Source of the DNA: a bacterium | GTDB lineage: Bacteria; Patescibacteriota; Minisyncoccia; Phycocordibacterales; JAUSHB01 | Length of the DNA: 64,000 nucleotides | Assembly (NCBI GenBank): GCA_030648955.1 | Contig: JAUSHB010000006.1 | Location: 11,866-75,865, forward strand | Direction: 5' to 3' | Part shown: one piece after another, positions 1-64,000 of the stretch | How positions within the stretch are numbered: position 1 is the stretch's first letter | Layout of the letters: each line of letters starts with the position of its first letter | Notes under the pieces: model-generated | What the model saw: only the letters and a program-made list of their open reading frames with translations | What the model was told of the DNA's origin: nothing | The model's database searches: none | Program-made: the position numbers and the translations under genes

Positions 1-190
1 TACTGAATCAATCACCGTATGGGGTTTGCCACCAATTCCAATCTTTTTTTCTATAGCAGGGTACATTTTTATAACCAAAACAATAGTGATGATAAGGGCG
101 ATAATAACTATGGAAATCCTAAATACCCGCGAATGATTTTTTTTCTCTTCAGGGTTTAATCCCGACTTACGAGGACTTTGAGTTTGCATG
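1..190 (-). CDS. Partial CDS. N-terminus of a membrane-anchored hypothetical protein; the gene continues past the window start
   Basis: ATG at 188-190 (minus strand). Open frame to position 1 with no stop. Translation MQTQSPRKSGLNPEEKKNHSRVFRISIVIIALIITIVLVIKMYPAIEKK shows a basic N-terminus and one hydrophobic helix. Confidence 0.35.
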
Positions 191-234
191 ATTGTGTCAA
201 AAAATTTATTTCCCGACATGGTGCTTATGTAATA

Positions 235-3200
235 TTAAGGATTAAATCCATACGTCATAATAAATCGTGCGGAAGTAATGTATATGCTCGCAGTCGATGG
301 TGTAATCACAAGCTTGTTGCATTGTACTCCGGGGTTCATTGGATTTGCGTTGGTACATAATCCAGAATCATTGAGATTAAGTGTTGCTTCCGTAGGCGGA
401 GCACTCCCGTCAGCAATCTTATATAACAGTCTGAAGTTAGTGAGACTACTCCCTGGGATGGTAAATATTTTTGCAGCAAGATTATTTGCCTGAAGCGCAA
501 GAGTACCGCTTCCGCTTACAATACCCAGTACTTCTATATACGCGCTCTTGATTGTTTGCCCAACCTCCGGTGCAAGAATAGTAAAGTAAGTTGTGGTCGC
601 GGAAGCAATAACCGTTGGCTCACCAAAGAGTGATGTCTGCGTTGTTTTTGCCGGTTGTGTTACGCTTTGTGTTTGAAAGCTACCTGTCGCACCAAGAATT
701 CCCGTTTCATTTCCAGCATTGTCTTTCGATCGCACACGATAGTAATATATTGTGCCGGAATTGAGATTGGGGAACACAACGGCGTGTGAAGTGACCAACG
801 TTGGATCAAGTATTGTGCATTCGTTGGTGCCACTACAATCATACCCTCCAATAAATGTTCCGCTTGTATTGTACTCAACGCGACTCGTTGATAACTCAAG
901 CGATGTATCCCAGGTGATTGTTGCAGAATTCGTTCCTGGTGATCCGGACGATATGTTGCTGACTATCGGCGGCGTAGTGTCAATATTAATGTCTGTCTCT
1001 GTTTCTAAGTTCCCACCAAATGACACCCATGCACTTGGATAATCTCCAAGCCCGCCACAGGATGTAGTATGCGCTCCCCCTTTGTTGTGACATGTTCGTG
1101 CTTGCCAATGATAGGTGTTGTCAGACGGAGAAATTGATATTGAGCCAGTTGCAGGACCAGAACCAGCAGACCCCGCCCCCTCCACCGCAGATCCACATGC
1201 CGCAGTTCCTGTGCATAAAAATGAAGTTCCAATTGACCTATATTCAAATTGCGGATACAAGGTGCCCAAGAAAATGCCAGGTACTTCCATTGTCTGTTTG
1301 AGATATATTGGGGTTGCGGACGCAGTGTTGCCAATACCGATTGATTGCGTAAGTCCCAAATCTTTGAATTGGTCGAGACCAACCGGTTCACTTGGCGTAT
1401 TCGATAAAATGGTAAATAATTTCCCATTTGAATCATAGCCGTTTGATTTGAGTACCACATTCCCCGTCGCAGACCCTAAAGGCACTTGGGTGCTCATCGC
1501 CGTGTTCGTCCACCCGCTTGCGCCCCAATAGTTTGCAACAATACTTGAAGTAAACATTACGCGGTCGTTGGTGGTAAATGCAGGGGTGTTTACCAAATCC
1601 GAATCAGTGCCGGGCGATCCCGTTCCACACACTGCGGCATTTTGACAAAAATGATTTCCGTCTACCGTTACTGCGCTACCCTCTGATTGAGATGTCGGCG
1701 TAAACCCCGTAATCCGAGGTAGCACCCTAAAGCCAGTTGTAGTATAGGTATGAGTCTTGTTATTGGAATCGCTTCCTTGTTGCATTACCAAACTTCCTGT
1801 GTATGTGCTATCTGCAATTGCGGGAGATACTTGTGCTTGTATAAGTGTATTCGACCATGATCCTGTGATAACGCTTATTCCAATAATTTGAACATCCCCT
1901 CCAATGGATGCACTGCCAAACCGTGTACCATCGAGGAATACTTCACCGTCAGTGAGCCCATTGGGACACAGGGGATCGCTTGCGTCATATTCACGGGCAT
2001 ATGTTCCAACAGGAAATCCTGGTTTATCACACGCTCGAACGCCGGTAATCTGCGGCAACACATAAAAATTGAGTCCAGTGCTTGTCTGTCCTCCCACGGT
2101 TATCGTGAGTGCGCTTGCGCCGCCAAAATTCGTTCCCCAATCAGAATCTGTATCGCCAACAACCGCAGAATCGGTTAAAAAAGTAATTGAAGTATCTGTC
2201 CACACGATTACGTTAGCATCAGCGATTTGTTTAGTGCCCACCTTGATGTTGTTTCCTCCTGTTGAGCGATTCCCCACTCCCACGGTATTAAAGTTAGTTC
2301 CTGTTACAACAACTGTTTGTCGAAATCCCGCGCCTCCACCAATACGAGCACCGCATTCTGTACATGCCACGACATAATCCAACCCCCCTTCTGTTGAATT
2401 TACATAACTGGTAATTGAGGGTGGCGGAGTGGTATACCGCCATGAAACTTGTTCAACGGCCGCCACAACATTAGATCCAGTTGAGCCTAGATTTACGGTA
2501 TATGTTCCATTCCCCGTAATTTCGTTGTTGATATTTTTGTCAAAAAAAAGAACCCATAGATATTCTCCCGTGGAATCCCAATTATACGCGGACGGCGCGG
2601 TTGGACTAATAGAAATATTTACCAGCCGATCCACCGTAACCCCACTTACTGAACTCGCCGCAGTAGAAGACCTGAAACTTCCCGCGAGAGGGGTCCCCGC
2701 AATAGTTATATTGACAGCAGGAGTTCCCGTGGTTCCATATGCACTCTGTTGTACCGCCCAAAAAATCGCCGAAGCGGATTGCGTTGCAGAATTTTTTGCA
2801 AATGAGTATGTAATAATCAATTGTGCGGTGCGCGATGTCATGGTGCCAGTAAAGGTTGCGGAAAGCTGATTATTCCCCTGCACCATGGAGCCGAGATTGT
2901 TAATGTCGCTCGAGAGTATCCAGAAGTTGTTCATAATTTCATTTGATGCTGTGTATGTATACGAAGTGGCGGGCGTGGGGACACTTGCTCCCAGTTGCGC
3001 AGCAAGCCCAAGGGAATCATTTGTTACCGCATGTGCAGTACCACGCATGTAGATATTCTTAAACGATGGGGTATCTTCTGGAATGTTTATAGTATCCGTC
3101 ACATCAAGTGGAACTGCTGATGCTTTATTCCCATTAGATTCCAGCATGATCTCCTCAGTCTGCATGAGGGTTGTTGAATTCGTGTAATTAAATTTATAGG

Positions 3201-4158
3201 TAATAACCTGCTCCGCAGAAACAAGATTCATTTGATACCCGACAGTAGCGGCAATTTTTAAGTTATGAGCGACATTGAGTGTCAGTGAATTCTTTGGATG
3301 AAGTATGTAAATTGCTTGGCTGTTCGTTCCTCCACTATTATCCAAATAATACGCGCTTGCTGCATCGGCATCATAATTTACCGCAAAGGTGCTGTCCGTT
3401 GTTCCTGTCGCAGGGATTTGTCCGCGTATTTCTGACCATGCAGAAACGACAACAGGAGAATCTTCCGTTACAGCCATAGTGGGACTTGTAAAGGTAACAC
3501 CCGTTGCGCCTACTGCAACATTTCCTGCAGATTGCCCAATACGATACTTGATGGTGCTGATTTGCGTCGCAGCAGTGTCATCATAATCATAAGTAATGAA
3601 CATTTTTGCGTTTTCCATTTTGCGCGGCACACCCGCGACATTCGCGCGAAATGTGATATTCTTGGTACCCGGTCCCTGCATGGCGGCCTGCATAGCAGTA
3701 GTAAAATTCGGCCTTACGAGAATCGTATAGTTTTCACCCGAAGATTGATATGACGCTGAATTAAAAACGGTTTCAGAAAATCCCGAGGGCGTGAGGCCGA
3801 GCGTAACGATCCCCGGAGGTCCTGTGAGTGCGCTTTGAAATGTATAATCAATCCACGCCGACTTGATCATTGTGGGTGATACAATGGCATCAGGCAAGTC
3901 TATGGTAAATACGGAATTCCAATTTGTTCCCGCGGCAACACCTATTCCCGATGTTTGATTTTGCCCGACAAAAAATTCTATTGTTTTTGTTTTCGTTCCC
4001 GCAGCATGGGCTATTGGAATCTTACCAATACCTCCTTGACCAGTAAAAAAATAACCGATGAGCACCGCGGACATGTTTGAGAATGCGAACAGTGCAATAA
4101 ACAACGTAATCAAGAGTTGTTTAAATGTATTTTTCAATAAAGTAAAGATCTTGATCAT
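235..4158 (-). CDS. Large (about 1307 aa) secreted or cell-surface protein rich in Thr/Ser/Gly/Asn. Candidate pilus-associated adhesin or surface repeat protein
   Basis: Uninterrupted 3.9-kb ORF. Probable start is the internal Met MIKIFTLLKNTFKQLLITLFIALFAFS (signal/anchor helix). Low-complexity T/S/G/N-rich composition typical of beta-rich surface adhesins. Lies directly downstream of the minor pilins in the same orientation. Confidence 0.6.
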   Translation of the reverse strand: MIKIFTLLKNTFKQLLITLFIALFAFSNMSAVLIGYFFTGQGGIGKIPIAHAAGTKTKTIEFFVGQNQTSGIGVAAGTNWNSVFTIDLPDAIVSPTMIKSAWIDYTFQSALTGPPGIVTLGLTPSGFSETVFNSASYQSSGENYTILVRPNFTTAMQAAMQGPGTKNITFRANVAGVPRKMENAKMFITYDYDDTAATQISTIKYRIGQSAGNVAVGATGVTFTSPTMAVTEDSPVVVSAWSEIRGQIPATGTTDSTFAVNYDADAASAYYLDNSGGTNSQAIYILHPKNSLTLNVAHNLKIAATVGYQMNLVSAEQVITYKFNYTNSTTLMQTEEIMLESNGNKASAVPLDVTDTINIPEDTPSFKNIYMRGTAHAVTNDSLGLAAQLGASVPTPATSYTYTASNEIMNNFWILSSDINNLGSMVQGNNQLSATFTGTMTSRTAQLIITYSFAKNSATQSASAIFWAVQQSAYGTTGTPAVNITIAGTPLAGSFRSSTAASSVSGVTVDRLVNISISPTAPSAYNWDSTGEYLWVLFFDKNINNEITGNGTYTVNLGSTGSNVVAAVEQVSWRYTTPPPSITSYVNSTEGGLDYVVACTECGARIGGGAGFRQTVVVTGTNFNTVGVGNRSTGGNNIKVGTKQIADANVIVWTDTSITFLTDSAVVGDTDSDWGTNFGGASALTITVGGQTSTGLNFYVLPQITGVRACDKPGFPVGTYAREYDASDPLCPNGLTDGEVFLDGTRFGSASIGGDVQIIGISVITGSWSNTLIQAQVSPAIADSTYTGSLVMQQGSDSNNKTHTYTTTGFRVLPRITGFTPTSQSEGSAVTVDGNHFCQNAAVCGTGSPGTDSDLVNTPAFTTNDRVMFTSSIVANYWGASGWTNTAMSTQVPLGSATGNVVLKSNGYDSNGKLFTILSNTPSEPVGLDQFKDLGLTQSIGIGNTASATPIYLKQTMEVPGIFLGTLYPQFEYRSIGTSFLCTGTAACGSAVEGAGSAGSGPATGSISISPSDNTYHWQARTCHNKGGAHTTSCGGLGDYPSAWVSFGGNLETETDINIDTTPPIVSNISSGSPGTNSATITWDTSLELSTSRVEYNTSGTFIGGYDCSGTNECTILDPTLVTSHAVVFPNLNSGTIYYYRVRSKDNAGNETGILGATGSFQTQSVTQPAKTTQTSLFGEPTVIASATTTYFTILAPEVGQTIKSAYIEVLGIVSGSGTLALQANNLAAKIFTIPGSSLTNFRLLYKIADGSAPPTEATLNLNDSGLCTNANPMNPGVQCNKLVITPSTASIYITSARFIMTYGFNP

Positions 4159-4255
4159 AGAACGTACGTGGCATATTAACAGCACATTTATATTTGAAAT
4201 TATACACGCCTGAAGATATTTTGACTAATACTCACAAGACTATCTGTGCTCATTA

Positions 4256-4954
4256 TTATTGTAATTTAATAGCCCCCGGCATGCTTGTGTTGTCTATGTT
4301 TCCATCATCAGAAAAATATGAATTTGGGGATATACTGCAGGAAGATGACGGTGCTGGGTCAGCAGGAAACGATTTTCCTGCGCTCCAATTGGTCTGAGGA
4401 CAAACCTTGTTCCGCCAACGAATCACATATTCTGTTTGCACGATAGGTTCTCCCCCACTCCAACTAACCGAAACGACAACTTTTTGAGTAGACGGATCGT
4501 CTGAATAGTTACCAACTGGACTGCATGTGGTACTACTCGCAACCCCGCGACTGCCATCATTACATCGGCTTACGTTTTCAATAATAAAATATCTCATAAA
4601 ATTAACTCCGTTCACCAAAATTGATTCATCGGAACCGCCTGCTGAAACAGACCACGTTCCATTCAAAGCAACGGGATAGTAATGCGTACCATTATGTGCC
4701 AACCCGAATATAGTCTGCCATCTTCCATCTCCAATTGCGCGAATTGCTTCAATGGTCTCATTGAGGATTCCTACTGCCACATCCCTCTCTCCTGCCATCT
4801 TATCACTTTGTAAACTTACAAATACCATTTGTGAACCAATTGAAAGAATGATGCCCAGAATCGCTGTGGCGACAAGGATTTCAAGAAGCAACGCCCCGCG
4901 TTTTTGGGTAGAACGTAGAATATAAAGTTTTGAATTCGGAAATGATTTCAACAT
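4256..4954 (-). CDS. Type IV minor pilin / pseudopilin with prepilin-type N-terminal cleavage/methylation domain
   Basis: N-terminus ...STQKRG|ALLLEILVATAILGIIL. Class III signal with Gly, a hydrophobic helix and Glu at +5. Globular C-terminal part contains Cys. Confidence 0.7.
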   Translation of the reverse strand: MLKSFPNSKLYILRSTQKRGALLLEILVATAILGIILSIGSQMVFVSLQSDKMAGERDVAVGILNETIEAIRAIGDGRWQTIFGLAHNGTHYYPVALNGTWSVSAGGSDESILVNGVNFMRYFIIENVSRCNDGSRGVASSTTCSPVGNYSDDPSTQKVVVSVSWSGGEPIVQTEYVIRWRNKVCPQTNWSAGKSFPADPAPSSSCSISPNSYFSDDGNIDNTSMPGAIKLQ

Positions 4955-5010
4955 AATTCTTTTATCTTTTTTATAAACATGTTGAGTAGTTTATGGAATC
5001 GTTATCCTGC

Positions 5011-5478
5011 CTAATACACCGTCCCCTGTGCAGTCACCGTAATGGTAGCTGTGTCGCCTAGAGATGAAAGCCCGAGTGTCATTGCAGTGGCTGTTCCACT
5101 TATTTTTGAAAAAATAATTTCTTTACTCAAACCCTCTCCCGGATTGGTAAATATTACCCCGCGCGGTAGTGTTGTGGTTGAATGAACGGCCGTGAGCACA
5201 TCGATATAATTTGTAGGTGTTGAAAAGATTTCGTAGTAATCGTCTGCGCTATTCACTGCACGCATACCCCATTTCATGTTATTCTCACCCGCCATAGACT
5301 TTGCTCGTACATTTTTAATGTCAGACATCAATGTTTTACTAGTAGCTTGAGATTCAATAGTCGTTACCGTATTATGAAAATATCCCGCTCCTGCTGCACT
5401 CAATCCCGCAAGAATAGCAATGACAATCAAAATTTCAAGCAAACTTATGCCTCGAGAAAGATTATAGAAATTAGACAT
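5011..5478 (-). CDS. Type IV minor pilin / pseudopilin (GspH-like size)
   Basis: MSNFYNLSRG|ISLLEILIVIAILAGL. Prepilin leader followed by a conserved E5-containing hydrophobic helix. Confidence 0.7.
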   Translation of the reverse strand: MSNFYNLSRGISLLEILIVIAILAGLSAAGAGYFHNTVTTIESQATSKTLMSDIKNVRAKSMAGENNMKWGMRAVNSADDYYEIFSTPTNYIDVLTAVHSTTTLPRGVIFTNPGEGLSKEIIFSKISGTATAMTLGLSSLGDTATITVTAQGTVY

Positions 5479-5483
5479 ACGGT

Positions 5484-6701
5484 CTAAGTAAATTTACCTA
5501 CGAGCTGATAGATAGGGAGTAGTATCGAGAGAGCGACGGCACCGATAACAAGCCCCATAAAAAGAAGGAGGACCGGCTCAATGAGCGAGGATAGGTCTTT
5601 TAGTTTTCCGTCAACTTCTTCTTCATAAAAATCTGATACAGTCGCAAGGATAGAGGTGAGTGTCCCTGTTTTTTCTCCCATAAGAATGAGGCTTACGAAC
5701 AGATGGGGAAACAAATGGGGATATTTTAAAAATGTTTGTGAAAAAGGAATTCCGCTTTGTATTTCTTTTGCAGATTTTAAAATCGCTTCGCGATAATAAT
5801 AATTTCCCACCGAGTTTGCTGAAAGCTCAAGCGCTTCTGTCGCGGGTATTCCGCTCCCAATGAGACCCCCCAGAGTACGCGCAAAGCGTATAAGTGCTAC
5901 TTTTTTTACAAGATCACTTGCAATCGGAACCTTAAGTAATATTTTAAAAAAGAATTTTCTCCCGCGTTCAGTTTTGCGAAAAAAAACAAAGAACCAAATG
6001 AAAAACGCAACAATTCCTACATCAACAAAGATATAGGTCGAAAGAAAATTACTTGTTGCAATAAGTATCTTTGTCACGAGAGGTAATTCAACGCCACTTT
6101 GTAAAAATGCTTTTGTCAGTCGCGGAAGTACAAAAATCAGCAAAAGCCCGATTACTGCAACCGAACCAACAAGAAGTATGACGGGGTAGGTGAGCGCAGA
6201 TCTTACCTTACGGGTGAGATTATATTCTTTGGTGAGATATTTCCCTAAGTTATCAAGTGTCACGTCCAGCTGTCCAGATGCTTCAGCCGCTTTAAGCATT
6301 CCCAGAAACATGGGCGGAAAATATTTCCCATTCATCTCAAACCCTCGTGAAAGCGGCTGCCCGTTTTTTACTTGCGATTTTGCAGTACGCAAAACTTTCT
6401 GTAGAATTTTCTTTTTAGTGTCCTCAATAAGAATATCAAGTGCCTCAATAATGCCGAGCCCCGCACGAATCGCAGCTGAAAGATTGCGAACTAAAAAAAC
6501 AATGTCGACAGGCGTGATGCGCTCAAAAATTGAGATAGCCAAAATTCCTTCTTTTTCTCCAATCTTAATCTGATTGATAGACACAGGAGTCAATCCACGT
6601 TTATTCAAATGTGTGACCACCTCGCGCTCATTGGCGGCATCAAACTCACCTCGAATTATTGCGCCATCTTTGTCATACCCTTCGTAGAAATAGATGCTCA
6701 T
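5484..6701 (-). CDS. pilC: Type IV pilus assembly platform protein PilC (GspF family)
   Basis: 405 aa. Two T2SS_F-type repeats and three TM segments. Typical PilC N-terminus MSIYFYEGYDKDGAIIRGEF. Adjacent to pilB. Confidence 0.9.
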   Translation of the reverse strand: MSIYFYEGYDKDGAIIRGEFDAANEREVVTHLNKRGLTPVSINQIKIGEKEGILAISIFERITPVDIVFLVRNLSAAIRAGLGIIEALDILIEDTKKKILQKVLRTAKSQVKNGQPLSRGFEMNGKYFPPMFLGMLKAAEASGQLDVTLDNLGKYLTKEYNLTRKVRSALTYPVILLVGSVAVIGLLLIFVLPRLTKAFLQSGVELPLVTKILIATSNFLSTYIFVDVGIVAFFIWFFVFFRKTERGRKFFFKILLKVPIASDLVKKVALIRFARTLGGLIGSGIPATEALELSANSVGNYYYREAILKSAKEIQSGIPFSQTFLKYPHLFPHLFVSLILMGEKTGTLTSILATVSDFYEEEVDGKLKDLSSLIEPVLLLFMGLVIGAVALSILLPIYQLVGKFT

Positions 6702-6713
6702 AATACATTTATA

Positions 6714-8438
6714 TTACTCCCTCACCACCCTTAATATTTCCTCAATAGTGGTCATTCCCCGTTCAACTTTCCCGAGACCATCCTCAAACATTGTTACCAT
6801 TCCTTCACGAATCGCCACCTTGCGAATTTCCCCTACTGTAGCAACTTTCATAAGAAGCTCCCGAATCGCATTACTCACCTGGAACAACTCGAAGATACCA
6901 ATTTGTCCCGTAAACCCCGTATTGCCGCATACCTTGCACCCCTTACCACGATAGAGCGTAGTTGGTGTATTTTTTATATTACCTTCACCAAGTGTTTTTA
7001 TCTCCCCCACAATAAGATGATTTATTTCTGCGGGGATGGGGTATGACTCAACACATGATGTACATATCCTACGAACTAAGCGTTGAGCTATCACGAGATT
7101 CACGGTTGAAGAAAGTAGGAATGCGGGAGCACCCATATCAAGAAGACGGGGCAGGGCCGAGGGAGCATCATTCGTATGAAGAGATGAAAGCACTAAATGT
7201 CCCGTAAGGGCGGCATGGACTGCGATTTCTACTGTTTCATTGTCACGTATCTCACCAATCATTATGATGTCGGGATTTTGACGCAAAAGTGCACGCAGAC
7301 CATTAGCAAAGGTGATGCCTGATTTTGAATTTACCTGCGTTTGATTAATGCCGGATACTTGATATTCTATCGGATCCTCGATTGTCGTTATATTTACTTT
7401 TGTCGTATTCAAAATATTGAGCATTGCATAGAGCGTAGTTGTCTTTCCGTGTCCCGTAGGACCCGTAACCAATATCATTCCGTGGGGTTTTTTGATCTCC
7501 TCATCAATCCGAGTTTGCATTTTTTCAGGAACACCCAGGTCATCGAGAGTAAGTGGACGAGCGGAATTTTTCAATAGTCGCATTTCAACTTTTTCACCAT
7601 GGAATATCGGCATGATGTTGGTACGAATATCAATAGCTGTACCGTCCTCAATTTCAAAACGAAATCGTCCATCTTGGGGTGTTCTATGTTCATCGATTTG
7701 TAGGTTGCCAAGAATTTTCACCCGCGCAACAAGAATTGGCGCAATCGTTTTGGGAAGTGCTAATATTTCCTGCATGATTCCATCGATACGAAATCGTACC
7801 AGGAGAGCTTTTTCGAGCGGCTCAAAATGGATATCGGAAGCATTGAGTACCGCTGCATGCTCCACGATATTATCAAGGATCGCCACAATGGGAACCGCGG
7901 AAGCTGTTTTTGCCAAATCTGTATCACTGCTCACGGCAATTAAAAGTGACTTTTCTATGTTTTCAGATATTGTTTGATTAAATCCTACGCCAATTTTCTT
8001 TTTATATTGCCTAAGACCATATTTAAAGCTCGTAATCGTCATGAGATGTGTTTCTATCCAAACACCAAGTTTTGCGCGCAAGAATTCAATCGTATCAAGA
8101 TCGAGCGGATCAAGCATCGCGATTTTGAGAATTTTTTTAGTCACATCATGCTCAAAAGCAATAACGCTCTTTGATTTAGCGTAATTTTCTGAAACAAGCT
8201 CAAGTGTCTTTTGTGGAATATTGACCTTTTTAAGGTTTATGAGTGGAACTTCAAAATATGGAGAAAGAACTTCCGATAAGTATTCCTCTGAAATATATCC
8301 TTTCCCCATGAGAATCTCGGGAATTTCGCGTCCTGTTTTAAATGACTCATCACGAGCCAATTCAAAATCCTTATCAGTCACCACGCCGGATTCATTTAGT
8401 ATTTTTTTTAGGTTGTCGGTGGTAATGTGCATGCCCAC
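6714..8438 (-). CDS. pilB: Type IV pilus assembly ATPase PilB (GspE family)
   Basis: N-terminal GSPII_E N-domain. Walker A LVTGPTGHGKTTTL. Asp/His boxes. C-terminal tetracysteine CTSCV...CKVCGNTG. Confidence 0.9.
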   Translation of the reverse strand: MGMHITTDNLKKILNESGVVTDKDFELARDESFKTGREIPEILMGKGYISEEYLSEVLSPYFEVPLINLKKVNIPQKTLELVSENYAKSKSVIAFEHDVTKKILKIAMLDPLDLDTIEFLRAKLGVWIETHLMTITSFKYGLRQYKKKIGVGFNQTISENIEKSLLIAVSSDTDLAKTASAVPIVAILDNIVEHAAVLNASDIHFEPLEKALLVRFRIDGIMQEILALPKTIAPILVARVKILGNLQIDEHRTPQDGRFRFEIEDGTAIDIRTNIMPIFHGEKVEMRLLKNSARPLTLDDLGVPEKMQTRIDEEIKKPHGMILVTGPTGHGKTTTLYAMLNILNTTKVNITTIEDPIEYQVSGINQTQVNSKSGITFANGLRALLRQNPDIIMIGEIRDNETVEIAVHAALTGHLVLSSLHTNDAPSALPRLLDMGAPAFLLSSTVNLVIAQRLVRRICTSCVESYPIPAEINHLIVGEIKTLGEGNIKNTPTTLYRGKGCKVCGNTGFTGQIGIFELFQVSNAIRELLMKVATVGEIRKVAIREGMVTMFEDGLGKVERGMTTIEEILRVVRE

Positions 8439-8683
8439 ATATTATATCATGTGGTTTTATGCTCGCATATCCATAAAAATAATCATACGCATAAAGCCCT
8501 TCGAGCGTTTCTTTGTTATTTTGTTAGAAAATGATCATTTAATTTTTTCCCTAGGCTCGTTAAGACTTCGTAGCCCCTTCCAATTGTCTTAACATCTTCA
8601 CGACCGTGAAAGTATTCCGTGCGGGGTGATAATTTAATGTATGTGGTTTGATCTGTAGTGTATATTGTTTACCGTAAAAAGAC

Positions 8684-9364
8684 TTAGACCTTGAGGGCGG
8701 AAATATGAAAAAACGCCGTGGGATCACCAAATATTGACAGTACAAATATAGTCATGACCGAAAGTAGAAAAGAAATTCCAAGAGTGGTTCGAGATTCTTT
8801 GAGCACTTTCAGCCGATACATACTCATTATAACCGTATAGAAAAGTGCGCCGGGAATAAAGACAAGTACCCCTGGCCAGCCGGACAAAAGAGCACAGAGA
8901 AGTCCCAGTTCCATCTCCCCTTCTGCAAAGAAATGACCGCGATAGTTACGTAATAATCTAAGAAATGCATAGAACGCGAATGACACGAGAAGAAGGATTC
9001 CCACCCTTAACCAAAAACGACCGAGAACATAAAACATAAAATACCCGCCAGAATGGTTAAAAAACGGTCGAGTAAATTCAATCGCACTGGGGAAGGGTAC
9101 CGCCGTGCTCACGGGAGCAGTTACCAAAAATTTTGTCAATTCGGTTCCATTTTGCCAAACAGCATGCTGACCAAAAGTAAGCAAAAGAGAATACCCTATC
9201 ATAAATACTATCGTAAGAAATGAGAGTATCCAAAGACGCCGACGTAAAACACCCTCTCTTCCCTCTTTGTTCCTTAGAAATACTAGAGTCGTAAAAACTA
9301 AGAGTGCCGGAATTACGATGCGAGGTGCCCACAAGGCTATACTACTGATAACGTGATAATCCAT
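8684..9364 (-). CDS. Polytopic membrane protein, possibly a divergent prepilin-peptidase (A24/PilD)-like protein. The catalytic Asp pair is not evident
   Basis: About 7 predicted TM helices. Motif GHFFAEGEMELGLLCALLSGWPG resembles the PilD GGGDVKLLAxLG box but has Glu in place of Asp. Only two Asp in the whole protein. Position between pilB and the major pilin. Confidence 0.3.
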   Translation of the reverse strand: MDYHVISSIALWAPRIVIPALLVFTTLVFLRNKEGREGVLRRRLWILSFLTIVFMIGYSLLLTFGQHAVWQNGTELTKFLVTAPVSTAVPFPSAIEFTRPFFNHSGGYFMFYVLGRFWLRVGILLLVSFAFYAFLRLLRNYRGHFFAEGEMELGLLCALLSGWPGVLVFIPGALFYTVIMSMYRLKVLKESRTTLGISFLLSVMTIFVLSIFGDPTAFFHISALKV

Positions 9365-9458
9365 ATTATTTTATTATACACCAAAGCCCGCCTTGAAGGC
9401 GGGCTTTGGAAAAACTAAATCTTCTAAACTTCAAGGAACGTTTTATTGGACTATTGGA

Positions 9459-10127
9459 CTAGAAATCTACACCCGCGCCCAAAATTCTCAAGTTTGTTCC
9501 TACTTCGTAATAGTCGTTATTATTACCACCATCTTTTGTTCTTCTGTTATCAGTGCTTGTGTATTCAGTGCTTTCAAGTTGTGCGTTAATCTCAAAGTTG
9601 AGAGGATTCGCGGCGCATGCGTAGCGATATACGAGGTCAGTGCTTGCAACAGTACCAAGTGCTGCAATTGTATTAGTTGGATCTTGTGGAACATTTGAAA
9701 TTGGAGACCCACTAGTAAGAGAATCGAAACTTACTGGAATCCATCCCGTACCATCAGTAAGGGTTGGTGTTGCTGACTGACCTGAAACCACAACAATACT
9801 GCCATCAAGTGTTGTATCTGTAATCAGAGTACCAGAACCAAGCGAGTAAAAAATCTTGTCTCCAGCGATATATGCAGCAGTAGGGGATGCCTTACATGCC
9901 GTATTGTTTGCAACATCACCAAGATAAGGGGTCGATGTGCTGGTAATATAAAGACCGAGTGCTGTCTTGAGCGTGCTCAAGTCTGAAATTCGCTGTGCAT
10001 CTCGAGACTTCTTAAGCGTCTCTGCTGGGTTTATGACCAAAATAAGAGCGACTGACAAAATCGCAATAATTGCGATTACAATCAAAAGTTCAAGGAGTGT
10101 GAAACCATCTTTCTTTTCCCGTGACAT
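9459..10127 (-). CDS. Type IV pilin (major pilin candidate)
   Basis: Probable start at the second Met, giving a short leader MSREKKDG|FTLLELLIVIAIIAILSVALI. This is a canonical class III signal plus alpha1 helix. Ser/Thr-rich C-terminal domain. First gene downstream of a long promoter-containing intergenic region. Confidence 0.75.
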   Translation of the reverse strand: MSREKKDGFTLLELLIVIAIIAILSVALILVINPAETLKKSRDAQRISDLSTLKTALGLYITSTSTPYLGDVANNTACKASPTAAYIAGDKIFYSLGSGTLITDTTLDGSIVVVSGQSATPTLTDGTGWIPVSFDSLTSGSPISNVPQDPTNTIAALGTVASTDLVYRYACAANPLNFEINAQLESTEYTSTDNRRTKDGGNNNDYYEVGTNLRILGAGVDF

Positions 10128-10211
10128 AACATTTCCTGTGTACATAGTATAAAAAATTATTTTCTATTAAATTACCGAACTTATTAACTCATGTGCTCGA
10201 ATGCTCTTGCA

Positions 10212-10219
10212 ATTATACA
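10212..10219 (-). promoter_or_regulatory. Candidate extended -10 element (TGTATAAT on the minus strand) for the major pilin gene
   Basis: Reverse complement of 10212-10219 is TGTATAAT. It lies about 90 bp upstream of the pilin start. The -35 element is not clear. Confidence 0.25.
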
Positions 10220-10258
10220 ACATACTACTCAACAATAGATAACTGTGGGTGTGGATAA

Positions 10259-10275
10259 CCCCCCCCTTTTTTTTT
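10259..10275. repeat. Homopolymeric C8-T9 tract in the pilin upstream region
   Basis: cccccccc followed by ttttttttt at 10259-10275. Lies between the receiver gene stop and the putative pilin promoter. Confidence 0.8.
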
Positions 10276-10342
10276 ACGGACCTCACTCTCATTAAAAATC
10301 CAAAAAAGACGACTGTGCGTAGAATGTTGATGTGAGGAGTGC

Positions 10343-10765
10343 TTATTGTCGTTCCGTATTCCCATTACTCCCCTTCCCGCCATTTTTTTCTAAATACTGC
10401 TTAACCTTACTGATTACTTCTCCGATTGAATAATCCACCTTAATAAGGTAGTCGACCGCGCCAAGTCCCATTGCACGATCACGGTCAGTTTGTTGACCTA
10501 GATTTGAAAGTGCGATTATGGGAATATTTGCTAGTTCTGGTTTCTTTTTTACCTCTTCTATCACCCAAAAACCATCACGTCCCGGTATCATAAGATCAAG
10601 GAGGATCAAGTCCGGTATTTCAATGGCGATCCCCGCAAAACCCGATGGACCATCTCGAAACACCTTAACATCTACATTTTCTTTCGCGAGTTTGATTTCA
10701 TAAACCTTTGAAATATGTTCGTCGTCTTCTATAATCACTATTTTTTTTCTTTTTTCTGTATCCAT
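10343..10765 (-). CDS. Stand-alone response-regulator receiver (CheY-like) protein
   Basis: KKIVIIEDDE... acidic pocket. Phospho-acceptor Asp in LILLDLMIPGRDG. Ser in IIALSNLG. Lys in DYLIK. No output domain. Confidence 0.85.
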   Translation of the reverse strand: MDTEKRKKIVIIEDDEHISKVYEIKLAKENVDVKVFRDGPSGFAGIAIEIPDLILLDLMIPGRDGFWVIEEVKKKPELANIPIIALSNLGQQTDRDRAMGLGAVDYLIKVDYSIGEVISKVKQYLEKNGGKGSNGNTERQ

Positions 10766-10826
10766 TGAATTTCTGTTATACGGAACGAATCTTTGACGAG
10801 TCTCAAATTACAAGCGTACGATTTCT

Positions 10827-11243
10827 TTAGATGTACGAAACCACCTTTGAAACCAATGTATCTAAATCATAGGCACTTTTAACCAGGTAGTCAACCGCCC
10901 CCAACTCGAGGGCTCTTTTCTTTGAATCGTCTCCTCCTGATACTGATACTACGATAACTTTTTTATCTTTATATAAAGGGTTTTTCCTCATGAGTTCAAG
11001 GAAATTGAGACCGTTCATTCCAGGCAATAAAATATCGAGCCAAATGAGCACAACGCTATTATTTTCTTCGAGAACTTTAAATGCGTCCTCCGCATTAAAG
11101 GTAGTTGCAATAGTATAGCCTCTTTTGTTCAACTTAAGAACAATGGCTTTATTAAGAGCTACGTCGTCTTCGACAACAAGAATTGTTTTCACTTCGGTAG
11201 ATTTTTCAATCATGTGTTTAGTATACCACAAACTATAAATCAT
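10827..11243 (-). CDS. Stand-alone response-regulator receiver (CheY-like) protein; start may be the internal Met near 11213
   Basis: ILVVEDD, VLIWLDILLPGMNG (Asp), VIVVSVSGG, DYLVK. No output domain. Confidence 0.85.
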   Translation of the reverse strand: MIYSLWYTKHMIEKSTEVKTILVVEDDVALNKAIVLKLNKRGYTIATTFNAEDAFKVLEENNSVVLIWLDILLPGMNGLNFLELMRKNPLYKDKKVIVVSVSGGDDSKKRALELGAVDYLVKSAYDLDTLVSKVVSYI

Positions 11244-11354
11244 TAACCATGCGTCTATGTAAAATAACTATTTTATTACAATTAAAGCGATCTCGTATTA
11301 CTCTAGGACACTCCCGCGGAATGTCTTTTTGTGCCTGCACTGTCTTTTATAGAA

Positions 11355-13829
11355 TCAGCTCATCTTCTGCGTAAGGGAAGGATGTTCGGGAACAGTAACA
11401 TTGAACGTTGTTCCCTTCCCTATTTCAGAATCAAACCACACCTTGCCTCCCCATGATTCGATTAATCCTTTTACTAACGAAAGTCCGAGCCCTGATCCAT
11501 CAGGAACCTTATTCAAGGCATTCTGAGCTCTGTAGAATTTTGAAAAGATTCTTGATTTTTCTTCATCCGGAATACCGATTCCATTATCTTGAACGCGACA
11601 GAGATATTCTCCTGCTCTTTTTTCAATACTTACGTTTATAATTCCGCCATTATTGGTGTATTGAATCGAGTTTGCAATCAGGTTCAAAAACACCTGTCGT
11701 AGCAATAATGGATCAAGGTCGATATCGGGGATATCTCCTTGTGGAAGTGAGACATTCATCGTAAGGGCTTTGGGGGAAAGTTGGGGTTTGAATTCTTCTA
11801 TAACTTCATTCATAAGTTTCACAATGTTCACCTTCTCCGTACTTTGCTTTAATGTTCCATTTTCTATTCTGGAAATTGATAACAAAAGATCGATTGTATT
11901 GTAAAGACGGAGTGTACCGCTATTGACCTCGGATGCAAAGTCTCTTTGCATTTCATTAAGAGGTCCCGCATCTTCTGAAAGAAGCATTTCGGAATACCAC
12001 CTAATTGAAGTAAGTGGCGTGCGTAATTGGTGCGATGCAATGGATATAAAACTTGATTTTGATTCATCGAGTGCTTTTTCTTTACTAATATCGCGAAACA
12101 CAATAACTGCGCCCATATCCTTATCTTTTACGAGCGGAGTAGCAAAAACTGCAACAGGAAATTCCTTTCCGGAATTTGTGCGAAATGAGTAGCGGTCTTC
12201 TAATCCAATCTCTATGGGCTGTTTCGTTGCAAGCACTCGCGCCATAAGACGATCGTCGTAGGGAATGTCCTTTCCATCTTTACGCGCCAAGATTACATCG
12301 TCTACCTTTTTCCCTATAATATCTTTCAAGGAAATATCAAGTATTTGTTCCGTCATCGGATTTGCAAGCGTTATAACATGTTCTTGGTTAACCAAAAAAA
12401 GTCCCTCGCCAACGGACGTAATAATCGACTGTAGCTCATTGCGTTGCAACTTAAATTTTTCTTTTAGCTCCCAAGCATCTTCGAGCACATTCACGGTTGC
12501 GCGTTTTGAATCTTCAAGGAATTTATTTTGTCGTTCGGTAGTTTCCAAGCTCGCCGCAAGGTCATGAGTTTTTTCAATCACTTTCTTTTCAAGATCAAAC
12601 TGAGCTTCATAGATGCGTACAAGCATGCGATTAAAAGCCCCCGCAAGGACTCCAATTTCATCATGCGTGCTTATGGTAAACAGGGGTAATATATTTGATT
12701 TATTTTTAATATCTATATGAGTCACAAAATCCGTTAGTCGCTTGAGGGGAGACACGACCAAAAAGGAAATGAGGAAATAAATAATCACACCGATGCCGAG
12801 AAGAAACGCAAGCCAGATCGCTATTAGATTCGTGATTTTATCCAAAAAGGCATATACCTCTCGCTTCTCTACCTCAACAAGAATCCATAGATTTAACGTT
12901 GGTGACCATGTATACCCACCAAGCACATTGACCGCATTGTGGTTGATATACTCTACGAGACCACTGTCGCCCACGAGTGGACTCCCTCTTCCCCAGAGTT
13001 CAAACGTAGCGCCAACCTCCTGAATGTTCTCATGATCCTCTGTATCGTGTACATGTTCTTCGGCAAGCACTTGCCCATTTTGAGAAATGAGGTAGAGCTC
13101 TGTGTGTGTTTGAAAAAAACCGGTAGATAAAAATGGCTTTGTAAATTCCCTCATGGGCACATCCCCCGCGAGAAATAATTTGGTTGAACCATTTTCTGTG
13201 AACAGGCGTGTAACAACAGTGACAACTTGATCATCATCACCCCCTTCGTTATATATCAAAAATGTTTCATCGTTAGAATGTATTGAACGTGCATGAGATC
13301 TGGTGTTTTTGTACAGATCCATGTACGTTTGCGATCCCTGTGATATGTCTGTGTTCATTGACACTATCAACTTTTCCCCAATTGCATCAAAAATGTAAAT
13401 ATTCGTAAATACCCCCGCCGTGTGAGCGTCCTTACCCACCATAGAGACCAAATATTCTCTTAGCGCATTTTGAACACCGAGCTTTGTTTTTGGTGGTGGC
13501 GTGTCTTCTTGACTAGGTATGCTATGCAACATTTCTACTATTTCTTTAGACCCTGTGAAGTTTGACTTGAAAACAATAAGGTGTCCTCCCAAATCCGCGT
13601 AGTAATCACTGATTGATTTATCTGCGATATCAACGGATATTTGCATCTTCTCGTGTATTTCATCTTTGCTAAATGAACTCACGCTCAAAAACATATAAAT
13701 ACCCGCGGCAAATAAAGGCAAAAATCCTGCGACTGCCACCAACGTTGCAAGTTTGTATGTAATACCGAAACGAACCCGCATTTCGGTATTTATTTTTCGC
13801 TGTTTCTTTTTATTGTTTTTAAAGATCAT
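11355..13829 (-). CDS. Sensor histidine kinase: two TM helices with a large extracytoplasmic (Cache-like) domain, HAMP, PAS, HisKA and HATPase_c
   Basis: H-box SIASHQLRTPLTSIRW (His codon near 12030). N/G boxes NLIANSIQYT...DNGIGIP...GSGLGLSLV. About 280-aa loop between TM1 and TM2. Confidence 0.9.
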   Translation of the reverse strand: MIFKNNKKKQRKINTEMRVRFGITYKLATLVAVAGFLPLFAAGIYMFLSVSSFSKDEIHEKMQISVDIADKSISDYYADLGGHLIVFKSNFTGSKEIVEMLHSIPSQEDTPPPKTKLGVQNALREYLVSMVGKDAHTAGVFTNIYIFDAIGEKLIVSMNTDISQGSQTYMDLYKNTRSHARSIHSNDETFLIYNEGGDDDQVVTVVTRLFTENGSTKLFLAGDVPMREFTKPFLSTGFFQTHTELYLISQNGQVLAEEHVHDTEDHENIQEVGATFELWGRGSPLVGDSGLVEYINHNAVNVLGGYTWSPTLNLWILVEVEKREVYAFLDKITNLIAIWLAFLLGIGVIIYFLISFLVVSPLKRLTDFVTHIDIKNKSNILPLFTISTHDEIGVLAGAFNRMLVRIYEAQFDLEKKVIEKTHDLAASLETTERQNKFLEDSKRATVNVLEDAWELKEKFKLQRNELQSIITSVGEGLFLVNQEHVITLANPMTEQILDISLKDIIGKKVDDVILARKDGKDIPYDDRLMARVLATKQPIEIGLEDRYSFRTNSGKEFPVAVFATPLVKDKDMGAVIVFRDISKEKALDESKSSFISIASHQLRTPLTSIRWYSEMLLSEDAGPLNEMQRDFASEVNSGTLRLYNTIDLLLSISRIENGTLKQSTEKVNIVKLMNEVIEEFKPQLSPKALTMNVSLPQGDIPDIDLDPLLLRQVFLNLIANSIQYTNNGGIINVSIEKRAGEYLCRVQDNGIGIPDEEKSRIFSKFYRAQNALNKVPDGSGLGLSLVKGLIESWGGKVWFDSEIGKGTTFNVTVPEHPSLTQKMS

Positions 13830-13865
13830 TGTATGTGCTGTTTATAGGGCACTCGCTTTTTCTCG

Positions 13866-15545
13866 TTATGGTGAATTGAACTTCTTCTTAAGTTCTTCTA
13901 ATTCCTCCTTGATTTCAACCATCCGAAGTTCGCGACCAATCATCAATCGATTGGCTTCTTCAAGTTGAATCGTCTTTGATTTGAGCACTTCTTCATCTAT
14001 TTTATGTTTTGTAATATCGCGACAGTTACAAACAATGCCGTTGACGACAGGATTATTAAGGAGGTTTTTGCCCAGTGCTTCAATGGTGCGCCAAGTACCA
14101 TCCTTGTGGTGAAAACGAAATTCAACGGTGTGCGTTTCCTCTGGCTCTCCCACCACCTTTTCAAATGTCTTTTTTATCCCAGGGAGATCATCTTCGTGCA
14201 TATGCTCAAAAATCTTTTTTCCCTTGAGCTCATCCGGATTATACCCCAAGATTGCAGAAAAAGAGGGACTCGCATACGATACCGTACCATCTTTCCCGAT
14301 TACCGTGACCATATCAACGGAATTTTCACTGAGCGTTTGATAATATTTTTTTTCTATCTCGAGTTTTTCTTCAGTAATCTTATTTTCCGTTATGATGAAC
14401 TGTATGCTCACATATCCCGTAATAATCCCTTTCGTGCTGATTACGGGAACAATAATCGCGTCAACCCAATACAACGAATCATCCTTAGCTTTATTTTTAA
14501 TTTGTCCGTGCCAAACACGACCTTTCAAAAGATAGTTATGCCACATGTCATCAAAAAAAGCTTGCGGATGGAATTCTGAGCGTAACACGCGGTGATTATT
14601 TCCAATCAATTCCTCTCGAGAATATTTAGAGTTTTGAATGAACGTATCGCTTACATAAAAAATATTACCGCGTTCATCTGTTTGAGAAACAATGGCGATA
14701 GAATTCATTGCATCGAGAATCGTTTTAAAATTCTTGGGAAGTACATCCGGAGACGTGTTCTTGAGAACAAATGAGTGCACTGATGCTTCAACGATTGTTT
14801 CATGAAGAGAGGATGTGGTACTATCTTCACTGCGATAGCCAGAGAATTCTTCAACATGAATGTCGTCATGTGTAATCCCCATTTCCATAAGTGATGCCAA
14901 AGAAAACCGTACCATCCCTTCCGGTCCCGCTACATACCAAAGGGCATTTTTTTCGTTTTCTACAATCTTTTTCAACTCGTAGAGCGTAAGGTCTCCCTCA
15001 ATATACTGCACTGAAATATTTGGATTTCCTTGTGAAAACTCATCGAGATCTTTGCGATACGCCCTTGTTTCTTCGTCCTTGCTTACATAAAGTAGCGTAA
15101 TCCTATGAGGAAGTTTATTTTCATAAGAATACCGCAAGATACTCAAAAAGGGAGTAATACCGATGCCCCCGGCTATACACACAATGGGACGAGAACTGTC
15201 CTCTGGAATAAAGAAGGAGCCCAATGGATCACTTACGTGAACCACCGAACCAGTTGCCATTTCAAGAATGCTTTTTTTAAATCCGCTTCCGGAAATACGA
15301 AATGCTATCGTGATAACATCATGATTATTTGGTGATGATAAAATCGAAAAATCCCTTCCATTTCCCCTGGGATCCTGGAATATGAGGCTGGGAAGCATTA
15401 TGTGGACATATTGTCCCGGCGTAAAGGGTAATTCTTGTTCGACAATTTCTGACGACCCACCAACAGACTTACGACCAAAAGTAATCTCTATAGTTCCCCC
15501 AGCGACAACTCTTCGGTCTATGATTGGTAAATGATACTTAGACAT
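13866..15545 (-). CDS. Kinase-less sensor protein: N-terminal FNR-like FAD/NAD(P)-binding oxidoreductase domain, two PAS domains and a C-terminal conserved helix
   Basis: RDFSILSSP (RxYS FAD motif) and GGIGITPF (NAD(P) motif). Two PAS blocks (IAIVSQTDERGNIFYVSDTF...; DMVTVIGKDGTVSYASPSF...). C-terminal MIGRELRMVEIKEELEELKKKFNSP. Stop lies 36 bp before the HK start. Confidence 0.8.
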   Translation of the reverse strand: MSKYHLPIIDRRVVAGGTIEITFGRKSVGGSSEIVEQELPFTPGQYVHIMLPSLIFQDPRGNGRDFSILSSPNNHDVITIAFRISGSGFKKSILEMATGSVVHVSDPLGSFFIPEDSSRPIVCIAGGIGITPFLSILRYSYENKLPHRITLLYVSKDEETRAYRKDLDEFSQGNPNISVQYIEGDLTLYELKKIVENEKNALWYVAGPEGMVRFSLASLMEMGITHDDIHVEEFSGYRSEDSTTSSLHETIVEASVHSFVLKNTSPDVLPKNFKTILDAMNSIAIVSQTDERGNIFYVSDTFIQNSKYSREELIGNNHRVLRSEFHPQAFFDDMWHNYLLKGRVWHGQIKNKAKDDSLYWVDAIIVPVISTKGIITGYVSIQFIITENKITEEKLEIEKKYYQTLSENSVDMVTVIGKDGTVSYASPSFSAILGYNPDELKGKKIFEHMHEDDLPGIKKTFEKVVGEPEETHTVEFRFHHKDGTWRTIEALGKNLLNNPVVNGIVCNCRDITKHKIDEEVLKSKTIQLEEANRLMIGRELRMVEIKEELEELKKKFNSP

Positions 15546-15552
15546 ACATTCG

Positions 15553-17136
15553 CTATGATTTAGGGTTAAGTTTTTCGGTAAGCTGTAAAATTTCTTTTTT
15601 TAGCTCTATCATTCTCAATTCGCGCTCAATGGTAATCTTGTTTATTTTAGTAAGTTCATTAATAGTGTGCGTCATTTTTTCTTCCGCTTCTTTCTTTTCA
15701 ATTTTCTGAGCAATAATGCCTGCAACAGATTGAATAAACGAAACGTCCTGGGAAGAAAATGTTCTTCGTTTTATAGAGTACACACTAAGGACTCCATATG
15801 GCTTGCCGGTGTTTTTTGGAATAACGACACTTACGCCACTTGTTATACCATGTTCTGCTAAGTGAGGAGGTGCCTGAAAGCGCTGTTCTACTTTGAAGTC
15901 TGTAACAACAATTGGCTCATCTGAAAGAAATGTATATTCTACTTGCGAGTTTTTTCCCGCTTCGACAATAGTGTTCCCCAACATGCCTTCTCTCCATCCA
16001 GCGCCGATAACAAGACGCAACGCTTTGCCGTCAGGGAGAAGCTCAAGAATACTGACGTAGTCAACCCCTAAGCTTGCCCTAATCTTAGAAACCCCATCTT
16101 GCGTGAACACTTGAACATTCGATTCAGTAATCGCACTTCTGCTGAAGTCTGCCACAAATGCCTGCTGGCGAATACGTAACGAAACAGCTTTGTTTGTGTT
16201 TATAAGTCTTCGATTAATACTGCGCAACGCCAGCAAAACAATAACACCGAGTACGCTAATCAATGTGGCGTAAATTTTAATCTGATTGATTGCTTTAAAT
16301 ACATCACTTCGGTTTTCTTCAAGGATGACCAAAAATTGAGGGCCGGAAACATAGCCTCCCGCAGAGAGAACGCGAACACCTTTTTCATTTTTATACGTGT
16401 ATCTATCGTCAAGCGAAGATGTCGTTTGTTTTGCTTGAAGCGTATCGATCACAATACGCCGCGACATGTAGCCCGGGTTTTTAAGCACCAAGGATGTATC
16501 CGGATCGCTGATCAAAACTCCCTCACTGTCGACAATATATAGTTTTCCCGTTTGTGCAAGTTTAATACTCCCAACATCCTTAAACATTTCATTCACATTA
16601 AATTCAGCAGAAATAACACCGGCAAGAGCTTCATCTGATGTGTAGAAAGGAACACTGGCAATAATATGTGGCTCAAGGTTTGCTGAGATTGTTACAGAAG
16701 ACCATGCTGGTCTTCTGGTTGTTATCGCTTCCATAAAATTATGGCGCGTACTAATATTCTCATACGTGAGCAGATTCGTGGGTTTAAACTTATCAAACTT
16801 AATAATTTCTTTGCCGGAAGGATCGGTAAGAGAAACTGCCTTAACATTATCCCCCTTGAGTACGTTTTGTAGTACGAGACTATTTTCCTTAGCCTCAAGA
16901 TCCGGGATAATGTATTGAGACGATACCTGAAGTCCTAGAATATTATTTTCGAGAAATAACTTTATTCTTGATAGTGCGATTTCAATCGTACGTTCCTCAA
17001 CAATGTTTATGTTGCTCCGAAGAAGCGTAAGCGTAGGGAAAAGCCAAATAAGGTTACCGAGCACCACGAGAGAACCCAGGAATATGTATACGTGTGAAGA
17101 ATAATTGCTTTTTGTGGTGCCCATAGGCAGAATCAT
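15553..17136 (-). CDS. Kinase-less sensor protein: TM, extracytoplasmic double-Cache-like domain, TM, GAF domain and a C-terminal conserved helix
   Basis: Two TM segments flank an about 250-aa extracytoplasmic region. Cytoplasmic GAF-like block (...LGVDYVSILELLPDGKALRLVIGAGW...). C-terminal TIERELRMIELKKEILQLTEKLNPKS. Translationally coupled to its neighbours. Confidence 0.7.
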   Translation of the reverse strand: MILPMGTTKSNYSSHVYIFLGSLVVLGNLIWLFPTLTLLRSNINIVEERTIEIALSRIKLFLENNILGLQVSSQYIIPDLEAKENSLVLQNVLKGDNVKAVSLTDPSGKEIIKFDKFKPTNLLTYENISTRHNFMEAITTRRPAWSSVTISANLEPHIIASVPFYTSDEALAGVISAEFNVNEMFKDVGSIKLAQTGKLYIVDSEGVLISDPDTSLVLKNPGYMSRRIVIDTLQAKQTTSSLDDRYTYKNEKGVRVLSAGGYVSGPQFLVILEENRSDVFKAINQIKIYATLISVLGVIVLLALRSINRRLINTNKAVSLRIRQQAFVADFSRSAITESNVQVFTQDGVSKIRASLGVDYVSILELLPDGKALRLVIGAGWREGMLGNTIVEAGKNSQVEYTFLSDEPIVVTDFKVEQRFQAPPHLAEHGITSGVSVVIPKNTGKPYGVLSVYSIKRRTFSSQDVSFIQSVAGIIAQKIEKKEAEEKMTHTINELTKINKITIERELRMIELKKEILQLTEKLNPKS

Positions 17137-17137
17137 G

Positions 17138-18145
17138 TTAGTTTACAATTTGGGATGCAATACTTTTTATTTCTTCCGAAAACGTGACGCCGATTTCTTT
17201 CGCATTCTTAATACTCAACACAAAATCAATTTTACTCGGAGTTTCAAAAGGAAGTGCTCCGGGATCTTCTCCTTGGAGAACTTTCTCGGCGATACGCGCA
17301 AGTGATCTTCCCATGTCGGCGTAATCTGGTCCATATGAAGCAAGGGCTCCGCCATTGAGTGCTGCTTTGTCGGGCATAATGATTGGTAATTTATTCTCCC
17401 GCGCAACCTTGAGAAAGAGGTCCGACTGTGAAAAAAGCGTTCCGTGAGGATAGAACATGAGCGCGTCAAATTTTTTCCAATCCACACCCATAAAAGCGTC
17501 TTCAATTTCTTTTCGTCCCGGATTGGTAAGAGAAAATTCAGTTAGGGTAATGCCTAGTTTTTTACTTAATTCCTTGCCGATAGGTCGAGCTATCGCTGTA
17601 GGACCGCACGTAGTATCATAAAACATTGCAATATTTTTTATAGACGGAATCATTTTTTTGATAAGCTCAATCCGTTTGGGGGTAAGCTCAATACTTTGGT
17701 GCGAAATACCAGCAATATTGATTCCAGAACTTTGAATTGATTTAAAATACCCGTGAGCGATAGGATCTCCTAACGCAGTCAATATGGGGATAGTTTTTGT
17801 TTTATCCGCAAGATCAAATGTTGGTCTGGTAGAAATGGTGGCAATGAGATCTGGTTTTTCAGCAATAGCTTCATCAATATACGTTTTGAGTTTTTCCTTA
17901 CTTCCTTCAGTATTCTTATAATCAATGACGATACTTAATCCCTGCTCATGATGTATTTTCCTAATCTCTTTCATGAAACTATCCAAAAAAATCGTGAATG
18001 TTTCTCCGCCAGGATTTAATACCACAATGTGGTGAGTATGGACTGTTTCTTCCCCCCCTTTTATGCCCCCATGCTCGTAAACATACCATACTGCAATACT
18101 AAGAATAGAAAAAACGAGTACGATCAAAAATAATTTTTTAGGCAT
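17138..18145 (-). CDS. Membrane-anchored periplasmic-binding-protein-like protein; resembles the ABC_sub_bind family of substrate-binding proteins often found with two-component sensors
   Basis: N-terminal anchor helix. Two-lobed PBP-like sequence (…LTALGDPIAHGYF…IAGISHQSIELTPKRIELIKKMIPSIKNIAMFYD…). First gene of the sensor operon. No permease or ATPase partner nearby. Confidence 0.6.
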   Translation of the reverse strand: MPKKLFLIVLVFSILSIAVWYVYEHGGIKGGEETVHTHHIVVLNPGGETFTIFLDSFMKEIRKIHHEQGLSIVIDYKNTEGSKEKLKTYIDEAIAEKPDLIATISTRPTFDLADKTKTIPILTALGDPIAHGYFKSIQSSGINIAGISHQSIELTPKRIELIKKMIPSIKNIAMFYDTTCGPTAIARPIGKELSKKLGITLTEFSLTNPGRKEIEDAFMGVDWKKFDALMFYPHGTLFSQSDLFLKVARENKLPIIMPDKAALNGGALASYGPDYADMGRSLARIAEKVLQGEDPGALPFETPSKIDFVLSIKNAKEIGVTFSEEIKSIASQIVN

Positions 18146-18435
18146 GTATTCTAGTATTTTGAGGAAGTTTACAAATCTTAAAATAAAGTAATTGTTTACG
18201 GAAAGATGAGGTCACGCTCCCCATTAAGATCTGGCGACAGTTTAATATGTGTATAGTATACTAGAACCAAACATAAATCCAAAGGGAGAAGGCTCCATCT
18301 AATTAAGTATGTGCGCAATGACACAATGTGTCTCAAGAATTACCACAAAGAAGTCAGGTAGAGATAAAAATTCCCACACTCTAATCGCATCATTAGATTA
18401 TCACCATATCCACTCGATTAAATACAGAGATATAG

Positions 18436-18444
18436 TGGTATAAT
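18436..18444 (+). promoter_or_regulatory. Candidate extended -10 (TGGTATAAT) upstream of pilM-pilN
   Basis: tatagTGGTATAATc lies about 65 bp upstream of the pilM start. The -35 element is weak or unclear. Confidence 0.25.
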
Positions 18445-18509
18445 CTTTAAGTATGGCGTAATTTCAGATCCCCAGTATCTGCCGTACGCAGGAATAGACT
18501 TAATTTAAA

Positions 18510-19946
18510 ATGAACTTTATTAAAATTTTCACACGAGAGGAGTCAATCGCGGGTCTTGAAATAAGCGAGACTCATCTGAAGCTCGCGTTTCTAACCCTCG
18601 AAACTTCTCACAAAAAAGAACAGCCAACCCTACGTATCAAAGCACTCACCGAAGAACCTCTACCGGGGGGCACTATACAAGATGGCGAAGTTCTCGATAG
18701 AGAAGCATTGACAGCTTCCCTTATTAAACTCCTCAATAAATCACCGAGTGTTAAATATTTTATTGTTTCCATACCGGGGAATAAACTTTACCAAAAGATT
18801 TTTCCATTTCCCCAGACTATTTTAGAAGAGCGCCTTGTTGACGCGATGAAATTGGTGACGACATTCCAATTACCCTACGCGGAAGATACGGCCTATGTTG
18901 ATTGGGAAAAATCATCAAATAATCTGCACAATGAAGTTTTTCTTGCCACTGCCCCCAAGACTGTTGTCGAAGGATTTTTATCAGCACTTGATCGTGCGGG
19001 GGTCAAAACAGTTGCGCTCGAATCACACACAATGAGCTTGGCTCGAGTAGTAGAACATGAAGACCAACCTATTCTGGTATGTAACACCGGAAAAACAGAC
19101 ATCACATTCTCGGTGGTAAAAAATGGTATTCCACGATTTGAAAGAATCACCCCAATTTCTCTCTTGGGTGAAAAATCCATGAGTATGGAGATGGAAAAAA
19201 TTAAAAAATTTTATGAGGTTGAATGGAGGGAGGTAATTACGCGCGTAATTGAACTTCCCCATGTTTCGCTTTTTCACTCACTTGCGCTTGAGTTGAAACG
19301 TTTTGGCGGGGAGAATAATACAACAGCATGGGTAATTGCTCTTGGGGCAGCCATGCGCGGACTTCTCCCGCGAGCAGAAGATACCATCGTGAGCATGCTT
19401 CCCGTAGGTACCGAAAAAGCATATGAGTACCAGAAGGCGGTAGCATTTTCAAAATTTATCACCAACACCACAATCGGTCTTGCGCTATTCTGGACTGCAA
19501 TATTTTTCAGTTCGTGGATTCTTTTGTCGGCAATTCAACAAGATTCCAATAAAGAACTCTCGTCACTCTCATCGCTTCCCTCTTCAGCGGAAAACTTGGC
19601 TCTTGAAGATCGGGCGCACGAATTTAACGCACTCGCAAGGCGAGCAAATTCTATTATTGCCACATTTCCCGCATGGAGTATGGTTGTTGAGGATGTTAAA
19701 GCCCATAGCGTGAAGGGTATCACTATTACCAATGTTTCATTCGCCACCCCTGATTCACTTTTTTCATTAACCGGCATAGCCGCAACACGCGCCGATATTA
19801 ATATATTTAAAAAATCGATGGAAACTTCAAAGATTTTTACCGAAATGACCATTCCCCTTACAAACCTTGAACAACGAGCAAATATTTCTTTTTCAGCAAC
19901 ATTCCGCATGATCGATCCGAATGTCTTGTATCAAGGTAACAAGTAA
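18510..19946 (+). CDS. pilM: PilM-PilN fusion protein: actin-like ATPase-fold PilM domain, TM segment and PilN-like periplasmic tail
   Basis: N-terminus ...ESIAGLEISETHLKLAFLT matches the PilM start. Internal TM TTIGLALFWTAIFFSSWILLSAI at about aa 315. About 140 further residues follow. Confidence 0.8.
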   Translation: MNFIKIFTREESIAGLEISETHLKLAFLTLETSHKKEQPTLRIKALTEEPLPGGTIQDGEVLDREALTASLIKLLNKSPSVKYFIVSIPGNKLYQKIFPFPQTILEERLVDAMKLVTTFQLPYAEDTAYVDWEKSSNNLHNEVFLATAPKTVVEGFLSALDRAGVKTVALESHTMSLARVVEHEDQPILVCNTGKTDITFSVVKNGIPRFERITPISLLGEKSMSMEMEKIKKFYEVEWREVITRVIELPHVSLFHSLALELKRFGGENNTTAWVIALGAAMRGLLPRAEDTIVSMLPVGTEKAYEYQKAVAFSKFITNTTIGLALFWTAIFFSSWILLSAIQQDSNKELSSLSSLPSSAENLALEDRAHEFNALARRANSIIATFPAWSMVVEDVKAHSVKGITITNVSFATPDSLFSLTGIAATRADINIFKKSMETSKIFTEMTIPLTNLEQRANISFSATFRMIDPNVLYQGNK

Positions 19947-19959
19947 AAAAAACTTATTT

Positions 19960-20523
19960 ATGCTTACTCGACGACAACTTTTAATAACCCTGGGTAAACA
20001 TTTTTTTGTGATGATCACAGCCATCATCGTAGCATCTATTGCCATATCCATACTCAGTAGAAATATTACGTCAATCGGAGATTCCCTCATTGAAAAAAAA
20101 CGACTATCGATCATACTTTCCAAACGAGGCGAATATCTTTCGGGACTCAAGCGAGATTTTAATGTTGTGGGCGAAGCAGACAAAAGGATTATAGAAGCAT
20201 CCCCGCCTTCTGATAATATTCTCCCTTTTGTCGCCATTCTCGAAAACATAGCGGATCAGACATCAGTACAACAGTCGTTTAAATTTGGAATTCCATCGCT
20301 CACGGGTGAAAAACAAAACGGTATGGAAATCGCAACCATAGACTACTCAATTCGCGTAAACGGAAACGTACATACCCTGATTAATTATTTACAGCGGTTT
20401 GAGTCGCTCCCCTACTTTTCAACAATCTCAAGTATAACCATATCCGGAGGTGGAACACGGGGCTGGGAAGAAACTGCTCAGGCAACAATTGAAGCAAAAA
20501 TCTACACACTGTCGAATCAATAA
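19960..20523 (+). CDS. PilO-like type IV pilus inner-membrane assembly protein
   Basis: Start MLTRRQLLITLGKHFFVMITAIIVASIAISIL (single TM). About 150-aa periplasmic domain. Position after pilM/N. Confidence 0.55.
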   Translation: MLTRRQLLITLGKHFFVMITAIIVASIAISILSRNITSIGDSLIEKKRLSIILSKRGEYLSGLKRDFNVVGEADKRIIEASPPSDNILPFVAILENIADQTSVQQSFKFGIPSLTGEKQNGMEIATIDYSIRVNGNVHTLINYLQRFESLPYFSTISSITISGGGTRGWEETAQATIEAKIYTLSNQ

Positions 20524-20551
20524 ATACAATCTCTTACTTTATTAAAATACC

Positions 20552-21181
20552 ATGAAAGAGCGATATAAAATTAAATTAAAGGAGATCATAAAAGGAATCA
20601 CGTGGAAAAAAGTCTTCTACCCGACGCTTGTTAGTATTTTTGCACTTATTATTATTGTATTGTTCATATTTTCCGTACGCTTTATCTCTAAAAGTATCAA
20701 TCGAGTATTTATAAATGAGGAAAGTATTGAGGGTCAATTGCCACGTCTTGAACTTGATAGTTATTTACCTGTCGCAAAAAAATTAGGCATCCCGGTAAAC
20801 ACATTTGAACCATCACAGGAGCTCGGTGATGAATTTGTGGCAGAATCACAAATTCATACGCCCTCGAACTCATCCGCTACCAGTTCGCAGTATACTATCG
20901 ACAACATACAATCGCTTAAAATTGCCATATACAATAGCACTGATGTTCCTGGTCTAGCTCAAAATCTTAAGAATATTCTCAAAGAAAAAGGTTTTGAGGT
21001 GACCGAGACTGGCAATACGGAAAAGACGGGCGACCATACGCTGATTAAAATAAAAGAAAGTAAAAAGGACTCATTGGCGGAAGTAAAAACGATTGTTGGC
21101 GAACACTACAATATCGGTGAATCCCCTTTTCTTTCTGAAGATAGCGAATTTGACGTAATTATCATAATAGGAGATAAATAG
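20552..21181 (+). CDS. Membrane protein with a C-terminal LytR_C-like domain
   Basis: N-terminal TM. C-terminal block LKIAIYNSTDVPGLAQNLKNILKEKGFEV...DVIIIIGDK is typical of the LytR C-terminal domain. Confidence 0.5.
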   Translation: MKERYKIKLKEIIKGITWKKVFYPTLVSIFALIIIVLFIFSVRFISKSINRVFINEESIEGQLPRLELDSYLPVAKKLGIPVNTFEPSQELGDEFVAESQIHTPSNSSATSSQYTIDNIQSLKIAIYNSTDVPGLAQNLKNILKEKGFEVTETGNTEKTGDHTLIKIKESKKDSLAEVKTIVGEHYNIGESPFLSEDSEFDVIIIIGDK

Positions 21182-21243
21182 ATTTGTGGGATACTCCATC
21201 GTGAGCATATCAAAAAAATCACATACTACTGCTATAAAAAAGA

Positions 21244-21873
21244 TTGGGTATGAATAATAAGATTGAAAAATATTTTGGGTCAAAAACAATATTTTTCAAT
21301 AGAGGATTTACTCTCATTGAGCTCCTGGTTGTCATTGCGATTATCGGCATTTTGGCGTCGGTAGTTCTTGCGTCGCTTAATACCGCGAGAGACAAAGCAA
21401 AGACATCAAAAGTTAAGGCTGATCTTAGGTCATTGCGCACCGCTATCGCCCTTCTTGAAGATGACACGGGAAAATGGCCAAATGGATGCCCACCGGCAAC
21501 AGTAGCTAACCCAGAGGTTGCGCTTGATAATGCGCTAGCGGGAATTAAAGTAACGTCAACAGTTGGTTGCACTGAAGATAGCAATAACAGCAATAACCCC
21601 ACATGTGACGCCCCTATTGTGTGCCAGTGGACAGCACAAGATATCACGAATTGGAAAGGACCGTACATGCAAACACCTGTTGACCCATGGGGAAATTCTT
21701 ATATTTTTGATCCTGACTATCACCAATATGCCGATTGTGGGACTGAACCAGCCTCAAATAAATATCCTACCATTCCAGAATTTGTTACCGTTTTTTCTTC
21801 TGGACCAGATGAATTGGGGAATGGGACAACGGGAACATACGGCTGTGATGACATATTCCTCAAAATACAATAA
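21244..21873 (+). CDS. Type IV pilin / GspG-like pseudopilin
   Basis: ...NRG|FTLIELLVVIAIIGILASVVLASLN prepilin signal. GspG-type motif DPWGNSYIF. Cys pairs in the head domain. Confidence 0.8.
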   Translation: MGMNNKIEKYFGSKTIFFNRGFTLIELLVVIAIIGILASVVLASLNTARDKAKTSKVKADLRSLRTAIALLEDDTGKWPNGCPPATVANPEVALDNALAGIKVTSTVGCTEDSNNSNNPTCDAPIVCQWTAQDITNWKGPYMQTPVDPWGNSYIFDPDYHQYADCGTEPASNKYPTIPEFVTVFSSGPDELGNGTTGTYGCDDIFLKIQ

Positions 21874-21878
21874 AAAGA

Positions 21879-21909
21879 CCACAATCCAAAGCCTCGCTTT
21901 GGATTGTGG
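21879..21909. terminator. Intrinsic terminator hairpin, 13-bp stem, between the pilin (+) and znuB (-) genes
   Basis: ccacaatccaaag-cctcg-ctttggattgtgg followed by a T-rich stretch. Confidence 0.6.
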
Positions 21910-21965
21910 TGTATTTGTGTATTGAGGGATAAAACCCACAAATCTAGCTATAGGTTCTCTGCTAC

Positions 21966-22769
21966 TTAAGATTGCGTTCGATTAAGCGCCAAACTCAAGA
22001 TGAAAATGAGAAGCGCAACAACGACGATTGCTCCCCCGCTTGCGATATTCCAATAAAACGACAAGAAGAGTCCCGAAATAACAGATATCACCGAAAATAT
22101 CACCGAGAGAACCATGGTGTCGCGGAAACCTCTGCTAAACTGCATCGCTGATATTACCGGAATTACCATAAGCGCACCAATCAGGAGTACACCAACAACC
22201 CTGATCGAAAGCGAGACAGTCACCCCGGCAAGTGCGGTTAAAATAAGCGCGAGTGTTTTTGTGCGCACGCCACTTGCACGCGCAAGGTCGATATCAAAAG
22301 AGAGAAAGAAAAATTCTTTATAGAGAAATTTTACAACCAGTATCAATAATACCGCGAGACCGAGTGTGAGGTACAAATCTAGAGGAGAAACAACGGAAAT
22401 GCTGCCAAAAAGATAACTGAAAAGGTTCATGTTAAACCCCTTCGCAAGGCTCAACAGAATAACAGCGATTGCGAGACTTCCGGAAAGAAATAATGCGAGA
22501 ACTGATTCACCAAGTATTTTTTTTGTTGTTCGAAGACGCTCAATACCAATCGAAGCGATGATAGAAGCTATAATGGCGGTAATAACAGGATTAAGCCCCA
22601 GAAGAAGCCCTATGGCGACACCTGCGAGCGAGACATGCGCCAATGTATCTGCCAAGAGCGAGTACCGCCTGACCACGAGAAACATGCCAATAACCGGAGC
22701 GACAACGGCAATGGCAAGCCCCGCCGCGAATGCTCGTATCATAAAATCAAATTGAAAAATTTCTAACAT
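21966..22769 (-). CDS. znuB: Metal (Zn/Mn) ABC transporter permease, ABC-3 family
   Basis: 8-TM ABC-3 permease. N-terminus MLEIFQFDFMIRAFAAGLAIAVVAPVIGMFLVVRRYSLLADTLAHVSLAG. Confidence 0.85.
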   Translation of the reverse strand: MLEIFQFDFMIRAFAAGLAIAVVAPVIGMFLVVRRYSLLADTLAHVSLAGVAIGLLLGLNPVITAIIASIIASIGIERLRTTKKILGESVLALFLSGSLAIAVILLSLAKGFNMNLFSYLFGSISVVSPLDLYLTLGLAVLLILVVKFLYKEFFFLSFDIDLARASGVRTKTLALILTALAGVTVSLSIRVVGVLLIGALMVIPVISAMQFSRGFRDTMVLSVIFSVISVISGLFLSFYWNIASGGAIVVVALLIFILSLALNRTQS

Positions 22770-22792
22770 GGAATTTCTTATGAACCAATTGT

Positions 22793-23551
22793 CTAATGAC
22801 TATGAATTACAAGGTTGATTTTATCTCCATAAAGCTTTTTAATAACTTCTTCGTCATGAAGTTGAGACGAGGGTCCCTCACACACCAAATTCTTATTCAG
22901 ACAAATGACAGAACGCGCTTCAGTGGAAACAACATCAACGTCGTGTGATACAAAAATAATAGTTAGATGATGTTCACGATTGAGTCTACCCAAGAATTCA
23001 TAGAATCTCTTCTGCGATCCCACATCAACTCCTGTCGTAGGTTCATCGAGTACCAAAATCTTTGGGTCGCCCGCAAGCGCGCGTGCTATAAAAACCTTTT
23101 GCATTTCCCCGCCTGAAAGCTGACCAATGAGGCGATCTTTTAAACCCAATACGCCACTCATATCCATCGCATGTCCTACCGCATCACGATCTTTTTCGGT
23201 GAGTCGTTTAAAAAGTCCACGTTTTGCAATACGCCCTGTCTCAACAATTTCTTCCACGGTTGCGGGAAAGCGATGTTCAGATTCTCCAACACGCTGGGGT
23301 ACATATCCGATAATTGAACGGTCTTTGAGATTATGTATGTCCTGTCCCATAATGCGCACCACGCCACGCGCAGGCTCAATGAGTCCCAATAGTATCTTGA
23401 GAAGTGTTGTCTTTCCCCCGCCATTGGGTCCAATGATCCCGATATAATCTCCTTTGCGCACCGTAAAACTCACCGCCTCAAGAACCGGTATTTTATTATA
23501 AGAAAAATCTACATCTTCAAGTTGTATATAAGGAATTTCGTTTACATGCAT
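22793..23551 (-). CDS. znuC: Metal ABC transporter ATP-binding protein
   Basis: Walker A GPNGGGKTT. Signature LSGGEMQKV. Walker B ILVLDEP. Confidence 0.85.
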   Translation of the reverse strand: MHVNEIPYIQLEDVDFSYNKIPVLEAVSFTVRKGDYIGIIGPNGGGKTTLLKILLGLIEPARGVVRIMGQDIHNLKDRSIIGYVPQRVGESEHRFPATVEEIVETGRIAKRGLFKRLTEKDRDAVGHAMDMSGVLGLKDRLIGQLSGGEMQKVFIARALAGDPKILVLDEPTTGVDVGSQKRFYEFLGRLNREHHLTIIFVSHDVDVVSTEARSVICLNKNLVCEGPSSQLHDEEVIKKLYGDKINLVIHSH

Positions 23552-24465
23552 ACAAGTGCTTTTCTTAAATTATTCAAATTTGTTTTCATAACTGATATAT
23601 AATCTTCGCCAACCTTTAGTTCCTCTTCTGTAAGAGTTTCTATCGGATTCAACACGAGTGTTTTAATTCCTACTTCCCGCGCAATCGTTTCTGCAAGCTT
23701 TGGACTTGCGGATGTTTCGAAGAAAATAAAACGAATATCTTTTTCTTTTGCTAATTGAGTTAGTTCGCCAATTTTTTTTGTAGAAGGTTCGTCTTCCGGA
23801 GAAATTCCGGCGATAGGGATGGTGTTTATAGTATACCGAATGCCGAGATATTCAAAGGCATTATGGGAAACAATAATATCATGATTAGCGCAGGTACCGA
23901 GACCCTCCTCAAAATCATGGTGCAATAAAGCAATTCTATTGATATATGCTTCCGCGTTTTTTTTAAACAGAGTCTGTTGTGATGGAACCAACGTTATTAA
24001 AGCATCGCGGATAATTCTTACCTCTTCGATAGCCAAAACGGGGTCAAGCCAATAGTGGGGATTGGAAAAATTTTGTGGATCTGATGTTTCTCCTGGGTGA
24101 TTGAGAACGAGGTTCAATTGTTCGCTCATATTAAGAGCGTGCGCGTTACTTGAATTGATTAATTGATTCGCCCACGGATCAAATCCGGCGCCGTTGTATA
24201 TAAAAAGCGTTGCATGTCCAACGGCAACGAGGTCGTTTGGTGTCGGTTCGTAATCATGAGGTTCGATACCTGGTGGCGTGATAACACGCACTGAAACAAT
24301 ATCTCCACCGATATTCTCAATAAAATTTCCCAGCACATAAAAACTGGTGACCACGGAAATTTTTTCTCCTGAACCTGAAGACGTGTCGCTCTTGGGTGCA
24401 TAAAAACTCGCCACAATGGTAATTGAAGTAATCATGACGGTGATTATAATAACGCGTTTTAGCAT
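23542..24465 (-). CDS. znuA: Metal ABC transporter substrate-binding protein (ZnuA/TroA family), N-terminally anchored
   Basis: Cluster-9 SBP sequence features (…HDYEPTPNDL…DPHYWLDP…). Overlaps znuC. Confidence 0.8.
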   Translation of the reverse strand: MLKRVIIITVMITSITIVASFYAPKSDTSSGSGEKISVVTSFYVLGNFIENIGGDIVSVRVITPPGIEPHDYEPTPNDLVAVGHATLFIYNGAGFDPWANQLINSSNAHALNMSEQLNLVLNHPGETSDPQNFSNPHYWLDPVLAIEEVRIIRDALITLVPSQQTLFKKNAEAYINRIALLHHDFEEGLGTCANHDIIVSHNAFEYLGIRYTINTIPIAGISPEDEPSTKKIGELTQLAKEKDIRFIFFETSASPKLAETIAREVGIKTLVLNPIETLTEEELKVGEDYISVMKTNLNNLRKALVCM

Positions 24466-24474
24466 ATATTGATT

Positions 24475-25098
24475 TTACGGGAGAAGAGAAGAAGAAAGAT
24501 TGCGTAATAATTTTTCCTTACCTTCTCCATTTTTTGCGGAATAAAAAAACACTTCCTCTCCCCCTGCTTGTTCACGAACCACTCGTTCTTGTTTTATACG
24601 CACACCACTTTTCACGCCATCAATCTTATTTGCTAATACAAGAATCGGATGACCACACTCTTTGAGGATGGTGAACATTTCTTGGTCGAGCTGTGTAAAG
24701 CCAACTCGTGCGTCGATAATCAACACGATTTTTTGTGGAGTCACACCTGAATACGTAAGATACCAAATAATAAGTTTGCGTAATTTTTCACGTCGCTTGG
24801 CGGGAATTTTTGCGAATCCATAACCCGGAAGATCGACGAAGTAAAACTTCTTATTCACGAGGAAAAAATTTATTTCTTGAGTTTTTCCAGGTTCCGCACT
24901 TGATCTCACTAAATTTTTCCTTCCTGTCAAGGAATTAATAACGCTTGATTTTCCAACGTTTGATCGCCCTACAAACACAATCTGTTTATGAAGATCTTCC
25001 AGAATAGGATCTGTTCCAACAATTCCCTTGATAAATTCTGCGGTTTTAATAGTCATGGTCAATAACATAAGATTACCCCAAGAGAACCTAAACTGCAA
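24475..25098 (-). CDS. engB: Ribosome-biogenesis GTPase EngB/YihA
   Basis: G1 GRSNVGKSS. G3 DLPGYG. NKID G4 box. Confidence 0.85.
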   Translation of the reverse strand: MQFRFSWGNLMLLTMTIKTAEFIKGIVGTDPILEDLHKQIVFVGRSNVGKSSVINSLTGRKNLVRSSAEPGKTQEINFFLVNKKFYFVDLPGYGFAKIPAKRREKLRKLIIWYLTYSGVTPQKIVLIIDARVGFTQLDQEMFTILKECGHPILVLANKIDGVKSGVRIKQERVVREQAGGEEVFFYSAKNGEGKEKLLRNLSSSLLP

Positions 25099-25217
25099 TG
25101 ACGCCGGTAAATTTATTTGCAGAGATTTTCCACTGTGCTATCATGACAAGTACGCGACAGTAGACATTAAAAGCATGCCGTAATAAATTAAATACGGCTA
25201 ACCTAAAGCATAAAAAC

Positions 25218-25940
25218 ATGGAGCAGGAAAATAAGCAAGAAATCAAAAGCACTATGACCGTCCCTGTGGCAATCATTATCGCGGGAGCGATCATCGCAGG
25301 AGCGATTTTTTATACAAGCGGAAAATCCGGAACCATTCCCAAGCCGGTAGCAGAAGATGGTAAAAAAGAAGAGGTGGTTAAAATTCCCCCCGTTACTGCC
25401 AAAGACCACATACTCGGTAATCCCGATGCTCCAGTTGTACTCGTTGAATACTCAGACACGGAATGCCCGTACTGCAAGACATTTCACCCCACGGTAAAAC
25501 AGATTATGGATCAGTATGGCAAAGACGGAAAAGTTGCATTAGTATATCGTCACTTCCCGCTTGATTCTATACACCCTAAGGCGCGAAAAGAAGCCGAGGG
25601 CGCAGAATGCGCAAACAACCTTGGTGGAAATGATAAATTCTGGGCATATATGGACAGAATTTTTGAAATTACGCCATCAAATAACCAACTTGATCCGGCA
25701 AAAATCCTAGAGATTGCAAAGTATATCGGATTAGATGGCGCAAAATTTGAGACATGTCTCAATTCGGGTAAATATGCTGCGCATATTGAGGAAGATTTTC
25801 AGGGAGGGCTTAAGGCGGGTGTAACGGGAACTCCTTCTACGTTCGCAATCATCAAGAAAACAGGTGAACAAGTGGTTATCCCGGGAGCACAACCACTTGC
25901 TTCGGTGAAGTCTTTTATCGATAGCGCACTAGCAAAATAG
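25218..25940 (+). CDS. Membrane-anchored DsbA-family thiol:disulfide oxidoreductase
   Basis: N-terminal TM. Thioredoxin-fold CPYC active site (DTECPYCKTFHP). Confidence 0.75.
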   Translation: MEQENKQEIKSTMTVPVAIIIAGAIIAGAIFYTSGKSGTIPKPVAEDGKKEEVVKIPPVTAKDHILGNPDAPVVLVEYSDTECPYCKTFHPTVKQIMDQYGKDGKVALVYRHFPLDSIHPKARKEAEGAECANNLGGNDKFWAYMDRIFEITPSNNQLDPAKILEIAKYIGLDGAKFETCLNSGKYAAHIEEDFQGGLKAGVTGTPSTFAIIKKTGEQVVIPGAQPLASVKSFIDSALAK

Positions 25941-25970
25941 TATTATACTCTGTTCTTTTATTCTTTTATA

Positions 25971-25995
25971 AAAACTCCCCGCCTAGGGGAGTTTT
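25971..25995. terminator. Bidirectional intrinsic terminator
   Basis: aaaactcccc-gccta-ggggagtttt flanked by A/T runs. Lies between dsbA-like (+) and the sufT-like gene (-). Confidence 0.65.
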
Positions 25996-26306
25996 TATAA
26001 TCCGAGCAACGTACGCAATTCCTCCGCAGGCTCCCACGGAGGTTCGAAAGTAAAATCCACTTTAACATTCTCCACATCTTTTTCTTTCATAAGTTCACCA
26101 ACATTTTTTTTAACATCACGAAAAATATCATCTGCGAATGGGCAAAACGGCGTGGTTAAGGTCATTAATATCTTAATCTCCTTATCATCAATCATAATCT
26201 TATACACCAATCCAAGAGTCCAAATATCGATTCCCAATTCAGGATCTTTGACCTGTTTTAATTTCTCGATTATTGCTTTTTCGGTAATTGTATTAGGTGT
26301 ATGCAT
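25995..26306 (-). CDS. MIP18/DUF59-family Fe-S cluster assembly protein (SufT-like)
   Basis: 103 aa. Conserved ...DPELGIDIWTLGLVY...TTPFCP... DUF59 core. Last gene of the suf operon. Confidence 0.7.
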   Translation of the reverse strand: MHTPNTITEKAIIEKLKQVKDPELGIDIWTLGLVYKIMIDDKEIKILMTLTTPFCPFADDIFRDVKKNVGELMKEKDVENVKVDFTFEPPWEPAEELRTLLGL

Positions 26307-26386
26307 ATTTTTCTAAAAGATTCGAACTCTTAACTTATAACTTTTAAGTATTGCCCTCCTAAGGCTACTAACTACAAGCTATTGCA

Positions 26387-27148
26387 TTACATATTAAATC
26401 CTTTTTCTTCAATTTCCTCCATGAGCTCATACCCTCCTGTCTTTTTTATTCTCCCCTCTTTCATTATATACACCGCATCAGGCTTAATATAATCCAAGAT
26501 TTTAGTAGCATGCGTTACTAAAAGAAAACCAGTACCCTTTTTTGTAAGTCTCACGATTGCAGAAAATACTTTTTTTAAAGAATCCACATCGACTCCGGAA
26601 TCTATTTCGTCCAAAAAAGCAAACTCTGGTTCAAGTAAAGCCATCTGTAAAACTTCCGAAAGTTTTTTCTCTCCTCCGGAAAAACCTACATGTAATTCAC
26701 GCTTAAGGAGCGCATCAGGAATTTCGAGAAGAGATGCGGTCGCCATAATCGTCTTGTAGAATTCGAGTACCGAAATATTTTTCCCCGTAATCTCTTGGTG
26801 CGACGTATGAATAAATTTTAAAAGAGTTACTCCAGATACTTCCGGAAGATATTGCATAGAAAAAAACATCTTCAGTTTTGCCTTTTTTTCAGTAGTAATC
26901 TTCGTTATATTTCTGCCGTTAAGAGTGATTGTCCCTTCCGTAATCTTATATTTTGGATGTCCAAAAATACCCTTAAGGAGACTGGATTTACCTGACCCAT
27001 TAGGACCCATAAGCATGGAAATCTTTCCCGGTTTCATTTCTAAAGAGACATTGCTTACAACAACTTTTTCTTGAGTTTCCACGGACAAATTCCTTACGTT
27101 CAATATTTTCTGTTCAACCATAATTCGTAATCCAATTTCCAAGGACAA
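26387..27148 (-). CDS. sufC: Fe-S cluster assembly ATPase SufC
   Basis: Walker A GPNGSGKSS. ABC signature FSGGEKK. Walker B FLDEIDSGVD. Confidence 0.9.
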   Translation of the reverse strand: MSLEIGLRIMVEQKILNVRNLSVETQEKVVVSNVSLEMKPGKISMLMGPNGSGKSSLLKGIFGHPKYKITEGTITLNGRNITKITTEKKAKLKMFFSMQYLPEVSGVTLLKFIHTSHQEITGKNISVLEFYKTIMATASLLEIPDALLKRELHVGFSGGEKKLSEVLQMALLEPEFAFLDEIDSGVDVDSLKKVFSAIVRLTKKGTGFLLVTHATKILDYIKPDAVYIMKEGRIKKTGGYELMEEIEEKGFNM

Positions 27149-27174
27149 TTTTAAATGGCACCACTTGGAAATTA

Positions 27175-27558
27175 TTACTGATTGCTATCAAGTTTTTTTA
27201 GTCCATTACTTAATGCCTCATATGAAAGAAGCGCGCAATTAACACGGGCGGGGCTTATGCGAACCGCAAGCATGCTGTAGATATCGCCAGGAGATAATAG
27301 CTTCACATCACGGAGTTCCATTCCACGGAGTTTATCGGTAAGCATGGAGCCTGCGGCCTGACTCACAACACACCCTTCACCAAGGAATGATACTTCAATG
27401 AGTCTATGTTCTCCACTCAAATTGATATAAATCGCGACATCATCTCCACATATTGGGTTTGAAGCACTACCTTGTATATTTGCATAAGGAAGCTCCCTTT
27501 TATTGTGTGGGTTACGATAATGTTCCAAAATATGCTCTTTGTATAGTTCTTCGTCCAT
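27175..27558 (-). CDS. sufU: SufU/IscU-like Fe-S scaffold (NifU N-terminal family)
   Basis: Conserved Cys in GDDVAIYI, ...GEGCVVSQAAGSMLTDKL..., RVNCALL. Confidence 0.8.
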   Translation of the reverse strand: MDEELYKEHILEHYRNPHNKRELPYANIQGSASNPICGDDVAIYINLSGEHRLIEVSFLGEGCVVSQAAGSMLTDKLRGMELRDVKLLSPGDIYSMLAVRISPARVNCALLSYEALSNGLKKLDSNQ

Positions 27559-27578
27559 TGTTGTTCAGAAGTAATTTG

Positions 27579-28805
27579 TTAGTCAATTGTGGTTTTAAGA
27601 AACATCGTATGCGCACGATCAATGCTTATTACCAACCTATCAATATCATTTTTACTATTATACATATAAAAACTTGCGCGAGCAGTAGCACGTACCCCCA
27701 AGGTTTCTATAAGTGGCTGCGCGCAATGATGTCCTGCGCGAATCGCTACATCGTCTCGTCCGGCAATTTCTGCTATGTCGTGAGAATGAATACCTTCTAT
27801 TATAAAAGAAACGATGCCGACATTTTTCTTTGTATTTTTTTGAGTAAAAATTTTGACCCCGTTGATTTTCTCTAGTTTCTTGATTGCATCTTCCGTAAGT
27901 TCTTGCACATGTTTGTGAATATTTTGGATACCAATCTCTTCGAGATATTCAACTGCCGCACCAAGACCAATCGCTCCGGCAATGTTCTGTGTCCCCGCTT
28001 CAAAACGGGCAGGTGCTCTCTTCCATGTTGCATCGGTAAGTGTTACTTTTTCTACGATACCACCGCCAAAAATACTTGGTTCCACTTTATAAAGTAGTTC
28101 TTTCTTGCCATACAATACGCCAATTCCTGTCGGTCCAAGCATCTTGTGTCCGGAAAAATACAGGAAATCTGCATCAAATTCCTTTACATCAACGGAAATA
28201 TGCCCGACTGCTTCCGTGCCATCAACCACCATAAGCGCCCCCACCTCATGTGCGAGATTCGCAATAGTTTTTATGTCATTAATCGTTCCCAAAACATTAC
28301 TCGCAAGTATGACCGAAACAATTTTTGTCTTTGGGGTAATAAGTTTTTCTGCTTCACGATAGTCTAGATGAAAATCGCTTGTCATGGAAATATGCTTTAG
28401 AACGAGCTTGCGCCGTTTTGCAAGTTTTTGGAGTGGAATAAGTGTTGAATGATGCTCCATTACTGTGGTCACGATTTCATCACCCTCCCTAAGTTCAAGG
28501 GACTCCTCAATACTTCGAATAAGCATATTTGACGAATCTGTTGCTCCACTCGTAAAAACTATCTCCCCCTCGTCTGCACCAATAAACCGCGCGATTTTTC
28601 TTCGAGCACCTTCGTAGCTTTCTGTCGCTTGTTCCCCCATTCTGTATAACCCGCGATGAATATTTGAACGAAACCCCGTATAATATTCTTCCATCGCTTT
28701 CAACACTCCCTCGGGTGTTTGTGAGGTTGCGGCACTGTCCAAGTAAACAAGGTTGGAAACTTTTTTAAAAATGGGAAAATTATTTTTTATGTCTTTGGAT
28801 ATCAT
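27579..28805 (-). CDS. sufS: Cysteine desulfurase SufS (class V aminotransferase)
   Basis: PLP-Lys motif FSGHKMLGPTGIG. C-terminal catalytic Cys in RAGHHCAQPL. Confidence 0.9.
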   Translation of the reverse strand: MISKDIKNNFPIFKKVSNLVYLDSAATSQTPEGVLKAMEEYYTGFRSNIHRGLYRMGEQATESYEGARRKIARFIGADEGEIVFTSGATDSSNMLIRSIEESLELREGDEIVTTVMEHHSTLIPLQKLAKRRKLVLKHISMTSDFHLDYREAEKLITPKTKIVSVILASNVLGTINDIKTIANLAHEVGALMVVDGTEAVGHISVDVKEFDADFLYFSGHKMLGPTGIGVLYGKKELLYKVEPSIFGGGIVEKVTLTDATWKRAPARFEAGTQNIAGAIGLGAAVEYLEEIGIQNIHKHVQELTEDAIKKLEKINGVKIFTQKNTKKNVGIVSFIIEGIHSHDIAEIAGRDDVAIRAGHHCAQPLIETLGVRATARASFYMYNSKNDIDRLVISIDRAHTMFLKTTID

Positions 28806-28808
28806 GAT

Positions 28809-30179
28809 TTAGTATTTCCCCTCCCCCATTTCAAGCGAGATAAGCTTGTTAAGTTCAAGTGCATATTCAAGTGGAAGTTCTTTGATGATCGGATTTGCGA
28901 AACCGGTCACCGCAAGGCGCACCGCCGCCTGCTCCGAAAATCCGCGAGTTTTCAAATAAAAAATTTCGTCTTCCCCAATGCGCCCAATACGTGCTTCATG
29001 ACTGATTTCAACCTGATCGTTTGCATTTTGCACCGATGGAAATGTATTCGCCTGCGACTTTTCATCGAGAAGAAGTGACTCGCACACGAGCGACGAGCGA
29101 GTGTTTGTTGCATTGGGAGCTACCTTAATGAGTCCGCGATAATTGGCAATTCCACCGTCTTTTGAAATTGATTTTGAATAAATGGTCGATGAAGTATTGG
29201 GAGCAAGGTGAAGTGTCTTTCCCCCTGTGTCTTGTATCTGACCCTTTCCCGCAATCACAAGACCGATGTTGGCTGCTTTTGCCCCTTCCCCTTTTAAAAC
29301 CGACGAGGGATAGAGCATAGTGACGCCCGAGCCCATATTGCCGTTGACCCATTTTATCTCCCCGTCTTTCTCCACGATTGCACGTTTTGTGTTGAGGTTG
29401 TACGTATTAAGCGACCAGTTCTCGATGCTGATATATTTCATTTTTGCTCCAGGAAGCACAAAAAGTTCAACACAGCCTGCATGAAGTGATGAGTAATTAT
29501 ATTTTGGTGCGGAACATCCTTCGATATATTCGATTTCTGAACCCTCATCAGCAATAATAAGCGTGTGTTCGAATTGTCCGCTACGCGCGCGATTCATTCT
29601 AAAGTATGCCTGAAGCGGCATTCCGACTTTCACCCCCTTGGGTACATAAATAAATGTCCCCCCACTCCAGACAGCAGCATGAAGCATCGTGAATGTATGC
29701 TCTTCAATCGGAACACAATCGGTCATAAAATATTTTTTCACGAGCTCGGGATATTTTTGTACCGCAACATCCATATTTTCAAAAACAACTCCCTTATCTG
29801 CGAGAGATTTTTTAAGCCGATGATACACAACACCAGAATCATATTGTGCGCCAACACCGCCCAAATATTCCCGCTCCGCTTTTGGAATCCCTAATTTTTC
29901 AAATGTATCTGTGATTTCTTTGGGAAGTTTTTTCCATTGGTCTGTTTCCGGAGCATCGGGATCGACGTAATAGATCATATTTTTCAGATCAAGACCCGAG
30001 AGGTCTGGGCCGAATCTTGGAAGTTTTGCGGTTTGATAAAGCCCATAAGCTTTGAGCCGCTTCTCAAGCATCCACTTCGGTTCTTTTTTTACCGCAGAAA
30101 TATGGCGCACTAAAGCTTCCGAGAGTCCTGTATGGGTTTTCAGTTTTTGTTTTTTTGTCACTGTTTTTGTGGTTTTCAT
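28809..30179 (-). CDS. sufB: Fe-S cluster assembly protein SufB
   Basis: Conserved SufB core over about 450 aa. Probable start at the internal Met MKTTKTVTKK (ATG 30177-30179). Confidence 0.9.
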   Translation of the reverse strand: MKTTKTVTKKQKLKTHTGLSEALVRHISAVKKEPKWMLEKRLKAYGLYQTAKLPRFGPDLSGLDLKNMIYYVDPDAPETDQWKKLPKEITDTFEKLGIPKAEREYLGGVGAQYDSGVVYHRLKKSLADKGVVFENMDVAVQKYPELVKKYFMTDCVPIEEHTFTMLHAAVWSGGTFIYVPKGVKVGMPLQAYFRMNRARSGQFEHTLIIADEGSEIEYIEGCSAPKYNYSSLHAGCVELFVLPGAKMKYISIENWSLNTYNLNTKRAIVEKDGEIKWVNGNMGSGVTMLYPSSVLKGEGAKAANIGLVIAGKGQIQDTGGKTLHLAPNTSSTIYSKSISKDGGIANYRGLIKVAPNATNTRSSLVCESLLLDEKSQANTFPSVQNANDQVEISHEARIGRIGEDEIFYLKTRGFSEQAAVRLAVTGFANPIIKELPLEYALELNKLISLEMGEGKY

Positions 30180-30287
30180 TGATATTGACCCTGCTATATT
30201 CTGCAGAAGGATGATCGCTATAGTATTTGATTTATTGTACCAAATGTGTAAGCATACAAACAGTTCTTTAATCCTATGAGGTGATTT

Positions 30288-30476
30288 ATGCACACAAGAA
30301 TCTGGGAGGTTGTTCTTTTCGTATTACTTGGATTGGGTTGTATTTTCAGTATCATAGTCGCACTTCCTGTCAACCCGACATCCGTGAGACTGGTCGTTCT
30401 ATGTGCGGTTACTGGAATCTTGGGTGCACGTGCCCTTTTCATTGCAGGATATGATTACGCAAATCTAAAAAAGTAG
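30288..30476 (+). CDS. Small two-TM hypothetical membrane protein
   Basis: 62-aa ORF with two hydrophobic helices. Followed by a strong terminator. No homology recognised. Confidence 0.3.
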   Translation: MHTRIWEVVLFVLLGLGCIFSIIVALPVNPTSVRLVVLCAVTGILGARALFIAGYDYANLKK

Positions 30477-30512
30477 GACTAAAAAATTGGTCTGTTTTGT
30501 TAATTGGTTTTT

Positions 30513-30543
30513 AAAACGGCGCACACAGTGCGCCGTTTTTTTA
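30513..30543. terminator. Bidirectional intrinsic terminator downstream of rpoD
   Basis: aacggcgca-cacag-tgcgccgtt followed by ttttttt. A-run on the other side. Confidence 0.75.
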
Positions 30544-30576
30544 TGTTACGTGTTACAAGTTATACGCTACGCGACT

Positions 30577-31827
30577 TCAGTAATTCTTAAGCCGCAGAGC
30601 TTTCTCATGCATGCGGATCTTTTCAAGCGCTTTTGCTTCAATTTGGCGGATACGTTCGCGTGTCACGCCAAACTCTTTCCCCACTTCTTCGAGTGTGTGT
30701 ATGACGCCATGCGCATCACCCAATCCATGCCGCATTTCAAGAATTTTACGTTCTTTCGGAGAAAGATCGTCTAAAATCTCTGTTACTTGATCGGTAAGAA
30801 TGCGCCGTGAAGAATCCTGATCAGGTGCAAGAATTTTCTCGTCCGCAATAAATTCTCCCAATGTTGACTTCTCGTCACCCTCATCGCCGATCGGTTTTTC
30901 AAGTGAAACGGTGTCTTGATCGATCTTTTCAATCGTATGAATTTTGTCCACTTCAACACCCATTTCAGTTGCAATTTCTTCCGCAAGCGGTTCGCGTCCA
31001 AGGTCTTGCGAAAGACGGCGCACTACTTGTTTGTATTTCGCAATCGTCTCAACCATGTGCACCGGAATACGAATGGTGCGCGATTGGTCTGCAAGCGCGC
31101 GAGTGATCGCCTGCCTAATCCACCATGTTGCATAGGTGGAAAATTTATATCCCTTCGACCATTCAAATTTGTCAACTGCTTTAAAAAGCCCTAGATTCCC
31201 TTCTTGAATAAGGTCTAAAAGGGTTAAGTCTGCACTTCTTCCCACATATTTTTTTGCTATAGAAACAACAAGGCGAAGGTTGGCACGGGCAAGAAGATTT
31301 TTTGCCTCCATGTCGCCTTTTTCTATGCGTTTAGCAAGTTCTTTTTCTTCATGCGCACTGATAAGCGGATATTGCCCAATCTCTTTAAGATACATCTGAA
31401 TCGAGTCATATGATGATCCTTCGCTATAAAGTTTTTTGCCTGTTTCCGGTCCCGTCTGGAGAAGATCGCCTCCCTCAAGTACATCGATGCCTGCTTTATT
31501 GAGACGCTCATACAACTCATCGAGAAATGAAACATCATCTTCAATATTGGGAAATTCTTTAAGGAGCTCATCGTACGTCACAAATCCGCGCTCATACCCT
31601 TTTAAAATAAGCGTGTCAGCTTTTTTATTTAAACTGTCTCCCCGTTTTTTTGCAACTTTTATGAGTTTTGCTTCGATTGCTTTTTCTTTTTTTGTAGGCT
31701 TCTTAACCAGCTCTTTTTTTATCATCTTCTTTGATACAGAAGAAGAGCGTTTTACCTTACGAGATAAAACTTTTTTCGTTTTTTTCACCTTTTTCGTTTT
31801 CTTTTCTGTGGAAGATTTTTTTACCAT
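30577..31827 (-). CDS. rpoD: RNA polymerase primary sigma factor (sigma-70 family) with a Lys-rich N-terminal extension
   Basis: Region 2 ...[19 protein letters not shown]. Region 4 ...[23 protein letters not shown]. Confidence 0.9.
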
Positions 31828-31850
31828 AGATTAATAATTATAGTATTAAA

Positions 31851-33587
31851 TTACTTTTTTACAATCTCACTTAATTTTTTTGAAATTTCTTGGCATTTTT
31901 TTAAAATTTCCATTGACCGCGTCGTGTCTCCTTTATGTTCCACATCTCGCAGTTCATCCATCGCAATGACAAGTTGTTCCTTAAGGACTTCTTCTTCTAA
32001 ATTTGCAAGAAGGAGTTCTATCTCTTGGGGTAATTCTTTCAAATCTTGATAATATATTTCCGCTTCAAAAATAAGGTTGTTTTTTTCTTTTTCTGGAAGA
32101 TCTTTTTTTTCTTTAAGTGTGCTTTCGCCGACAATCACTCCATATTGCTGTTCCCATCCTACCCTGTCCGCCAATGGCTTTGAAGTACTTTCTTGCCAAA
32201 GCAGAATTCCTAATATCTTTCGCTCTATGTTTTGCCGTCTTCCTAATTCAGCAGATTGACTACTTTTGTCCGCCTTTTCTTCGGGTTCTCGATAAGAAGT
32301 GTCTGCAAGCTCGTTTCCTCTAAGTTTTTTGAGTTCTTCCCAGATTGGCTCTTCACTTAAATGGAGCGCTCGTGCCGTTTCAGAAACAAAATGTGCCTGA
32401 TCAATAGTGTTTCTTAATTTCACGATATAGGGAAGAACAAGCTCGCTGGTTTTTTTACGAAACGTCCTCATATCATATCCTTTCCCCGAAAGAGCCTTGA
32501 GGTAAAAATCTATAATGTGTCGCGCATTGAGAACACTGTGTTTCCAGCCTTCCGGGTCTTTCATGACAACGTCTGCCGGATCAAGACCTGAAGGAATTTC
32601 CGCAACTCTCACATCAAATCCTAGGGATAATGCCAAGTCAACACCTTTTTTTGATGCGGACAATCCCGCTTCATCAGCATCAAATGCAATAACAAGTGTA
32701 TCAGCAAGACGTTTAATTAAAATCAAATGATCTTTAGTAAGCGCAGTCCCCGATGATGCGACAGTATGTACGACCCCAGATTGATGTGAAAGAACGAGGT
32801 CCATTTGCCCCTCAACCAAAACAGCTGTATTTTCTTTTCGAATCGATTGTTTTGCTTTGTCAAAACCGTACAAAATTTTCGACTTGTGAAAAACTTCGGT
32901 CTCTGGACTGTTTACATATTTTGCCTGTTTGTCAACATCACCTTGTTCGGTCCCTGGAAGAATTCTGCCTGAAAATCCAACGATTTTCCCTCCATTATCA
33001 GCAATAGGAAACATCACTCTTCCGCGGAATCTGTCGTAATATCCTTTCTCGCTTTTTATTGAGAGCCCTGCTTTCAGAAGATGTTCTGGAGTAAATCCCT
33101 TTTTTTGAAGAAATTCGGAGAGTGATCGCCACTCCGAAGGAGCATACCCCAACCGAAATTCTTTAATCGTTTCATCCATGATTCCACGCTTGATGAGATA
33201 CTCATGAGATTCTTTATTTTTTTCTAAATGATTCGAAAAGAACTTTGTGGACTCTTCAAGTACGGCGAAAATTTTCTCTCGCTCGCGGCTTTCTCCAGGT
33301 TCCGATACGTTCATACGAACTCCCGCACGTTCCGCTAATGTACCGAGTGCTCCACGAAAATCTAATCCTTCGATTTCCTGAACAAAACTCAACATATCTC
33401 CGCCTCGATTGCATCCAAAACAATGATACGTTTCGCGTGAGGGTGAAATGAAGAATGACGCAGTTTTTTCGTTATGAAACGGACATCGAGCTTTAAAATT
33501 ACTCCCCGCCCGTTCAAGCTTTATGTAAGAGCCTATAACGTCGACGATACTCAATTTTGATTTTATCTGTTCGACAACGGATGCCAT
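31851..33587 (-). CDS. dnaG: DNA primase DnaG
   Basis: CHC2 zinc finger CPFHNEKTASF...CFGC. TOPRIM with EGQMD. Confidence 0.9.
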   Translation of the reverse strand: MASVVEQIKSKLSIVDVIGSYIKLERAGSNFKARCPFHNEKTASFFISPSRETYHCFGCNRGGDMLSFVQEIEGLDFRGALGTLAERAGVRMNVSEPGESREREKIFAVLEESTKFFSNHLEKNKESHEYLIKRGIMDETIKEFRLGYAPSEWRSLSEFLQKKGFTPEHLLKAGLSIKSEKGYYDRFRGRVMFPIADNGGKIVGFSGRILPGTEQGDVDKQAKYVNSPETEVFHKSKILYGFDKAKQSIRKENTAVLVEGQMDLVLSHQSGVVHTVASSGTALTKDHLILIKRLADTLVIAFDADEAGLSASKKGVDLALSLGFDVRVAEIPSGLDPADVVMKDPEGWKHSVLNARHIIDFYLKALSGKGYDMRTFRKKTSELVLPYIVKLRNTIDQAHFVSETARALHLSEEPIWEELKKLRGNELADTSYREPEEKADKSSQSAELGRRQNIERKILGILLWQESTSKPLADRVGWEQQYGVIVGESTLKEKKDLPEKEKNNLIFEAEIYYQDLKELPQEIELLLANLEEEVLKEQLVIAMDELRDVEHKGDTTRSMEILKKCQEISKKLSEIVKK

Positions 33588-33684
33588 AAAGTCAGTTTAT
33601 AAAGTAGAAAGTTTGTAAAGTTTGTAAAGAAAAGAGTTGTATCTTCACTTTATGAACTTTATAACCTTACGAACGTTCAACTCA

Positions 33685-36600
33685 TTATACAGATTCTTCC
33701 TTCTTTTCCCCTTTTGTTGCCATCGTCTCACGAAATCCTGTTCCTGCAGGAATAATACGACCGATGATAACATTTTCCTTGAGACCGCGAAGCTCGTCAA
33801 CGCCCCCGCGAATCGCCGTATCAATGAGAACACGCGTTGTATTTTCAAATGACGCTGCTGAAAGCCAGCTTTGCGTGGTAAGCGCGACTTCAGAGATGCC
33901 AAGAACCACGAAATCCGCCTTTGCCTTTTCACCGCCATCTTCCGCAACACGATCATTCTCTTCAGCAAGTTCGCCGGATTCAACAACCTCCCCTAACCCA
34001 AATCGCGTTCCCGCAGGATCCTTAATCTTTCTTCGAGAGAACATCTGTCGCACAATGACTTCTATGTGTTTACGTGAAATTGAAGCTCCTTGAAGTTGAT
34101 AAATTTTATTGACTTCGTTGATGATGTAATTTTCTGCGGCATCTTTGCCTCCGTATTCAAATACTTCGGCAATATCTGCAGAACCGTCAGTAAGAAGAGC
34201 CCCCTTTTTTACCGTTTCGCCCACCTTCACGAGTATCATTCTTCGTGGATGTACGATATATTCAATTTTTTCTTTTTTAGTTTTTGTGAGAGATTTTGGA
34301 TCAGGGAGAACAACAATCTTCTTTTCTTGTTCAGAATCTAATAGTTCTATAACATCTCCATCTATCTGACTAACTACCGCAGGACTCTTGGGAATTCTTC
34401 GCTCAAAAATTTCTTCCACGCGCGGAAGACCCATAGTAATATCTCCTCCCACTTCTGCAATTCCTCCTGAGTGGAACGTACGCATGGTTAACTGTGTTCC
34501 CGGCTCTCCAATCGCCTGTGCAGCAATTATTCCAACCGCTTCTCCATATCCAACAAGAACATTCTTAGAAAGATCTGCGCCGTAACATGTTTTACAAATC
34601 CCATGCAATGCCTTACAGGTAAGTGGTGATCGTACATGGGCTTCGGTAATTCCATCTTTTTCAACGGCTTGCGCTTCTTTTTTAGTGAGAAGATGTCCTT
34701 TTTTGAAAAGAGTTTTTCCATTTATGCCAACAATATCCTTCATGATAACTCTTCCACGAATGTCACGTGAGAGCGGTGTTTCAAACCCCGCAAGACTTTC
34801 GCGCTTAATAATTTTTCCCTCCTTGTCCCCACAATCTTCTTCCGTAATAATTGCGTCTTGCGCAACATCAACAAGTCTTCTTGTGAGATATCCGGCCTTT
34901 GCGGTATTAAGCGCGGTGTCAGCAAGACCCTTTCGAGAACCGTGAGTCGTGATAAAAAATTCAAGCGGTGAAAGCCCTTCTTTGTTCGATGGAATAATTG
35001 GGAAATCAAGCGTACGTCCTGCGGTGTTAATAATAAGACCTTTCATACCAGCCATGTTTACCACCTGTGAAAGCGTTCCACGCGCGCCTGATTTAATCAT
35101 GTCATACGCGGATCCATTCGGGTCAAGGGTGGTGGGCATTATTTTTTCAATTTCATTTCGAACCCCCTGCCAAATTTCAATAACTTTACGATATCTCTCT
35201 TCGTCAGAAAGAAGCCCGTCGTTATATTGAGTTACCACAATTGCATTTTCCGCTCGTGCTTTTGCGACAATTTCTTTTTTTGCGGTTGGAACGCGTACTT
35301 CATCAATTCCCCAGGTAATTCCTGATTTTGTAACATACTTATACCCAAACGCTTTGATTTTATCGAGAACATCTGGTGTTGCATCAATACCATACGTATT
35401 AATGAGATCGTCGACAATTTGTTCAAGATCTTTCTTGCCGACTTCTTTGTTAATGTAGGCGAAATCTTTTGGCAAAACGCTATTAAAGAGGAGCCTCCCG
35501 ACAGATGTTTCAAATACTCCGCCTCCAAATTCTTTGTATTTTGGACTATCAGTGCCCATCACTTTTATTTTTGCGCGAAATCCAACTTGCCCAAAGTCAT
35601 ATGAAGTAATGGCATTGTTCGGGGTTGGGAAAATTTTTCCTTCTCCTTTGTCGCCAGGAATTATCTTGGTCATCCAATAGCATCCGAGTACGATATCTTG
35701 TTTTGGGTTTACAATAGGATCGCCATTGCCGGGACCAAGAAGATTTTTATTTGATGCCATGATTTCACGGGCTTCTTCTTGAGCTTTTTTAGAAAGCGGA
35801 ACGTGTACTGCCATCTGGTCACCGTCGAAGTCGGCATTAAACGCCGTACACACGAGCGGATGGACCTGGATTGCATTGCCTTCGATAAGCACAGGGTTGA
35901 ATGCTTGAATACCAAGACGGTGAAGTGTCGGCGCACGATTAAGCATTACGTACTTACCCTTAATCACTTCTTCCAAAATTGCCCACACTTCCGGCACGCC
36001 CTCGTCAATAAGGCGTCCTGCTCCGCGAATATTAAATGCTAATTCACGTTCAAGGATTTTTGAAATAACGAAAGGGCGGAAAAGCTCAAGTGCCATGTGT
36101 TTGGGAATTCCACATTGGCTTAATTTAAGATTTGGTCCAACAACAATAACGGAACGACCCGAATAATCAACACGTTTTCCTAAAAGGTTTTGTCTGAAAA
36201 GACCTTGTTTACCCTTGAGACTGTCGGAAAGTGATTTGAGGGTTCGTTTTTGTGCTTGACTCATGGCAGCAGATTGCGCTCGCCTGATTGAGTTATCCAG
36301 AAGAGAATCAACGGCTTCCTGTAAAATTCGTTTTTCGTTGCGTAAAATGACATCGGGCGCACCGATCTCTTTTAATTTTTTAAGTCGATTATTACGATTG
36401 ATTACACGACGATAGAGATCGTTGATATCTGATGTCGCATGCCTTCCTCCTTCGAGTGCAACCATCGGGCGAAGCGCGGGAGGAGTAATGGGGATTACCG
36501 TAAGAAACATCCACTCTGGACGAACTTTTGAATTAATCATAGCTTTTACCACACCAAGCCGTTTTTGAAGTTTTGCACGTTCCGCAGCGCCGGCATTGAG

Positions 36601-37317
36601 AAGCTCTCCCTGAAGTTTATCTTTGAGTTTATTAAGATCAAGATTTTTGAAGATATTATAAATCGCTTCCGCGCCAATACTTGCTTCAAACACTGTGCCG
36701 TATTTAAGTGAAAAACGATGATAGGTTGCTTCATCAAGCACACGACCAAGGCTGATACTTTCAATTTCTTTTTTAGCGTTACTCAATAGTTCCTTGATCT
36801 TCTCCTTTGATTTATCGTCACTAAGTGCATTCACTTTCACCTTGTACTCTGTATCAAGCTTTTTCATGAGTTTCTCTTTCTCGTTTTCGTTAACTTGAGT
36901 TATGGCATAACCGGCAAAATAAATCACCTTCTCAAGTTCAGAAACAGGGATATTGAGAATAAGCCCGATTCTTGAAGGAACGCCACGCAAAAACCAAATA
37001 TGAGCAACGGGACTTGCAAGTTCAATATGCCCCATGCGCTCTCGACGTACGATACTTCGTGTTACTTCAACTCCGCATTTTTCACACACAATATTTTTAT
37101 AACGAATCCTCTTATATTTTCCACAATAACATTCATAATCTTTTTCGGGACCGAAAATGCGTTCGTCAAAAAGACCCCCACGTTCGCTACGCTGGGTTCG
37201 ATAGTTGATGGTTTCAGGCCTTGTAACTTCGCCATATGACCATTCTTTAATACGCTCCGGGGATGCAAGCTTGAGAAGTACAGCATCAAAATCAAATTTT
37301 TCTTTCATTGGTTTCAT
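33685..37317 (-). CDS. rpoC: DNA-directed RNA polymerase beta' subunit
   Basis: 1210 aa. Zn finger CYCGKYK...CEKCG. Catalytic [14 protein letters not shown]. Confidence 0.95.
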
Positions 37318-37407
37318 GGGTATAAAATTAAAGTTTAAAAATCAAAGTTTAAAATTATTGTGTCGCCTTCGGCGACGCCGTAATTTTTCATTTTGATATT
37401 TGCATTT

Positions 37408-40400
37408 TTATTTTTCTTTCGTCCCGCCTTCTCTTTTTCGCAGTTCGACATCAAGACCAAGACCGCGAAGGTTGTTCAGTAATACATTAAATGATTCAGG
37501 GAGATTGTTTTGCCTGACATCATCACCCTTTACGATGGAATCAAACGCGGCTGAACGCCCCGATATGTCATCTGACTTTACCGTAAGCATTTCGCGTAAC
37601 ACATGCGTTGCGCCATATCCTTCTAGTGCCCAGACTTCCATTTCTCCAAATCGCTGTCCTCCACCTTGTGCTTTTCCGCCAAGTGGCTGTTGTGTGATGA
37701 GAGAGTATGGTCCAATGGAGCGCATGTGAATCTTGTCTTCAACCATGTGGTGAAGCTTCATAATATACATATACCCTATGGCACTTTTTTGTTCAAAAGG
37801 TTCTCCTGTTCTGCCATCATACAGTTGCACCTTTCCATCAGCAGGAAACCCAGCTTTCACCAATTCTTCTTTTATTTCTTCAGCCGTTGCACCCATGAAC
37901 CCAGGAGATATTGCCTGATAATTAAGCGTGTGCGCAGCAAGTCCCAAGTGAAGTTCGAGCACTTGTCCTAAGTTCATTCGAGAAGGAACGCCGAGAGGTG
38001 TCAAAATAACATCTACCGGCATACCGTCTTCACCGTAGGGCATATCTTCTTCAGGTAAAATAATAGAAATAACTCCCTTGTTCCCGTGACGCCCCGCAAG
38101 TTTATCGCCCACAGAAACACTGCGGAGTTGTGCAACTTCAATATGAATGCGTTTGATGATTCCCGAGTCGAGATTGTCTCCCTTGTCTCGTGAGAATACT
38201 TTTACGCCCACCACGCGTCCGCGCTTGCCATGCTCCATGCGAAGTGATGTATCTTTCACGTCACGCGCTTTTTCACCAAAGATTGAACGAAGAAGTCGCT
38301 CTTCTGGAGTAAGTTCCGCTTCTCCTTTGGGTGTAATTTTTCCGACCAAAATATCGTTCGGATGTACCTCGGCACCTACGCGCACAATACCATCCTCATC
38401 CAAATCTTTCAGTTTGCCTTCGCCGACATTGGGAATATCATGTGTTGTTATTTCTGGACCAAGTTTAGTGTCTCGCACATTTACCACAAACTCATCCATG
38501 TGAATGCTTGAGAATTTACTGTTTTTAACCAGACGTTCTGAAAGAATGATCGCGTCTTCGTAGTTTGCACCACCCCATGCCATAAACGCAACCATTACAT
38601 TTTGCCCAAGCGCAATCTGACCACCTTCGGAAGAAGAAGTATCTGCTAACACATTCCCTTTTTTTATTTTCTGACCCAGATCAACCGCGCAACGTTGATG
38701 AAACGCGGTGAAACCGTTGGTTCTTGAATATGAAATAAGGTTGTATTCATGGTCTTTACCTTTCGTATCTTCAATAATAATTTTTCGCGCATCAAGATAT
38801 TTAACCACACCATCTTCTTTCGCAATAACCACTCTTCCTGTATCACGCGCCGCTTTTTCTTCAATGCCCGTCGCAACAATTGGCGCTTCTGGTGAAATGC
38901 ATGGTGTTGCTTGTTTTTGCATGTTTGAACCCATGAGCGCGCGGTTTGCATCATCGTGCTCAAGAAATGGAATCATTGAAGTAGCTATTGAAAATGCCTG
39001 ACCGGGAGCAACGTCGATAAAATGGACCATATCACGAGGAACAAGGGTTGGTTTTCCACTTGAACGTACTTCAACGTGTTCGTCGGCAATGTTGCCATGT
39101 TCATCATAGCGAATCGCACCATGGGCAATGTTATAACCTTCCTCTTCAAGTCCGTCAAAATATACAATTTCTTTTGTAATTTTTCCTTTTACTACTTTTG
39201 CGTATGGGGTTTCAATAATGCCGAAGTCATTTACACGTGCGTAGGTTGACAAACGGAGAATAAGACCGATATTCGGACCTTCTGGTGTGTGGATTGGGCA
39301 AAGTCTGCCGTAATGTGATGGGTGAACGTCACGCACCTCAAGACCTGCACGCTCTCGTGTGAGACCTCCGGGACCAAGTGCGGAGAGCGTGCGCAAATGT
39401 TCAATCTCCGTAAGAGTATTGTACTGCGCCATGAACTGCGAAAGTTGGTTGGTCGTAAAAAATTCTTTGATTCGGGCCTGGAGTGGACGCGGGCTGATGA
39501 GCTGAATCGGAAGTGTTGCATCAGAATCGATTGTAGACATTCGGTCCTGAATATTTCGCTTCATTTGAGACATTCCAACACGTACCTTCTGCTGCATCAT
39601 TTCTCCTACGGGTCGCACGCGCCGCGATCCCAAATGGTCGATATCGTCAGGAAGCGCTTTGGGTGTCTGATTGAGGGTAACAATATGGCGAGCAATGATT
39701 GCAATATCATCAGAAGTTACTGTTCTTTTTTCTATATCTGTTTTTCCCGTACCCTTACCAAATCTACGATTAAATTTAAAACGACCGACTTCTGAAAGGT
39801 CGTATTTTTCCTTGCTGAAAATGGAAAGAATAAATTCTTTTGCATGATCTGCTGTCGCGAGATCTCCATCACGCAAGCGCTTATAAATTTCAACATAGGA
39901 GTCGGCTACACTTTTTGCAACATCTTTTGATAGAGAAATCTCGATAACTTTTTTGGCTTCTGGATTATCACTAAACGCTTTCAGTATCGCCTCATCAGTG
40001 TGAAGTCCTAGTACGCGAAGAAGGGACGTAATGGGAAATTTACGCTTCTTATCAATACGCACATAAATCGCTCCATCTGATTCGGATTCTATTTCAACCC
40101 ACGCTCCACGAGCAGGGATAATTTTTGCACCAAAATATCGCTTGCCTTTTGATTCCTGAATATTAAAGAAAATTCCGAACGAACGCGCGAGTTGTGGCAC
40201 AACCACGCGTTCCACTCCATTGATAACGAACGTACCATGTTCGGTCATAAGCGGAAAATCAGCAACGAAAATCTCCTGCTCTTTATCTATGTTAAGAGTC
40301 TTGTTCTTGAGTTTGACGCGTGCACGGATTGGAGCTTCGTAAGTTAGTTTATTTACCTTAGCGTAATGCTCGTCATATTTGGGCTTTGAAAGTTCAAATC

Positions 40401-40578
40401 CCGTGAACTCAAGTTCAAACTTTTTTTCCGAATAATCTTTGATGGGAGAAAACTCCTTGAATACTTCTGCGAGACCTTTCTCGATAAGCCATTGATACGA
40501 TTTTACTTGTGTATCCGTAAAATTTGGCAACTGTTCGAGAGCTTCTTTGTAACGTGAAAAATGTTTTTTTTCTCTCAT
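37408..40578 (-). CDS. rpoB: DNA-directed RNA polymerase beta subunit
   Basis: 1056 aa. Conserved beta-subunit blocks (e.g. ...[10 protein letters not shown]..., ...[27 protein letters not shown]...). Confidence 0.95.
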   Translation of the reverse strand: [1056 protein letters not shown]

Positions 40579-40999
40579 AACGCAAAAAATAAAAGGGGAT
40601 AAATCTTTTGTTGTCGTCGCTCGTTCGGAACCGCAAAACTTTATTTTGTGGTTCTCTCACATCGTTAGACAATAAACGCAAAAAGAAACCCTACCTTTTA
40701 ATTATGAAGGCTATTAAACTAGCTTATAATGCTAAGAATTTTTTTGCAAAATTATGCAAAAGCTAGACTCTTAATTACTGCGAAAAGTGAAATGTTTTAC
40801 ATTTCTTGCTTCATCGCAAATATGGGGAGAAATATGCAGAAATTCAGAAATAACTCAATCATTCAAGCGTTAGAGGGATTATACACTCGGTGTACTTTTT
40901 GTCAAATTTTTCTGGAAATCCTACTGGGGATAACGGCCAGGAATGCACTTTTGTTTGTATCGAGTTGTTCAATTCATGTGCGATTGGAGGATATGTTAA

Positions 41000-41716
41000 T
41001 TACATATCAGAAGCTAAGCGTTTTCTTTTCCACTCTTCTATTGCCTTGTGATTCCCCGATAGCAAGACTTTGGGAACCCGATATTTTTTACCTTTGTACT
41101 CCAAGATTTCAGGTCTTGTGTATACATCAGATGAAGTGATACGATGCTCTTCTATAGATTCATCTTTCCCAAGAACTCCGGAAATATGACGCGCTGTTGC
41201 GTCGATAACTATCGCCGAAGGTAGTTCCCCCCCTGTCAAAACATATGGGCCTATGGAGACTTCTTCGGCATGAAGTATTCTTTTTACCCGTGCATCTACT
41301 CCTTCATAACGTCCAGCAATGAGTATAATATCCGTATACCGTTTACTAATATTTATTGCATACGAATTGGTAAATTGTTTTCCAGAAGTGGCAAATAAAA
41401 TTACTTTTACTTTCCTGTTGGCTTTTTTCTTAATCTTTTTTTGAATCATTTCTACCGCATCAATGAGAGGTTTTGCTTGAAGTACCATACCAGGACCTCC
41501 TCCGTAAGGTCTATCATCTACCTTAAGATACTTTTTAGTCTTCGGTAATCCACTCAAAACCTTTTTTTGTCCACGCCGGTGAATAAAATCCCGAAGTTGA
41601 TATAACGAAATTGTTATAATCTTATGGTGTACCGCGCGCCCTAGAATAGAAGCTTGTAGATAGGGCTCAATCGCTTCTGGGAAAAGTGTGACTATGTGAA
41701 AATTAACTTGTGCCAT
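41000..41716 (-). CDS. trmD: tRNA (guanine37-N1)-methyltransferase TrmD
   Basis: MAQVNFHIVTLFPEAIEPYL... SPOUT-fold TrmD motifs (YGGGPGMV). Confidence 0.9.
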   Translation of the reverse strand: MAQVNFHIVTLFPEAIEPYLQASILGRAVHHKIITISLYQLRDFIHRRGQKKVLSGLPKTKKYLKVDDRPYGGGPGMVLQAKPLIDAVEMIQKKIKKKANRKVKVILFATSGKQFTNSYAINISKRYTDIILIAGRYEGVDARVKRILHAEEVSIGPYVLTGGELPSAIVIDATARHISGVLGKDESIEEHRITSSDVYTRPEILEYKGKKYRVPKVLLSGNHKAIEEWKRKRLASDM

Positions 41717-42001
41717 ACTACAAACCCTTTAAATAGTCCGCCCAAGGCGAATTACTGCAGGATAAAGAAACTATATCATCGGAGAAAAAATCCACAAGAA
41801 ACCGCTGGTCCGAGCTCAACATCATTTGATTTTGTACAGCCACTACTCCCCCAGTTCATCCTTTGCTTTAATAATTGGGATAAAAGTGAGTGTGAATAAT
41901 GTTAAATGGGGGAAAATAGGGAGATAGTGTATGATATGCGTAAGATATATATGGCTCAATGTACGTGGTAACCAGGAAGAAGATTTCACCTAAAAATACA
42001 T

Positions 42002-42709
42002 ATGAAAAAATTAGAATCCAACAATAGACAAGAAATTACCACATTGACCAAAAAAGGAAGCCGAGTAAATTGGGACAGTAAAACTCTAGGATTTACCCTT
42101 ATTGAACTTTTGGTTGTTATCGCCATCATTGGTATTCTCGCGTCTGTTGTTCTTGCATCGCTTAATAGTGCACGCGCAAAAGCGCGAGATAGTGAGCGAG
42201 TTCAAACAATGCGCGCATTTAAAACTGCATTGGAACTATATTACACTGATTTTGGTAAGTACCCCAATGATGGTTCAAATGCCCCACTCGAGGGGTTTTC
42301 ATACCACAAATACAACGCGGGCACTTGCGCTCTTGGTGATTGGTATGACCAATCAGTACCAGCCGACAGTGTTTGGATCGATAACAGTGTATCGGTTGGA
42401 TTTATTTCAGAATTATTTAATGGCGGTTACATAAGTAAATCAGCTTGGCATGATCCATCAAATCCAACAAGTAATAGCGATGCATTTAATTGTCGATATA
42501 TTTTTCTTGAAACTGAGGGAACTGCAGGTAATGTGCAAAAATATCTCCTCCACTGCAATCTTGAAAGCGGTACTACTCTGGAATCAAATGATGGCGGTTT
42601 TAACAATACGGTATATGAAATCATGATGCCTGAACCATGGATCTGTATCTGCGGGCAGGATGGCAAGGGAGGAGCCACAGTATCCCCAATGTCTGCGGGA
42701 TCGTGTTAG
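42002..42709 (+). CDS. Type IV pilin / pseudopilin. Paralogue of 21244-21873 with a divergent head
   Basis: ...KTLG|FTLIELLVVIAIIGILASVVLASLN. 26 N-terminal mature residues are identical to the other pilin. Cys-containing, divergent C-terminal domain. About 30-aa leader. Confidence 0.75.
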   Translation: MKKLESNNRQEITTLTKKGSRVNWDSKTLGFTLIELLVVIAIIGILASVVLASLNSARAKARDSERVQTMRAFKTALELYYTDFGKYPNDGSNAPLEGFSYHKYNAGTCALGDWYDQSVPADSVWIDNSVSVGFISELFNGGYISKSAWHDPSNPTSNSDAFNCRYIFLETEGTAGNVQKYLLHCNLESGTTLESNDGGFNNTVYEIMMPEPWICICGQDGKGGATVSPMSAGSC

Positions 42710-42736
42710 GCAACTCGTACAACCATCTTTATTTTC

Positions 42737-42766
42737 AAAACCCGCCCCATTTCTGGGGCGGGTTTT
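42737..42766. terminator. Bidirectional intrinsic terminator between the pilin (+) and the KH-protein gene (-)
   Basis: aaaacccgcccc-atttct-ggggcgggtttt. Confidence 0.75.
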
Positions 42767-42780
42767 GAAAATAAAACACT

Positions 42781-43110
42781 TTAAATCTTGAGATCTTCTA
42801 TCACTCGATCGACATCACTTGAACTAGTGCGTGCTGCCATCATTTTGCCACCTTCGGGTTCACTAATTTTGAGGTTGACTCGGGCGTTATTCTTGATACC
42901 CACAACACGAAGCAATGTTCTGATTGCCTTTGCGGTATTACCGGATCGACCGATAATTTTTCCCATATCAACCTGATCGACATCGAGCGTGAGAAGAACT
43001 CCCATCTCATCGACTTCCCTCTTGACCTTCACTTTGTCAGGAACATCAACAAGGGCTTTGATAACATATTCCAAAAATTCAACATCTCTCTCTTTAGCCA
43101 TTGTATTCAA
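42781..43110 (-). CDS. KH-domain RNA-binding protein (YlqC/UPF0109 family)
   Basis: ...VDMGKIIGRSGNTAKAIRTLL... KH GXXG loop. Conserved position after rpsP. Confidence 0.8.
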   Translation of the reverse strand: MNTMAKERDVEFLEYVIKALVDVPDKVKVKREVDEMGVLLTLDVDQVDMGKIIGRSGNTAKAIRTLLRVVGIKNNARVNLKISEPEGGKMMAARTSSSDVDRVIEDLKI

Positions 43111-43161
43111 TCTTTCAAACTCTATCTAATAAATTCTTTGCAGATTTTCGACCGTTCTATC

Positions 43162-43189
43162 ATTATATTTCTTGCATATTGTATGTCAA
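43162..43189 (-). promoter_or_regulatory. Near-consensus sigma-70 promoter for the KH-protein gene
   Basis: Minus strand reads TTGACA-16 nt-TATAAT (TTGACA = rc of 43184-43189; TATAAT = rc of 43162-43167). Confidence 0.5.
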
Positions 43190-43191
43190 TA

Positions 43192-43213
43192 AAAAGGGGC
43201 ATGAGCCCCTTTT
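43192..43213 (-). terminator. Hairpin immediately downstream of rpsP (terminator or attenuator)
   Basis: aaaaggggc-atga-gcccctttt abuts the rpsP stop. On the minus strand it is followed by ttttatt. Confidence 0.5.
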
Positions 43214-43214
43214 G

Positions 43215-43589
43215 TTAAGATTTTACTTCTACGTCTCTTTGTTTTTCTTCGATTACTACCGGAGTTGCTTGGGTCTCCCCTGCTACTTCGGGAGCCGCCG
43301 CTTCGTCTTTCTTGGGAGGGCTTTTGCGGGGGAGAACATTGATTTTCTTTCCACTCGTAATTTTTTCATTAATCAGGAGATTGTGGACTGTGGGAGACAC
43401 TTTGGCGCCGACAGAGACCCAATATTTTACTCGGTCTGCTTTAATTTCCGGCTTACCGAAGCGGGCATTGTATGAGCCGAGCACTTCGAGAAATTTGCCA
43501 CTTTTTGTTGAATTTTTTGAGTCAGTCAAAACAACCCGAAACGATGGGTCATTTTTCCTTCCTACTCTTTGCAGTCGTACCATTAACAT
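43215..43589 (-). CDS. rpsP: 30S ribosomal protein S16
   Basis: True start at the internal Met: MLMVRLQRVGRKNDPSFRVVLTDSKNSTKSGKFLEVLGSYN matches the S16 N-terminus. The upstream part of the listed ORF is spurious. Confidence 0.85.
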   Translation of the reverse strand: MLMVRLQRVGRKNDPSFRVVLTDSKNSTKSGKFLEVLGSYNARFGKPEIKADRVKYWVSVGAKVSPTVHNLLINEKITSGKKINVLPRKSPPKKDEAAAPEVAGETQATPVVIEEKQRDVEVKS

Positions 43590-43718
43590 AGTGAGCTCTA
43601 ATATAACAGAAGGTGCTTTAAAGTCAACTTTTTGTGAGCTTCTACTTCCAAAACTCCAGAAACTTCTGCAACAAAAAAATCTATTGAAGCTATTCAAGTT
43701 AGGGGATATAATCACAGA

Positions 43719-43991
43719 ATGATGGATCTAAAATTATTTCTCATAAATAACAATATCATTCAAGAAGGAATGTCTGTTGATTTTTGGGTACACCCCAAAT
43801 ACCTTTGGATGGGCTTGGGGGTCATGCTAGTTTTGTTTGCAACTATAAGTTTCGTGTTGGTGTATCATTGGACTACTTATGGATATAAACCACTCACAAC
43901 GAGTTTTATGGGAGCTATTTTTTTTTCAATTTCCCTCATCTTCTTCTCCATTATTCTTATTACTCTTCTTGGATATAGCACAACGACATGA
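43719..43991 (+). CDS. Small two-TM hypothetical membrane protein
   Basis: 90 aa with two hydrophobic helices. Overlaps the next gene with ATGA coupling. Confidence 0.4.
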   Translation: MMDLKLFLINNNIIQEGMSVDFWVHPKYLWMGLGVMLVLFATISFVLVYHWTTYGYKPLTTSFMGAIFFSISLIFFSIILITLLGYSTTT

Positions 43992-44539
43992 TTACTCTCG
44001 ACAAAGACGAACACATTATTATTGAGGTACGAAAACATTGGTTCATATTTATGGCGCAATCACTACCGCTTGTGTTTCTTGTTTTTCTACCGTTCGTGAT
44101 TAATATATTGATACGTGGTGCAGGACTCTCGGATGTTGTGGTTTTAGGCAAGCATGCTCAATTGTTTATCACTATGGTCACAGCAACATGGATGTGGATT
44201 ATTTGGGTGGCATTTTTTGTTCTTTGGACTGATTATTATCTCGATATTCTTATGCTCACCAACAAGCGAATCATCGACATCGAACAGAAGGGATTATTCT
44301 CTCGGGGAATTTCTACATTTCGCCTTGATCGCATACAAGATATAACCGTGAACGTTAATGGAATTATACCGACATTTTTTAATTTTGGAGACATTCATAT
44401 TCAAACTGCCGGTGAAGTACCAGAGATTAGTGTTAAGAGTATCCCCAATCCGCACAACGTGCGTGAAATCGTTACGAAAGCACAAGATGAGGTGATTGAA
44501 AAATTGCGGGTGGTGAAAATAGACAGCGAAGAAAAATAA
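43988..44539 (+). CDS. Bacterial PH-domain (bPH_2/YdbS-YdbT-like) membrane protein
   Basis: Two N-terminal TM helices. C-terminal LTNKRIIDIEQKGLFSRGISTFRLDRIQDI is typical of bPH_2. Confidence 0.6.
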   Translation: MITLDKDEHIIIEVRKHWFIFMAQSLPLVFLVFLPFVINILIRGAGLSDVVVLGKHAQLFITMVTATWMWIIWVAFFVLWTDYYLDILMLTNKRIIDIEQKGLFSRGISTFRLDRIQDITVNVNGIIPTFFNFGDIHIQTAGEVPEISVKSIPNPHNVREIVTKAQDEVIEKLRVVKIDSEEK

Positions 44540-44541
44540 AA

Positions 44542-44569
44542 AACGGCGTGCACATCGTGCACGCCGTTA
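44542..44569 (-). terminator. Intrinsic terminator for the clpP-like gene
   Basis: aacggcgtgcac-atcg-gtgcacgccgtt. U-run on the minus strand (rc of aaaaataaaaa). Confidence 0.65.
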
Positions 44570-44582
44570 CCAATATTGCGAA

Positions 44583-45188
44583 CTAGATTACTTCATCCAC
44601 GAGACCAAATTCAAGGGCTTCCTCTGACCGAAAATCTTTTTCTTTATTTAGTACGTGAATAATTTCAATGGGTTCACGTTTTGTTCGTTCAGAAAAGATT
44701 TTTATAATTTCTTTTTGTACTTCGAACCCTGGAGCAAGCGATTCTTTAATCTTTTCCCAATCTTCAATACCATACGGATTTTCTTTGTCAGGATCAAGCA
44801 TGAATAACTTGGTCGAATCTTTGGAAGCATTATGCACACCGATTATGGAGTTACGTGCAATTTTCCGAACATGACATGCTTGAAGGACGACAGCCGCTAT
44901 TGAATTAGCTACTCCCGATACCATGCCGATAACGGGAGCATCCGACAGTCTTATCTTATCGCAAAGATCAAGTCCTTGACGAGCACCTCCACCAGTACTG
45001 GTGATATGAAGTTCGATTGGGTCGTTCTTACTCATGGCATTTAAATACGTAAGAGAAGATAAGATCCATAATGTGGACTTGCTATCTACCTCACGCAAGT
45101 ACAGTTGCCGTTTTTCGAGAAGCTCTTTGTTGAATAACGTTTCAAGCTCTTCTTTTGTGTTTTCCACAGACCCTCCTGTAAAGTTCAA
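44583..45188 (-). CDS. clpP: ClpP-family (S14) serine protease subunit
   Basis: Alignable to ClpP. Ser in GMVSGVANSIAAV (GxAxSxxA). His in IGVHNAS. C-terminal ...EEALEFGLVDEVI. Confidence 0.75.
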   Translation of the reverse strand: MNFTGGSVENTKEELETLFNKELLEKRQLYLREVDSKSTLWILSSLTYLNAMSKNDPIELHITSTGGGARQGLDLCDKIRLSDAPVIGMVSGVANSIAAVVLQACHVRKIARNSIIGVHNASKDSTKLFMLDPDKENPYGIEDWEKIKESLAPGFEVQKEIIKIFSERTKREPIEIIHVLNKEKDFRSEEALEFGLVDEVI

Positions 45189-45259
45189 ATTTGTGCTACA
45201 ATTAGAGTGGCATAAATATTAAGTTATGTCAATGGATATTATTAAATAATTTTTACAAT

Positions 45260-45430
45260 ATGTTTGAAGGAATATTAGGAAAAAAAGAACCTGAGGGCGG
45301 ATTTAAAAATGAGAAACCCATGTACGTGGGTGAGAATGTTGTTGATCCAGCAACAGGTGAGGTGGTAAAACCAGAAGAACTCAAGAAAAGAAATGAGGGA
45401 CGAGCATCGTCCGGCAGAGAACAAGTGTAG
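45260..45430 (+). CDS. Possible small protein (56 aa), unlisted sub-threshold ORF
   Basis: MFEGILGKKEPEGGFKNEKPMYVGENVVDPATGEVVKPEELKKRNEGRASSGREQV. Strong terminator follows directly. No clear RBS. Confidence 0.25.
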   Translation: MFEGILGKKEPEGGFKNEKPMYVGENVVDPATGEVVKPEELKKRNEGRASSGREQV

Positions 45431-45450
45431 ACGATAAAAACCACTTAAAA

Positions 45451-45478
45451 AAACATCCGCCTTGGCGGATGTTTTTTT
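45451..45478. terminator. Bidirectional intrinsic terminator
   Basis: aaacatccgcc-ttg-ggcggatgttt followed by tttttt. A-run upstream. Confidence 0.7.
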
Positions 45479-45505
45479 AATATACGTGCTCCCCCCTTCT
45501 TGTAT

Positions 45506-46033
45506 CTACTGCGTCGCACTTCCCTCGTATAAGAAAGAATCGTCAACTGTTGTATTTGTTGTTGTGGTAGAAATTGGCGCAATACTTTTTACGTCGGATT
45601 TTCCCGCCTGCTGTTGCGCGGACAGGTCAGTTATCTTTAGTGCCGCAAGAACTCCATCAAGTTTAAGAGAAACGCGAGCATCTTTGCTTGCCTTAAATGT
45701 TACCTCAAATGGGGTTTGGGTAATCACCTGCGCACAAAAACTTGAAGCGCCCTGTTCATTGAGATCAATAGTGACTTGTTCCGGATATGATTCCATGACG
45801 GTCACTTGCGATACTAATTCATGACACGGGGTGGGAACCGTTAGGATACCCCTGTAAACATGAATGCCATTTTCAAAATAATGATCTACGGGGATTATGC
45901 GAACAATGCCTGATGCTTCATTTTTTGTTGGTTCAATTGTTTTTTCTTGCGACACATAGAGCATTATTCCGCCCGCCGCAAAAACAACAAGAATTCCAAA
46001 TGCAATAATTTCTTTTTTAGTCAATGTAATCAT
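45506..46033 (-). CDS. Membrane-anchored hypothetical protein
   Basis: Probable start MITLTKKEIIAFGILVVFAAGGIMLYV (TM). About 150-aa extracytoplasmic part with a Thr-rich tail. Confidence 0.5.
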   Translation of the reverse strand: MITLTKKEIIAFGILVVFAAGGIMLYVSQEKTIEPTKNEASGIVRIIPVDHYFENGIHVYRGILTVPTPCHELVSQVTVMESYPEQVTIDLNEQGASSFCAQVITQTPFEVTFKASKDARVSLKLDGVLAALKITDLSAQQQAGKSDVKSIAPISTTTTNTTVDDSFLYEGSATQ

Positions 46034-46166
46034 ACAAAAAATCCCAGAAGTAATGTAGTTTGATGATATCATGCAGTGAAAGAAAAATCGAGCTTTCACA
46101 GATATTTAAAACACAGCCCTTTCGTTCAGTTGGAAAAGTTCCCTTAAATACGGTAGGATAGGGGCT

Positions 46167-48140
46167 ATGTATAAGGAAGCTCAAAATAACCCTCCCCATA
46201 AGGACGATAAATCCTCTGCACTTGAAGGAATCATTGGTATTACCCCTAAGGGAATTGGGTATGTAAAAATTCCCGACAGAGAAGAGGATATCGAGGTTGC
46301 TTCGCTGTTTCTCAATACCGCACTTCATCGAGATACGGTACGCGTCATTCTCCATCCGCAAACTCCCGGCGAGCGTGTTCAAGGCGAGGTGGTCGAGATA
46401 CTCACCAGAAATAAAATGGAATATGTTGGTGTTCTCGAACGCCATCAGGATTTTTATTTTCTTGTTCCACAAGATATGCGGATGTATGTCGACATCATTG
46501 TTCCCGCTTCAAAAGCGCTCGGTGCGGAACATGGGGAAAAAGTGCTTGTGGCGATTACGAGCTGGAATGATCCCAAAAAAAGCCCTGAAGGCGAAGTGAT
46601 CAAAGTTATCGGCAAACCCGGCGACAACAATGTCGAGATGGAGGCCATTGTGCTTGATACCGGTCTTCGTCCTGATTTTCCAGAAAAAGCATTAAGAGAA
46701 GCTGGAGCAATCAAAAAAAATGAGGAGACGGAGTTTAAACGCGACATTGAGTTACGACGCGATATGCGCAATGTTACCACCTTCACGATCGACCCCGTTG
46801 ACGCAAAAGACTTCGACGATGCATTGTCGTACCAGAAACTCCCTGATGGAACAATTGAGATCGGCATCCATATCGCTGATGTATCCCATTACTTGCGTCC
46901 CGACACTGACTTGGATATAGAAGCGGCGCGCAGGGGTAATTCGATTTATCTTGTCGACCGCACCATCCCCATGCTCCCTGAAGTTCTTTCAAACGACCTT
47001 TGCAGTCTCAATCCAAATGAAGACAAGCTCACCTTTGCCGCAATATTTACGTTTGGGAAAGACACGCTTGAGAAGGGCACTCCGCACATTACCAGCGAGT
47101 GGTTCGGGAAAACGATCATCAATTCAGATAAACGATTCAGTTATGAAGAGGCGCAAGGTGTACTTGATGACGGGAAGGGGATTTTTTATGACGAGCTTTT
47201 GATACTCAATAATCTCGCGAAAAAACTCCGCAAAAAACGCGAGGAGGATGGTGCGCTTTCATTCGAACACGAAGAAGTACGATTTGAACTTGATGCAACT
47301 GGCAAACCGCTTCGCGTATACAAAAAAATAATGCAGGATACCAATAAGCTCGTCGAAGAATTCATGCTTCTGGCGAATAAACAGGTAGCGCGTCGTGTTC
47401 ATGAACTCGGCAAGAAAGAAGAAAAACTTTTCGTCTATCGCGTCCACGACGAGCCGGATCAGGAAAAGATCAGTGACTTGATTGAATTCCTCAACAAGCT
47501 TGGCTATAACATTAAGATAAAAAATAAAAATGTGTCATCAAAAGATCTCAATGGGATTTTGAAAATGGCGGAAGGGCGTGCGGAAAAGGATATGATACAG
47601 ACTGCCGCGGTTCGCTCAATGGCAAAAGCGATCTACTCAACAAAAAATATCGGGCATTACGGCCTTGCATTTGAATACTACACGCACTTCACCTCCCCTA
47701 TTCGCCGTTATGCGGACGTGATGGTACATCGCTTACTTGAGAGCTATCTCGCGGGCAAGCATCCGTCGCAAGAAGAACTCCGCCGCTATCAGAGCCTTGC
47801 AAATTACACATCGCAGACAGAACAACTGGCGACGACCGCAGAACGTACATCAATCAAATACAAGCAGGTTGAATATATGACCGAGCGCGTTGGAAAAACA
47901 TTTGACGGCGTTATTTCAGGCATAACGCAATGGGGTCTTTATATCGAAGAAAAAGAAACGAAAGCGGAAGGAATGATCCGCCTGCGCGATATGACCGACG
48001 ACTTCTACGAATTTGATAAAAAACATTTCAGTATGGTGGGACAAAAAAAGAAAAAACGGTACCGCCTCGGCGATGCCGTGAAAGTAAAAGTGAAGCGCGC
48101 AAGTCTCGATGAGCGGCAGATTGATTATGTGTTTGTGTAG
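46167..48140 (+). CDS. rnr: Ribonuclease R / RNase II-family 3'-5' exoribonuclease
   Basis: RNB motif FTIDPVDAKDFDDALS. N-terminal cold-shock-like domains. C-terminal S1 domain. Confidence 0.9.
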   Translation: MYKEAQNNPPHKDDKSSALEGIIGITPKGIGYVKIPDREEDIEVASLFLNTALHRDTVRVILHPQTPGERVQGEVVEILTRNKMEYVGVLERHQDFYFLVPQDMRMYVDIIVPASKALGAEHGEKVLVAITSWNDPKKSPEGEVIKVIGKPGDNNVEMEAIVLDTGLRPDFPEKALREAGAIKKNEETEFKRDIELRRDMRNVTTFTIDPVDAKDFDDALSYQKLPDGTIEIGIHIADVSHYLRPDTDLDIEAARRGNSIYLVDRTIPMLPEVLSNDLCSLNPNEDKLTFAAIFTFGKDTLEKGTPHITSEWFGKTIINSDKRFSYEEAQGVLDDGKGIFYDELLILNNLAKKLRKKREEDGALSFEHEEVRFELDATGKPLRVYKKIMQDTNKLVEEFMLLANKQVARRVHELGKKEEKLFVYRVHDEPDQEKISDLIEFLNKLGYNIKIKNKNVSSKDLNGILKMAEGRAEKDMIQTAAVRSMAKAIYSTKNIGHYGLAFEYYTHFTSPIRRYADVMVHRLLESYLAGKHPSQEELRRYQSLANYTSQTEQLATTAERTSIKYKQVEYMTERVGKTFDGVISGITQWGLYIEEKETKAEGMIRLRDMTDDFYEFDKKHFSMVGQKKKKRYRLGDAVKVKVKRASLDERQIDYVFV

Positions 48141-48157
48141 GTAACTAACAACATTTA

Positions 48158-48209
48158 CCAAGGACTGTCCTTGGTGTTTCGGTCCTTGGTGTTTCGTCCT
48201 TGGTGTTTC
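48158..48209. repeat. Palindrome (ccaaggac/gtccttgg) followed by three tandem copies of tccttggtgtttc
   Basis: Read directly: the palindrome, then copies at 48168-48180, 48183-48195 and 48197-48209. Confidence 0.8.
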
Positions 48210-48212
48210 TGA

Positions 48213-48386
48213 GTGATCGAATCAGTTCTTGTTGGCGATATTGCTCGTCTTGATGTTAAAAAATTGAAGGGTGAAAAGAATGTGTTTCGTATTCGCATTG
48301 GCGATTTGCGTATTATTTTCACGTACAAAAAGAACTTGCCTCGTATTGTTTCCATTGAGCGCCGAAACGACACAACGTATCGTTAG
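48213..48386 (+). pseudogene. 5'-truncated RelE/ParE-family toxin gene remnant
   Basis: Translation ...NVFRIRIGDLRIIFTYKKNLPRIVSIERRNDTTYR* matches the C-terminal half of RelE/ParE toxins. Compare YRFRIGDYRVTFDVENDTAKILKVGHRKDMYR in the intact toxin at 49194-49445. No N-terminal half and no antitoxin. Confidence 0.5.
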
Positions 48387-48414
48387 CGGTAAATTACTCC
48401 CATCAACCAACTAC

Positions 48415-48448
48415 CACAGATTTCAAGCTATAGCTTGAAATCTGTGGT
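48415..48448. repeat. Perfect 34-bp palindrome
   Basis: ccacagatttcaagcta|tagcttgaaatctgtgg. Confidence 0.85.
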
Positions 48449-48471
48449 ACCCATATCCCCTATTCTTATGA

Positions 48472-48516
48472 CGCGCAAGCCTCGACGAACGGCAGATTGA
48501 TTATGTGTTTGTGTAA
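48472..48516 (+). repeat. Displaced duplicate of the rnr 3' end (original at 48096-48140)
   Basis: 41 of 45 nt identical. Encodes RASLDERQIDYVFV* exactly like the rnr C-terminus. All four differences are synonymous, including the stop codon TAG->TAA. Confidence 0.85.
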
Positions 48517-48602
48517 AATACCACTAACTACCTTCAGGTTTGACACTAAAATTGGGCGTGCTAGTCTGCTCATAGAAAACTGAACATGAATACGGAGGAC
48601 AT

Positions 48603-49049
48603 ATGCAACCCCATGCCTTGCAGTTCATTCCCCAAGAAGACCTACGTATATTTCATGAGATAGTAGGAATTGTTGGGCTACTTCCTGACATAATACTAGG
48701 TCACACTAAGACTGGTAGAGAGGTCCCTATATCTTGTCATGTGCTTACGCGAGCACTGGCATCCATTTTTGAAACACTGGAAGTTAAAGACGGTTTTATA
48801 GGATACGGGTCACACTACGAACATTCTTGGTTGCAAACAAGTAGCGGTTCAATTATTGATCCTTATCCTTTTGCTACAGTAGGGGGACCAATTATTCTCG
48901 CTGATGTTTTATTTTGGAGAAGTTTTTACGGCCCAGAAATATGCCTCATTGAACATCAACAGGAACCGTTCACCGCTTGGGTTGAAACAATAACTAATGT
49001 TGTTTATGAAATTTACTACAACCCTAAGGAAAATAAAACTGCTCACTAA
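48603..49049 (+). CDS. Hypothetical protein (148 aa) in the rnr-smc insertion zone
   Basis: Good RBS (GGAGGA 6 nt before ATG). No recognisable motifs. Flanked by the displaced rnr-end and smc-end copies. Confidence 0.5.
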   Translation: MQPHALQFIPQEDLRIFHEIVGIVGLLPDIILGHTKTGREVPISCHVLTRALASIFETLEVKDGFIGYGSHYEHSWLQTSSGSIIDPYPFATVGGPIILADVLFWRSFYGPEICLIEHQQEPFTAWVETITNVVYEIYYNPKENKTAH

Positions 49050-49089
49050 TACATTTAAAAATCACTCGAAAGAGTGGTTTTTTTATTTT

Positions 49090-49140
49090 GCAATCGCGAC
49101 GGCTTCTTCGAATTTAACCGAGAGAAGTTTTGAGACGGCG
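49090..49140 (-). repeat. Displaced duplicate of the smc 3' end (original at 49760-49810)
   Basis: 51 nt identical. Flanking codons encode ...AVSKLLSVKFEEAVAIAK* with synonymous changes (gcg->gca, aag->aaa, TAG->TAA). Confidence 0.85.
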
Positions 49141-49193
49141 CCAGTCCGCTTCTTCCCCTCAACCCTATATCCGTAAAGATTACTACGCACAAC

Positions 49194-49445
49194 CTACCTA
49201 TACATGTCCTTTCTATGCCCAACCTTGAGGATTTTGGCGGTATCATTTTCAACATCAAAGGTTACTCGGTAGTCTCCAATACGGAAACGATATTCTCCGA
49301 GCTCAAAATCGGTAAGATGCTCTGCAAAACCAAGTGGTGAAGGAGCTGACATGTAGAGCTCAAGTTTTTGCTTGATTTGCAATTGGGCTTTCCGAGGAAG
49401 TTTGGAAAATTCTTTAATGGAATTTCCCTTGAAATCGTATCTCAT
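49194..49445 (-). CDS. RelE/ParE-family type II toxin
   Basis: ...GEYRFRIGDYRVTFDVENDTAKILKVGHRKDMYR. Typical RelE/ParE C-terminal signature. 83 aa. Confidence 0.8.
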   Translation of the reverse strand: MRYDFKGNSIKEFSKLPRKAQLQIKQKLELYMSAPSPLGFAEHLTDFELGEYRFRIGDYRVTFDVENDTAKILKVGHRKDMYR

Positions 49446-49448
49446 AAT

Positions 49449-49673
49449 CTATGCAAGTCCGAGTTTCTTATATAGATATGTTGAAGAGACTGCTTTTTTA
49501 GAAGCTCGCGCGCGAGCAATATCTTGTTTATATTTCTTGGAGGTGGACATTTGATAATATTCTTCAAGCATACTGACTCGCTCACGAATGGTCTCCCACG
49601 CCGAAACAGGCAATACCACAACGGGATTCTTGCCAAGTTTAAAAATTTGGGCTTTTTTCATGAATGCATTCAT
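49449..49673 (-). CDS. Cognate antitoxin (Phd/YefM- or RelB-like), 74 aa
   Basis: Small acidic/basic protein immediately upstream of the toxin. 3-nt gap, co-directional. ...NPVVVLPVSAWETIRERVSMLEEYYQM. Confidence 0.6.
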   Translation of the reverse strand: MNAFMKKAQIFKLGKNPVVVLPVSAWETIRERVSMLEEYYQMSTSKKYKQDIARARASKKAVSSTYLYKKLGLA

Positions 49674-49752
49674 TTTTTTATGATACTCTTTTCCTCGAAT
49701 AATCGCAACATCTACCTAGTTTTACTAGGACAATATCCTAGAAAACAGTCAG

Positions 49753-52011
49753 CTACTTCGCAATCGCGACGGCTTCTTCGAATTTAACCGAGAGAAGTTT
49801 TGAGACGGCGTCGGAACCCATGGTAACACCGTAGAGAATCCCCGCGCGGGACATTGTTTCGCGGTTGTGTGTCACCACGATAAGCTGGGAATATTTTGAA
49901 AGATTTTCGAGCATATTGCCATATTTTTTTGAGTTTGCTTCATCAAGCGCCGCATCAGTTTCATCGAGAATAAGAAATGGCGGTGGATTCACCTGCGAGA
50001 TAGCAAACAAAAGCGCGATGGAGGTGAGCGCGCGCTCACCTCCCGAGAGCATATGAAGCCCTTTGATCTTCTTGTGCGGCAAACTTACATTGATATCAAT
50101 TCCTTCTTCCTCTTCAACTTCGCCCTCCTCTTCCCCGCTCTCTAAACCTTCAAGTTCGGGTGGAACTGCGCGCCGGCGTTTCTGCTCTTTTATCAACAAG
50201 AGTGTTGCCGTACCTCCACCAAACATCAGCGCGAAAAATTCTTCAAACTGCTTGTTGATCTTTTTGATCCCGCCCTGAAATTCTTCTCCGAGACGGACCG
50301 TGAGGTCTTGGATAAGCTGCGAGAGCGCTTCTGCGCTTTTTTGCAGATCTTCGATCTCTTTTGCAAGAAATTCGTCTCGCGCAATGGTTTGGTCATGCTC
50401 TTTTACCACATCCTCCCCTGTGCCGCTTCCCATATCCTCAAGCCGAATTTTTATTTTTTCAATACGCTTCCTGCGGTCTTCTTGCACGGTACGTGATTCA
50501 GAATGCGCTTGACCTCCATCAATCGCAAAATCTTTATACGCAAGCACGCCTTCACCCGAAAGGACTTTTGCTTCTTCCAGCTCCCGACGAAAACTTTCTT
50601 CCTCGCGGAGAAGATTTTCTTCCTTCACATCAACTGTGGCAAGCCTTGAAGTAAATTCGCTTTTCTTTGCGCGGATATCAAAGAGCGCCATCTCGGCATC
50701 GCGAGACGAATCTTTTTCTTTCTCTATTTCGTTTCGCGCGAATCCGTATTCTTCCGAAAGCTTTTTTTCTTCATTCACCGCCTCTTGGAGTAAATGATTG
50801 GTTTCTTCGCGGTCTTTCTTGAGTGTTTCCAGTTCGCCTTTTTCATCCTCCCCTTCTGTAATAATCCCTTGACGGCTCTGGGAAATAAACGTCGCAATAA
50901 GATCTCGAATCTTTTTGAAAATTGCTTTTGTGATAGAAAAATCTCCCGAGGTCTCCGCTTCCGCGATATGACGCTCAAGTGACCCCGTGAATTCATTTAC
51001 CAAATTTCGATCAACAGGCGCATTTTCATCGCGAGACGCGCGTTCCGCTTTCTTGCGCAAGACATCTTCCTGATATTCGATCATTCCGTCAAGACGCCCC
51101 TCTTTGCGCGTGAGATCGTCGCGCTTCCTGCGAACTTCCGCGAGTTTCTCTTCGATTGTTTTCAATTTCCGGACACTATCGCTCTCGCCTGTTTCCTTGG
51201 ATCGAAGCGACTCCTGCAAACGCGCGTGCTCATCGCCAAGCCGTTTGAGTTCTTCTTCGGGCACTCGACGCTCTTCTTGTATTGCGCTGCGCGTGCCTCC
51301 AAGATATTCCTCTTCTCGCTTGAGATATTCGTGATAGAGCTTTAAAAGCTCGTCACGAAACGCACGAGCTTGTTCTATTTTCTCAACCTGCTTTTTTAAA
51401 AATTTTATATGAGGCGCAAGCTCGCGACGAAGCGATTCTGCTTCTTTAAGATTTTCTTCCGTCTTTCCGAGTTTTTTATCACTCTCCGCGATCTTCCAAT
51501 GATAGATTTTGAGCCCAAGCGCTTCTTCGATCATCGATTTTCTGTCTCTTGAAGAAGAGTTGAGAATTCTGTCGGCCTCACCCTGTGAAATAATATGATG
51601 CCCCGATGCGCCAATATGCACCCCTGCAAGAAGCTCGATAATATCCCGCAAGCGCACTGCTGTACCGTTGATAAAATATTCGCTCGAAGAGTCGCGATTC
51701 ACTTCGCGACTGATCACCACTTCATCGTAATCGAGATTGAGTTCGCGCTTGGTATTATCAAACGCAATAGAAACTTTGGCATGATTGAGACGTGCAAGAC
51801 TTTTTGAACCATTAAAAATGAGATCTTCTCCGCGCTTGCCGCGAAGCGACTTGAGGGACTGTTCCCCCAGCACAAAACGCACCGCTTCGACAACATTTGA
51901 TTTTCCCGAGCCGTTGGGACCGACGATCGCCGATATGGGAGTATTGAAATCAAAAACACTTTTCTTTGCGAATGATTTGAATCCTCCAACCTCAAGTCGT
52001 TTAAGTTGCAT
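49753..52011 (-). CDS. smc: SMC-family chromosome-segregation ATPase, unusually short (about 750 aa), no recognisable hinge
   Basis: Probable start MQLKRLEVGGFKSFAKK...VGPNGSGKSN (Walker A). Long coiled-coil. C-terminal LSGGERALTSIALLFAI...LILDETDAALD. Conserved rnc-smc synteny. Confidence 0.8.
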   Translation of the reverse strand: MQLKRLEVGGFKSFAKKSVFDFNTPISAIVGPNGSGKSNVVEAVRFVLGEQSLKSLRGKRGEDLIFNGSKSLARLNHAKVSIAFDNTKRELNLDYDEVVISREVNRDSSSEYFINGTAVRLRDIIELLAGVHIGASGHHIISQGEADRILNSSSRDRKSMIEEALGLKIYHWKIAESDKKLGKTEENLKEAESLRRELAPHIKFLKKQVEKIEQARAFRDELLKLYHEYLKREEEYLGGTRSAIQEERRVPEEELKRLGDEHARLQESLRSKETGESDSVRKLKTIEEKLAEVRRKRDDLTRKEGRLDGMIEYQEDVLRKKAERASRDENAPVDRNLVNEFTGSLERHIAEAETSGDFSITKAIFKKIRDLIATFISQSRQGIITEGEDEKGELETLKKDREETNHLLQEAVNEEKKLSEEYGFARNEIEKEKDSSRDAEMALFDIRAKKSEFTSRLATVDVKEENLLREEESFRRELEEAKVLSGEGVLAYKDFAIDGGQAHSESRTVQEDRRKRIEKIKIRLEDMGSGTGEDVVKEHDQTIARDEFLAKEIEDLQKSAEALSQLIQDLTVRLGEEFQGGIKKINKQFEEFFALMFGGGTATLLLIKEQKRRRAVPPELEGLESGEEEGEVEEEEGIDINVSLPHKKIKGLHMLSGGERALTSIALLFAISQVNPPPFLILDETDAALDEANSKKYGNMLENLSKYSQLIVVTHNRETMSRAGILYGVTMGSDAVSKLLSVKFEEAVAIAK

Positions 52012-52021
52012 AAATTCCAGT

Positions 52022-52801
52022 TTATTCCTTATCGACCGTATTCCACTTTTTTTCTTTAAGCGCCTGTGACGCCGCACCTTGTTCTGCTTCTTGTTTAGAC
52101 TTCCCTTGCGCTTCCGCAATGAGCTCGTCTCCCAAAAACACTGCAACTACAAACTTTTTGTCGTGATCGGGACCTGCTTCACGTACTACCTTATACGTTG
52201 GTGTAACCCCCAGCTCGTCTTGCGCTTTCTCCTGCAAGAAACTTTTTGCATCTTTCCATAGTTCCTTCTCAACAATTTCGTGAGTAAGTGGAAGAAGCCA
52301 CTCTGATATAAACGCTTCCACACCTTCATAGTGTTGGTCGAGATACAGTGCCCCTATAAATGCTTCAAACGTATTTGCCAAAATAATTTGGCGTGCCTTT
52401 CCGGTATCTTTCGCCTCCCCTTTTGAAAGAAGAAGGAACTCATTCATTCCAAGCGTATGTGCAACTTCCCCTAGGGTGACCGCATTGACGAGCGCAGAAC
52501 GATAACTCGTAAGATCTCCCTCAGTTCTATCCTGATATTTTTTAAATAAATAATCAGTAACAACAAGTTCAAGTACTGCATCACCCAAAAATTCCAGACG
52601 TTCATTGTGCGTGAGACCTGCCTGCCGCGGCGCACCTGTCTGCGTGGCATGCACAGGCAGATGACTTTGCGGCGCAGGTAGGTCGCTTCGCTTGCTTTCA
52701 TTAATATATGAGCGATGTGTAAATGCCTCCCGAAGCAGATCTTTATTCTTAAAATTTAATTTAAATTTTCGTTCAAATTGGGAAAAATCTTTGTCAGCCA
52801 T
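52022..52801 (-). CDS. rnc: Ribonuclease III, with an about 27-aa insertion before the catalytic signature
   Basis: Signature ERLEFLGDAVLELVV. C-terminal dsRBD. GC-rich in-frame insertion at 52616-52696. Confidence 0.9.
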   Translation of the reverse strand: MADKDFSQFERKFKLNFKNKDLLREAFTHRSYINESKRSDLPAPQSHLPVHATQTGAPRQAGLTHNERLEFLGDAVLELVVTDYLFKKYQDRTEGDLTSYRSALVNAVTLGEVAHTLGMNEFLLLSKGEAKDTGKARQIILANTFEAFIGALYLDQHYEGVEAFISEWLLPLTHEIVEKELWKDAKSFLQEKAQDELGVTPTYKVVREAGPDHDKKFVVAVFLGDELIAEAQGKSKQEAEQGAASQALKEKKWNTVDKE

Positions 52802-52822
52802 AATGTATCGTTACTTTTTTTG

Positions 52823-53731
52823 TTATTTCTTGAGCAAGATATTGATTGCCTTTGTGATGATGGGGAGAATATCATCATAGATGTTGAGATCGAGAATATC
52901 CGCGAGGCGAAACCATCGTGCGTCATCAAGTCCGCCAGACTTCTTTAACGTAAGGTCAGAAAATGGAGTCTCGGTGAGAAAATAAACAACGTGTTTTCTA
53001 ATTTTTCCCTTTTCTGGGTCAGAGGCGATATATTCGTTCTCGCCAAGTTTTTCTTTTATAGTTATATTGATACCAAGCTCCTCAAATGTTTCTTTGACAA
53101 CGCCCACTTCTTCTGTATCCCCGGCTTCAATATGCCCCTTTGAAAGGGTCCAATGTCCGAATATGTCATGCACCAATGCAAGATACACTTCGTCCTTATC
53201 TTTCGCGTAAACAACTGTACCACACAACTTTTCCACAGGAAGCTTTGAGAGGTCGATGGGCGCACCAAGAGTCCTTTTTTTGCGCGGAGCATCATCCTTG
53301 CCAGGTTCACCCATTTCTTTATATACAGCTCCGAGAACTCCGTTTACAAACTTTCCACTATTCTCACCACCAAATGTCTTAGCAAGCTCAATCGCTTCAT
53401 TGATAGCAACTTTTGCAGGAACTTCCGCTTTGTCGACAAACAAAAGCTCATAGAGCCCGATACGTAAAATATTGCGATCAACAATAGAGATTTTTTCTAT
53501 CGGCCAATCAGGAGCCGCTTTGGCAAGTATCGTATCGAGCGTTTCACGTTTCTTCAATACACTCTCAACAAGGGACTTCATAAAAGACGTATCTCCCATG
53601 CCAGGAGCAAATTCCTCTGCATTACGAAGTAGAATTTCGTCTATAGTCCCCTCGGAAGCGACTTGACCACCAAAATCCCATTCAAAGAGTGTCTGCATTA
53701 CGACCGACCGCGAGAGATGTCTGTTTGCCAT
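52823..53731 (-). CDS. nusB: NusB-Nudix fusion protein (N-terminal transcription antitermination factor NusB, C-terminal Nudix hydrolase)
   Basis: N-terminus ...KVAINEAIELAKTFGGENSGKFVNGVLG (NusB core). C-terminus GHIEAGDTEEVGVVKETFEELGI (Nudix box with Lys for Arg). Confidence 0.8.
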   Translation of the reverse strand: MANRHLSRSVVMQTLFEWDFGGQVASEGTIDEILLRNAEEFAPGMGDTSFMKSLVESVLKKRETLDTILAKAAPDWPIEKISIVDRNILRIGLYELLFVDKAEVPAKVAINEAIELAKTFGGENSGKFVNGVLGAVYKEMGEPGKDDAPRKKRTLGAPIDLSKLPVEKLCGTVVYAKDKDEVYLALVHDIFGHWTLSKGHIEAGDTEEVGVVKETFEELGINITIKEKLGENEYIASDPEKGKIRKHVVYFLTETPFSDLTLKKSGGLDDARWFRLADILDLNIYDDILPIITKAINILLKK

Positions 53732-53883
53732 GAATGTTTTTGAATGTGCTATGAATGAAAGAATATACTAGCCTCTTCTATGATTCCTGGATGTATTAAC
53801 TCAAAACTCATCCCAGAAGCAAATATATTATACTGTAATTATGCACCTAATAATTCTCCTAAAAAATACTTCAATGTAGCTTA

Positions 53884-54123
53884 CTACGACTTACTTTCAC
53901 CTGCTTTACTATTCCTCTCTTTAATTTTTTTCTCTTTTTTTGCGACTTTCTTTAATACATTAATCACCTCTTTACCTCGATACGTACCGCATGTTTCGCA
54001 TGCACGATGGCGCAAATGGAATGCGGAACACTTGACGCACACAGAAAGCCGCGGCCCCGTAAGCGCGTGGTGTGAACGGCGGTTTCTCGTATGAGCCCGC
54101 GTATGTCGCATTCGTATTACCAT
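53884..54123 (-). CDS. rpmF: 50S ribosomal protein L32
   Basis: ...RHTRAHTRNRRSHHALTGPRLSVC...HLRHRACETCGTYRGKEV matches L32. Confidence 0.8.
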   Translation of the reverse strand: MVIRMRHTRAHTRNRRSHHALTGPRLSVCVKCSAFHLRHRACETCGTYRGKEVINVLKKVAKKEKKIKERNSKAGESKS

Positions 54124-54157
54124 TGAAATGAGTATACAGAATCGCCAGAAAAAATCA

Positions 54158-54183
54158 AACCCCCGCGGTATTTTGCGGGGGTT
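54158..54183 (-). terminator. Hairpin with trailing U-run between the DUF177-like gene and rpmF (terminator or attenuator)
   Basis: aacccccgc-ggtatttt-gcgggggtt. Minus strand continues tttgattttttct. Confidence 0.45.
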
Positions 54184-54192
54184 AGGAAAAAA

Positions 54193-54555
54193 TCACTTAG
54201 ATCCCATTTTACGGATAATTGGTCGAATATTGCAATACAATTTCCTTTGCGTGCATTTTTCACACGACCTTAATTCATTCTTACCTCGATTGTCAATCCC
54301 GAGATAACGTGAAATTATAGCAACATCTGCTGGAAAACAACCAAAATTGACTACAACATAGCTATCAGAGTCGCTAATTGACAATAATTTAACTTCTTTA
54401 TGGTCAATCTTTAAACTCTCTTCTGTGGCGCAGAGAATTTTTGGATTAAATGACTTTCTCTTGAGTTTAAGCGCGACTGAACCGCCCCTAAGGACATCTC
54501 CATCGTAGTAGATTTTATCTATTTCCACGTTTATCTCCTGTGTGTTCTGTACCAA
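54193..54555 (-). CDS. Hypothetical protein, possibly DUF177/YceD-like (conserved position upstream of rpmF)
   Basis: 120 aa. C-terminal Cys cluster SCEKCTQRKLYC. Call rests on position only. Confidence 0.35.
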   Translation of the reverse strand: MVQNTQEINVEIDKIYYDGDVLRGGSVALKLKRKSFNPKILCATEESLKIDHKEVKLLSISDSDSYVVVNFGCFPADVAIISRYLGIDNRGKNELRSCEKCTQRKLYCNIRPIIRKMGSK

Positions 54556-54674
54556 AGAATTAAATTTATTCCGGTACTATTATGCCCCAAGATTATCTCT
54601 GTGTCCACTTTTAACAAAAAATGTTTCAGAAAAACGATACAGAGAGCTTCCGTGTCCACATTGAAAAAACAAAG

Positions 54675-55112
54675 TTATTTTTTTGCTTTCTCGTATTCTC
54701 GAAACAGCCGGTGTGCTTCCCATTCTATTTGCTTAAAACCCAACGTCTTTCCTTCTTCAAATCCTTGATATTTCTCTTCTACGGAAACAAAAAAGCAGTC
54801 CTCAATGTAGCAAAAAAGATCTTTCGTATTATGAAATTTTCTTTCTGGATTTTCTTTTTTTAATCTTTTGATTTGCTTGTCAGACAACGGCACATAGCAT
54901 AGCGTTATCTCTTTTTTCAAACCCCTCTTGTTGTTCCCTACTCGAACCTCAATTGATTTAGGAATAATCCTATATGCCGTACAAATACGGTCATAGCACG
55001 CACATAAAATAGTTAAGTCTTTTATGTTTACTCCGGGGATACGAATTTTTAGTTTCGTATGGTTATCTAGATACTCGAATATGGGTTTTCTCACTACGCA
55101 GACCTCCTTCAA
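54675..55112 (-). CDS. Hypothetical Cys-containing protein (145 aa)
   Basis: ORF with no recognised motifs. Lies between the DUF177-like gene and rnhB. Confidence 0.4.
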   Translation of the reverse strand: MKEVCVVRKPIFEYLDNHTKLKIRIPGVNIKDLTILCACYDRICTAYRIIPKSIEVRVGNNKRGLKKEITLCYVPLSDKQIKRLKKENPERKFHNTKDLFCYIEDCFFVSVEEKYQGFEEGKTLGFKQIEWEAHRLFREYEKAKK

Positions 55113-55149
55113 TGTCCTTGTTCCAGCTCTATTTCTATCATAAATATCA

Positions 55150-55782
55150 TTATCTGCAAATGTTCTTCAAAAAACTGTGGCGATGAATCTTAGAAATTCC
55201 ATGCTTTTTAATTTTTTTAAAATGCTCTTTGGTCCCATATCCTTTGTGTTTTTCAAATTTGTAATAAGGATATTTGAGCGAATACTTTTTCATCAACCGG
55301 TCACGGAGTACTTTCGCGGCAATGGACGCAAGCGAAATGATCATTATTTTTTCATCACCGCGTATGATGATTTTTTGATTTCGATACATCCTCGGCGCGC
55401 GGAGACCACCATCAAGAAGAATAAGACTCTTGTGTGGCGGACACGAAAGTGCCCCCAATGAAGCTGTGATTGAACGGAATATCGCAGCATTGATTCCCTG
55501 CCTATCTATTGTGCTCGAACTGGAAAATGAGACGTGGAAAGAAATCTTGCCATCTCGTTCCGTGTTCTCTAGCTTCTTAAACCACGCTTCGCGCTTTTGC
55601 GCTGAGATTTTTTTTGAATCTTTCACCCCCCGAAACAAGGTCGTGAATTCCTTGAGGAACCTTCTTTCTACCATCACCACCCCGACTGCAACCGGCCCCG
55701 CAAGAGGTCCTCTTCCTGCTTCATCGATGCCGACAACGAAACCTATTCTATTCGACTTTATTTTGTCTCTTATGTAATCCAT
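55150..55782 (-). CDS. rnhB: Ribonuclease HII
   Basis: VGIDEAGRGPLAGPV catalytic motif. LLDGGL. Confidence 0.9.
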   Translation of the reverse strand: MDYIRDKIKSNRIGFVVGIDEAGRGPLAGPVAVGVVMVERRFLKEFTTLFRGVKDSKKISAQKREAWFKKLENTERDGKISFHVSFSSSSTIDRQGINAAIFRSITASLGALSCPPHKSLILLDGGLRAPRMYRNQKIIIRGDEKIMIISLASIAAKVLRDRLMKKYSLKYPYYKFEKHKGYGTKEHFKKIKKHGISKIHRHSFLKNICR

Positions 55783-57238
55783 TGATTAAATTTCTTGCCG
55801 TATTTATTCCCAAGTCTGTGATTGCATATAGCCACGCCGCAACAACATCCACATTCATCTTCCATCGCCTTACGCTCCCTTCTAAAAATCCATATTTTTT
55901 TTCTTTAAGTGTTTGAAAATAGGGAAATATTTTATATCCAACGCCATTGATACTGTGAAAATACACAAAGTAATTAAGGCCCGCTTCAATACGAAATCCT
56001 TTTTTATAAAACCCCGGGAGATTGTGCCACACATCCTTCTTAAGGGCCCGCTCGCCGGAATTAAGGGCGAAGGGAAGAAATAATTTCTGCATGATATTAC
56101 TCCTAATCCCGATATTCATATCATATCGCCCATCGCTAACGGGGGTGACCATAGCATCAATGTGTTCTGGTATCAATCCACGTAAATCCGCATCGCAGAA
56201 AAAAATAATGTTTTCACGTGCTTGCTTGACGCCGCGATCCATCGAAAATGCTTTACCACAATTTTTCTCATTACGAAGATACACAACCGAAGGAAATGTT
56301 TTTGCTATATACTCTTCGGTTCCGTCGGTTGAGCCGTCATCAACAACAATCACCTCTGAAATCATTCGTGCACGGATAAGTGCCGAGAGTACATCCCCAA
56401 TACGCATCCGCTCATTATACGATGGAACAATCGCAGTTGCTTTTATACCTGTCATTATGTTTTGTGTATGTGTTTCACATTTTGAAGAAAGAAAAAACTC
56501 TCCAATACTATTATAGGTTGCATAATAATCATCTTCATGAAACACTCCGTGACCGCTATGTTCAAGAGTAATATTTTTTATCTTGTGAGAATTTACCTTG
56601 TGTTCTATGTTCCGTGCACTTTTCACGTGCGCAATCTTATCTCTTATTGTGAATATTGAAAGTAGTGGGCTCGTCACTCGTGATAAAGATAATGAAAGCT
56701 TCTTGTTCATCTCAACAAGAAGTTCGAGTCCATAGGAAGGCATCTGTGTATAATAAAAAGCTTCTGCTCGAGCAAGCTTTTCGCTCTTTGGTAATTTTTT
56801 TTCCCATATTTTTTTAAGACGCACCATATGGTACATACCAGGAATTGATAGGGGGAAGCGGAGTGTGTAAGGGGTTGCTGTTACAAATACTCCGGCAACT
56901 GGATATAAAGCAGCAAGGTAGAGAGCCACCTGACCTCCAAAACTATGCCCCCCGACGATGACACGTTTATAGCGCGTCAGTACATCCTTAAATTCTTTTT
57001 CAACAGCGGCAAGCAAATTCTCACAGGAGATTCCCTCTAAATCTTCTACAATTGTCCCATGACCTGGTAAAAGAGGGACGAGAACCGATACACCATACTC
57101 GGCATGAAGAAATTCTGGGAGACCGTTGAAGTCGGTAGGACTACCCGTATAGCCGTGTACAAGAAAAAATGCACACGATTGAGACTCCGCCTCAATGGCT
57201 ATTTTTTGAGGTCTCCAATGAGTCGCTTGTTGAACCAT
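55748..57238 (-). CDS. Fusion protein: N-terminal alpha/beta-hydrolase (esterase-like), C-terminal family-2 glycosyltransferase
   Basis: N-terminus HGYTGSP...GGHSFGG (GxSxG nucleophile elbow). C-terminus TAIVPSYNE...VVDDGSTDGT...CDADL (GT2 DxD region). Overlaps rnhB by 35 nt. Confidence 0.7.
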   Translation of the reverse strand: MVQQATHWRPQKIAIEAESQSCAFFLVHGYTGSPTDFNGLPEFLHAEYGVSVLVPLLPGHGTIVEDLEGISCENLLAAVEKEFKDVLTRYKRVIVGGHSFGGQVALYLAALYPVAGVFVTATPYTLRFPLSIPGMYHMVRLKKIWEKKLPKSEKLARAEAFYYTQMPSYGLELLVEMNKKLSLSLSRVTSPLLSIFTIRDKIAHVKSARNIEHKVNSHKIKNITLEHSGHGVFHEDDYYATYNSIGEFFLSSKCETHTQNIMTGIKATAIVPSYNERMRIGDVLSALIRARMISEVIVVDDGSTDGTEEYIAKTFPSVVYLRNEKNCGKAFSMDRGVKQARENIIFFCDADLRGLIPEHIDAMVTPVSDGRYDMNIGIRSNIMQKLFLPFALNSGERALKKDVWHNLPGFYKKGFRIEAGLNYFVYFHSINGVGYKIFPYFQTLKEKKYGFLEGSVRRWKMNVDVVAAWLYAITDLGINTARNLINGLHKRQNKVE

Positions 57239-57807
57239 AGTTGTATCATAAAGAAAGATAGTACAATGAGCAAGATAATACCGAGCGCAATAGTAATATT
57301 TTCAAAAATTTTTAAAAGATAAGTGAGTCCCTTTCCGGCAAGAAATCCAATGACAGTTACGACCGTGAGCCAAATAAAAGTAGCGACCATATTGTGCCGC
57401 ATAAATTCTTTTAGTGGAAGATTGATTTGACTCATATAGAGAAGGATTATGATACGTGTTCCGTAGAGAAATTTTGTGACTATAAGAGCGGATAGATGGC
57501 TCCCTTTGCTTATTTTGTTGAGCGACCCCGCAACAGCGTTTACCGTTGTCTGGGTATATCGATGTGTAATAAACCCGGAAAGAAATTTAGTTTTTCCTAA
57601 GGAAAACCATATAAAATCGGAAGTGACAGTTCCTGCATATGATGCAAAAAAAACTATGTGAATAGGCATAGCGCCTTGCGCGGAAAGCGCAGCAACAGAG
57701 ATAATGACCCACTCTCCTCCAAGCGCCGCTCCAAAAAATGGAATAACGTACGAAAGAGATGGGTAGGTAGTAAAGACAGTCTGTAGCCAATAAAACGAGT
57801 CGGGCAT
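57199..57807 (-). CDS. DedA/VTT-domain (SNARE-associated) membrane protein
   Basis: ...FLYGTRIIILLYMSQINLP... DedA-type core. 4-5 TM segments. Confidence 0.75.
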   Translation of the reverse strand: MPDSFYWLQTVFTTYPSLSYVIPFFGAALGGEWVIISVAALSAQGAMPIHIVFFASYAGTVTSDFIWFSLGKTKFLSGFITHRYTQTTVNAVAGSLNKISKGSHLSALIVTKFLYGTRIIILLYMSQINLPLKEFMRHNMVATFIWLTVVTVIGFLAGKGLTYLLKIFENITIALGIILLIVLSFFMIQLWFNKRLIGDLKK

Positions 57808-57881
57808 GTATATCGTGAGAATTTATTTTATTGTTATAAAAATGTGAGTGTATATTAGTAACCTGATTTTTTGTATTCGGC

Positions 57882-60800
57882 ATGATTATTATACCAATTT
57901 TTGATACAATGGGCTCACAATTTATGCCTTCACCATTTATCCACCTCCATACTCACTCCCACTACTCTCTCCTCGATGGGCTTTCAAAGATTGGAGATAT
58001 GGTGGCGCTTGCAAAGAAATATGACATGCCGGCGCTCGCGCTTACCGACCATGGCAATATGTACGGCGCAATCGAGTTTTATAAAACCTGCAAGTCGCAT
58101 GGCATAAAACCCATCATTGGGGTTGAAGCATATATTGCAAACGGTTCTCGTCATGACAAAACGCCCGGTGTCGATAGTGAGCGCTATCACCTCACACTCC
58201 TCGCAAAAAATGAGACTGGTTATAAAAACCTTATCAAGCTTGTCACACTCTCTCATCTTGAGGGGTACTACTACAAACCCCGGATGGATAAAGAAATACT
58301 GCAGAAATATTCGGAAGGACTAATCTGTCTTTCAGGATGTTTTGGGAGCGAGCTTTCAAAAGCGATCCGATCTAAAGACCTTGATCGCGCTGAAAAAGTT
58401 ATCAAAGAACATCAGGAAATTTTCGGCGAGGAAAATTACTTTTTGGAAATTATGTATCACCCCGGTGTGCCCGGCATCACCGAGGTACGTGATGAAATAA
58501 TCCGTCTTGGAAAGAAATTTAAAGTTCCTCTTGTGGGAACACAGGACTCACATTATCTTCATTCCGACGACAAGCAGGCGCATGAAACACTTCTTGCAAT
58601 TCAAACCAACGCTGACTTGAACGATGAAAATCGTTTCTCTATGGCAAGTGAGGATTTTACGTTCATTGATACAAAAACGGCACAGAAATATTTCAAAGAT
58701 ATTCCTGAAGCCGTCGAGAACACAATGAAGATTGCAAATATGTGCGATATAAAACTTTCCTTGGGACATTGGGTATTTCCCAACGTGGAGCTTCTCACGG
58801 GTGTGACCTATGAAGAAGAATTACGTAGGCTTACTTTTGAGGGCATTGCCATGCGCGAACTTTCAAAAACAAAAGAAGTTACTGACCGGATTGAGTACGA
58901 ACTCGGGATCATCAACAACAAGGGATATGCTCCTTATTTTCTTGCTGTATTTGACCTAATCCACTTTGCACGTGAGCACAATATTCTCACTGCCATTCGC
59001 GGATCTGTTGCTGGTTCTCTGGTTACATACCTTTTGGGAATTACCAACGTGAATCCTCTTGAATACAAACTCCCCTTCGAACGATTTCTTAATCCTGAAC
59101 GCCCATCAGCGCCGGATATCGATATGGACTTTGCCGATAACCGCCGCGATGAAATGATTGAATATGCAAAAAAGAAATATGGTGCTGATCGTGTCGCACA
59201 AATCGGAACATTCGGCACGATGATGGCACGCGGGGCGGTGCGTGATGTCGCGCGTGCGTTGGGTAAACCATATATTACAGGAGACAAGATCTCAAAACTT
59301 ATTCCCATAGGCAGTCAGGGATTCCCTATGACCATTGATCACGCAATGAAGGTCACTCCAGAACTCAAAGATATGTATAAGAAGGATGAGGAAGTGAAGG
59401 AAATCATTGACTTGGCAAAAAAACTTGAAGGATGCGTGCGGCATATTTCAGTTCATGCCGCAGGAGTCGTGATCGCTCCCGCTCCTCTTTCAGAATATGT
59501 GCCGACCCAATTTGACCCTAAGGGAGGAAAGATCATCACACAATACGACATGCACGCGATTGAAGACGCGGGACTTCTTAAGTTCGATTTTTTGGGAATT
59601 AAAAATCTTGCGATCTTGGGTGACGCCGTCCGACTCGTAAAAAAATTCCGCAACATAGATATTAATATTGAAAAAATCCGCACGGATGACAAGAAAACGT
59701 TTGAAATGCTCGCGCGGGGAGAAACTATGGGGCTGTTTCAGTTGAACGGTTCCGGCATGACACACTATCTAAAAGATCTTCGCCCGACGAGCATTCACGA
59801 TATCAACGCCATGGTAGCCCTCTACCGCCCAGGTCCCATGGAATCCATCCCCGAATATATCCGCCGCAAACACGACACAACGCTCGTGAGCTATCTTGAT
59901 CCGCGCATGAAAGAAATTCTCACCCAGTCATATGGTGTGATTACCTATCAAGACGACGTCATGCTTATCGCTATCAAGCTCGGCGGATATTCGTGGCTTG
60001 AAGCAGACAAACTGCGCAAAGCGATGGGTAAAAAAATTCCCGCGGTCATGCAGGCAGAAAAAGCAAAGCTCATCGAAGGATTGGCAACCAATGGAATGGC
60101 ACCCAAGAAATCCGAAGAGCTCTGGAAACTTATCGAACCATTTGCAGCGTATGGATTCAATAAAGCGCATGCAGCAAGTTATGGATTGGTCGCGTATCAG
60201 ACCGCCTACATGAAAGCAAACTTCCCCATTGATTACATGACCGCGGTGCTTACGGCTGATGCGGGAGATGTGGAAAAAATTGCAGAGATCATCACGGAAT
60301 GCAAACGAATGAAGATTGAAGTGCTTCCACCTGATGTGAATGAAAGTTTTGGAGATTTTACCGTGGTTCTGCCAAAACAAAAAGATGAACAGGAAAAGAT
60401 CCGATTTGGTCTGTTTACCATCAAAAACCTCGGCACAGATATCGCTCAGGCGATCATTGACGAGCGCGAAGAGCATGGGAAGTTTTTATCGTTTTCAAAT
60501 TTTCTCAGTCGCATTACGCACAAAAATCTCAATAAGAAGTCGCTTGAATCGCTCGTGAAGAGCGGAGCCCTTGATGCGTTTGGCGAGCGAGGAGCGCTCC
60601 TCGGTAATACCGAAGAAGCGCTCCTCTACAACCGTGAACAATCAAAAGGACCGACACAACAAAATTCATTGTTCGGAGCACTCGGTGGGGCAAACACACT
60701 TTCAGAACTCACTTTGAAACATTCAGAGCCCGCAAATAAATCCGACAAACTCTCGTGGGAAAAAGAACTTTTGGGGCTGTATGTGTCTGGACACCCACTT

Positions 60801-61112
60801 GATGAACATCGTGAAAAACTCGAGAAGCGCGAAATGACCATCGCACGAATCAAAAGTTTGGCTGCCGAGCTTGCGGTCGTTGCGGCGGGAATTGTTGAAG
60901 AAGTAAAACCGGTGGTCACCAAAAAGGGCGATTCAATGGCATTCGTTAAAATTGCCGATTTCTCGGGAATGATCGAAGTCGTCATTTTCCCAAAAATATT
61001 TACAGAATTTAAAAATATATTGGTGAAAGAAAAATGCATCGCGATCAAAGGAAGAACCTCCGAGCGAAACGGCGAAAAAAGCATCATCGCGGAGAAGATT
61101 AAAATTCTCTAA
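57882..61112 (+). CDS. dnaE: DNA polymerase III alpha subunit (DnaE type)
   Basis: PHP domain HLHTHSHYSLLDG...LTDHGNMYGA. Polymerase core. C-terminal OB fold. Confidence 0.9.
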   Translation: MIIIPIFDTMGSQFMPSPFIHLHTHSHYSLLDGLSKIGDMVALAKKYDMPALALTDHGNMYGAIEFYKTCKSHGIKPIIGVEAYIANGSRHDKTPGVDSERYHLTLLAKNETGYKNLIKLVTLSHLEGYYYKPRMDKEILQKYSEGLICLSGCFGSELSKAIRSKDLDRAEKVIKEHQEIFGEENYFLEIMYHPGVPGITEVRDEIIRLGKKFKVPLVGTQDSHYLHSDDKQAHETLLAIQTNADLNDENRFSMASEDFTFIDTKTAQKYFKDIPEAVENTMKIANMCDIKLSLGHWVFPNVELLTGVTYEEELRRLTFEGIAMRELSKTKEVTDRIEYELGIINNKGYAPYFLAVFDLIHFAREHNILTAIRGSVAGSLVTYLLGITNVNPLEYKLPFERFLNPERPSAPDIDMDFADNRRDEMIEYAKKKYGADRVAQIGTFGTMMARGAVRDVARALGKPYITGDKISKLIPIGSQGFPMTIDHAMKVTPELKDMYKKDEEVKEIIDLAKKLEGCVRHISVHAAGVVIAPAPLSEYVPTQFDPKGGKIITQYDMHAIEDAGLLKFDFLGIKNLAILGDAVRLVKKFRNIDINIEKIRTDDKKTFEMLARGETMGLFQLNGSGMTHYLKDLRPTSIHDINAMVALYRPGPMESIPEYIRRKHDTTLVSYLDPRMKEILTQSYGVITYQDDVMLIAIKLGGYSWLEADKLRKAMGKKIPAVMQAEKAKLIEGLATNGMAPKKSEELWKLIEPFAAYGFNKAHAASYGLVAYQTAYMKANFPIDYMTAVLTADAGDVEKIAEIITECKRMKIEVLPPDVNESFGDFTVVLPKQKDEQEKIRFGLFTIKNLGTDIAQAIIDEREEHGKFLSFSNFLSRITHKNLNKKSLESLVKSGALDAFGERGALLGNTEEALLYNREQSKGPTQQNSLFGALGGANTLSELTLKHSEPANKSDKLSWEKELLGLYVSGHPLDEHREKLEKREMTIARIKSLAAELAVVAAGIVEEVKPVVTKKGDSMAFVKIADFSGMIEVVIFPKIFTEFKNILVKEKCIAIKGRTSERNGEKSIIAEKIKIL

Positions 61113-61150
61113 ATACCACTGAACTTGATTTTAAAATTGTTATAAACTTC

Positions 61151-61184
61151 AAGTCATGACTTGAAGTTTATAATAGTTATCATT
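61151..61184. repeat. Perfect 34-bp AT-rich palindrome downstream of dnaE (terminator-like hairpin or protein-binding site)
   Basis: ttataaacttcaagtca|tgacttgaagtttataa. Confidence 0.8.
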
Positions 61185-61318
61185 GGGTGTTGTTATGGAA
61201 AAAGTGAAGGAGTTGTATATGGTGGGTAGTTTACGGCTTATAATTGGTGACTCAAAGAACTTGACAGAGGTGATACACTTTTGGTACACTCTAGATATAT
61301 AAGAACTAAATAAAAAAC

Positions 61319-61540
61319 ATGTCTACTACCAAAAAACGCATCAACATCAGTATGGAACGCGAGCTTGAAGAGATGCTCTCTCGTATCGCCAAGCGCGACC
61401 GTGTTCCGCAAGCAACTAAAGCAACAGAGCTTCTTCGTATCGCCCTTGAGATTGAGGAAGATCAAGTCTGGGCCGAAGTCGCCCAAAAACGTGACAAAAA
61501 AGGAGCGCGCCTTGTATCACATAAAAAGGCATGGGCATAA
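61319..61540 (+). CDS. Ribbon-helix-helix (CopG/ParD-like) antitoxin
   Basis: KKRINISMERELEEMLSRIAKRDRVPQATKATELLRIAL is an RHH fold signature. Overlaps the toxin start. Confidence 0.7.
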   Translation: MSTTKKRINISMERELEEMLSRIAKRDRVPQATKATELLRIALEIEEDQVWAEVAQKRDKKGARLVSHKKAWA

Positions 61541-61815
61541 CGTACAGGATTGTCTACCATAAGCAGGTTATAACGCACGACATTCCCCTACTCTCCAAAG
61601 AATGGCGAGGCAAGATCAAAAGCGCTATTGAAAACAAACTTGTTTCCCACCCCGAAATATTTGGTATACCGCTCCGCAACACGCTTAAGAACTATCGTAA
61701 GCTCCGTGTCGGCAATTATAGAATTATCTTTCGCATTGAATCAAAGACCGTACTAATCTTTGTCATTAGTCATCGCTCGAATGTGTATCTTTTGTCAAAT
61801 AAAAGAACGACATAG
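61531..61815 (+). CDS. RelE/ParE-family type II toxin
   Basis: ...YRKLRVGNYRIIFRIESKTVLIFVISHRSNVY. Confidence 0.75.
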   Translation: MGITYRIVYHKQVITHDIPLLSKEWRGKIKSAIENKLVSHPEIFGIPLRNTLKNYRKLRVGNYRIIFRIESKTVLIFVISHRSNVYLLSNKRTT

Positions 61816-61934
61816 ACTGATAATCCTTCATACGCCGTTTCCCCCGCTCACCTCAAATCCTACTTCACGCCGTTTGCGGCGAGATTAATGACCAATAGTT
61901 AATATACGGAGGTCGGACCTCCGTAGTCCTAAAG

Positions 61935-61962
61935 AAAAGCCAACCGTTACTGGTTGGCTTTT
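61935..61962. terminator. Bidirectional intrinsic terminator
   Basis: aaaagccaacc-gttac-tggttggctttt. A second small hairpin cggaggtc-g-gacctccg at 61907-61923. Confidence 0.7.
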
Positions 61963-61998
61963 AGCGTGAAGTGCTTGTGAAAACAGGGTCATCAACTT

Positions 61999-62409
61999 CT
62001 ACGATCGGATCATCAAGGAAATTTTGTGTGCATACTCCTGATATCTAACGTCAAAATGTATTCTGAGTATTGTCATTTTAAATGACACATATTTATTGAC
62101 ATTCTGTACACGAAAGTTACCTTCTTCTACATCACCCGGTATACGGAACATAGTGAGACGAAGCTCACCAAATTCGTCTTCCCCATATATGTCCACGTCA
62201 CTGTCACAAGCATCAAGGGAAATCAGTCTTGAGCCATCCGTTAACTCAGGCACTTCATACTCGTTCCCCTCAACTAGAATCCGGAGAACGTCTCCTGATG
62301 TATAACGATATTTCTTTCTTCTGGCGCAGTCCTTCTTGAATCTCGTGCGAATTTGTTGAGCAAGACATTCTAAATCTGGTTCTAACAATTCTGGTTTTAA
62401 CGATGCCAT
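61999..62409 (-). CDS. Hypothetical protein (136 aa)
   Basis: ORF with no recognisable motif. Strong terminator downstream. Confidence 0.5.
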   Translation of the reverse strand: MASLKPELLEPDLECLAQQIRTRFKKDCARRKKYRYTSGDVLRILVEGNEYEVPELTDGSRLISLDACDSDVDIYGEDEFGELRLTMFRIPGDVEEGNFRVQNVNKYVSFKMTILRIHFDVRYQEYAHKISLMIRS

Positions 62410-62528
62410 ATATAACCTCCTATTAATCAGATATGGATTTGGCGCACTAAACTCTTTCTTTAGATTACACTAAATTAGCGTTTTGTCAAGTATTTCAGAA
62501 ATGGCCTTTATTTGCTATGATGTTTTGC

Positions 62529-64000
62529 ATGGATTCAGATAATCTCTCAAATATCCGCCACTCACTCTCACATCTTCTTGCAACGGTGGTGCGCGAAAAA
62601 GACCCCGGAGTAAAGCTTGCCATTGGCCCCGTTATTGAGAACGGCTTTTATTATGACTTTGAATTCTCGGGAGACTACTCCCCCACTCCGGAAGATTTGA
62701 AGAGTTTTCAAAAGGCAATGAAGAAGCTTGCGGGAAGGAACCTTCCGTTTCAAGGCAAAGAAGTGACTGCGGATGAAGCGCGCAAACTTTTCTCGAATGA
62801 GCCTTACAAGCTCGAGCTTATTGAAGAATTTGAAAAAGACGGTCGTAAACTTACCGTATATGAAACAGGTAATTTCATTGATCTTTGCAAAGGCGGACAT
62901 ATAGAGAACACGAAAGAAATCGACACCGATGGGTTTAAAATCACCCATATTGCCGGAGCATATTGGCGCGGAGATGAGAAAAATAAAATGCTTACGCGTA
63001 TTTACGGACTCGCATTTGAAAACAAAGAAGCGCTGGATACGTATCTAAAAAATCAGGAAGAAGCAAAAAAACGCGATCATCGAAAACTCGGCAAAGATTT
63101 GGAAATTTTTACGATCATTGACGATGTTGGTCCGGGACTTCCGCTTTTTTATCCGAATGGCGCGATCCTCCGTCGCCTTGTTGAACGTTATATCGAAGAA
63201 GAACAAGAAAAGCGAGGTTACCAGCCGATTTGGATTCCCCACATCACAAAAGGAAATCTCTATAAGACTTCCGGTCACCTCGACAAATATGACGCAATGT
63301 ACCCGCCAATGAACATTGACGAGCATGATTACTACATCAAACCCATGAATTGTCCGCATTTCATGATGCTCTATAAAACGAAGCAACACTCATATCGCGA
63401 TCTTCCGCTCCGTTACACTTCAACTACTACCAACTATCGCTATGAGAAATCGGGGGAGCTTTCCGGCCTCACACGCGTACGCTCACTTACGCAAGACGAT
63501 TGTCATGTGTTTTGTGAACCATTGCAGATTGAAGATGAAATTAAGTTGATGCTTGAAATGATTGGGCAGGTCTATAAAAAATTCGAACTCAATGATTTTT
63601 CTGTCCGCATTTCACTCCGTGATCCAAAAAACAAAGAAAAGTATCTGGGAAGCGATGAGGTGTGGGAGAAAGCGGAGAGCGCGCTCAAAAATGTTGTGAA
63701 GACAACGGGATGGAAACATGAAGAGGAAGAGGGTGAAGCGGCATTTTACGGACCCAAACTTGATTTCGTATTTAAAGATGTTTTAGGAAGGGATTGGCAA
63801 CTCTCCACCATTCAGCTTGATTGGAATCTCCCGGAGAGATTTGAACTTGAATATATAGATAACGAAGGAAAACAATCACGCCCCGTCGTGATCCATCGTG
63901 CGATCTTGGGTTCAACGGAGCGATTTTTAGGAATTATGATTGAGCATTACGGCGGAGCATTCCCCGTATGGCTCTCCCCTGTTCAAGCACTCATTCTCCC
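62529..64000 (+). CDS. thrS: Threonyl-tRNA synthetase, partial (runs off window); apparently lacks the N-terminal TGS domain
   Basis: Starts MDSDNLSNIRHSLSHLLA (editing-domain HxxxH). Class II motifs ...RYEKSGELSGLTRVRSLTQDDCHVF... No stop before 64000. Confidence 0.9.
   Translation, partial: MDSDNLSNIRHSLSHLLATVVREKDPGVKLAIGPVIENGFYYDFEFSGDYSPTPEDLKSFQKAMKKLAGRNLPFQGKEVTADEARKLFSNEPYKLELIEEFEKDGRKLTVYETGNFIDLCKGGHIENTKEIDTDGFKITHIAGAYWRGDEKNKMLTRIYGLAFENKEALDTYLKNQEEAKKRDHRKLGKDLEIFTIIDDVGPGLPLFYPNGAILRRLVERYIEEEQEKRGYQPIWIPHITKGNLYKTSGHLDKYDAMYPPMNIDEHDYYIKPMNCPHFMMLYKTKQHSYRDLPLRYTSTTTNYRYEKSGELSGLTRVRSLTQDDCHVFCEPLQIEDEIKLMLEMIGQVYKKFELNDFSVRISLRDPKNKEKYLGSDEVWEKAESALKNVVKTTGWKHEEEEGEAAFYGPKLDFVFKDVLGRDWQLSTIQLDWNLPERFELEYIDNEGKQSRPVVIHRAILGSTERFLGIMIEHYGGAFPVWLSPVQALIL

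Follow-up and report, generated by a model that had tools for sequence, protein, structure and literature searches.

The essential genes rnr (RNase R) and smc (SMC) converge at a junction in an uncultivated Parcubacteria bacterium, within the 64-kb window, i.e., the whole stretch of DNA analyzed here. The RNase R of the window shares 93% identity with that of Parcubacteria GW2011_GWC1_43_11. Between the two genes lie two inserts, each bordered by a second copy of the neighboring gene end. The features are given below in window coordinates, TA standing for toxin-antitoxin and L numbers for related loci.

46167-48140, plus strand: rnr, RNase R, 657 aa, intact, stop codon TAG (Pfam RNB, E 8e-105; CSD2; S1)
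48096-48140, plus strand: live end of rnr (final 14 codons and TAG), forming the proximal, attL-like copy of a 45-nt direct repeat
48141-48471, plus strand: insert 1, 331 nt, decayed TA cassette, absent from the empty-site relatives L084 and L095
48157-48175, plus strand: short hairpin ACCAAGGA-CTG-TCCTTGGT, directly 3' of rnr
48167-48210, plus strand: three tandem copies of GTCCTTGGTGTTTCG
48213-48386, plus strand: RelE/ParE-type toxin gene, C-terminal ~57 codons, truncated, without antitoxin
48412-48449, no strand: perfect 19+19-nt palindrome (-27 kcal/mol, z -10.5), 22 nt before the displaced rnr end
48472-48516, plus strand: displaced rnr end, distal copy, attR-like, noncoding, stop codon TAA, preceded by an in-frame TGA
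48603-49049, plus strand: 148-aa ORF, resident gene of the ancestral junction, 51% identity to the same-position ORF of L084
49057-49082, no strand: intrinsic terminator, bidirectional (-12 kcal/mol, z -5), part of the ancestral junction and arranged alike in L084
49083-49140, minus strand: displaced end of smc, distal repeat copy (58 nt) with stop codon TAA, abutting the ancestral terminator
49141-49752, minus strand: insert 2, an intact 612-nt TA cassette that has its own promoter and is missing in L084, L103, and L104
49194-49445, minus strand: RelE/ParE-family toxin, 83 aa, intact (Pfam ParE_toxin PF05016, E 5e-7; phrog_1213, E 2e-15)
49449-49673, minus strand: putative antitoxin of 74 aa, assigned by position and size, separated from the downstream toxin by 3 nt
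49753-49810, minus strand: live smc end, proximal repeat copy, last 18 codons and TAG
49753-52146, minus strand: smc-like gene, intact (Pfam SMC_N, E 4e-69)

The last 45 nt of rnr recur downstream (CGCGCAAGTCTCGATGAGCGGCAGATTGATTATGTGTTTGTGTAG at 48096-48140 vs. CGCGCAAGCCTCGACGAACGGCAGATTGATTATGTGTTTGTGTAA at 48472-48516), differing at 4 of 45 positions, and all four differences are transitions at the third codon position (agt/agc, gat/gac, gag/gaa, and TAG/TAA). Position 48096 is in frame with the RNase R ORF and both copies translate to RASLDERQIDYVFV*. Alignment and translation thus confirmed an earlier note on this DNA, which had described the recurrence and its four synonymous mismatches. 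The last 58 nt of smc (49753-49810) likewise recur at 49083-49140 with three differences, all silent, a second duplication of the same kind that encloses an intact RelE/ParE-antitoxin pair and had been overlooked in that note. A search of the whole 64-kb window for direct repeats of 24 nt or more lying within 6 kb of each other gave only three, two of them being the rnr-end and smc-end repeats and the third a weak 27-nt match (74%) inside smc. Hence, the rnr-end repeat is far beyond chance expectation.

As described previously, the interval between the rnr copies holds a palindrome, three tandem repeats, and the C-terminal part of a RelE/ParE gene. The toxin fragment matches phrog_1213 ("RelE-like toxin") over profile positions 43 to 87 of 88 (E 4e-6), is 77% identical to residues 22 to 78 of the intact 78-aa toxin of L082, and also matches the intact toxin of the window (BLASTP E 5e-6). 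Positions 48208-48452 of insert 1 are 85% identical at the nucleotide level to the toxin and palindrome of L082, the tandem copies sitting where L082 has its antitoxin gene and the toxin N terminus. With antitoxin, toxin, and the same palindrome all intact in L082 and L093, the proposal that the fragment is the decayed remnant of a cassette was borne out. The best explanation is that the rnr-side cassette lost its antitoxin and toxin N terminus after arrival, the smc-side cassette being intact. In the latter, the toxin scored 30.7 bits against PF05016 (cut-off 23), and a promoter-like TTGCGA-17-TATCAT (49708-49680) lies upstream of the putative antitoxin. Neither the putative antitoxin nor the 148-aa ORF had a match in Pfam, NCBIfam, or PHROG.

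Empty sites and alternative cassettes in relatives

Comparison of rnr-smc junctions among relatives, as suggested in the earlier note, revealed the empty site, with single gene ends, in L084, L095, L103, and L104. In the close relatives L084 and L095 the order is rnr, a 146-aa ORF, a terminator, and smc, and the passage from the rnr stop codon through the promoter into the ORF is uninterrupted, in keeping with the view that the DNA between the rnr copies of the window was inserted. The single junction of L084 is colinear with window positions 48472-49140, i.e., from the displaced rnr copy onward, and in the window this copy is followed by the ancestral promoter and ORF as in L084. Each L084 gene end aligns to both window copies at about 91%.

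Other relatives carry different cassettes at the same junction. L082 and L093 have a Phd/YefM and RelE-like pair with the order antitoxin, toxin, palindrome intact, L083 and L096 have a ParE and MazE-like pair on the opposite strand, and at the smc end of L093 there is a 96-aa ORF with an 18-nt displaced smc remnant. The rnr-smc interval has at least six different contents among relatives, all without mobility genes. An intact version of the element, anticipated as an integrase plus TA genes, was therefore recovered in part: the TA cassette is intact in L082 and L093, and no integrase was found at related junctions. The ParE/MazE-like cassettes of L083 and L096 compare at 71 to 77%, about the same divergence as the RNase R of their hosts (74%), which would fit long vertical residence rather than a recent move.

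Both gene ends are also duplicated in a second species (74% RNase R identity), represented by L096, L097, and L098, which were assembled independently in different projects with different assemblers and share an identical stretch of 1,630 nt. Its repeats contain 11 differences, all silent. The order in this species is the live rnr end, terminator B, a 51-nt displaced smc end, the TA genes, the palindrome, a 48-nt displaced rnr end, and terminator A. Terminator A is native, as in L102, and terminators A and B differ in sequence, while a direct rnr-smc junction like the L096 mimic exists in L104. This layout is exactly what would result if a circle bearing TA genes and a mimic of the whole rnr-terminator-smc junction had recombined with the rnr end by one crossover. 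The amino acid sequence of the repeat is species-specific (RASLDERQIDYVFV in the window vs. RANMDQRQIDYEFV in L096-98), which indicates that the repeats formed independently in the two species.

In both species (window and L096), the palindrome lies 17 to 22 nt from the displaced rnr end, where it could be a putative protein-binding site. It belongs to a family of Parcubacteria intergenic hairpins, CACAGA-N5-AGCTATAGCT-N5-TCTGTG, which a scan of metagenome contigs found at 10 loci; the N5 positions are complementary in 10 of 11 copies, the single imperfect copy being that of L089. Several of these loci are ordinary intergenic positions (ileS/argS and miaA><xseB) without TA genes. A role as a cassette-specific att or attC site was therefore rejected, and the palindrome is taken to be a general hairpin of these bacteria.

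Silent differences and repeat boundaries

Over the four repeats, 18 of 18 differences (7 in the window and 11 in L096-98) are silent third-position changes, with P = 1.4e-9 if they were random and P = 2.3e-6 for duplication in situ followed by drift of the dead copy. These data indicate that the copies are alleles, each of which evolved as a working gene end. The second rnr copy had earlier been traced to the functional allele of another lineage. Its descent from a functional allele is upheld by the silent differences; the polarity, however, is probably the reverse. Because the downstream, displaced copy is joined to ancestral downstream DNA, it is probably the resident end, and the live end, adjacent to the cassette, is probably the incoming copy.

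The outer boundaries of the repeats cluster, at -45 and -49 for rnr and at -57 and -52 for smc (window and L096, respectively), and on the inner side each of the four repeats ends at the stop codon (0 to +4 nt). Both edges are sharp, with no similarity above shuffled controls beyond them in the diverged UTRs. Repeat lengths vary (18, 45, 48, 51, and 58 nt), with perfect blocks of 26 to 54 nt within the repeats of 45 to 58 nt. Neither self-BLAST of about 1 Mb of sequence from 80 distant rnr loci nor a peptide-level scan of 93 loci brought up displaced rnr ends outside the window and L096-98.

Origin of the duplicated gene ends

The best explanation of the locus is that the convergent rnr/smc junction of this Parcubacteria lineage is a hotspot for very small type II TA cassettes. 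The sequences directly document the insertions, the empty sites, the allelic repeats, and the return of the pattern in a second species, and they reveal no recombinase gene associated with it. As to how the cassettes arrived, we lean toward integration of integrase-less TA cassettes by single crossover via short gene-end homology, in two independent events in the window. Incoming DNA would carry the TA genes and a short allelic copy of the last 15 to 19 codons of the target gene with its stop codon, and a single reciprocal (Campbell-type) crossover within this short homology would join it to the chromosome. The target gene would stay intact, now ending in one copy, and the other copy would become a noncoding direct repeat beyond the cassette, still on ancestral downstream DNA. 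Both copies would have evolved as working ends in different lineages, leaving silent differences only. We infer a circular or one-ended intermediate and a crossover performed by host homologous recombination after DNA uptake, as opposed to a trans-acting site-specific recombinase; the repeats would then permit precise excision and re-invasion. Type IV pilus genes are present in the 64-kb window, and natural competence, shown only recently in the Candidate Phyla Radiation, has been demonstrated in Patescibacteria (PMC10633639).

A single homology mechanism serves both gene ends, whereas a site-specific route needs two specificities, which favors homology. Against it, homology of 45 to 58 nt is near the lower limit for RecA-dependent exchange. 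Moreover, the clustered outer and fixed inner boundaries fit a recombinase or nuclease, so crossover by homology needs survivorship of short repeats. A broader claim is possible, although we regard it as doubtful, namely that these cassettes represent a minimal integrase-less TA family of Patescibacteria, which uses mimics of gene 3' ends as attachment homology and passes through uptake, single-crossover integration, precise excision, and re-invasion. The attachment homology in that reading is the rnr or smc end, or the whole rnr-terminator-smc junction in L096.

The earlier note had ascribed the duplication to a site-specific element with an integrase and the insert to the remains of a larger element. 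For decayed integrase-dependent elements (CIME/microCIME), one recombinase would target the rnr 3' end and another that of smc, with the replacement gene end carried on attP; later deletions would have left only the addictive TA genes and the att repeats, or an integrase encoded elsewhere would mobilize the cassettes in trans. A repeat that spans from a fixed internal position to the gene end is the classical signature of an integrase at gene 3' ends, and the sharp repeat boundaries, the near coincidence of the outer ones in two species, and the conserved palindrome beside the displaced copy of the rnr end (window and L096) all accord with such an origin. CIMEs and gene-less microCIMEs (130 to 220 bp) are, furthermore, common in streptococci at the 3' ends of rpmG, rpsI, fda, and rplL (PMC7563491). 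However, no integrase or transposase was found in either insert, among the approximately 45 ORFs of the window, or in related junctions, nor was any integrase found in the flanks (+/-6-7 kb) of about 100 related loci at the rnr/smc junction. About 85 other rnr loci, examined to 7 kb downstream, had no displaced rnr end, and 2.9 million viral contigs contained neither attP-like mimics of either gene end nor relatives of the two RelE-type toxins. The insertion unit looks like a bare TA cassette, with the same event at the smc end, and two elements with different specificities for adjacent genes would both have had to decay to this state. In addition, the L096 insert carries a whole junction mimic whose smc end has no role in integration at the rnr end, and members of the palindrome family are found at ordinary intergenic positions as well, with no connection to TA genes or rnr. 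We therefore consider decayed integrase-dependent elements rather unlikely and the earlier attribution unsupported.

Quite improbable, in our judgment, is a long target duplication made in situ, in which illegitimate or break-repair recombination copied 45 to 58 nt of the target and homologous exchange later imported selection-filtered alleles from other strains, so that initially identical copies acquired silent differences. Such duplications are documented for restriction-modification (R-M) units, with variable repeats, gene 3'-end overlap, and no mobility genes (PMC2853133); repeat lengths vary at this locus too, and the two smc copies of the window agree fully over 54 nt in which relatives vary at several silent positions. 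Yet 18 of 18 silent differences are hard to obtain by dead-copy drift (P = 2e-6) unless recombination dominated over mutation, an inner boundary at the stop codon in four of four repeats is unexpected for random staggered breaks, and the duplicated unit of L096 would have to span the rnr end, terminator, and smc end although its terminators differ. Later allelic exchange could mimic the pattern of an imported copy. An assembly artefact, i.e., a window chimera with the alleles of two co-existing strains stitched in series, is barely credible. The source is evidently metagenomic, the displaced window copies come from a single assembly, exact-protein look-ups of the toxin, antitoxin, and 148-aa ORF found no second record, and L001, from an independent Logan assembly (SRR13727527), matches the window without a difference over 8,275 nt but ends at 48441 inside the palindrome. 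Against a chimera, the outer joins do not lie in shared sequence (cttatga|cgcgcaag), leaving no k-mer graph path, the same two-end architecture is identical in the three independent assemblies L096, L097, and L098, and L093 has a further remnant of the same kind.

Several other candidates were rejected. Viral contigs searched for a phage or plasmid parent lacked the palindrome, the gene-end mimics, and relatives of the two RelE-type toxins. A known RNA or tRNA att site was discounted, as positions 47800-50000 gave no Rfam match at E <= 1 and the window contains neither a tRNA nor a tmRNA. Integration of the dif/Xer (IMEX) type was dismissed because the repeats are gene ends as opposed to dif-like sites and no sustained GC-skew switch occurs at the junction, which is hence not a terminus; cumulative GC skew falls steadily, with a brief local plateau over the plus-strand rnr region. 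As for a general A/C-rich motif after stop codons, none of the 54 remaining window ORFs has one. Mobilization of the IS200/IS605 type gives no long duplications, and a Y1 transposase gene is found 5 kb away in L096 only, with no homologue in the window. For an integron cassette with attC, there is no intI integrase, and the palindrome is perfect, single-copy in the window, and located at ordinary intergenic sites elsewhere.

Comparison with known systems

Chromosomal TA modules are patchily distributed and called "mobile," yet mostly have no transposase, integrase, or recognizable ends, so how they move is an old question. The rnr/smc locus is an unusually legible record, combining an adjacent double event, empty sites, alternative cassettes, and a nested product in a second species. 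Its silent signature is a strong sign that the flanking repeats are alleles and not target duplications, and it turns a vague idea into a testable model in which a cassette carries the end of an essential gene as its landing pad. The TA proteins themselves are ordinary for the RelE/ParE superfamily; like other type II systems of this kind, they comprise a small upstream, putative antitoxin and a toxin of about 80 aa with ParE_toxin or RelE-like profile matches.

The minimal mobile elements of Neisseria, reportedly described by Saunders and Snyder and by Snyder et al. in 2007, are said to consist of conserved flanking genes with strain-variable small cassettes, including TA genes. They reportedly lack mobility genes and are exchanged by transformation and homologous recombination, through double crossover in the flanks. 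The fixed flanks rnr and smc similarly hold different cassettes without mobility genes. Unlike this locus, however, the Neisseria elements make no duplicated gene ends.

By analogy, the cassettes resemble both CIME-type scars and the "insertion with long target duplication" of R-M units. CIMEs and microCIMEs are integrative elements that have decayed but retain att sites in protein-gene 3' ends, for example in streptococci (PMC7563491). In common with them, the inserts described here are integrase-less, carry repeats of the target 3' end, keep the gene intact through a replacement end, range down to a few hundred bp, and accrete in tandem or nested fashion at one site. CIMEs, in contrast, descend from ICEs or IMEs with an att-recognizing integrase, and for rnr or smc neither a parent element of this kind nor an integrase was found in this clade. 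The locus would be ordinary if it were just the CIME-like scar left by an integrase element that has escaped notice.

Insertion with long target duplication has been described for R-M units (Nobusato et al. 2000; Furuta et al. 2010, PMC2853133), which are addiction (post-segregational-killing) modules free of mobility genes, flanked by repeats of at least 46 bp overlapping gene 3' ends, mostly in competent species; in Haemophilus influenzae the 46-bp repeats of an R-M insertion overlap the 3' end of the neighboring gene (PMC2853133). The rnr/smc cassettes likewise are addiction modules with no transposase or integrase, and their direct repeats are single-copy in empty-site genomes. Measured by the terms of Furuta et al. 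2010 (an insert of <20 kb without mobility genes and repeats >30 bp), the inserts are 331 and 612 nt and the repeats 45 and 58 nt. Unlike the R-M cases, the cargo is type II TA, the host is an uncultivated Parcubacteria bacterium, and the repeats are allelic (18 of 18 differences silent) and end at the stop codon. Allelic repeats and the stop-codon boundary favor a copy brought by the cassette over one made from the target. For R-M units, a cycle of invasion, amplification or excision through the repeats, and re-invasion has been hypothesized (PMC2853133) and never shown. If a cycling TA family of the kind proposed above were real, it would be the TA counterpart of that life cycle and would explain in concrete terms how chromosomal TA modules come by the mobility long noted for them. 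The locus also extends "insertion with long target duplication" from R-M units to TA cassettes and to the Candidate Phyla Radiation.

Duplicated ends of rnr and smc

In the window, rnr is convergent with an SMC-like gene (smc), and its last 45 nt (48096-48140) are repeated at 48472-48516 with four mismatches, 4/4 being third-position transitions, such that both copies translate as RASLDERQIDYVFV*. The rnr-end duplication, tandem units, RelE fragment and palindrome described by the earlier note were all present. An independently assembled Logan contig (L001, from SRR13727527) matches the window exactly from ~39.9 kb to 48441, its end falling inside the palindrome. A second duplication had been overlooked: the last 18 codons and stop of smc (49753-49810) were found again at 49083-49140 with three differences (gcg/gca, aag/aaa and TAG/TAA; 3/3 silent), and this pair brackets an intact toxin-antitoxin (TA) cassette.

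Features of the rnr/smc junction in the window
46167..48140, +: rnr (RNase R, 657 aa; RNB domain E 8e-105)
48157-48175: short hairpin between the rnr-end copies
48167-48210: GTCCTTGGTGTTTCG, three times in tandem, between the rnr-end copies
48213..48386: partial RelE-like ORF, only the C-terminal half matched (profile positions 43-87 of 88, E 4e-6)
48412-48449: perfect 38-nt palindrome (-27 kcal/mol, z -10.5)
49194..49445, -: RelE/ParE toxin, 83 aa (PF05016 30.7 bits; phrog_1213 E 2e-15)
49449..49673, -: putative antitoxin, 74 aa
49708-49680: promoter-like site of the smc-side cassette
49753..52146, -: smc (SMC_N E 4e-69)

At both genes the live end, closing the intact gene, uses TAG and the displaced copy beyond the cassette uses TAA. 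Local direct repeats of at least 24 nt numbered three in the 64-kb window, two of them being the rnr and smc repeats and the third a weak one (27 nt, 74% match) inside smc.

The junction in relatives

The closest named RNase R was that of Parcubacteria group bacterium GW2011_GWC1_43_11 (93%), and those of species-level genomes in the genome collection reached at most ~56% identity. Among the contexts of the closest homologues, the rnr/smc junction was highly variable.

Junctions in related loci (RNase R identity to the window in brackets)
L082 and L093 (93%): Phd/YefM antitoxin, 78-aa toxin and a palindrome as in the window
L083 (92%): ParE and MazE-like pair on the opposite strand, then a variant palindrome with both arms changed
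L103 (71-74%): 95-aa ORF between rnr and smc, without repeats
L104 (71-74%): direct rnr/smc convergence, ~100 nt apart, without repeats
L102 (71-74%): other cargo, without repeats

In L084 (87%) and L095 (89%), rnr and its stop are followed by a promoter and a 146-aa ORF, with TA genes and repeats absent; beyond this ORF L084 has a bidirectional terminator and then the smc end, and the L095 contig stops within the ORF. This junction is the empty site, which the earlier note had proposed to seek among relatives. The single junction of L084 is colinear with window 48472-49140, its one rnr end and one smc end are each ~91% identical to both window copies, and a 148-aa ORF in the window is the positional orthologue (51% identity) of the 146-aa ORF. 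Over 48208-48452 the window matches the 3' part of the L082/L093 cassette at 85% identity. Hence, its RelE piece derives from a real cassette by truncation.

Further changes were seen around these genes. A strain variant, L094 (~480-540, against L082 4380-4440), lacks ~50 nt from the interior of the 78-aa toxin gene, so the toxin truncated in the window has decayed here for a second time, independently. The smc end of L093 has a 510-nt insert (96-aa ORF), and 18 nt of the former smc end survive next to the old terminator. Comparison of two assemblies of this species (L082 5246-5266, L093 700-760) revealed a 48-nt deletion between TCAAAA and TGAAAA that takes exactly the live smc end (-48 to stop), after which smc ends ...GSDAV*; its end points match the limits of the unit that is found in duplicate elsewhere. 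The L104 RNase R lacks the usual stop after ...IDYEFV and gains 10 codons (ESADAEASVSRT; 2740-2779). In a distant relative, L052, a 73-nt direct repeat (2639-2711 and 4746-4818, 96% identity) surrounds the whole rnr.

Both gene ends were also duplicated in the species of the RNase R homologue P0008 (74%), where assemblies from different projects (L096, L097 and L098) were identical over 1,630 nt. The order there is rnr live end, terminator B, 51-nt displaced smc end, ParE (-), MazE-like gene (-), palindrome variant, 48-nt displaced rnr end, terminator A (the one found after rnr in L102), Nfu-like gene (-) and smc live end. Displaced and live copies differ at eight positions for smc and three for rnr, 11/11 silent and third-position. 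The repeat amino-acid sequences are species-specific (RANMDQRQIDYEFV in this species); hence, the duplications arose separately here and in the window.

Palindromes, short motifs and in-frame inserts

Scanning metagenomes for CACAGA-N5-AGCTATAGCT-N5-TCTGTG recovered 10 loci, with N5 complementary in 10/11 copies (one L089 copy being imperfect) and arms reaching 26 nt in some loci. The family is widespread in Parcubacteria intergenic regions (loci L085-L090 and L092, plus window 48412-48449), and several members occupy ordinary intergenic positions without TA genes, for which reason the palindrome was rejected as a cassette hallmark. It is a lineage-wide hairpin, terminator-like or REP-like.

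Other short elements recurred. An exact 18-nt segment, AAATAACCAACAACCTAC, lies 3' of the smc stop in one species (L093 721-738) and of the rnr stop in another (L103 2407-2424), on the gene-sense strand in both, and related strings, (G/A)TAAC(T/A)(G/A)ACAA, follow other live rnr ends (sites grouped here: window 48141-48155, L096 8017-8030 and L102 7990-8005); the segment may be a motif conserved at cassette ends, or may form inverted repeats on either side of the intergenic cargo. The motif (A/G)TAACTTGTAACACG(T/A)AACAT, 3' of the sigma-70 gene stop in the window (30530-30576; gene 30577..31827, -) and of the smc stop in L096 (~9395-9436), is another short intergenic repeat family common to different species. 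One relative (L096/L099 794-1456) encodes a 220-aa Y1 transposase (IS200-like, possibly REP-associated) ~5 kb upstream of rnr, with homologues in L009, L022, L034 and L081 and none in the window.

The window RNase III gene (52022..52801) carries a 22-aa in-frame insert, LPAPQSHLPVHATQTGAPRQAG (52616-52681, -), missing from RNase III of three relatives (L084, L096 and L103). Its LPAP...RQAG borders are shared with a ~94-aa in-frame GIY-YIG (PF01541) insertion in another RNase R homologue, P0005 (761 aa), located between ...YQKLPD and GTIEIGIH; the remainder of that protein is 92% identical. The P0005 insertion may be a homing-type element that keeps its host protein in frame, and LPAPQSHLPVHATQTGAPRQAG looks like the footprint of an in-frame GIY-YIG element that moves among essential genes, recalling the palindromic elements of Rickettsia.

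Origin of the duplications and comparison with known systems

Pooled over the four repeats, 18/18 differences are silent, with a probability of 1.6e-12 under uniformly random substitutions, 1.4e-9 under the observed transition/transversion mix and 2.3e-6 when, as the most generous in-situ model allows, selection filters the live copy while the dead copy drifts; the seven window differences alone give ~5e-4 (transition/transversion mix) and ~8e-3 (in-situ model). In each pair, then, both copies have a history as working gene ends, bearing out the proposal of the earlier note that the second copy came from a functional rnr allele. The polarity given in that note to the two copies, however, is probably reversed. 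Distal copies are continuous with the ancestral neighbourhood, namely the promoter and 148-aa ORF on the rnr side and the shared terminator on the smc side, and are hence the resident ends, whereas the live ends adjoin the cassettes. In every repeat one edge coincides with the stop codon (offset 0 to +4 nt) and the other lies within the gene, at -45 (window) and -49 (L096) for rnr and at -57 and -52, respectively, for smc, with no residual similarity past either edge.

For L096, a single reciprocal crossover in rnr-end homology, between a chromosome ordered rnr-terminator A-Nfu-smc and a small circle {rnr end-terminator B-smc end-TA-palindrome}, would give exactly the observed arrangement; such a circle would join the TA cassette to a copied rnr/smc junction of the direct, L104 kind. 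The two window inserts would be products of the same kind of crossover, with homology restricted to one gene end each. We consider such integrase-less, homology-mediated single-crossover integration somewhat the likeliest origin, because a single mechanism would account for both genes, type IV pilus components are encoded in the window and members of the Patescibacteria have proved naturally competent (PMC10633639). The pilus cluster (4256-21873) bears on how these epibionts take up DNA or attach to hosts. A set of PAS/GAF histidine kinases and response regulators is interspersed in it, and it includes several N-methyl pseudopilins along with the following:
5484..6701: PilC-like
6714..8438: PilB-like ATPase
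18510..19946: PilM-like

A trans-acting site-specific recombinase, or an origin as a decayed integrative element retaining att sites (CIME), is an unlikelier source, favored by the regular repeat boundaries and by the palindrome, which in the window species and the L096 species alike is 17-22 nt away from the displaced rnr end. No integrase, transposase or other recombinase was detected in the inserts, the ~45 window ORFs or the flanks of related junctions. The interpretation of the earlier note holds in essence, as the scar of an insertion, an allelic gene end and a decayed TA remnant, but its site-specific integrase is unproven. Among ~85 other rnr loci, none contained a larger element with a displaced rnr end as its boundary; in viral contigs, neither gene end had a mimic and the two RelE-type toxins searched had no relatives; and no tRNA, tmRNA or Rfam family was found at the site. 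GC skew does not switch at the junction, which rules out dif as the integration site. A long target duplication made in situ, with allelic exchange afterwards, is conceivable but strained, and more doubtful still. Assembly artefact is very unlikely.

The closest described phenomenon is the 'insertion with long target duplication' of restriction-modification complexes, addiction modules without mobility genes, whose flanking repeats of at least 46 bp may overlap a gene 3' end, mostly in competent bacteria, and for which a cycle of invasion, excision and re-invasion was hypothesised, never demonstrated (PMC2853133). CIMEs and microCIMEs at gene 3' ends are an integrase-derived analogue (PMC7563491). 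The logic of a cassette-exchange hotspot is common to this locus and the minimal mobile elements of Neisseria. To our knowledge, the latter make no duplications. The rnr/smc locus renders the mobility of chromosomal TA modules directly testable, and is set apart from known systems by its type II TA cargo, its CPR host, insertions that are nested and found on both sides, and repeats with a clear allelic signature.

Follow-up and report, generated by a model that had tools for sequence, protein, structure and literature searches.

The window, a 64,000-nt stretch of DNA from a Paceibacteria (CPR) bacterium, carries on its minus strand a 752-aa smc gene (49753..52011), called in the ORF list and matching the SMC_N profile PF02463, whose true end is formed by the 58 nt at 49753-49810 (minus strand, stop TAG). 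A repeat search places within this working end a perfect 51-nt core (49760..49810, minus strand) that recurs as an exact direct repeat at 49090-49140, 670 nt apart; this is the longest repeat in the window, and the chance expectation for such a 51-mer is ~1e-21. Homology around the core reaches 58 nt (49083-49140 versus 49753-49810), over which the two copies differ by three T/C substitutions, all at third codon positions (GCA/GCG, AAA/AAG and TAA/TAG), and the minus-strand translation of either copy is AVSKLLSVKFEEAVAIAK*. An earlier annotation of the same DNA, made without database searches (hereafter the sequence-only reading), had reported an exact repeat of smc C-terminal coding DNA and an identical peptide encoded by different codons outside the core, and both statements hold.

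The displaced smc 3′ end (49083..49140, minus strand, stop TAA), identified by repeat and translation, is immediately followed by a hairpin with T/A runs (49057..49082), a predicted bidirectional terminator that adjoins the displaced stop and lies 8 nt beyond a 148-aa ORF. Immediately 3′ of the working copy stand the palindromes and promoter of a toxin-antitoxin (TA) cassette. With its TAA codon and hairpin terminator, the displaced copy looks like the old smc end. A 53-nt spacer (49141..49193, minus strand) separates the toxin gene from the displaced end; it shares with the 114-nt displaced copy of a relative (L213) the tetranucleotide GTTG after the toxin stop and the collinear TCTTTACGG. 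This likeness (shuffle p ~0.01) is suggestive only, and the spacer is possibly the decayed upstream part of a formerly longer displaced smc fragment.

The complete TA pair that had been described between the two copies is present as two co-oriented ORFs with a 3-nt gap, antitoxin first: a putative antitoxin of 74 aa (49449..49673, minus strand) and a RelE/ParE-superfamily toxin of 83 aa (49194..49445, minus strand). The toxin matches PF05016 with 30.7 bits (cutoff 23, E=4.9e-7), and a phmmer search against PDB returned the RelE-type protein 2khe (E=1.6e-7), together with weak matches above the 0.001 default to RelE3 (3bpq, E=0.02), Rv2866 (3g5o, E=0.031) and aRelE (1wmi, E=0.11). The best 74 of its 222 homologues (P0001-P0074) are at least 70% identical at the amino acid level and 81-85 aa long; the closest, P0001 (93%), lies on a 671-nt contig, and an exact-sequence search with the window toxin and antitoxin returned no identical record and no sibling strain. 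Neither the antitoxin sequence alone nor a profile built from 10 sequences has a match in Pfam, NCBIfam, PADLOC or PDB. An ORF of 70-82 aa (mostly 74 aa) nevertheless precedes the toxin in every retrieved locus whose upstream region is present and called, and the ten such partners that were aligned, covering all seven genomic contexts of the family, are 74-91% identical in amino acid sequence.

Against L213, the antitoxin shows 21 synonymous and 7 nonsynonymous codon differences and the toxin 32 and 11, adding up to 53 and 18 for the pair. Both genes are intact and under purifying selection. The toxin would be a functional-looking, mRNA-interferase-like protein of the RelE type, and the two genes a putative type II TA pair with predicted activity. 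A sigma-70-like promoter (TTGCGA-17-TATCAT; 49680..49708, minus strand), which is a consensus match only, lies just upstream of the antitoxin start, and between it and the smc stop two overlapping palindromes read from the sequence, CCTAGttttaCTAGG and CTAGGAcaataTCCTAG (49715..49741), appear operator-like. Together these parts make up a putative 612-bp integrase-less type II TA cassette, with its own promoter and operator-like palindromes, seated in the scar at smc.

The TA family (74-93% amino acid identity) occupies at least seven genomic contexts and is clearly horizontally mobile among loci, in agreement with the mobility postulated by the sequence-only reading. Its full-length homologues are 70-93% identical, while the SMC protein of the nearest species representative is only ~70% identical. 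DNA homology among the TA copies at other loci is restricted to the segment from the promoter, where it starts at ~49698, through the toxin stop, and no flanking duplications were found around this TA at its six non-smc contexts.

Downstream of smc, the family is found in two other genomes (L213, L224). L213 is ~86% identical to the window in nucleotide sequence, with an smc of equal length and 94% amino acid identity, and presents the same order of smc end, TA and displaced end, as does L214; these come from NCBI and Logan, respectively, and their repeats are ~87% identical. The 114-nt displaced copy of L213 differs from its own smc end by 12-13 synonymous changes and 1 nonsynonymous change, and lies 12-13% from the working ends of both L213 and the window, which are themselves 5.5% apart. 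The window and L213 share the junction formed by the toxin stop, GTTG and the smc fragment. Nucleotide identity between the two is 81-86% for the TA and 86% for smc, a parallel divergence that suggests vertical co-inheritance. Because the arrangement is common to a genome ~14% diverged in nucleotide sequence, the smc-TA locus is not a private recent insertion. In L224, the TA follows smc without a recognisable displaced copy, and in the close relative L220 other cargo sits at the same smc breakpoint.

Gene-end scars recur in the clade, with eight tail duplications at smc and three at rnr carrying unrelated cargo: MazE/ParE-like, RHH/ParE-like and RelB-like/ParE pairs, an IS200-like Y1 transposase, Nfu_N, PaaX-like and unknown proteins. 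Scars were counted at 8 of 262 smc/rnr ends and at 1 of 680 other gene ends (Fisher p=2e-4), and the duplication is absent from 78 of 80 species representatives, so that relatives without it, anticipated by the sequence-only reading, do exist. Repeat lengths range over 20-114 nt (30-114 nt at smc) without an evident shared core, and no inverted-repeat core was seen in the repeats. In 12 of 13 events the homology extends no further than the stop codon, which is also where conservation between lineages ends. Three TA cassettes of independent origin (window, L083, L189) have their left boundary within ~10 nt of the codons for SKLL, and the truncation in L220 falls there too; other events start elsewhere. 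L083 has an interleaved arrangement and L220 an smc fragment beside rnr, complex orders that fit multi-round exchange between anchors. A candidate event in L089 was discarded as probably two tandem paralogues sharing a C-terminal motif.

The differences between copies are of a synonymous type: all seven in the window (smc and rnr together) are synonymous or stop-to-stop, those of L083 are synonymous in 8/8 and 3/3 instances, and L053 has six synonymous and one conservative difference. Outside the detection seed, the tally is 14 synonymous to 1 nonsynonymous. One copy must therefore derive from the functional gene of another lineage, an origin with which the equidistance of the L213 displaced copy from two related working ends is also in accord.

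The analogous event claimed for the convergent neighbour gene rnr is likewise found in the window. The working rnr 3′ end (48096..48140, plus strand, stop TAG), supported by the ORF list, a profile match and the repeat, is duplicated over 45 nt in a displaced end (48472..48516, plus strand, stop TAA) that translates as RASLDERQIDYVFV*, with four differences, all synonymous or stop-to-stop. Between them lie three tandem 15-nt repeats (48167..48210, plus strand), at the site where, by comparison with L220, the antitoxin and the toxin 5′ end of a second TA family are missing; a 57-aa 5′-truncated toxin remnant (48213..48386, plus strand) with a weak PF05016 match; and, downstream of it, a perfect 19+19 nt palindrome (48412..48449) conserved in L220 (36/38 nt, L220 1386-1423). 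The remnant is 50% identical to the L083 toxin and homologous to an intact 78-aa toxin of L220, itself downstream of a PhdYefM antitoxin. The rnr insert is thus a 5′-deleted remnant of a PhdYefM plus Gp49/HigB-like toxin family that is intact in L220, and its belonging to a different TA family upholds the proposed separateness of the smc and rnr events. The 148-aa orphan ORF between the two displaced gene ends (48603..49049, plus strand), taken from the ORF list, has no Pfam or NCBIfam match and would be resident island content. The two genes are convergent in 124 of the 124 loci holding both, with gaps from 2 nt to 5.9 kb.

We interpret the locus as gene-end displacement by host recombination, anchored in the conserved 3′ ends on either side of a variable smc-rnr island, and assign this reading a probability of roughly 50%. 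Incoming DNA from a related Paceibacteria lineage would have brought an smc 3′ end with the cassette behind it, and the highly conserved last 50-115 nt of smc would have provided the anchor for recombination with the resident chromosome. The new end (TAG) would have been left fused to smc, and the resident end (TAA) would have shifted 670 nt downstream together with its terminator, which would now end the TA transcript. Host enzymes, rather than the cassette, would carry out the recombination, be it through single-crossover (Campbell-type) integration of a circularised fragment, through a double crossover in which the displaced copy is a second, overlapping homology arm, or through homology-facilitated illegitimate recombination. 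We infer both the direction of the event (that is, which copy was resident) and the pathway, the latter from end products only. The locus would then be one case of a general process in the clade, whereby the hypervariable island between convergent smc and rnr takes in small cassettes (frequently TA pairs), exchanges them and lets them degrade, with TA addiction plausibly hindering loss via recombination between repeats.

Gene-end displacement agrees with the position of the old 3′ end and its native terminator downstream of the new end and cargo, with the confinement of homology to the conserved part of the gene and with the different-lineage origin of the two ends. Several observations weigh against it. 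The search found no strain-level empty site, circular junction or donor; the clustering of breakpoints at the SKLL codons could reflect a site-specific enzyme rather than conservation boundaries; and the perfect 51-nt core could stem from intragenomic gene conversion, not recent transfer. The suggested vertical co-inheritance sits awkwardly with young-looking displaced copies unless these were refreshed by later exchange, and the origin of the very first duplication is left unexplained by the model. Homology-facilitated illegitimate recombination, where reported, occurs rarely, and an anchor of 50 nt is on the short side for RecA. As a tentative extension, which we hold to be rather doubtful, the cassettes could be integrase-free natural knock-ins of Paceibacteria, each carrying a copy of the smc or rnr 3′ end as a portable homology arm, such that host recombination would rebuild the order of new end, cassette and old end in every naive relative and the TA would punish loss by repeat recombination.

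The sequence-only reading had attributed the scar to a TA-carrying element that targets gene ends. The cassette encodes only the TA pair, and since its non-smc loci are unduplicated and unrelated cargoes are scarred at smc and rnr, the scar goes with the site rather than with the cassette; these data do not show a self-targeting element. Several known element classes were also considered and rejected. An integron gene cassette is at odds with the lack of an attC-like inverted repeat bounding the insert, with repeats that are coding gene ends and with the absence of an integrase nearby; a transposon or insertion sequence, with the lack of terminal inverted repeats and of a transposase in the window insert. 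A transposase target-site duplication was dismissed because duplication lengths vary and the copies differ only synonymously, and an IMEX at dif (Xer) because the GC skew keeps its sign across 48-50 kb and the repeats consist of gene ends instead of a 28-bp dif-like site.

Mobilization in trans is an unlikely alternative to gene-end displacement, but one that accounts for several features. The insert would be a CIME- or integron-cassette-like site-specific element, with the smc-end copy as its attP-like site, integrated and excised at the smc 3′ end by a tyrosine or serine recombinase whose gene would lie elsewhere in the genome or on a helper element. Genomic islands, ICEs and prophages integrate through tyrosine recombinases into the 3′ end of tRNA or protein genes, and CIMEs are their integrase-less derivatives; such elements show direct repeats of the target 3′ end, an ORF regenerated by element-borne sequence, divergence outside an identical core and, commonly, TA modules as cargo. 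The smc scar reproduces all of these traits, its attL/attR-like anatomy occupying the very last stretch of a conserved gene; the junction common to the window and L213 would be expected if the fragment were internal to the element, and the SKLL clustering and the enrichment of smc and rnr ends as targets point the same way. The insert, however, spans only 0.6 kb and encodes no recombinase, nor is there one among the housekeeping genes within ~8 kb on either side (window 41-58 kb); among scar cassettes, only that of L057 encodes a recombinase-type gene, the Y1 transposase. Equally unfavourable are the variable repeats without an evident common core and the occurrence of the same TA without a duplicated site, both at six other loci and at smc in L224. 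Scans of a virus collection for the degenerate smc-tail pattern and for this toxin detected neither, and no isolated smc end was seen on a viral or element contig.

A single ancient insertion that duplicated its target at birth, through a staggered break or replication slippage, and was then inherited vertically, the present pattern arising afterwards when gene conversion acted within the genome or the working smc end was exchanged by ordinary allelic replacement, we consider improbable. It would accommodate the arrangement shared with L213 and the similar divergence of TA and smc, a window copy that looks decayed upstream and perfect over its distal 51 nt, as a conversion tract would leave it, and, as full decay, the smc-TA junction of L224. 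Yet a 114-nt copy evolving neutrally since before the split of the window and L213 should have accumulated more than 10 nonsynonymous changes rather than the one observed, and should not stand about equally far from two working ends that are much closer to each other. Recurrence with unrelated cargo in other lineages, and the L220 cargo at the same breakpoint, would also go unexplained.

It is very improbable that the displaced copy is kept for a function of its own, either as a 3′-UTR or antisense element coupling TA and smc expression or as a translated C-terminal peptide. Displaced copies do show a protein-level conservation pattern, and the window's toxin stop lies 111 nt from the displaced copy and in the same reading frame, but this frame relation is not kept in L213, length and cargo orientation vary between events, L224 has no copy, and a nucleotide-level function would conserve synonymous sites, precisely those that differ. 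A metagenome assembly artefact joining two strain variants at a shared k-mer is scarcely credible: the 51-nt perfect repeat is near common assembler k-mer sizes and the window is probably a MAG contig, but the same order is found in the independent L213 and L214 assemblies, whose ~87% identical repeats are therefore unable to mislead an assembler, and other datasets contain about ten further scars.

Chromosomal type II RelE/ParE TA loci are horizontally mobile addiction cassettes, a class that includes the TA cassettes of the Vibrio superintegron. Chromosomal TA loci in general are patchily distributed, most lack an associated transposase or integrase, and their movement is poorly understood. 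The window TA resembles them in its two-gene operon with the antitoxin first, its RelE-fold toxin and its patchy presence at many loci, where it is conserved far more than host genes. It differs from the Vibrio cassettes in having neither attC nor IntI, and from known RelE/ParE loci in that its antitoxin falls in no described family and its insertion at smc is accompanied by a duplicated gene end.

Searches of the literature turned up no direct precedent for a TA cassette with a duplicated gene end, the closest analogue being displacement at T6SS and Rhs loci. In Rhs, CdiA and T6SS effector-immunity loci, C-terminal (3′-end) displacement has been proposed to proceed via homology-facilitated illegitimate recombination (Jackson 2009, Kirchberger 2017, as cited in PMC5361080). 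There, as at smc, a conserved gene part anchors incoming DNA that brings a new 3′ end and one or more small downstream genes, the old 3′ end moves downstream as an orphan without need of a dedicated recombinase, and repetition generates arrays and complex orders, as for the smc and rnr scars. Unlike those systems, the smc scar involves ends encoding the same peptide, with nothing diversified; its targets are the housekeeping genes smc and rnr, its cargo is a TA pair or other small gene instead of an immunity gene, and the displaced pieces are only 20-114 nt long. Campbell-type integration and homology-facilitated illegitimate recombination during natural transformation (de Vries & Wackernagel 2002; Prudhomme 2002; Meier & Wackernagel 2003, as cited in PMC5361080) yield a product topology identical to that of the smc scar, namely gene, homology, insert and homology. 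They are laboratory observations with anchors of at least 150 nt, whereas the process proposed here relies on 20-114 nt and is deduced from natural end products. Host RecA and competence would be needed; genes for homologous recombination and competence are reported as common in Patescibacteria (PMC12455944), and a RecA gene was seen in the relative L215.

The window locus and its relatives offer a tractable footprint of cassette entry where two convergent essential genes have their conserved ends, each entry leaving a displaced gene end still readable as coding sequence. If the homology-arm model is true, CPR bacteria with their streamlined genomes would gain accessory genes with no help from mobile-element enzymes, comparative genomics could make use of smc-rnr as an integration hot spot common to the clade, and nature would have supplied a design for inserting markers into these uncultivated bacteria. 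Should the knock-in reading also be true, the cassette would be a self-propagating mobile unit without a mobility gene and would explain in concrete terms how chromosomal TA loci, long noted to be mobile, move. If the homology-arm model is false, the alternative, a trans-acting recombinase targeting gene ends, would also be worth finding. A heptad motif, ARCGT-NN-ARCGY-NN-ARCGY, which was set aside as an explanation on account of its absence from the window, occurs after stop codons in L213 and L220 and, with mismatches, in L083.

The 3′ end of smc (49753-52011, minus strand, SMC_N match) occurs twice in the window: as the working end retained in the gene (49753-49810, stop TAG) and as a displaced copy downstream (stop TAA). 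As the sequence-only reading had described, the stretch at 49760-49810 is repeated identically over 51 nt at 49090-49140, and this pair is the longest direct repeat of the 64-kb window. Extension of the core to the stop codon yields 58 nt of homology (49083-49140 versus 49753-49810) with three differences, all T/C at third codon positions (GCA/GCG, AAA/AAG and TAA/TAG), so that minus-strand translation of both copies gives the same peptide, AVSKLLSVKFEEAVAIAK, followed by the stop. The flanks outside the 58-nt homology are unrelated to each other, and a hairpin terminator (49057-49082) directly follows the displaced copy. The analogous event proposed for the convergent gene rnr is also real, with 45 nt (48096-48140 versus 48472-48516) carrying four differences, three synonymous plus TAG/TAA.

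In the direction of smc, the TAG stop is followed by two overlapping palindromes (49715-49741), a sigma-70-like promoter (TTGCGA-17-TATCAT), a 74-aa ORF for a putative antitoxin (49673-49449), an 83-aa ORF for a RelE/ParE-type toxin that starts 3 bases past it (49445-49194), a 53-nt spacer, the displaced end and its terminator. Both ORFs are intact, in agreement with the complete toxin-antitoxin (TA) pair originally noticed between the copies, and beyond them the insert contains no credible ORF and no recombinase. The 83-aa protein scores above the Pfam ParE_toxin threshold and matches the toxin-like protein 2khe in PDB (E=1.6e-7), with weak matches to the RelE-type toxins 3bpq (E=0.02), 3g5o (E=0.031) and 1wmi (E=0.11). 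The 74-aa protein has no match in Pfam, NCBIfam, PADLOC or PDB, and its ORF is the constant partner 5′ of the toxin in every locus with a recovered upstream region. The pair is a putative addition to the RelE/ParE type II class whose antitoxin fits no described family, and it is predicted to have TA activity. The surrounding genes (41-58 kb) are housekeeping in nature: trmD, a pilin-like gene, clpP, rnr, smc, rnc, nusB-nudix and a glycosyltransferase. The displaced smc end lies in frame with the toxin stop (TAG, 49194-49196), 111 nt apart and with no stop between them (49083-49196), so that read-through would add 36 residues to the toxin; this frame relation is not kept in L213, a contig of a related genome.

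Toxin homologues of 81-85 aa and 70-93% identity are numerous, and host proteins of the same genomes are much less conserved than the toxin. Look-ups of contigs place the TA pair in seven genomic contexts: following smc; flanked by an MFS gene and RNase J; ahead of a T2SS ATPase gene; flanked by ssb and an HxlR gene; in divergent orientation to nusA; following rplE; and flanked by TfoX and AdoMet decarboxylase genes. At the DNA level the copies resemble one another only from promoter to toxin stop (49698-49193 in the window, 78-82%), and at no site other than smc is the end of a neighbouring gene duplicated. The family is therefore mobile, and the scar, meaning a second, displaced copy of a gene's 3′ end downstream of intervening cargo, is not its signature. 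The sequence-only reading, which envisaged a small TA element that targets and regenerates gene 3′ ends, is partly supported: there is indeed an intact cassette of a horizontally mobile kind and a regenerated smc end, but these unduplicated sites and the many other cargoes that scars at smc and rnr carry speak against self-targeting by the cassette. As a separate observation, the closest toxin homologue (P0001, 93% aa identity) is encoded on an ENA contig of 671 nt, about the 670-nt repeat spacing expected of an excised circle, although this may be coincidence.

Scars were sought as an additional in-frame occurrence of the final 8 residues and stop of a gene in 80 species representatives, 120 metagenome contigs selected with a degenerate smc-tail pattern and the loci of relatives. 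Thirteen events were obtained: eight at smc (window, L213, L057, L083, L111, L112, L127 and L189), three at rnr (window, L053 and L083) and two at other genes, one of which, in L089, is probably explained by two paralogues in tandem rather than by a scar. Inserts span 0.33-1.35 kb. TA pairs (besides that of the window, MazE with ParE-like, RHH-like with ParE-like, RelB-like with ParE) make up about half of the cargo, the remainder including an IS200-like Y1 transposase accompanied by REP-like hairpins, along with Nfu_N, PaaX-like, AdoMet_dc and unknown proteins. Within loci L001-L200, scarred ends number 8/262 for smc and rnr versus 1/680 for other genes (Fisher p=2e-4). The two genes are convergent in all 124 of these loci that hold both, with a stop-to-stop gap that ranges from 2 nt to 5.9 kb and clusters near 1.9 kb, which indicates that two conserved gene ends flank a hypervariable, clade-wide island.

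The differences between working and displaced copies are almost all synonymous: 7/7 in the window, 8/8 and 3/3 in L083, six plus one V/I change in L053, and 12-13 against one nonsynonymous change in L213. Beyond the 8-codon detection seed, the part free of detection bias, the ratio is 14 to 1. A copy that had been non-coding since duplication in situ would gather mostly non-synonymous changes, so the pattern implies that each copy was a functioning gene end during their divergence, which must have taken place in different lineages. Homology ends exactly at the stop codon, the point where conservation between lineages ends, in 12 of the 13 events, and its upstream limit varies among events from 20 to 114 nt.

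The SMC protein places the window in Paceibacteria (Yonathbacteria/Nomurabacteria-like CPR), where the best species representative by SMC is only ~70% identical at the amino acid level; three closer or informative genomes were reached through their proteins. A Yonathbacteria metagenome-assembled genome (L213/L214, GCA_016235485.1) is collinear with the window from nusB and rnc across smc and the same TA pair to a displaced copy of the smc end (83-86% nt identity; SMC 94%, antitoxin 91% and toxin 87% aa). Its displaced copy spans 114 nt (37 codons); relative to the working end of the same genome it carries 12-13 synonymous codon changes, a single V-to-A change and TAA/TAG. This copy is ~12-13% away from the working ends of both L213 and the window, which are 5.5% apart, an equidistance that fits a foreign or previously resident allele and is at odds with a scar already neutral before the split of the two genomes. 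The junction of toxin stop, GTTG and smc fragment is common to both, and collinear TCTTTACGG is kept in the 53-nt spacer of the window (p about 0.01), suggesting that the spacer may be the decayed part of a longer smc fragment. In L224/L225 the window's smc TA family lies 35 nt past smc, with no recognisable displaced copy at that locus. The arrangement of smc, TA pair and displaced end predates the window genome.

The third relative, GW2011_GWC1_43_11 (L220, 87-88% nt identity to the window), has no TA pair at smc. Homology with the window breaks off at 49798, within the core, and its smc stops 16 codons early (…GSDAV, L220 616-660), followed by a different cargo (a 96-aa orphan ORF) and a short smc-end remnant (1160-1215) with terminator; a decayed smc fragment (GILYGVAIGSE, 2001-2036) lies 28 nt from the rnr stop. 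Beside rnr it carries an intact 82-aa PhdYefM antitoxin and 78-aa Gp49/HigB-like toxin, then the perfect 19+19-nt palindrome found in the window past the toxin remnant (48412-48449; 36/38 nt kept at L220 1386-1423), which is probably the terminator of this second TA operon. Comparison with this intact operon shows the rnr insert of the window (48141-48471) to be a degraded, 5′-deleted remnant of it: its 57-aa ORF (48213-48386) corresponds to the 3′ part of the 78-aa toxin, and three 15-nt tandem repeats (48167-48210) stand where the antitoxin gene and some 21 codons of the toxin 5′ end would be. The palindrome stands 22 nt ahead of the displaced rnr end in the window, and L220 lacks a displaced rnr end. 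Between the two displaced ends of the window, a 148-aa ORF (48603-49049) matches no family and does not resemble the genes in the islands of L083 or L220.

In L083 (4374-5795) the order is interleaved: smc end, Nfu_N-like gene, displaced rnr end, palindromic operator, MazE-like antitoxin, ParE-like toxin, displaced smc end, bidirectional terminator and rnr end. Two simple nested insertions cannot yield this order and, together with the smc fragment beside the rnr stop of L220, it points to several rounds of exchange.

Overall, a host-recombination process that is driven by the site and serves many cargoes is favoured over a self-targeting TA element. Gene-end displacement by homology-anchored recombination explains the locus with a probability of roughly 0.5. 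DNA from a relative carrying an smc end and cassette would pair with the resident smc at the conserved terminal block; the incoming end would remain in the gene, and the resident end and its terminator would be pushed downstream. We infer this direction; the pathway could be a Campbell-type single crossover of a circularised fragment, which would give the observed product, a double crossover whose arms overlap (the smc body, and the displaced copy against the resident end) or homology-facilitated illegitimate recombination. Once present, the displaced copy could act as a second arm able to rebuild the structure in relatives that lack it. If the repeats recombined with each other, the cassette could be deleted and smc restored, a loss that the TA pair would penalise, which may explain why about half of the cargo consists of TA pairs. 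Retention of homologous-recombination and competence genes has been reported for Patescibacteria (PMC12455944).

The strongest competitor, though an unlikely one, is a trans-acting site-specific recombinase using the gene end as att site: three TA-cassette boundaries and the L220 break cluster no more than about 10 nt from the SKLL codons, and the junction shared with L213 looks element-internal, but no recombinase was found in the insert or among the genes at 41-58 kb, repeat lengths vary and the other TA loci lack repeats. Somewhat less probable still is one ancient duplication with gene conversion, which accounts for the perfect 51-nt core adjoining a decayed upstream part and for the parallel divergence of TA and smc, yet leaves unexplained the coding-like 114-nt copy of L213 and the recurrence in other lineages. 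A functional role for the displaced copy is improbable, and an assembly artefact is very improbable, given that independent assemblies show the structure with diverged repeats.

The closest described process to gene-end displacement at smc would be the C-terminal displacement of Rhs, CDI and T6SS effector-immunity systems, in which a conserved 5′ part anchors incoming DNA, proposedly through homology-facilitated illegitimate recombination (PMC5361080 and references therein), and old 3′ ends pile up downstream as orphans (PMC5361080). The topology is the same, but here housekeeping genes are targeted, the new end encodes a peptide identical to that of the old one and the cargo is a TA pair. The locus also resembles the attL/attR of integrative islands and integrase-less CIMEs, but without an integrase. 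Repeat, ORF, neighbourhood and GC-skew checks ruled out an integron cassette, a transposon and a dif-IMEX.

The last 148 nt of smc (49753-49900) are 91% identical to L083 4227-4374, against 72% for the whole gene, and identity to L213 is 93% across the last 150 nt and 81-89% elsewhere; strong constraint or recombination may underlie this elevation. Four tandem heptads RNARCGY (e.g. GAGCGTGTAACGTGAAGCGTAGAACGCAAG), absent from the window, directly follow a real or displaced stop in three related genomes (L213 4380-4412; L220 2041-2066, minus; L083 ~4985-5025, minus). In L057 (6690-7931), a 27-nt smc scar whose copies differ at two synonymous positions surrounds a 122-aa ORF together with an IS200-like Y1 transposase (PF01797), whose gene lies between two identical 25-nt hairpins (ctgtcaaacatccgatgtttgacag), the right one abutting the displaced smc end.
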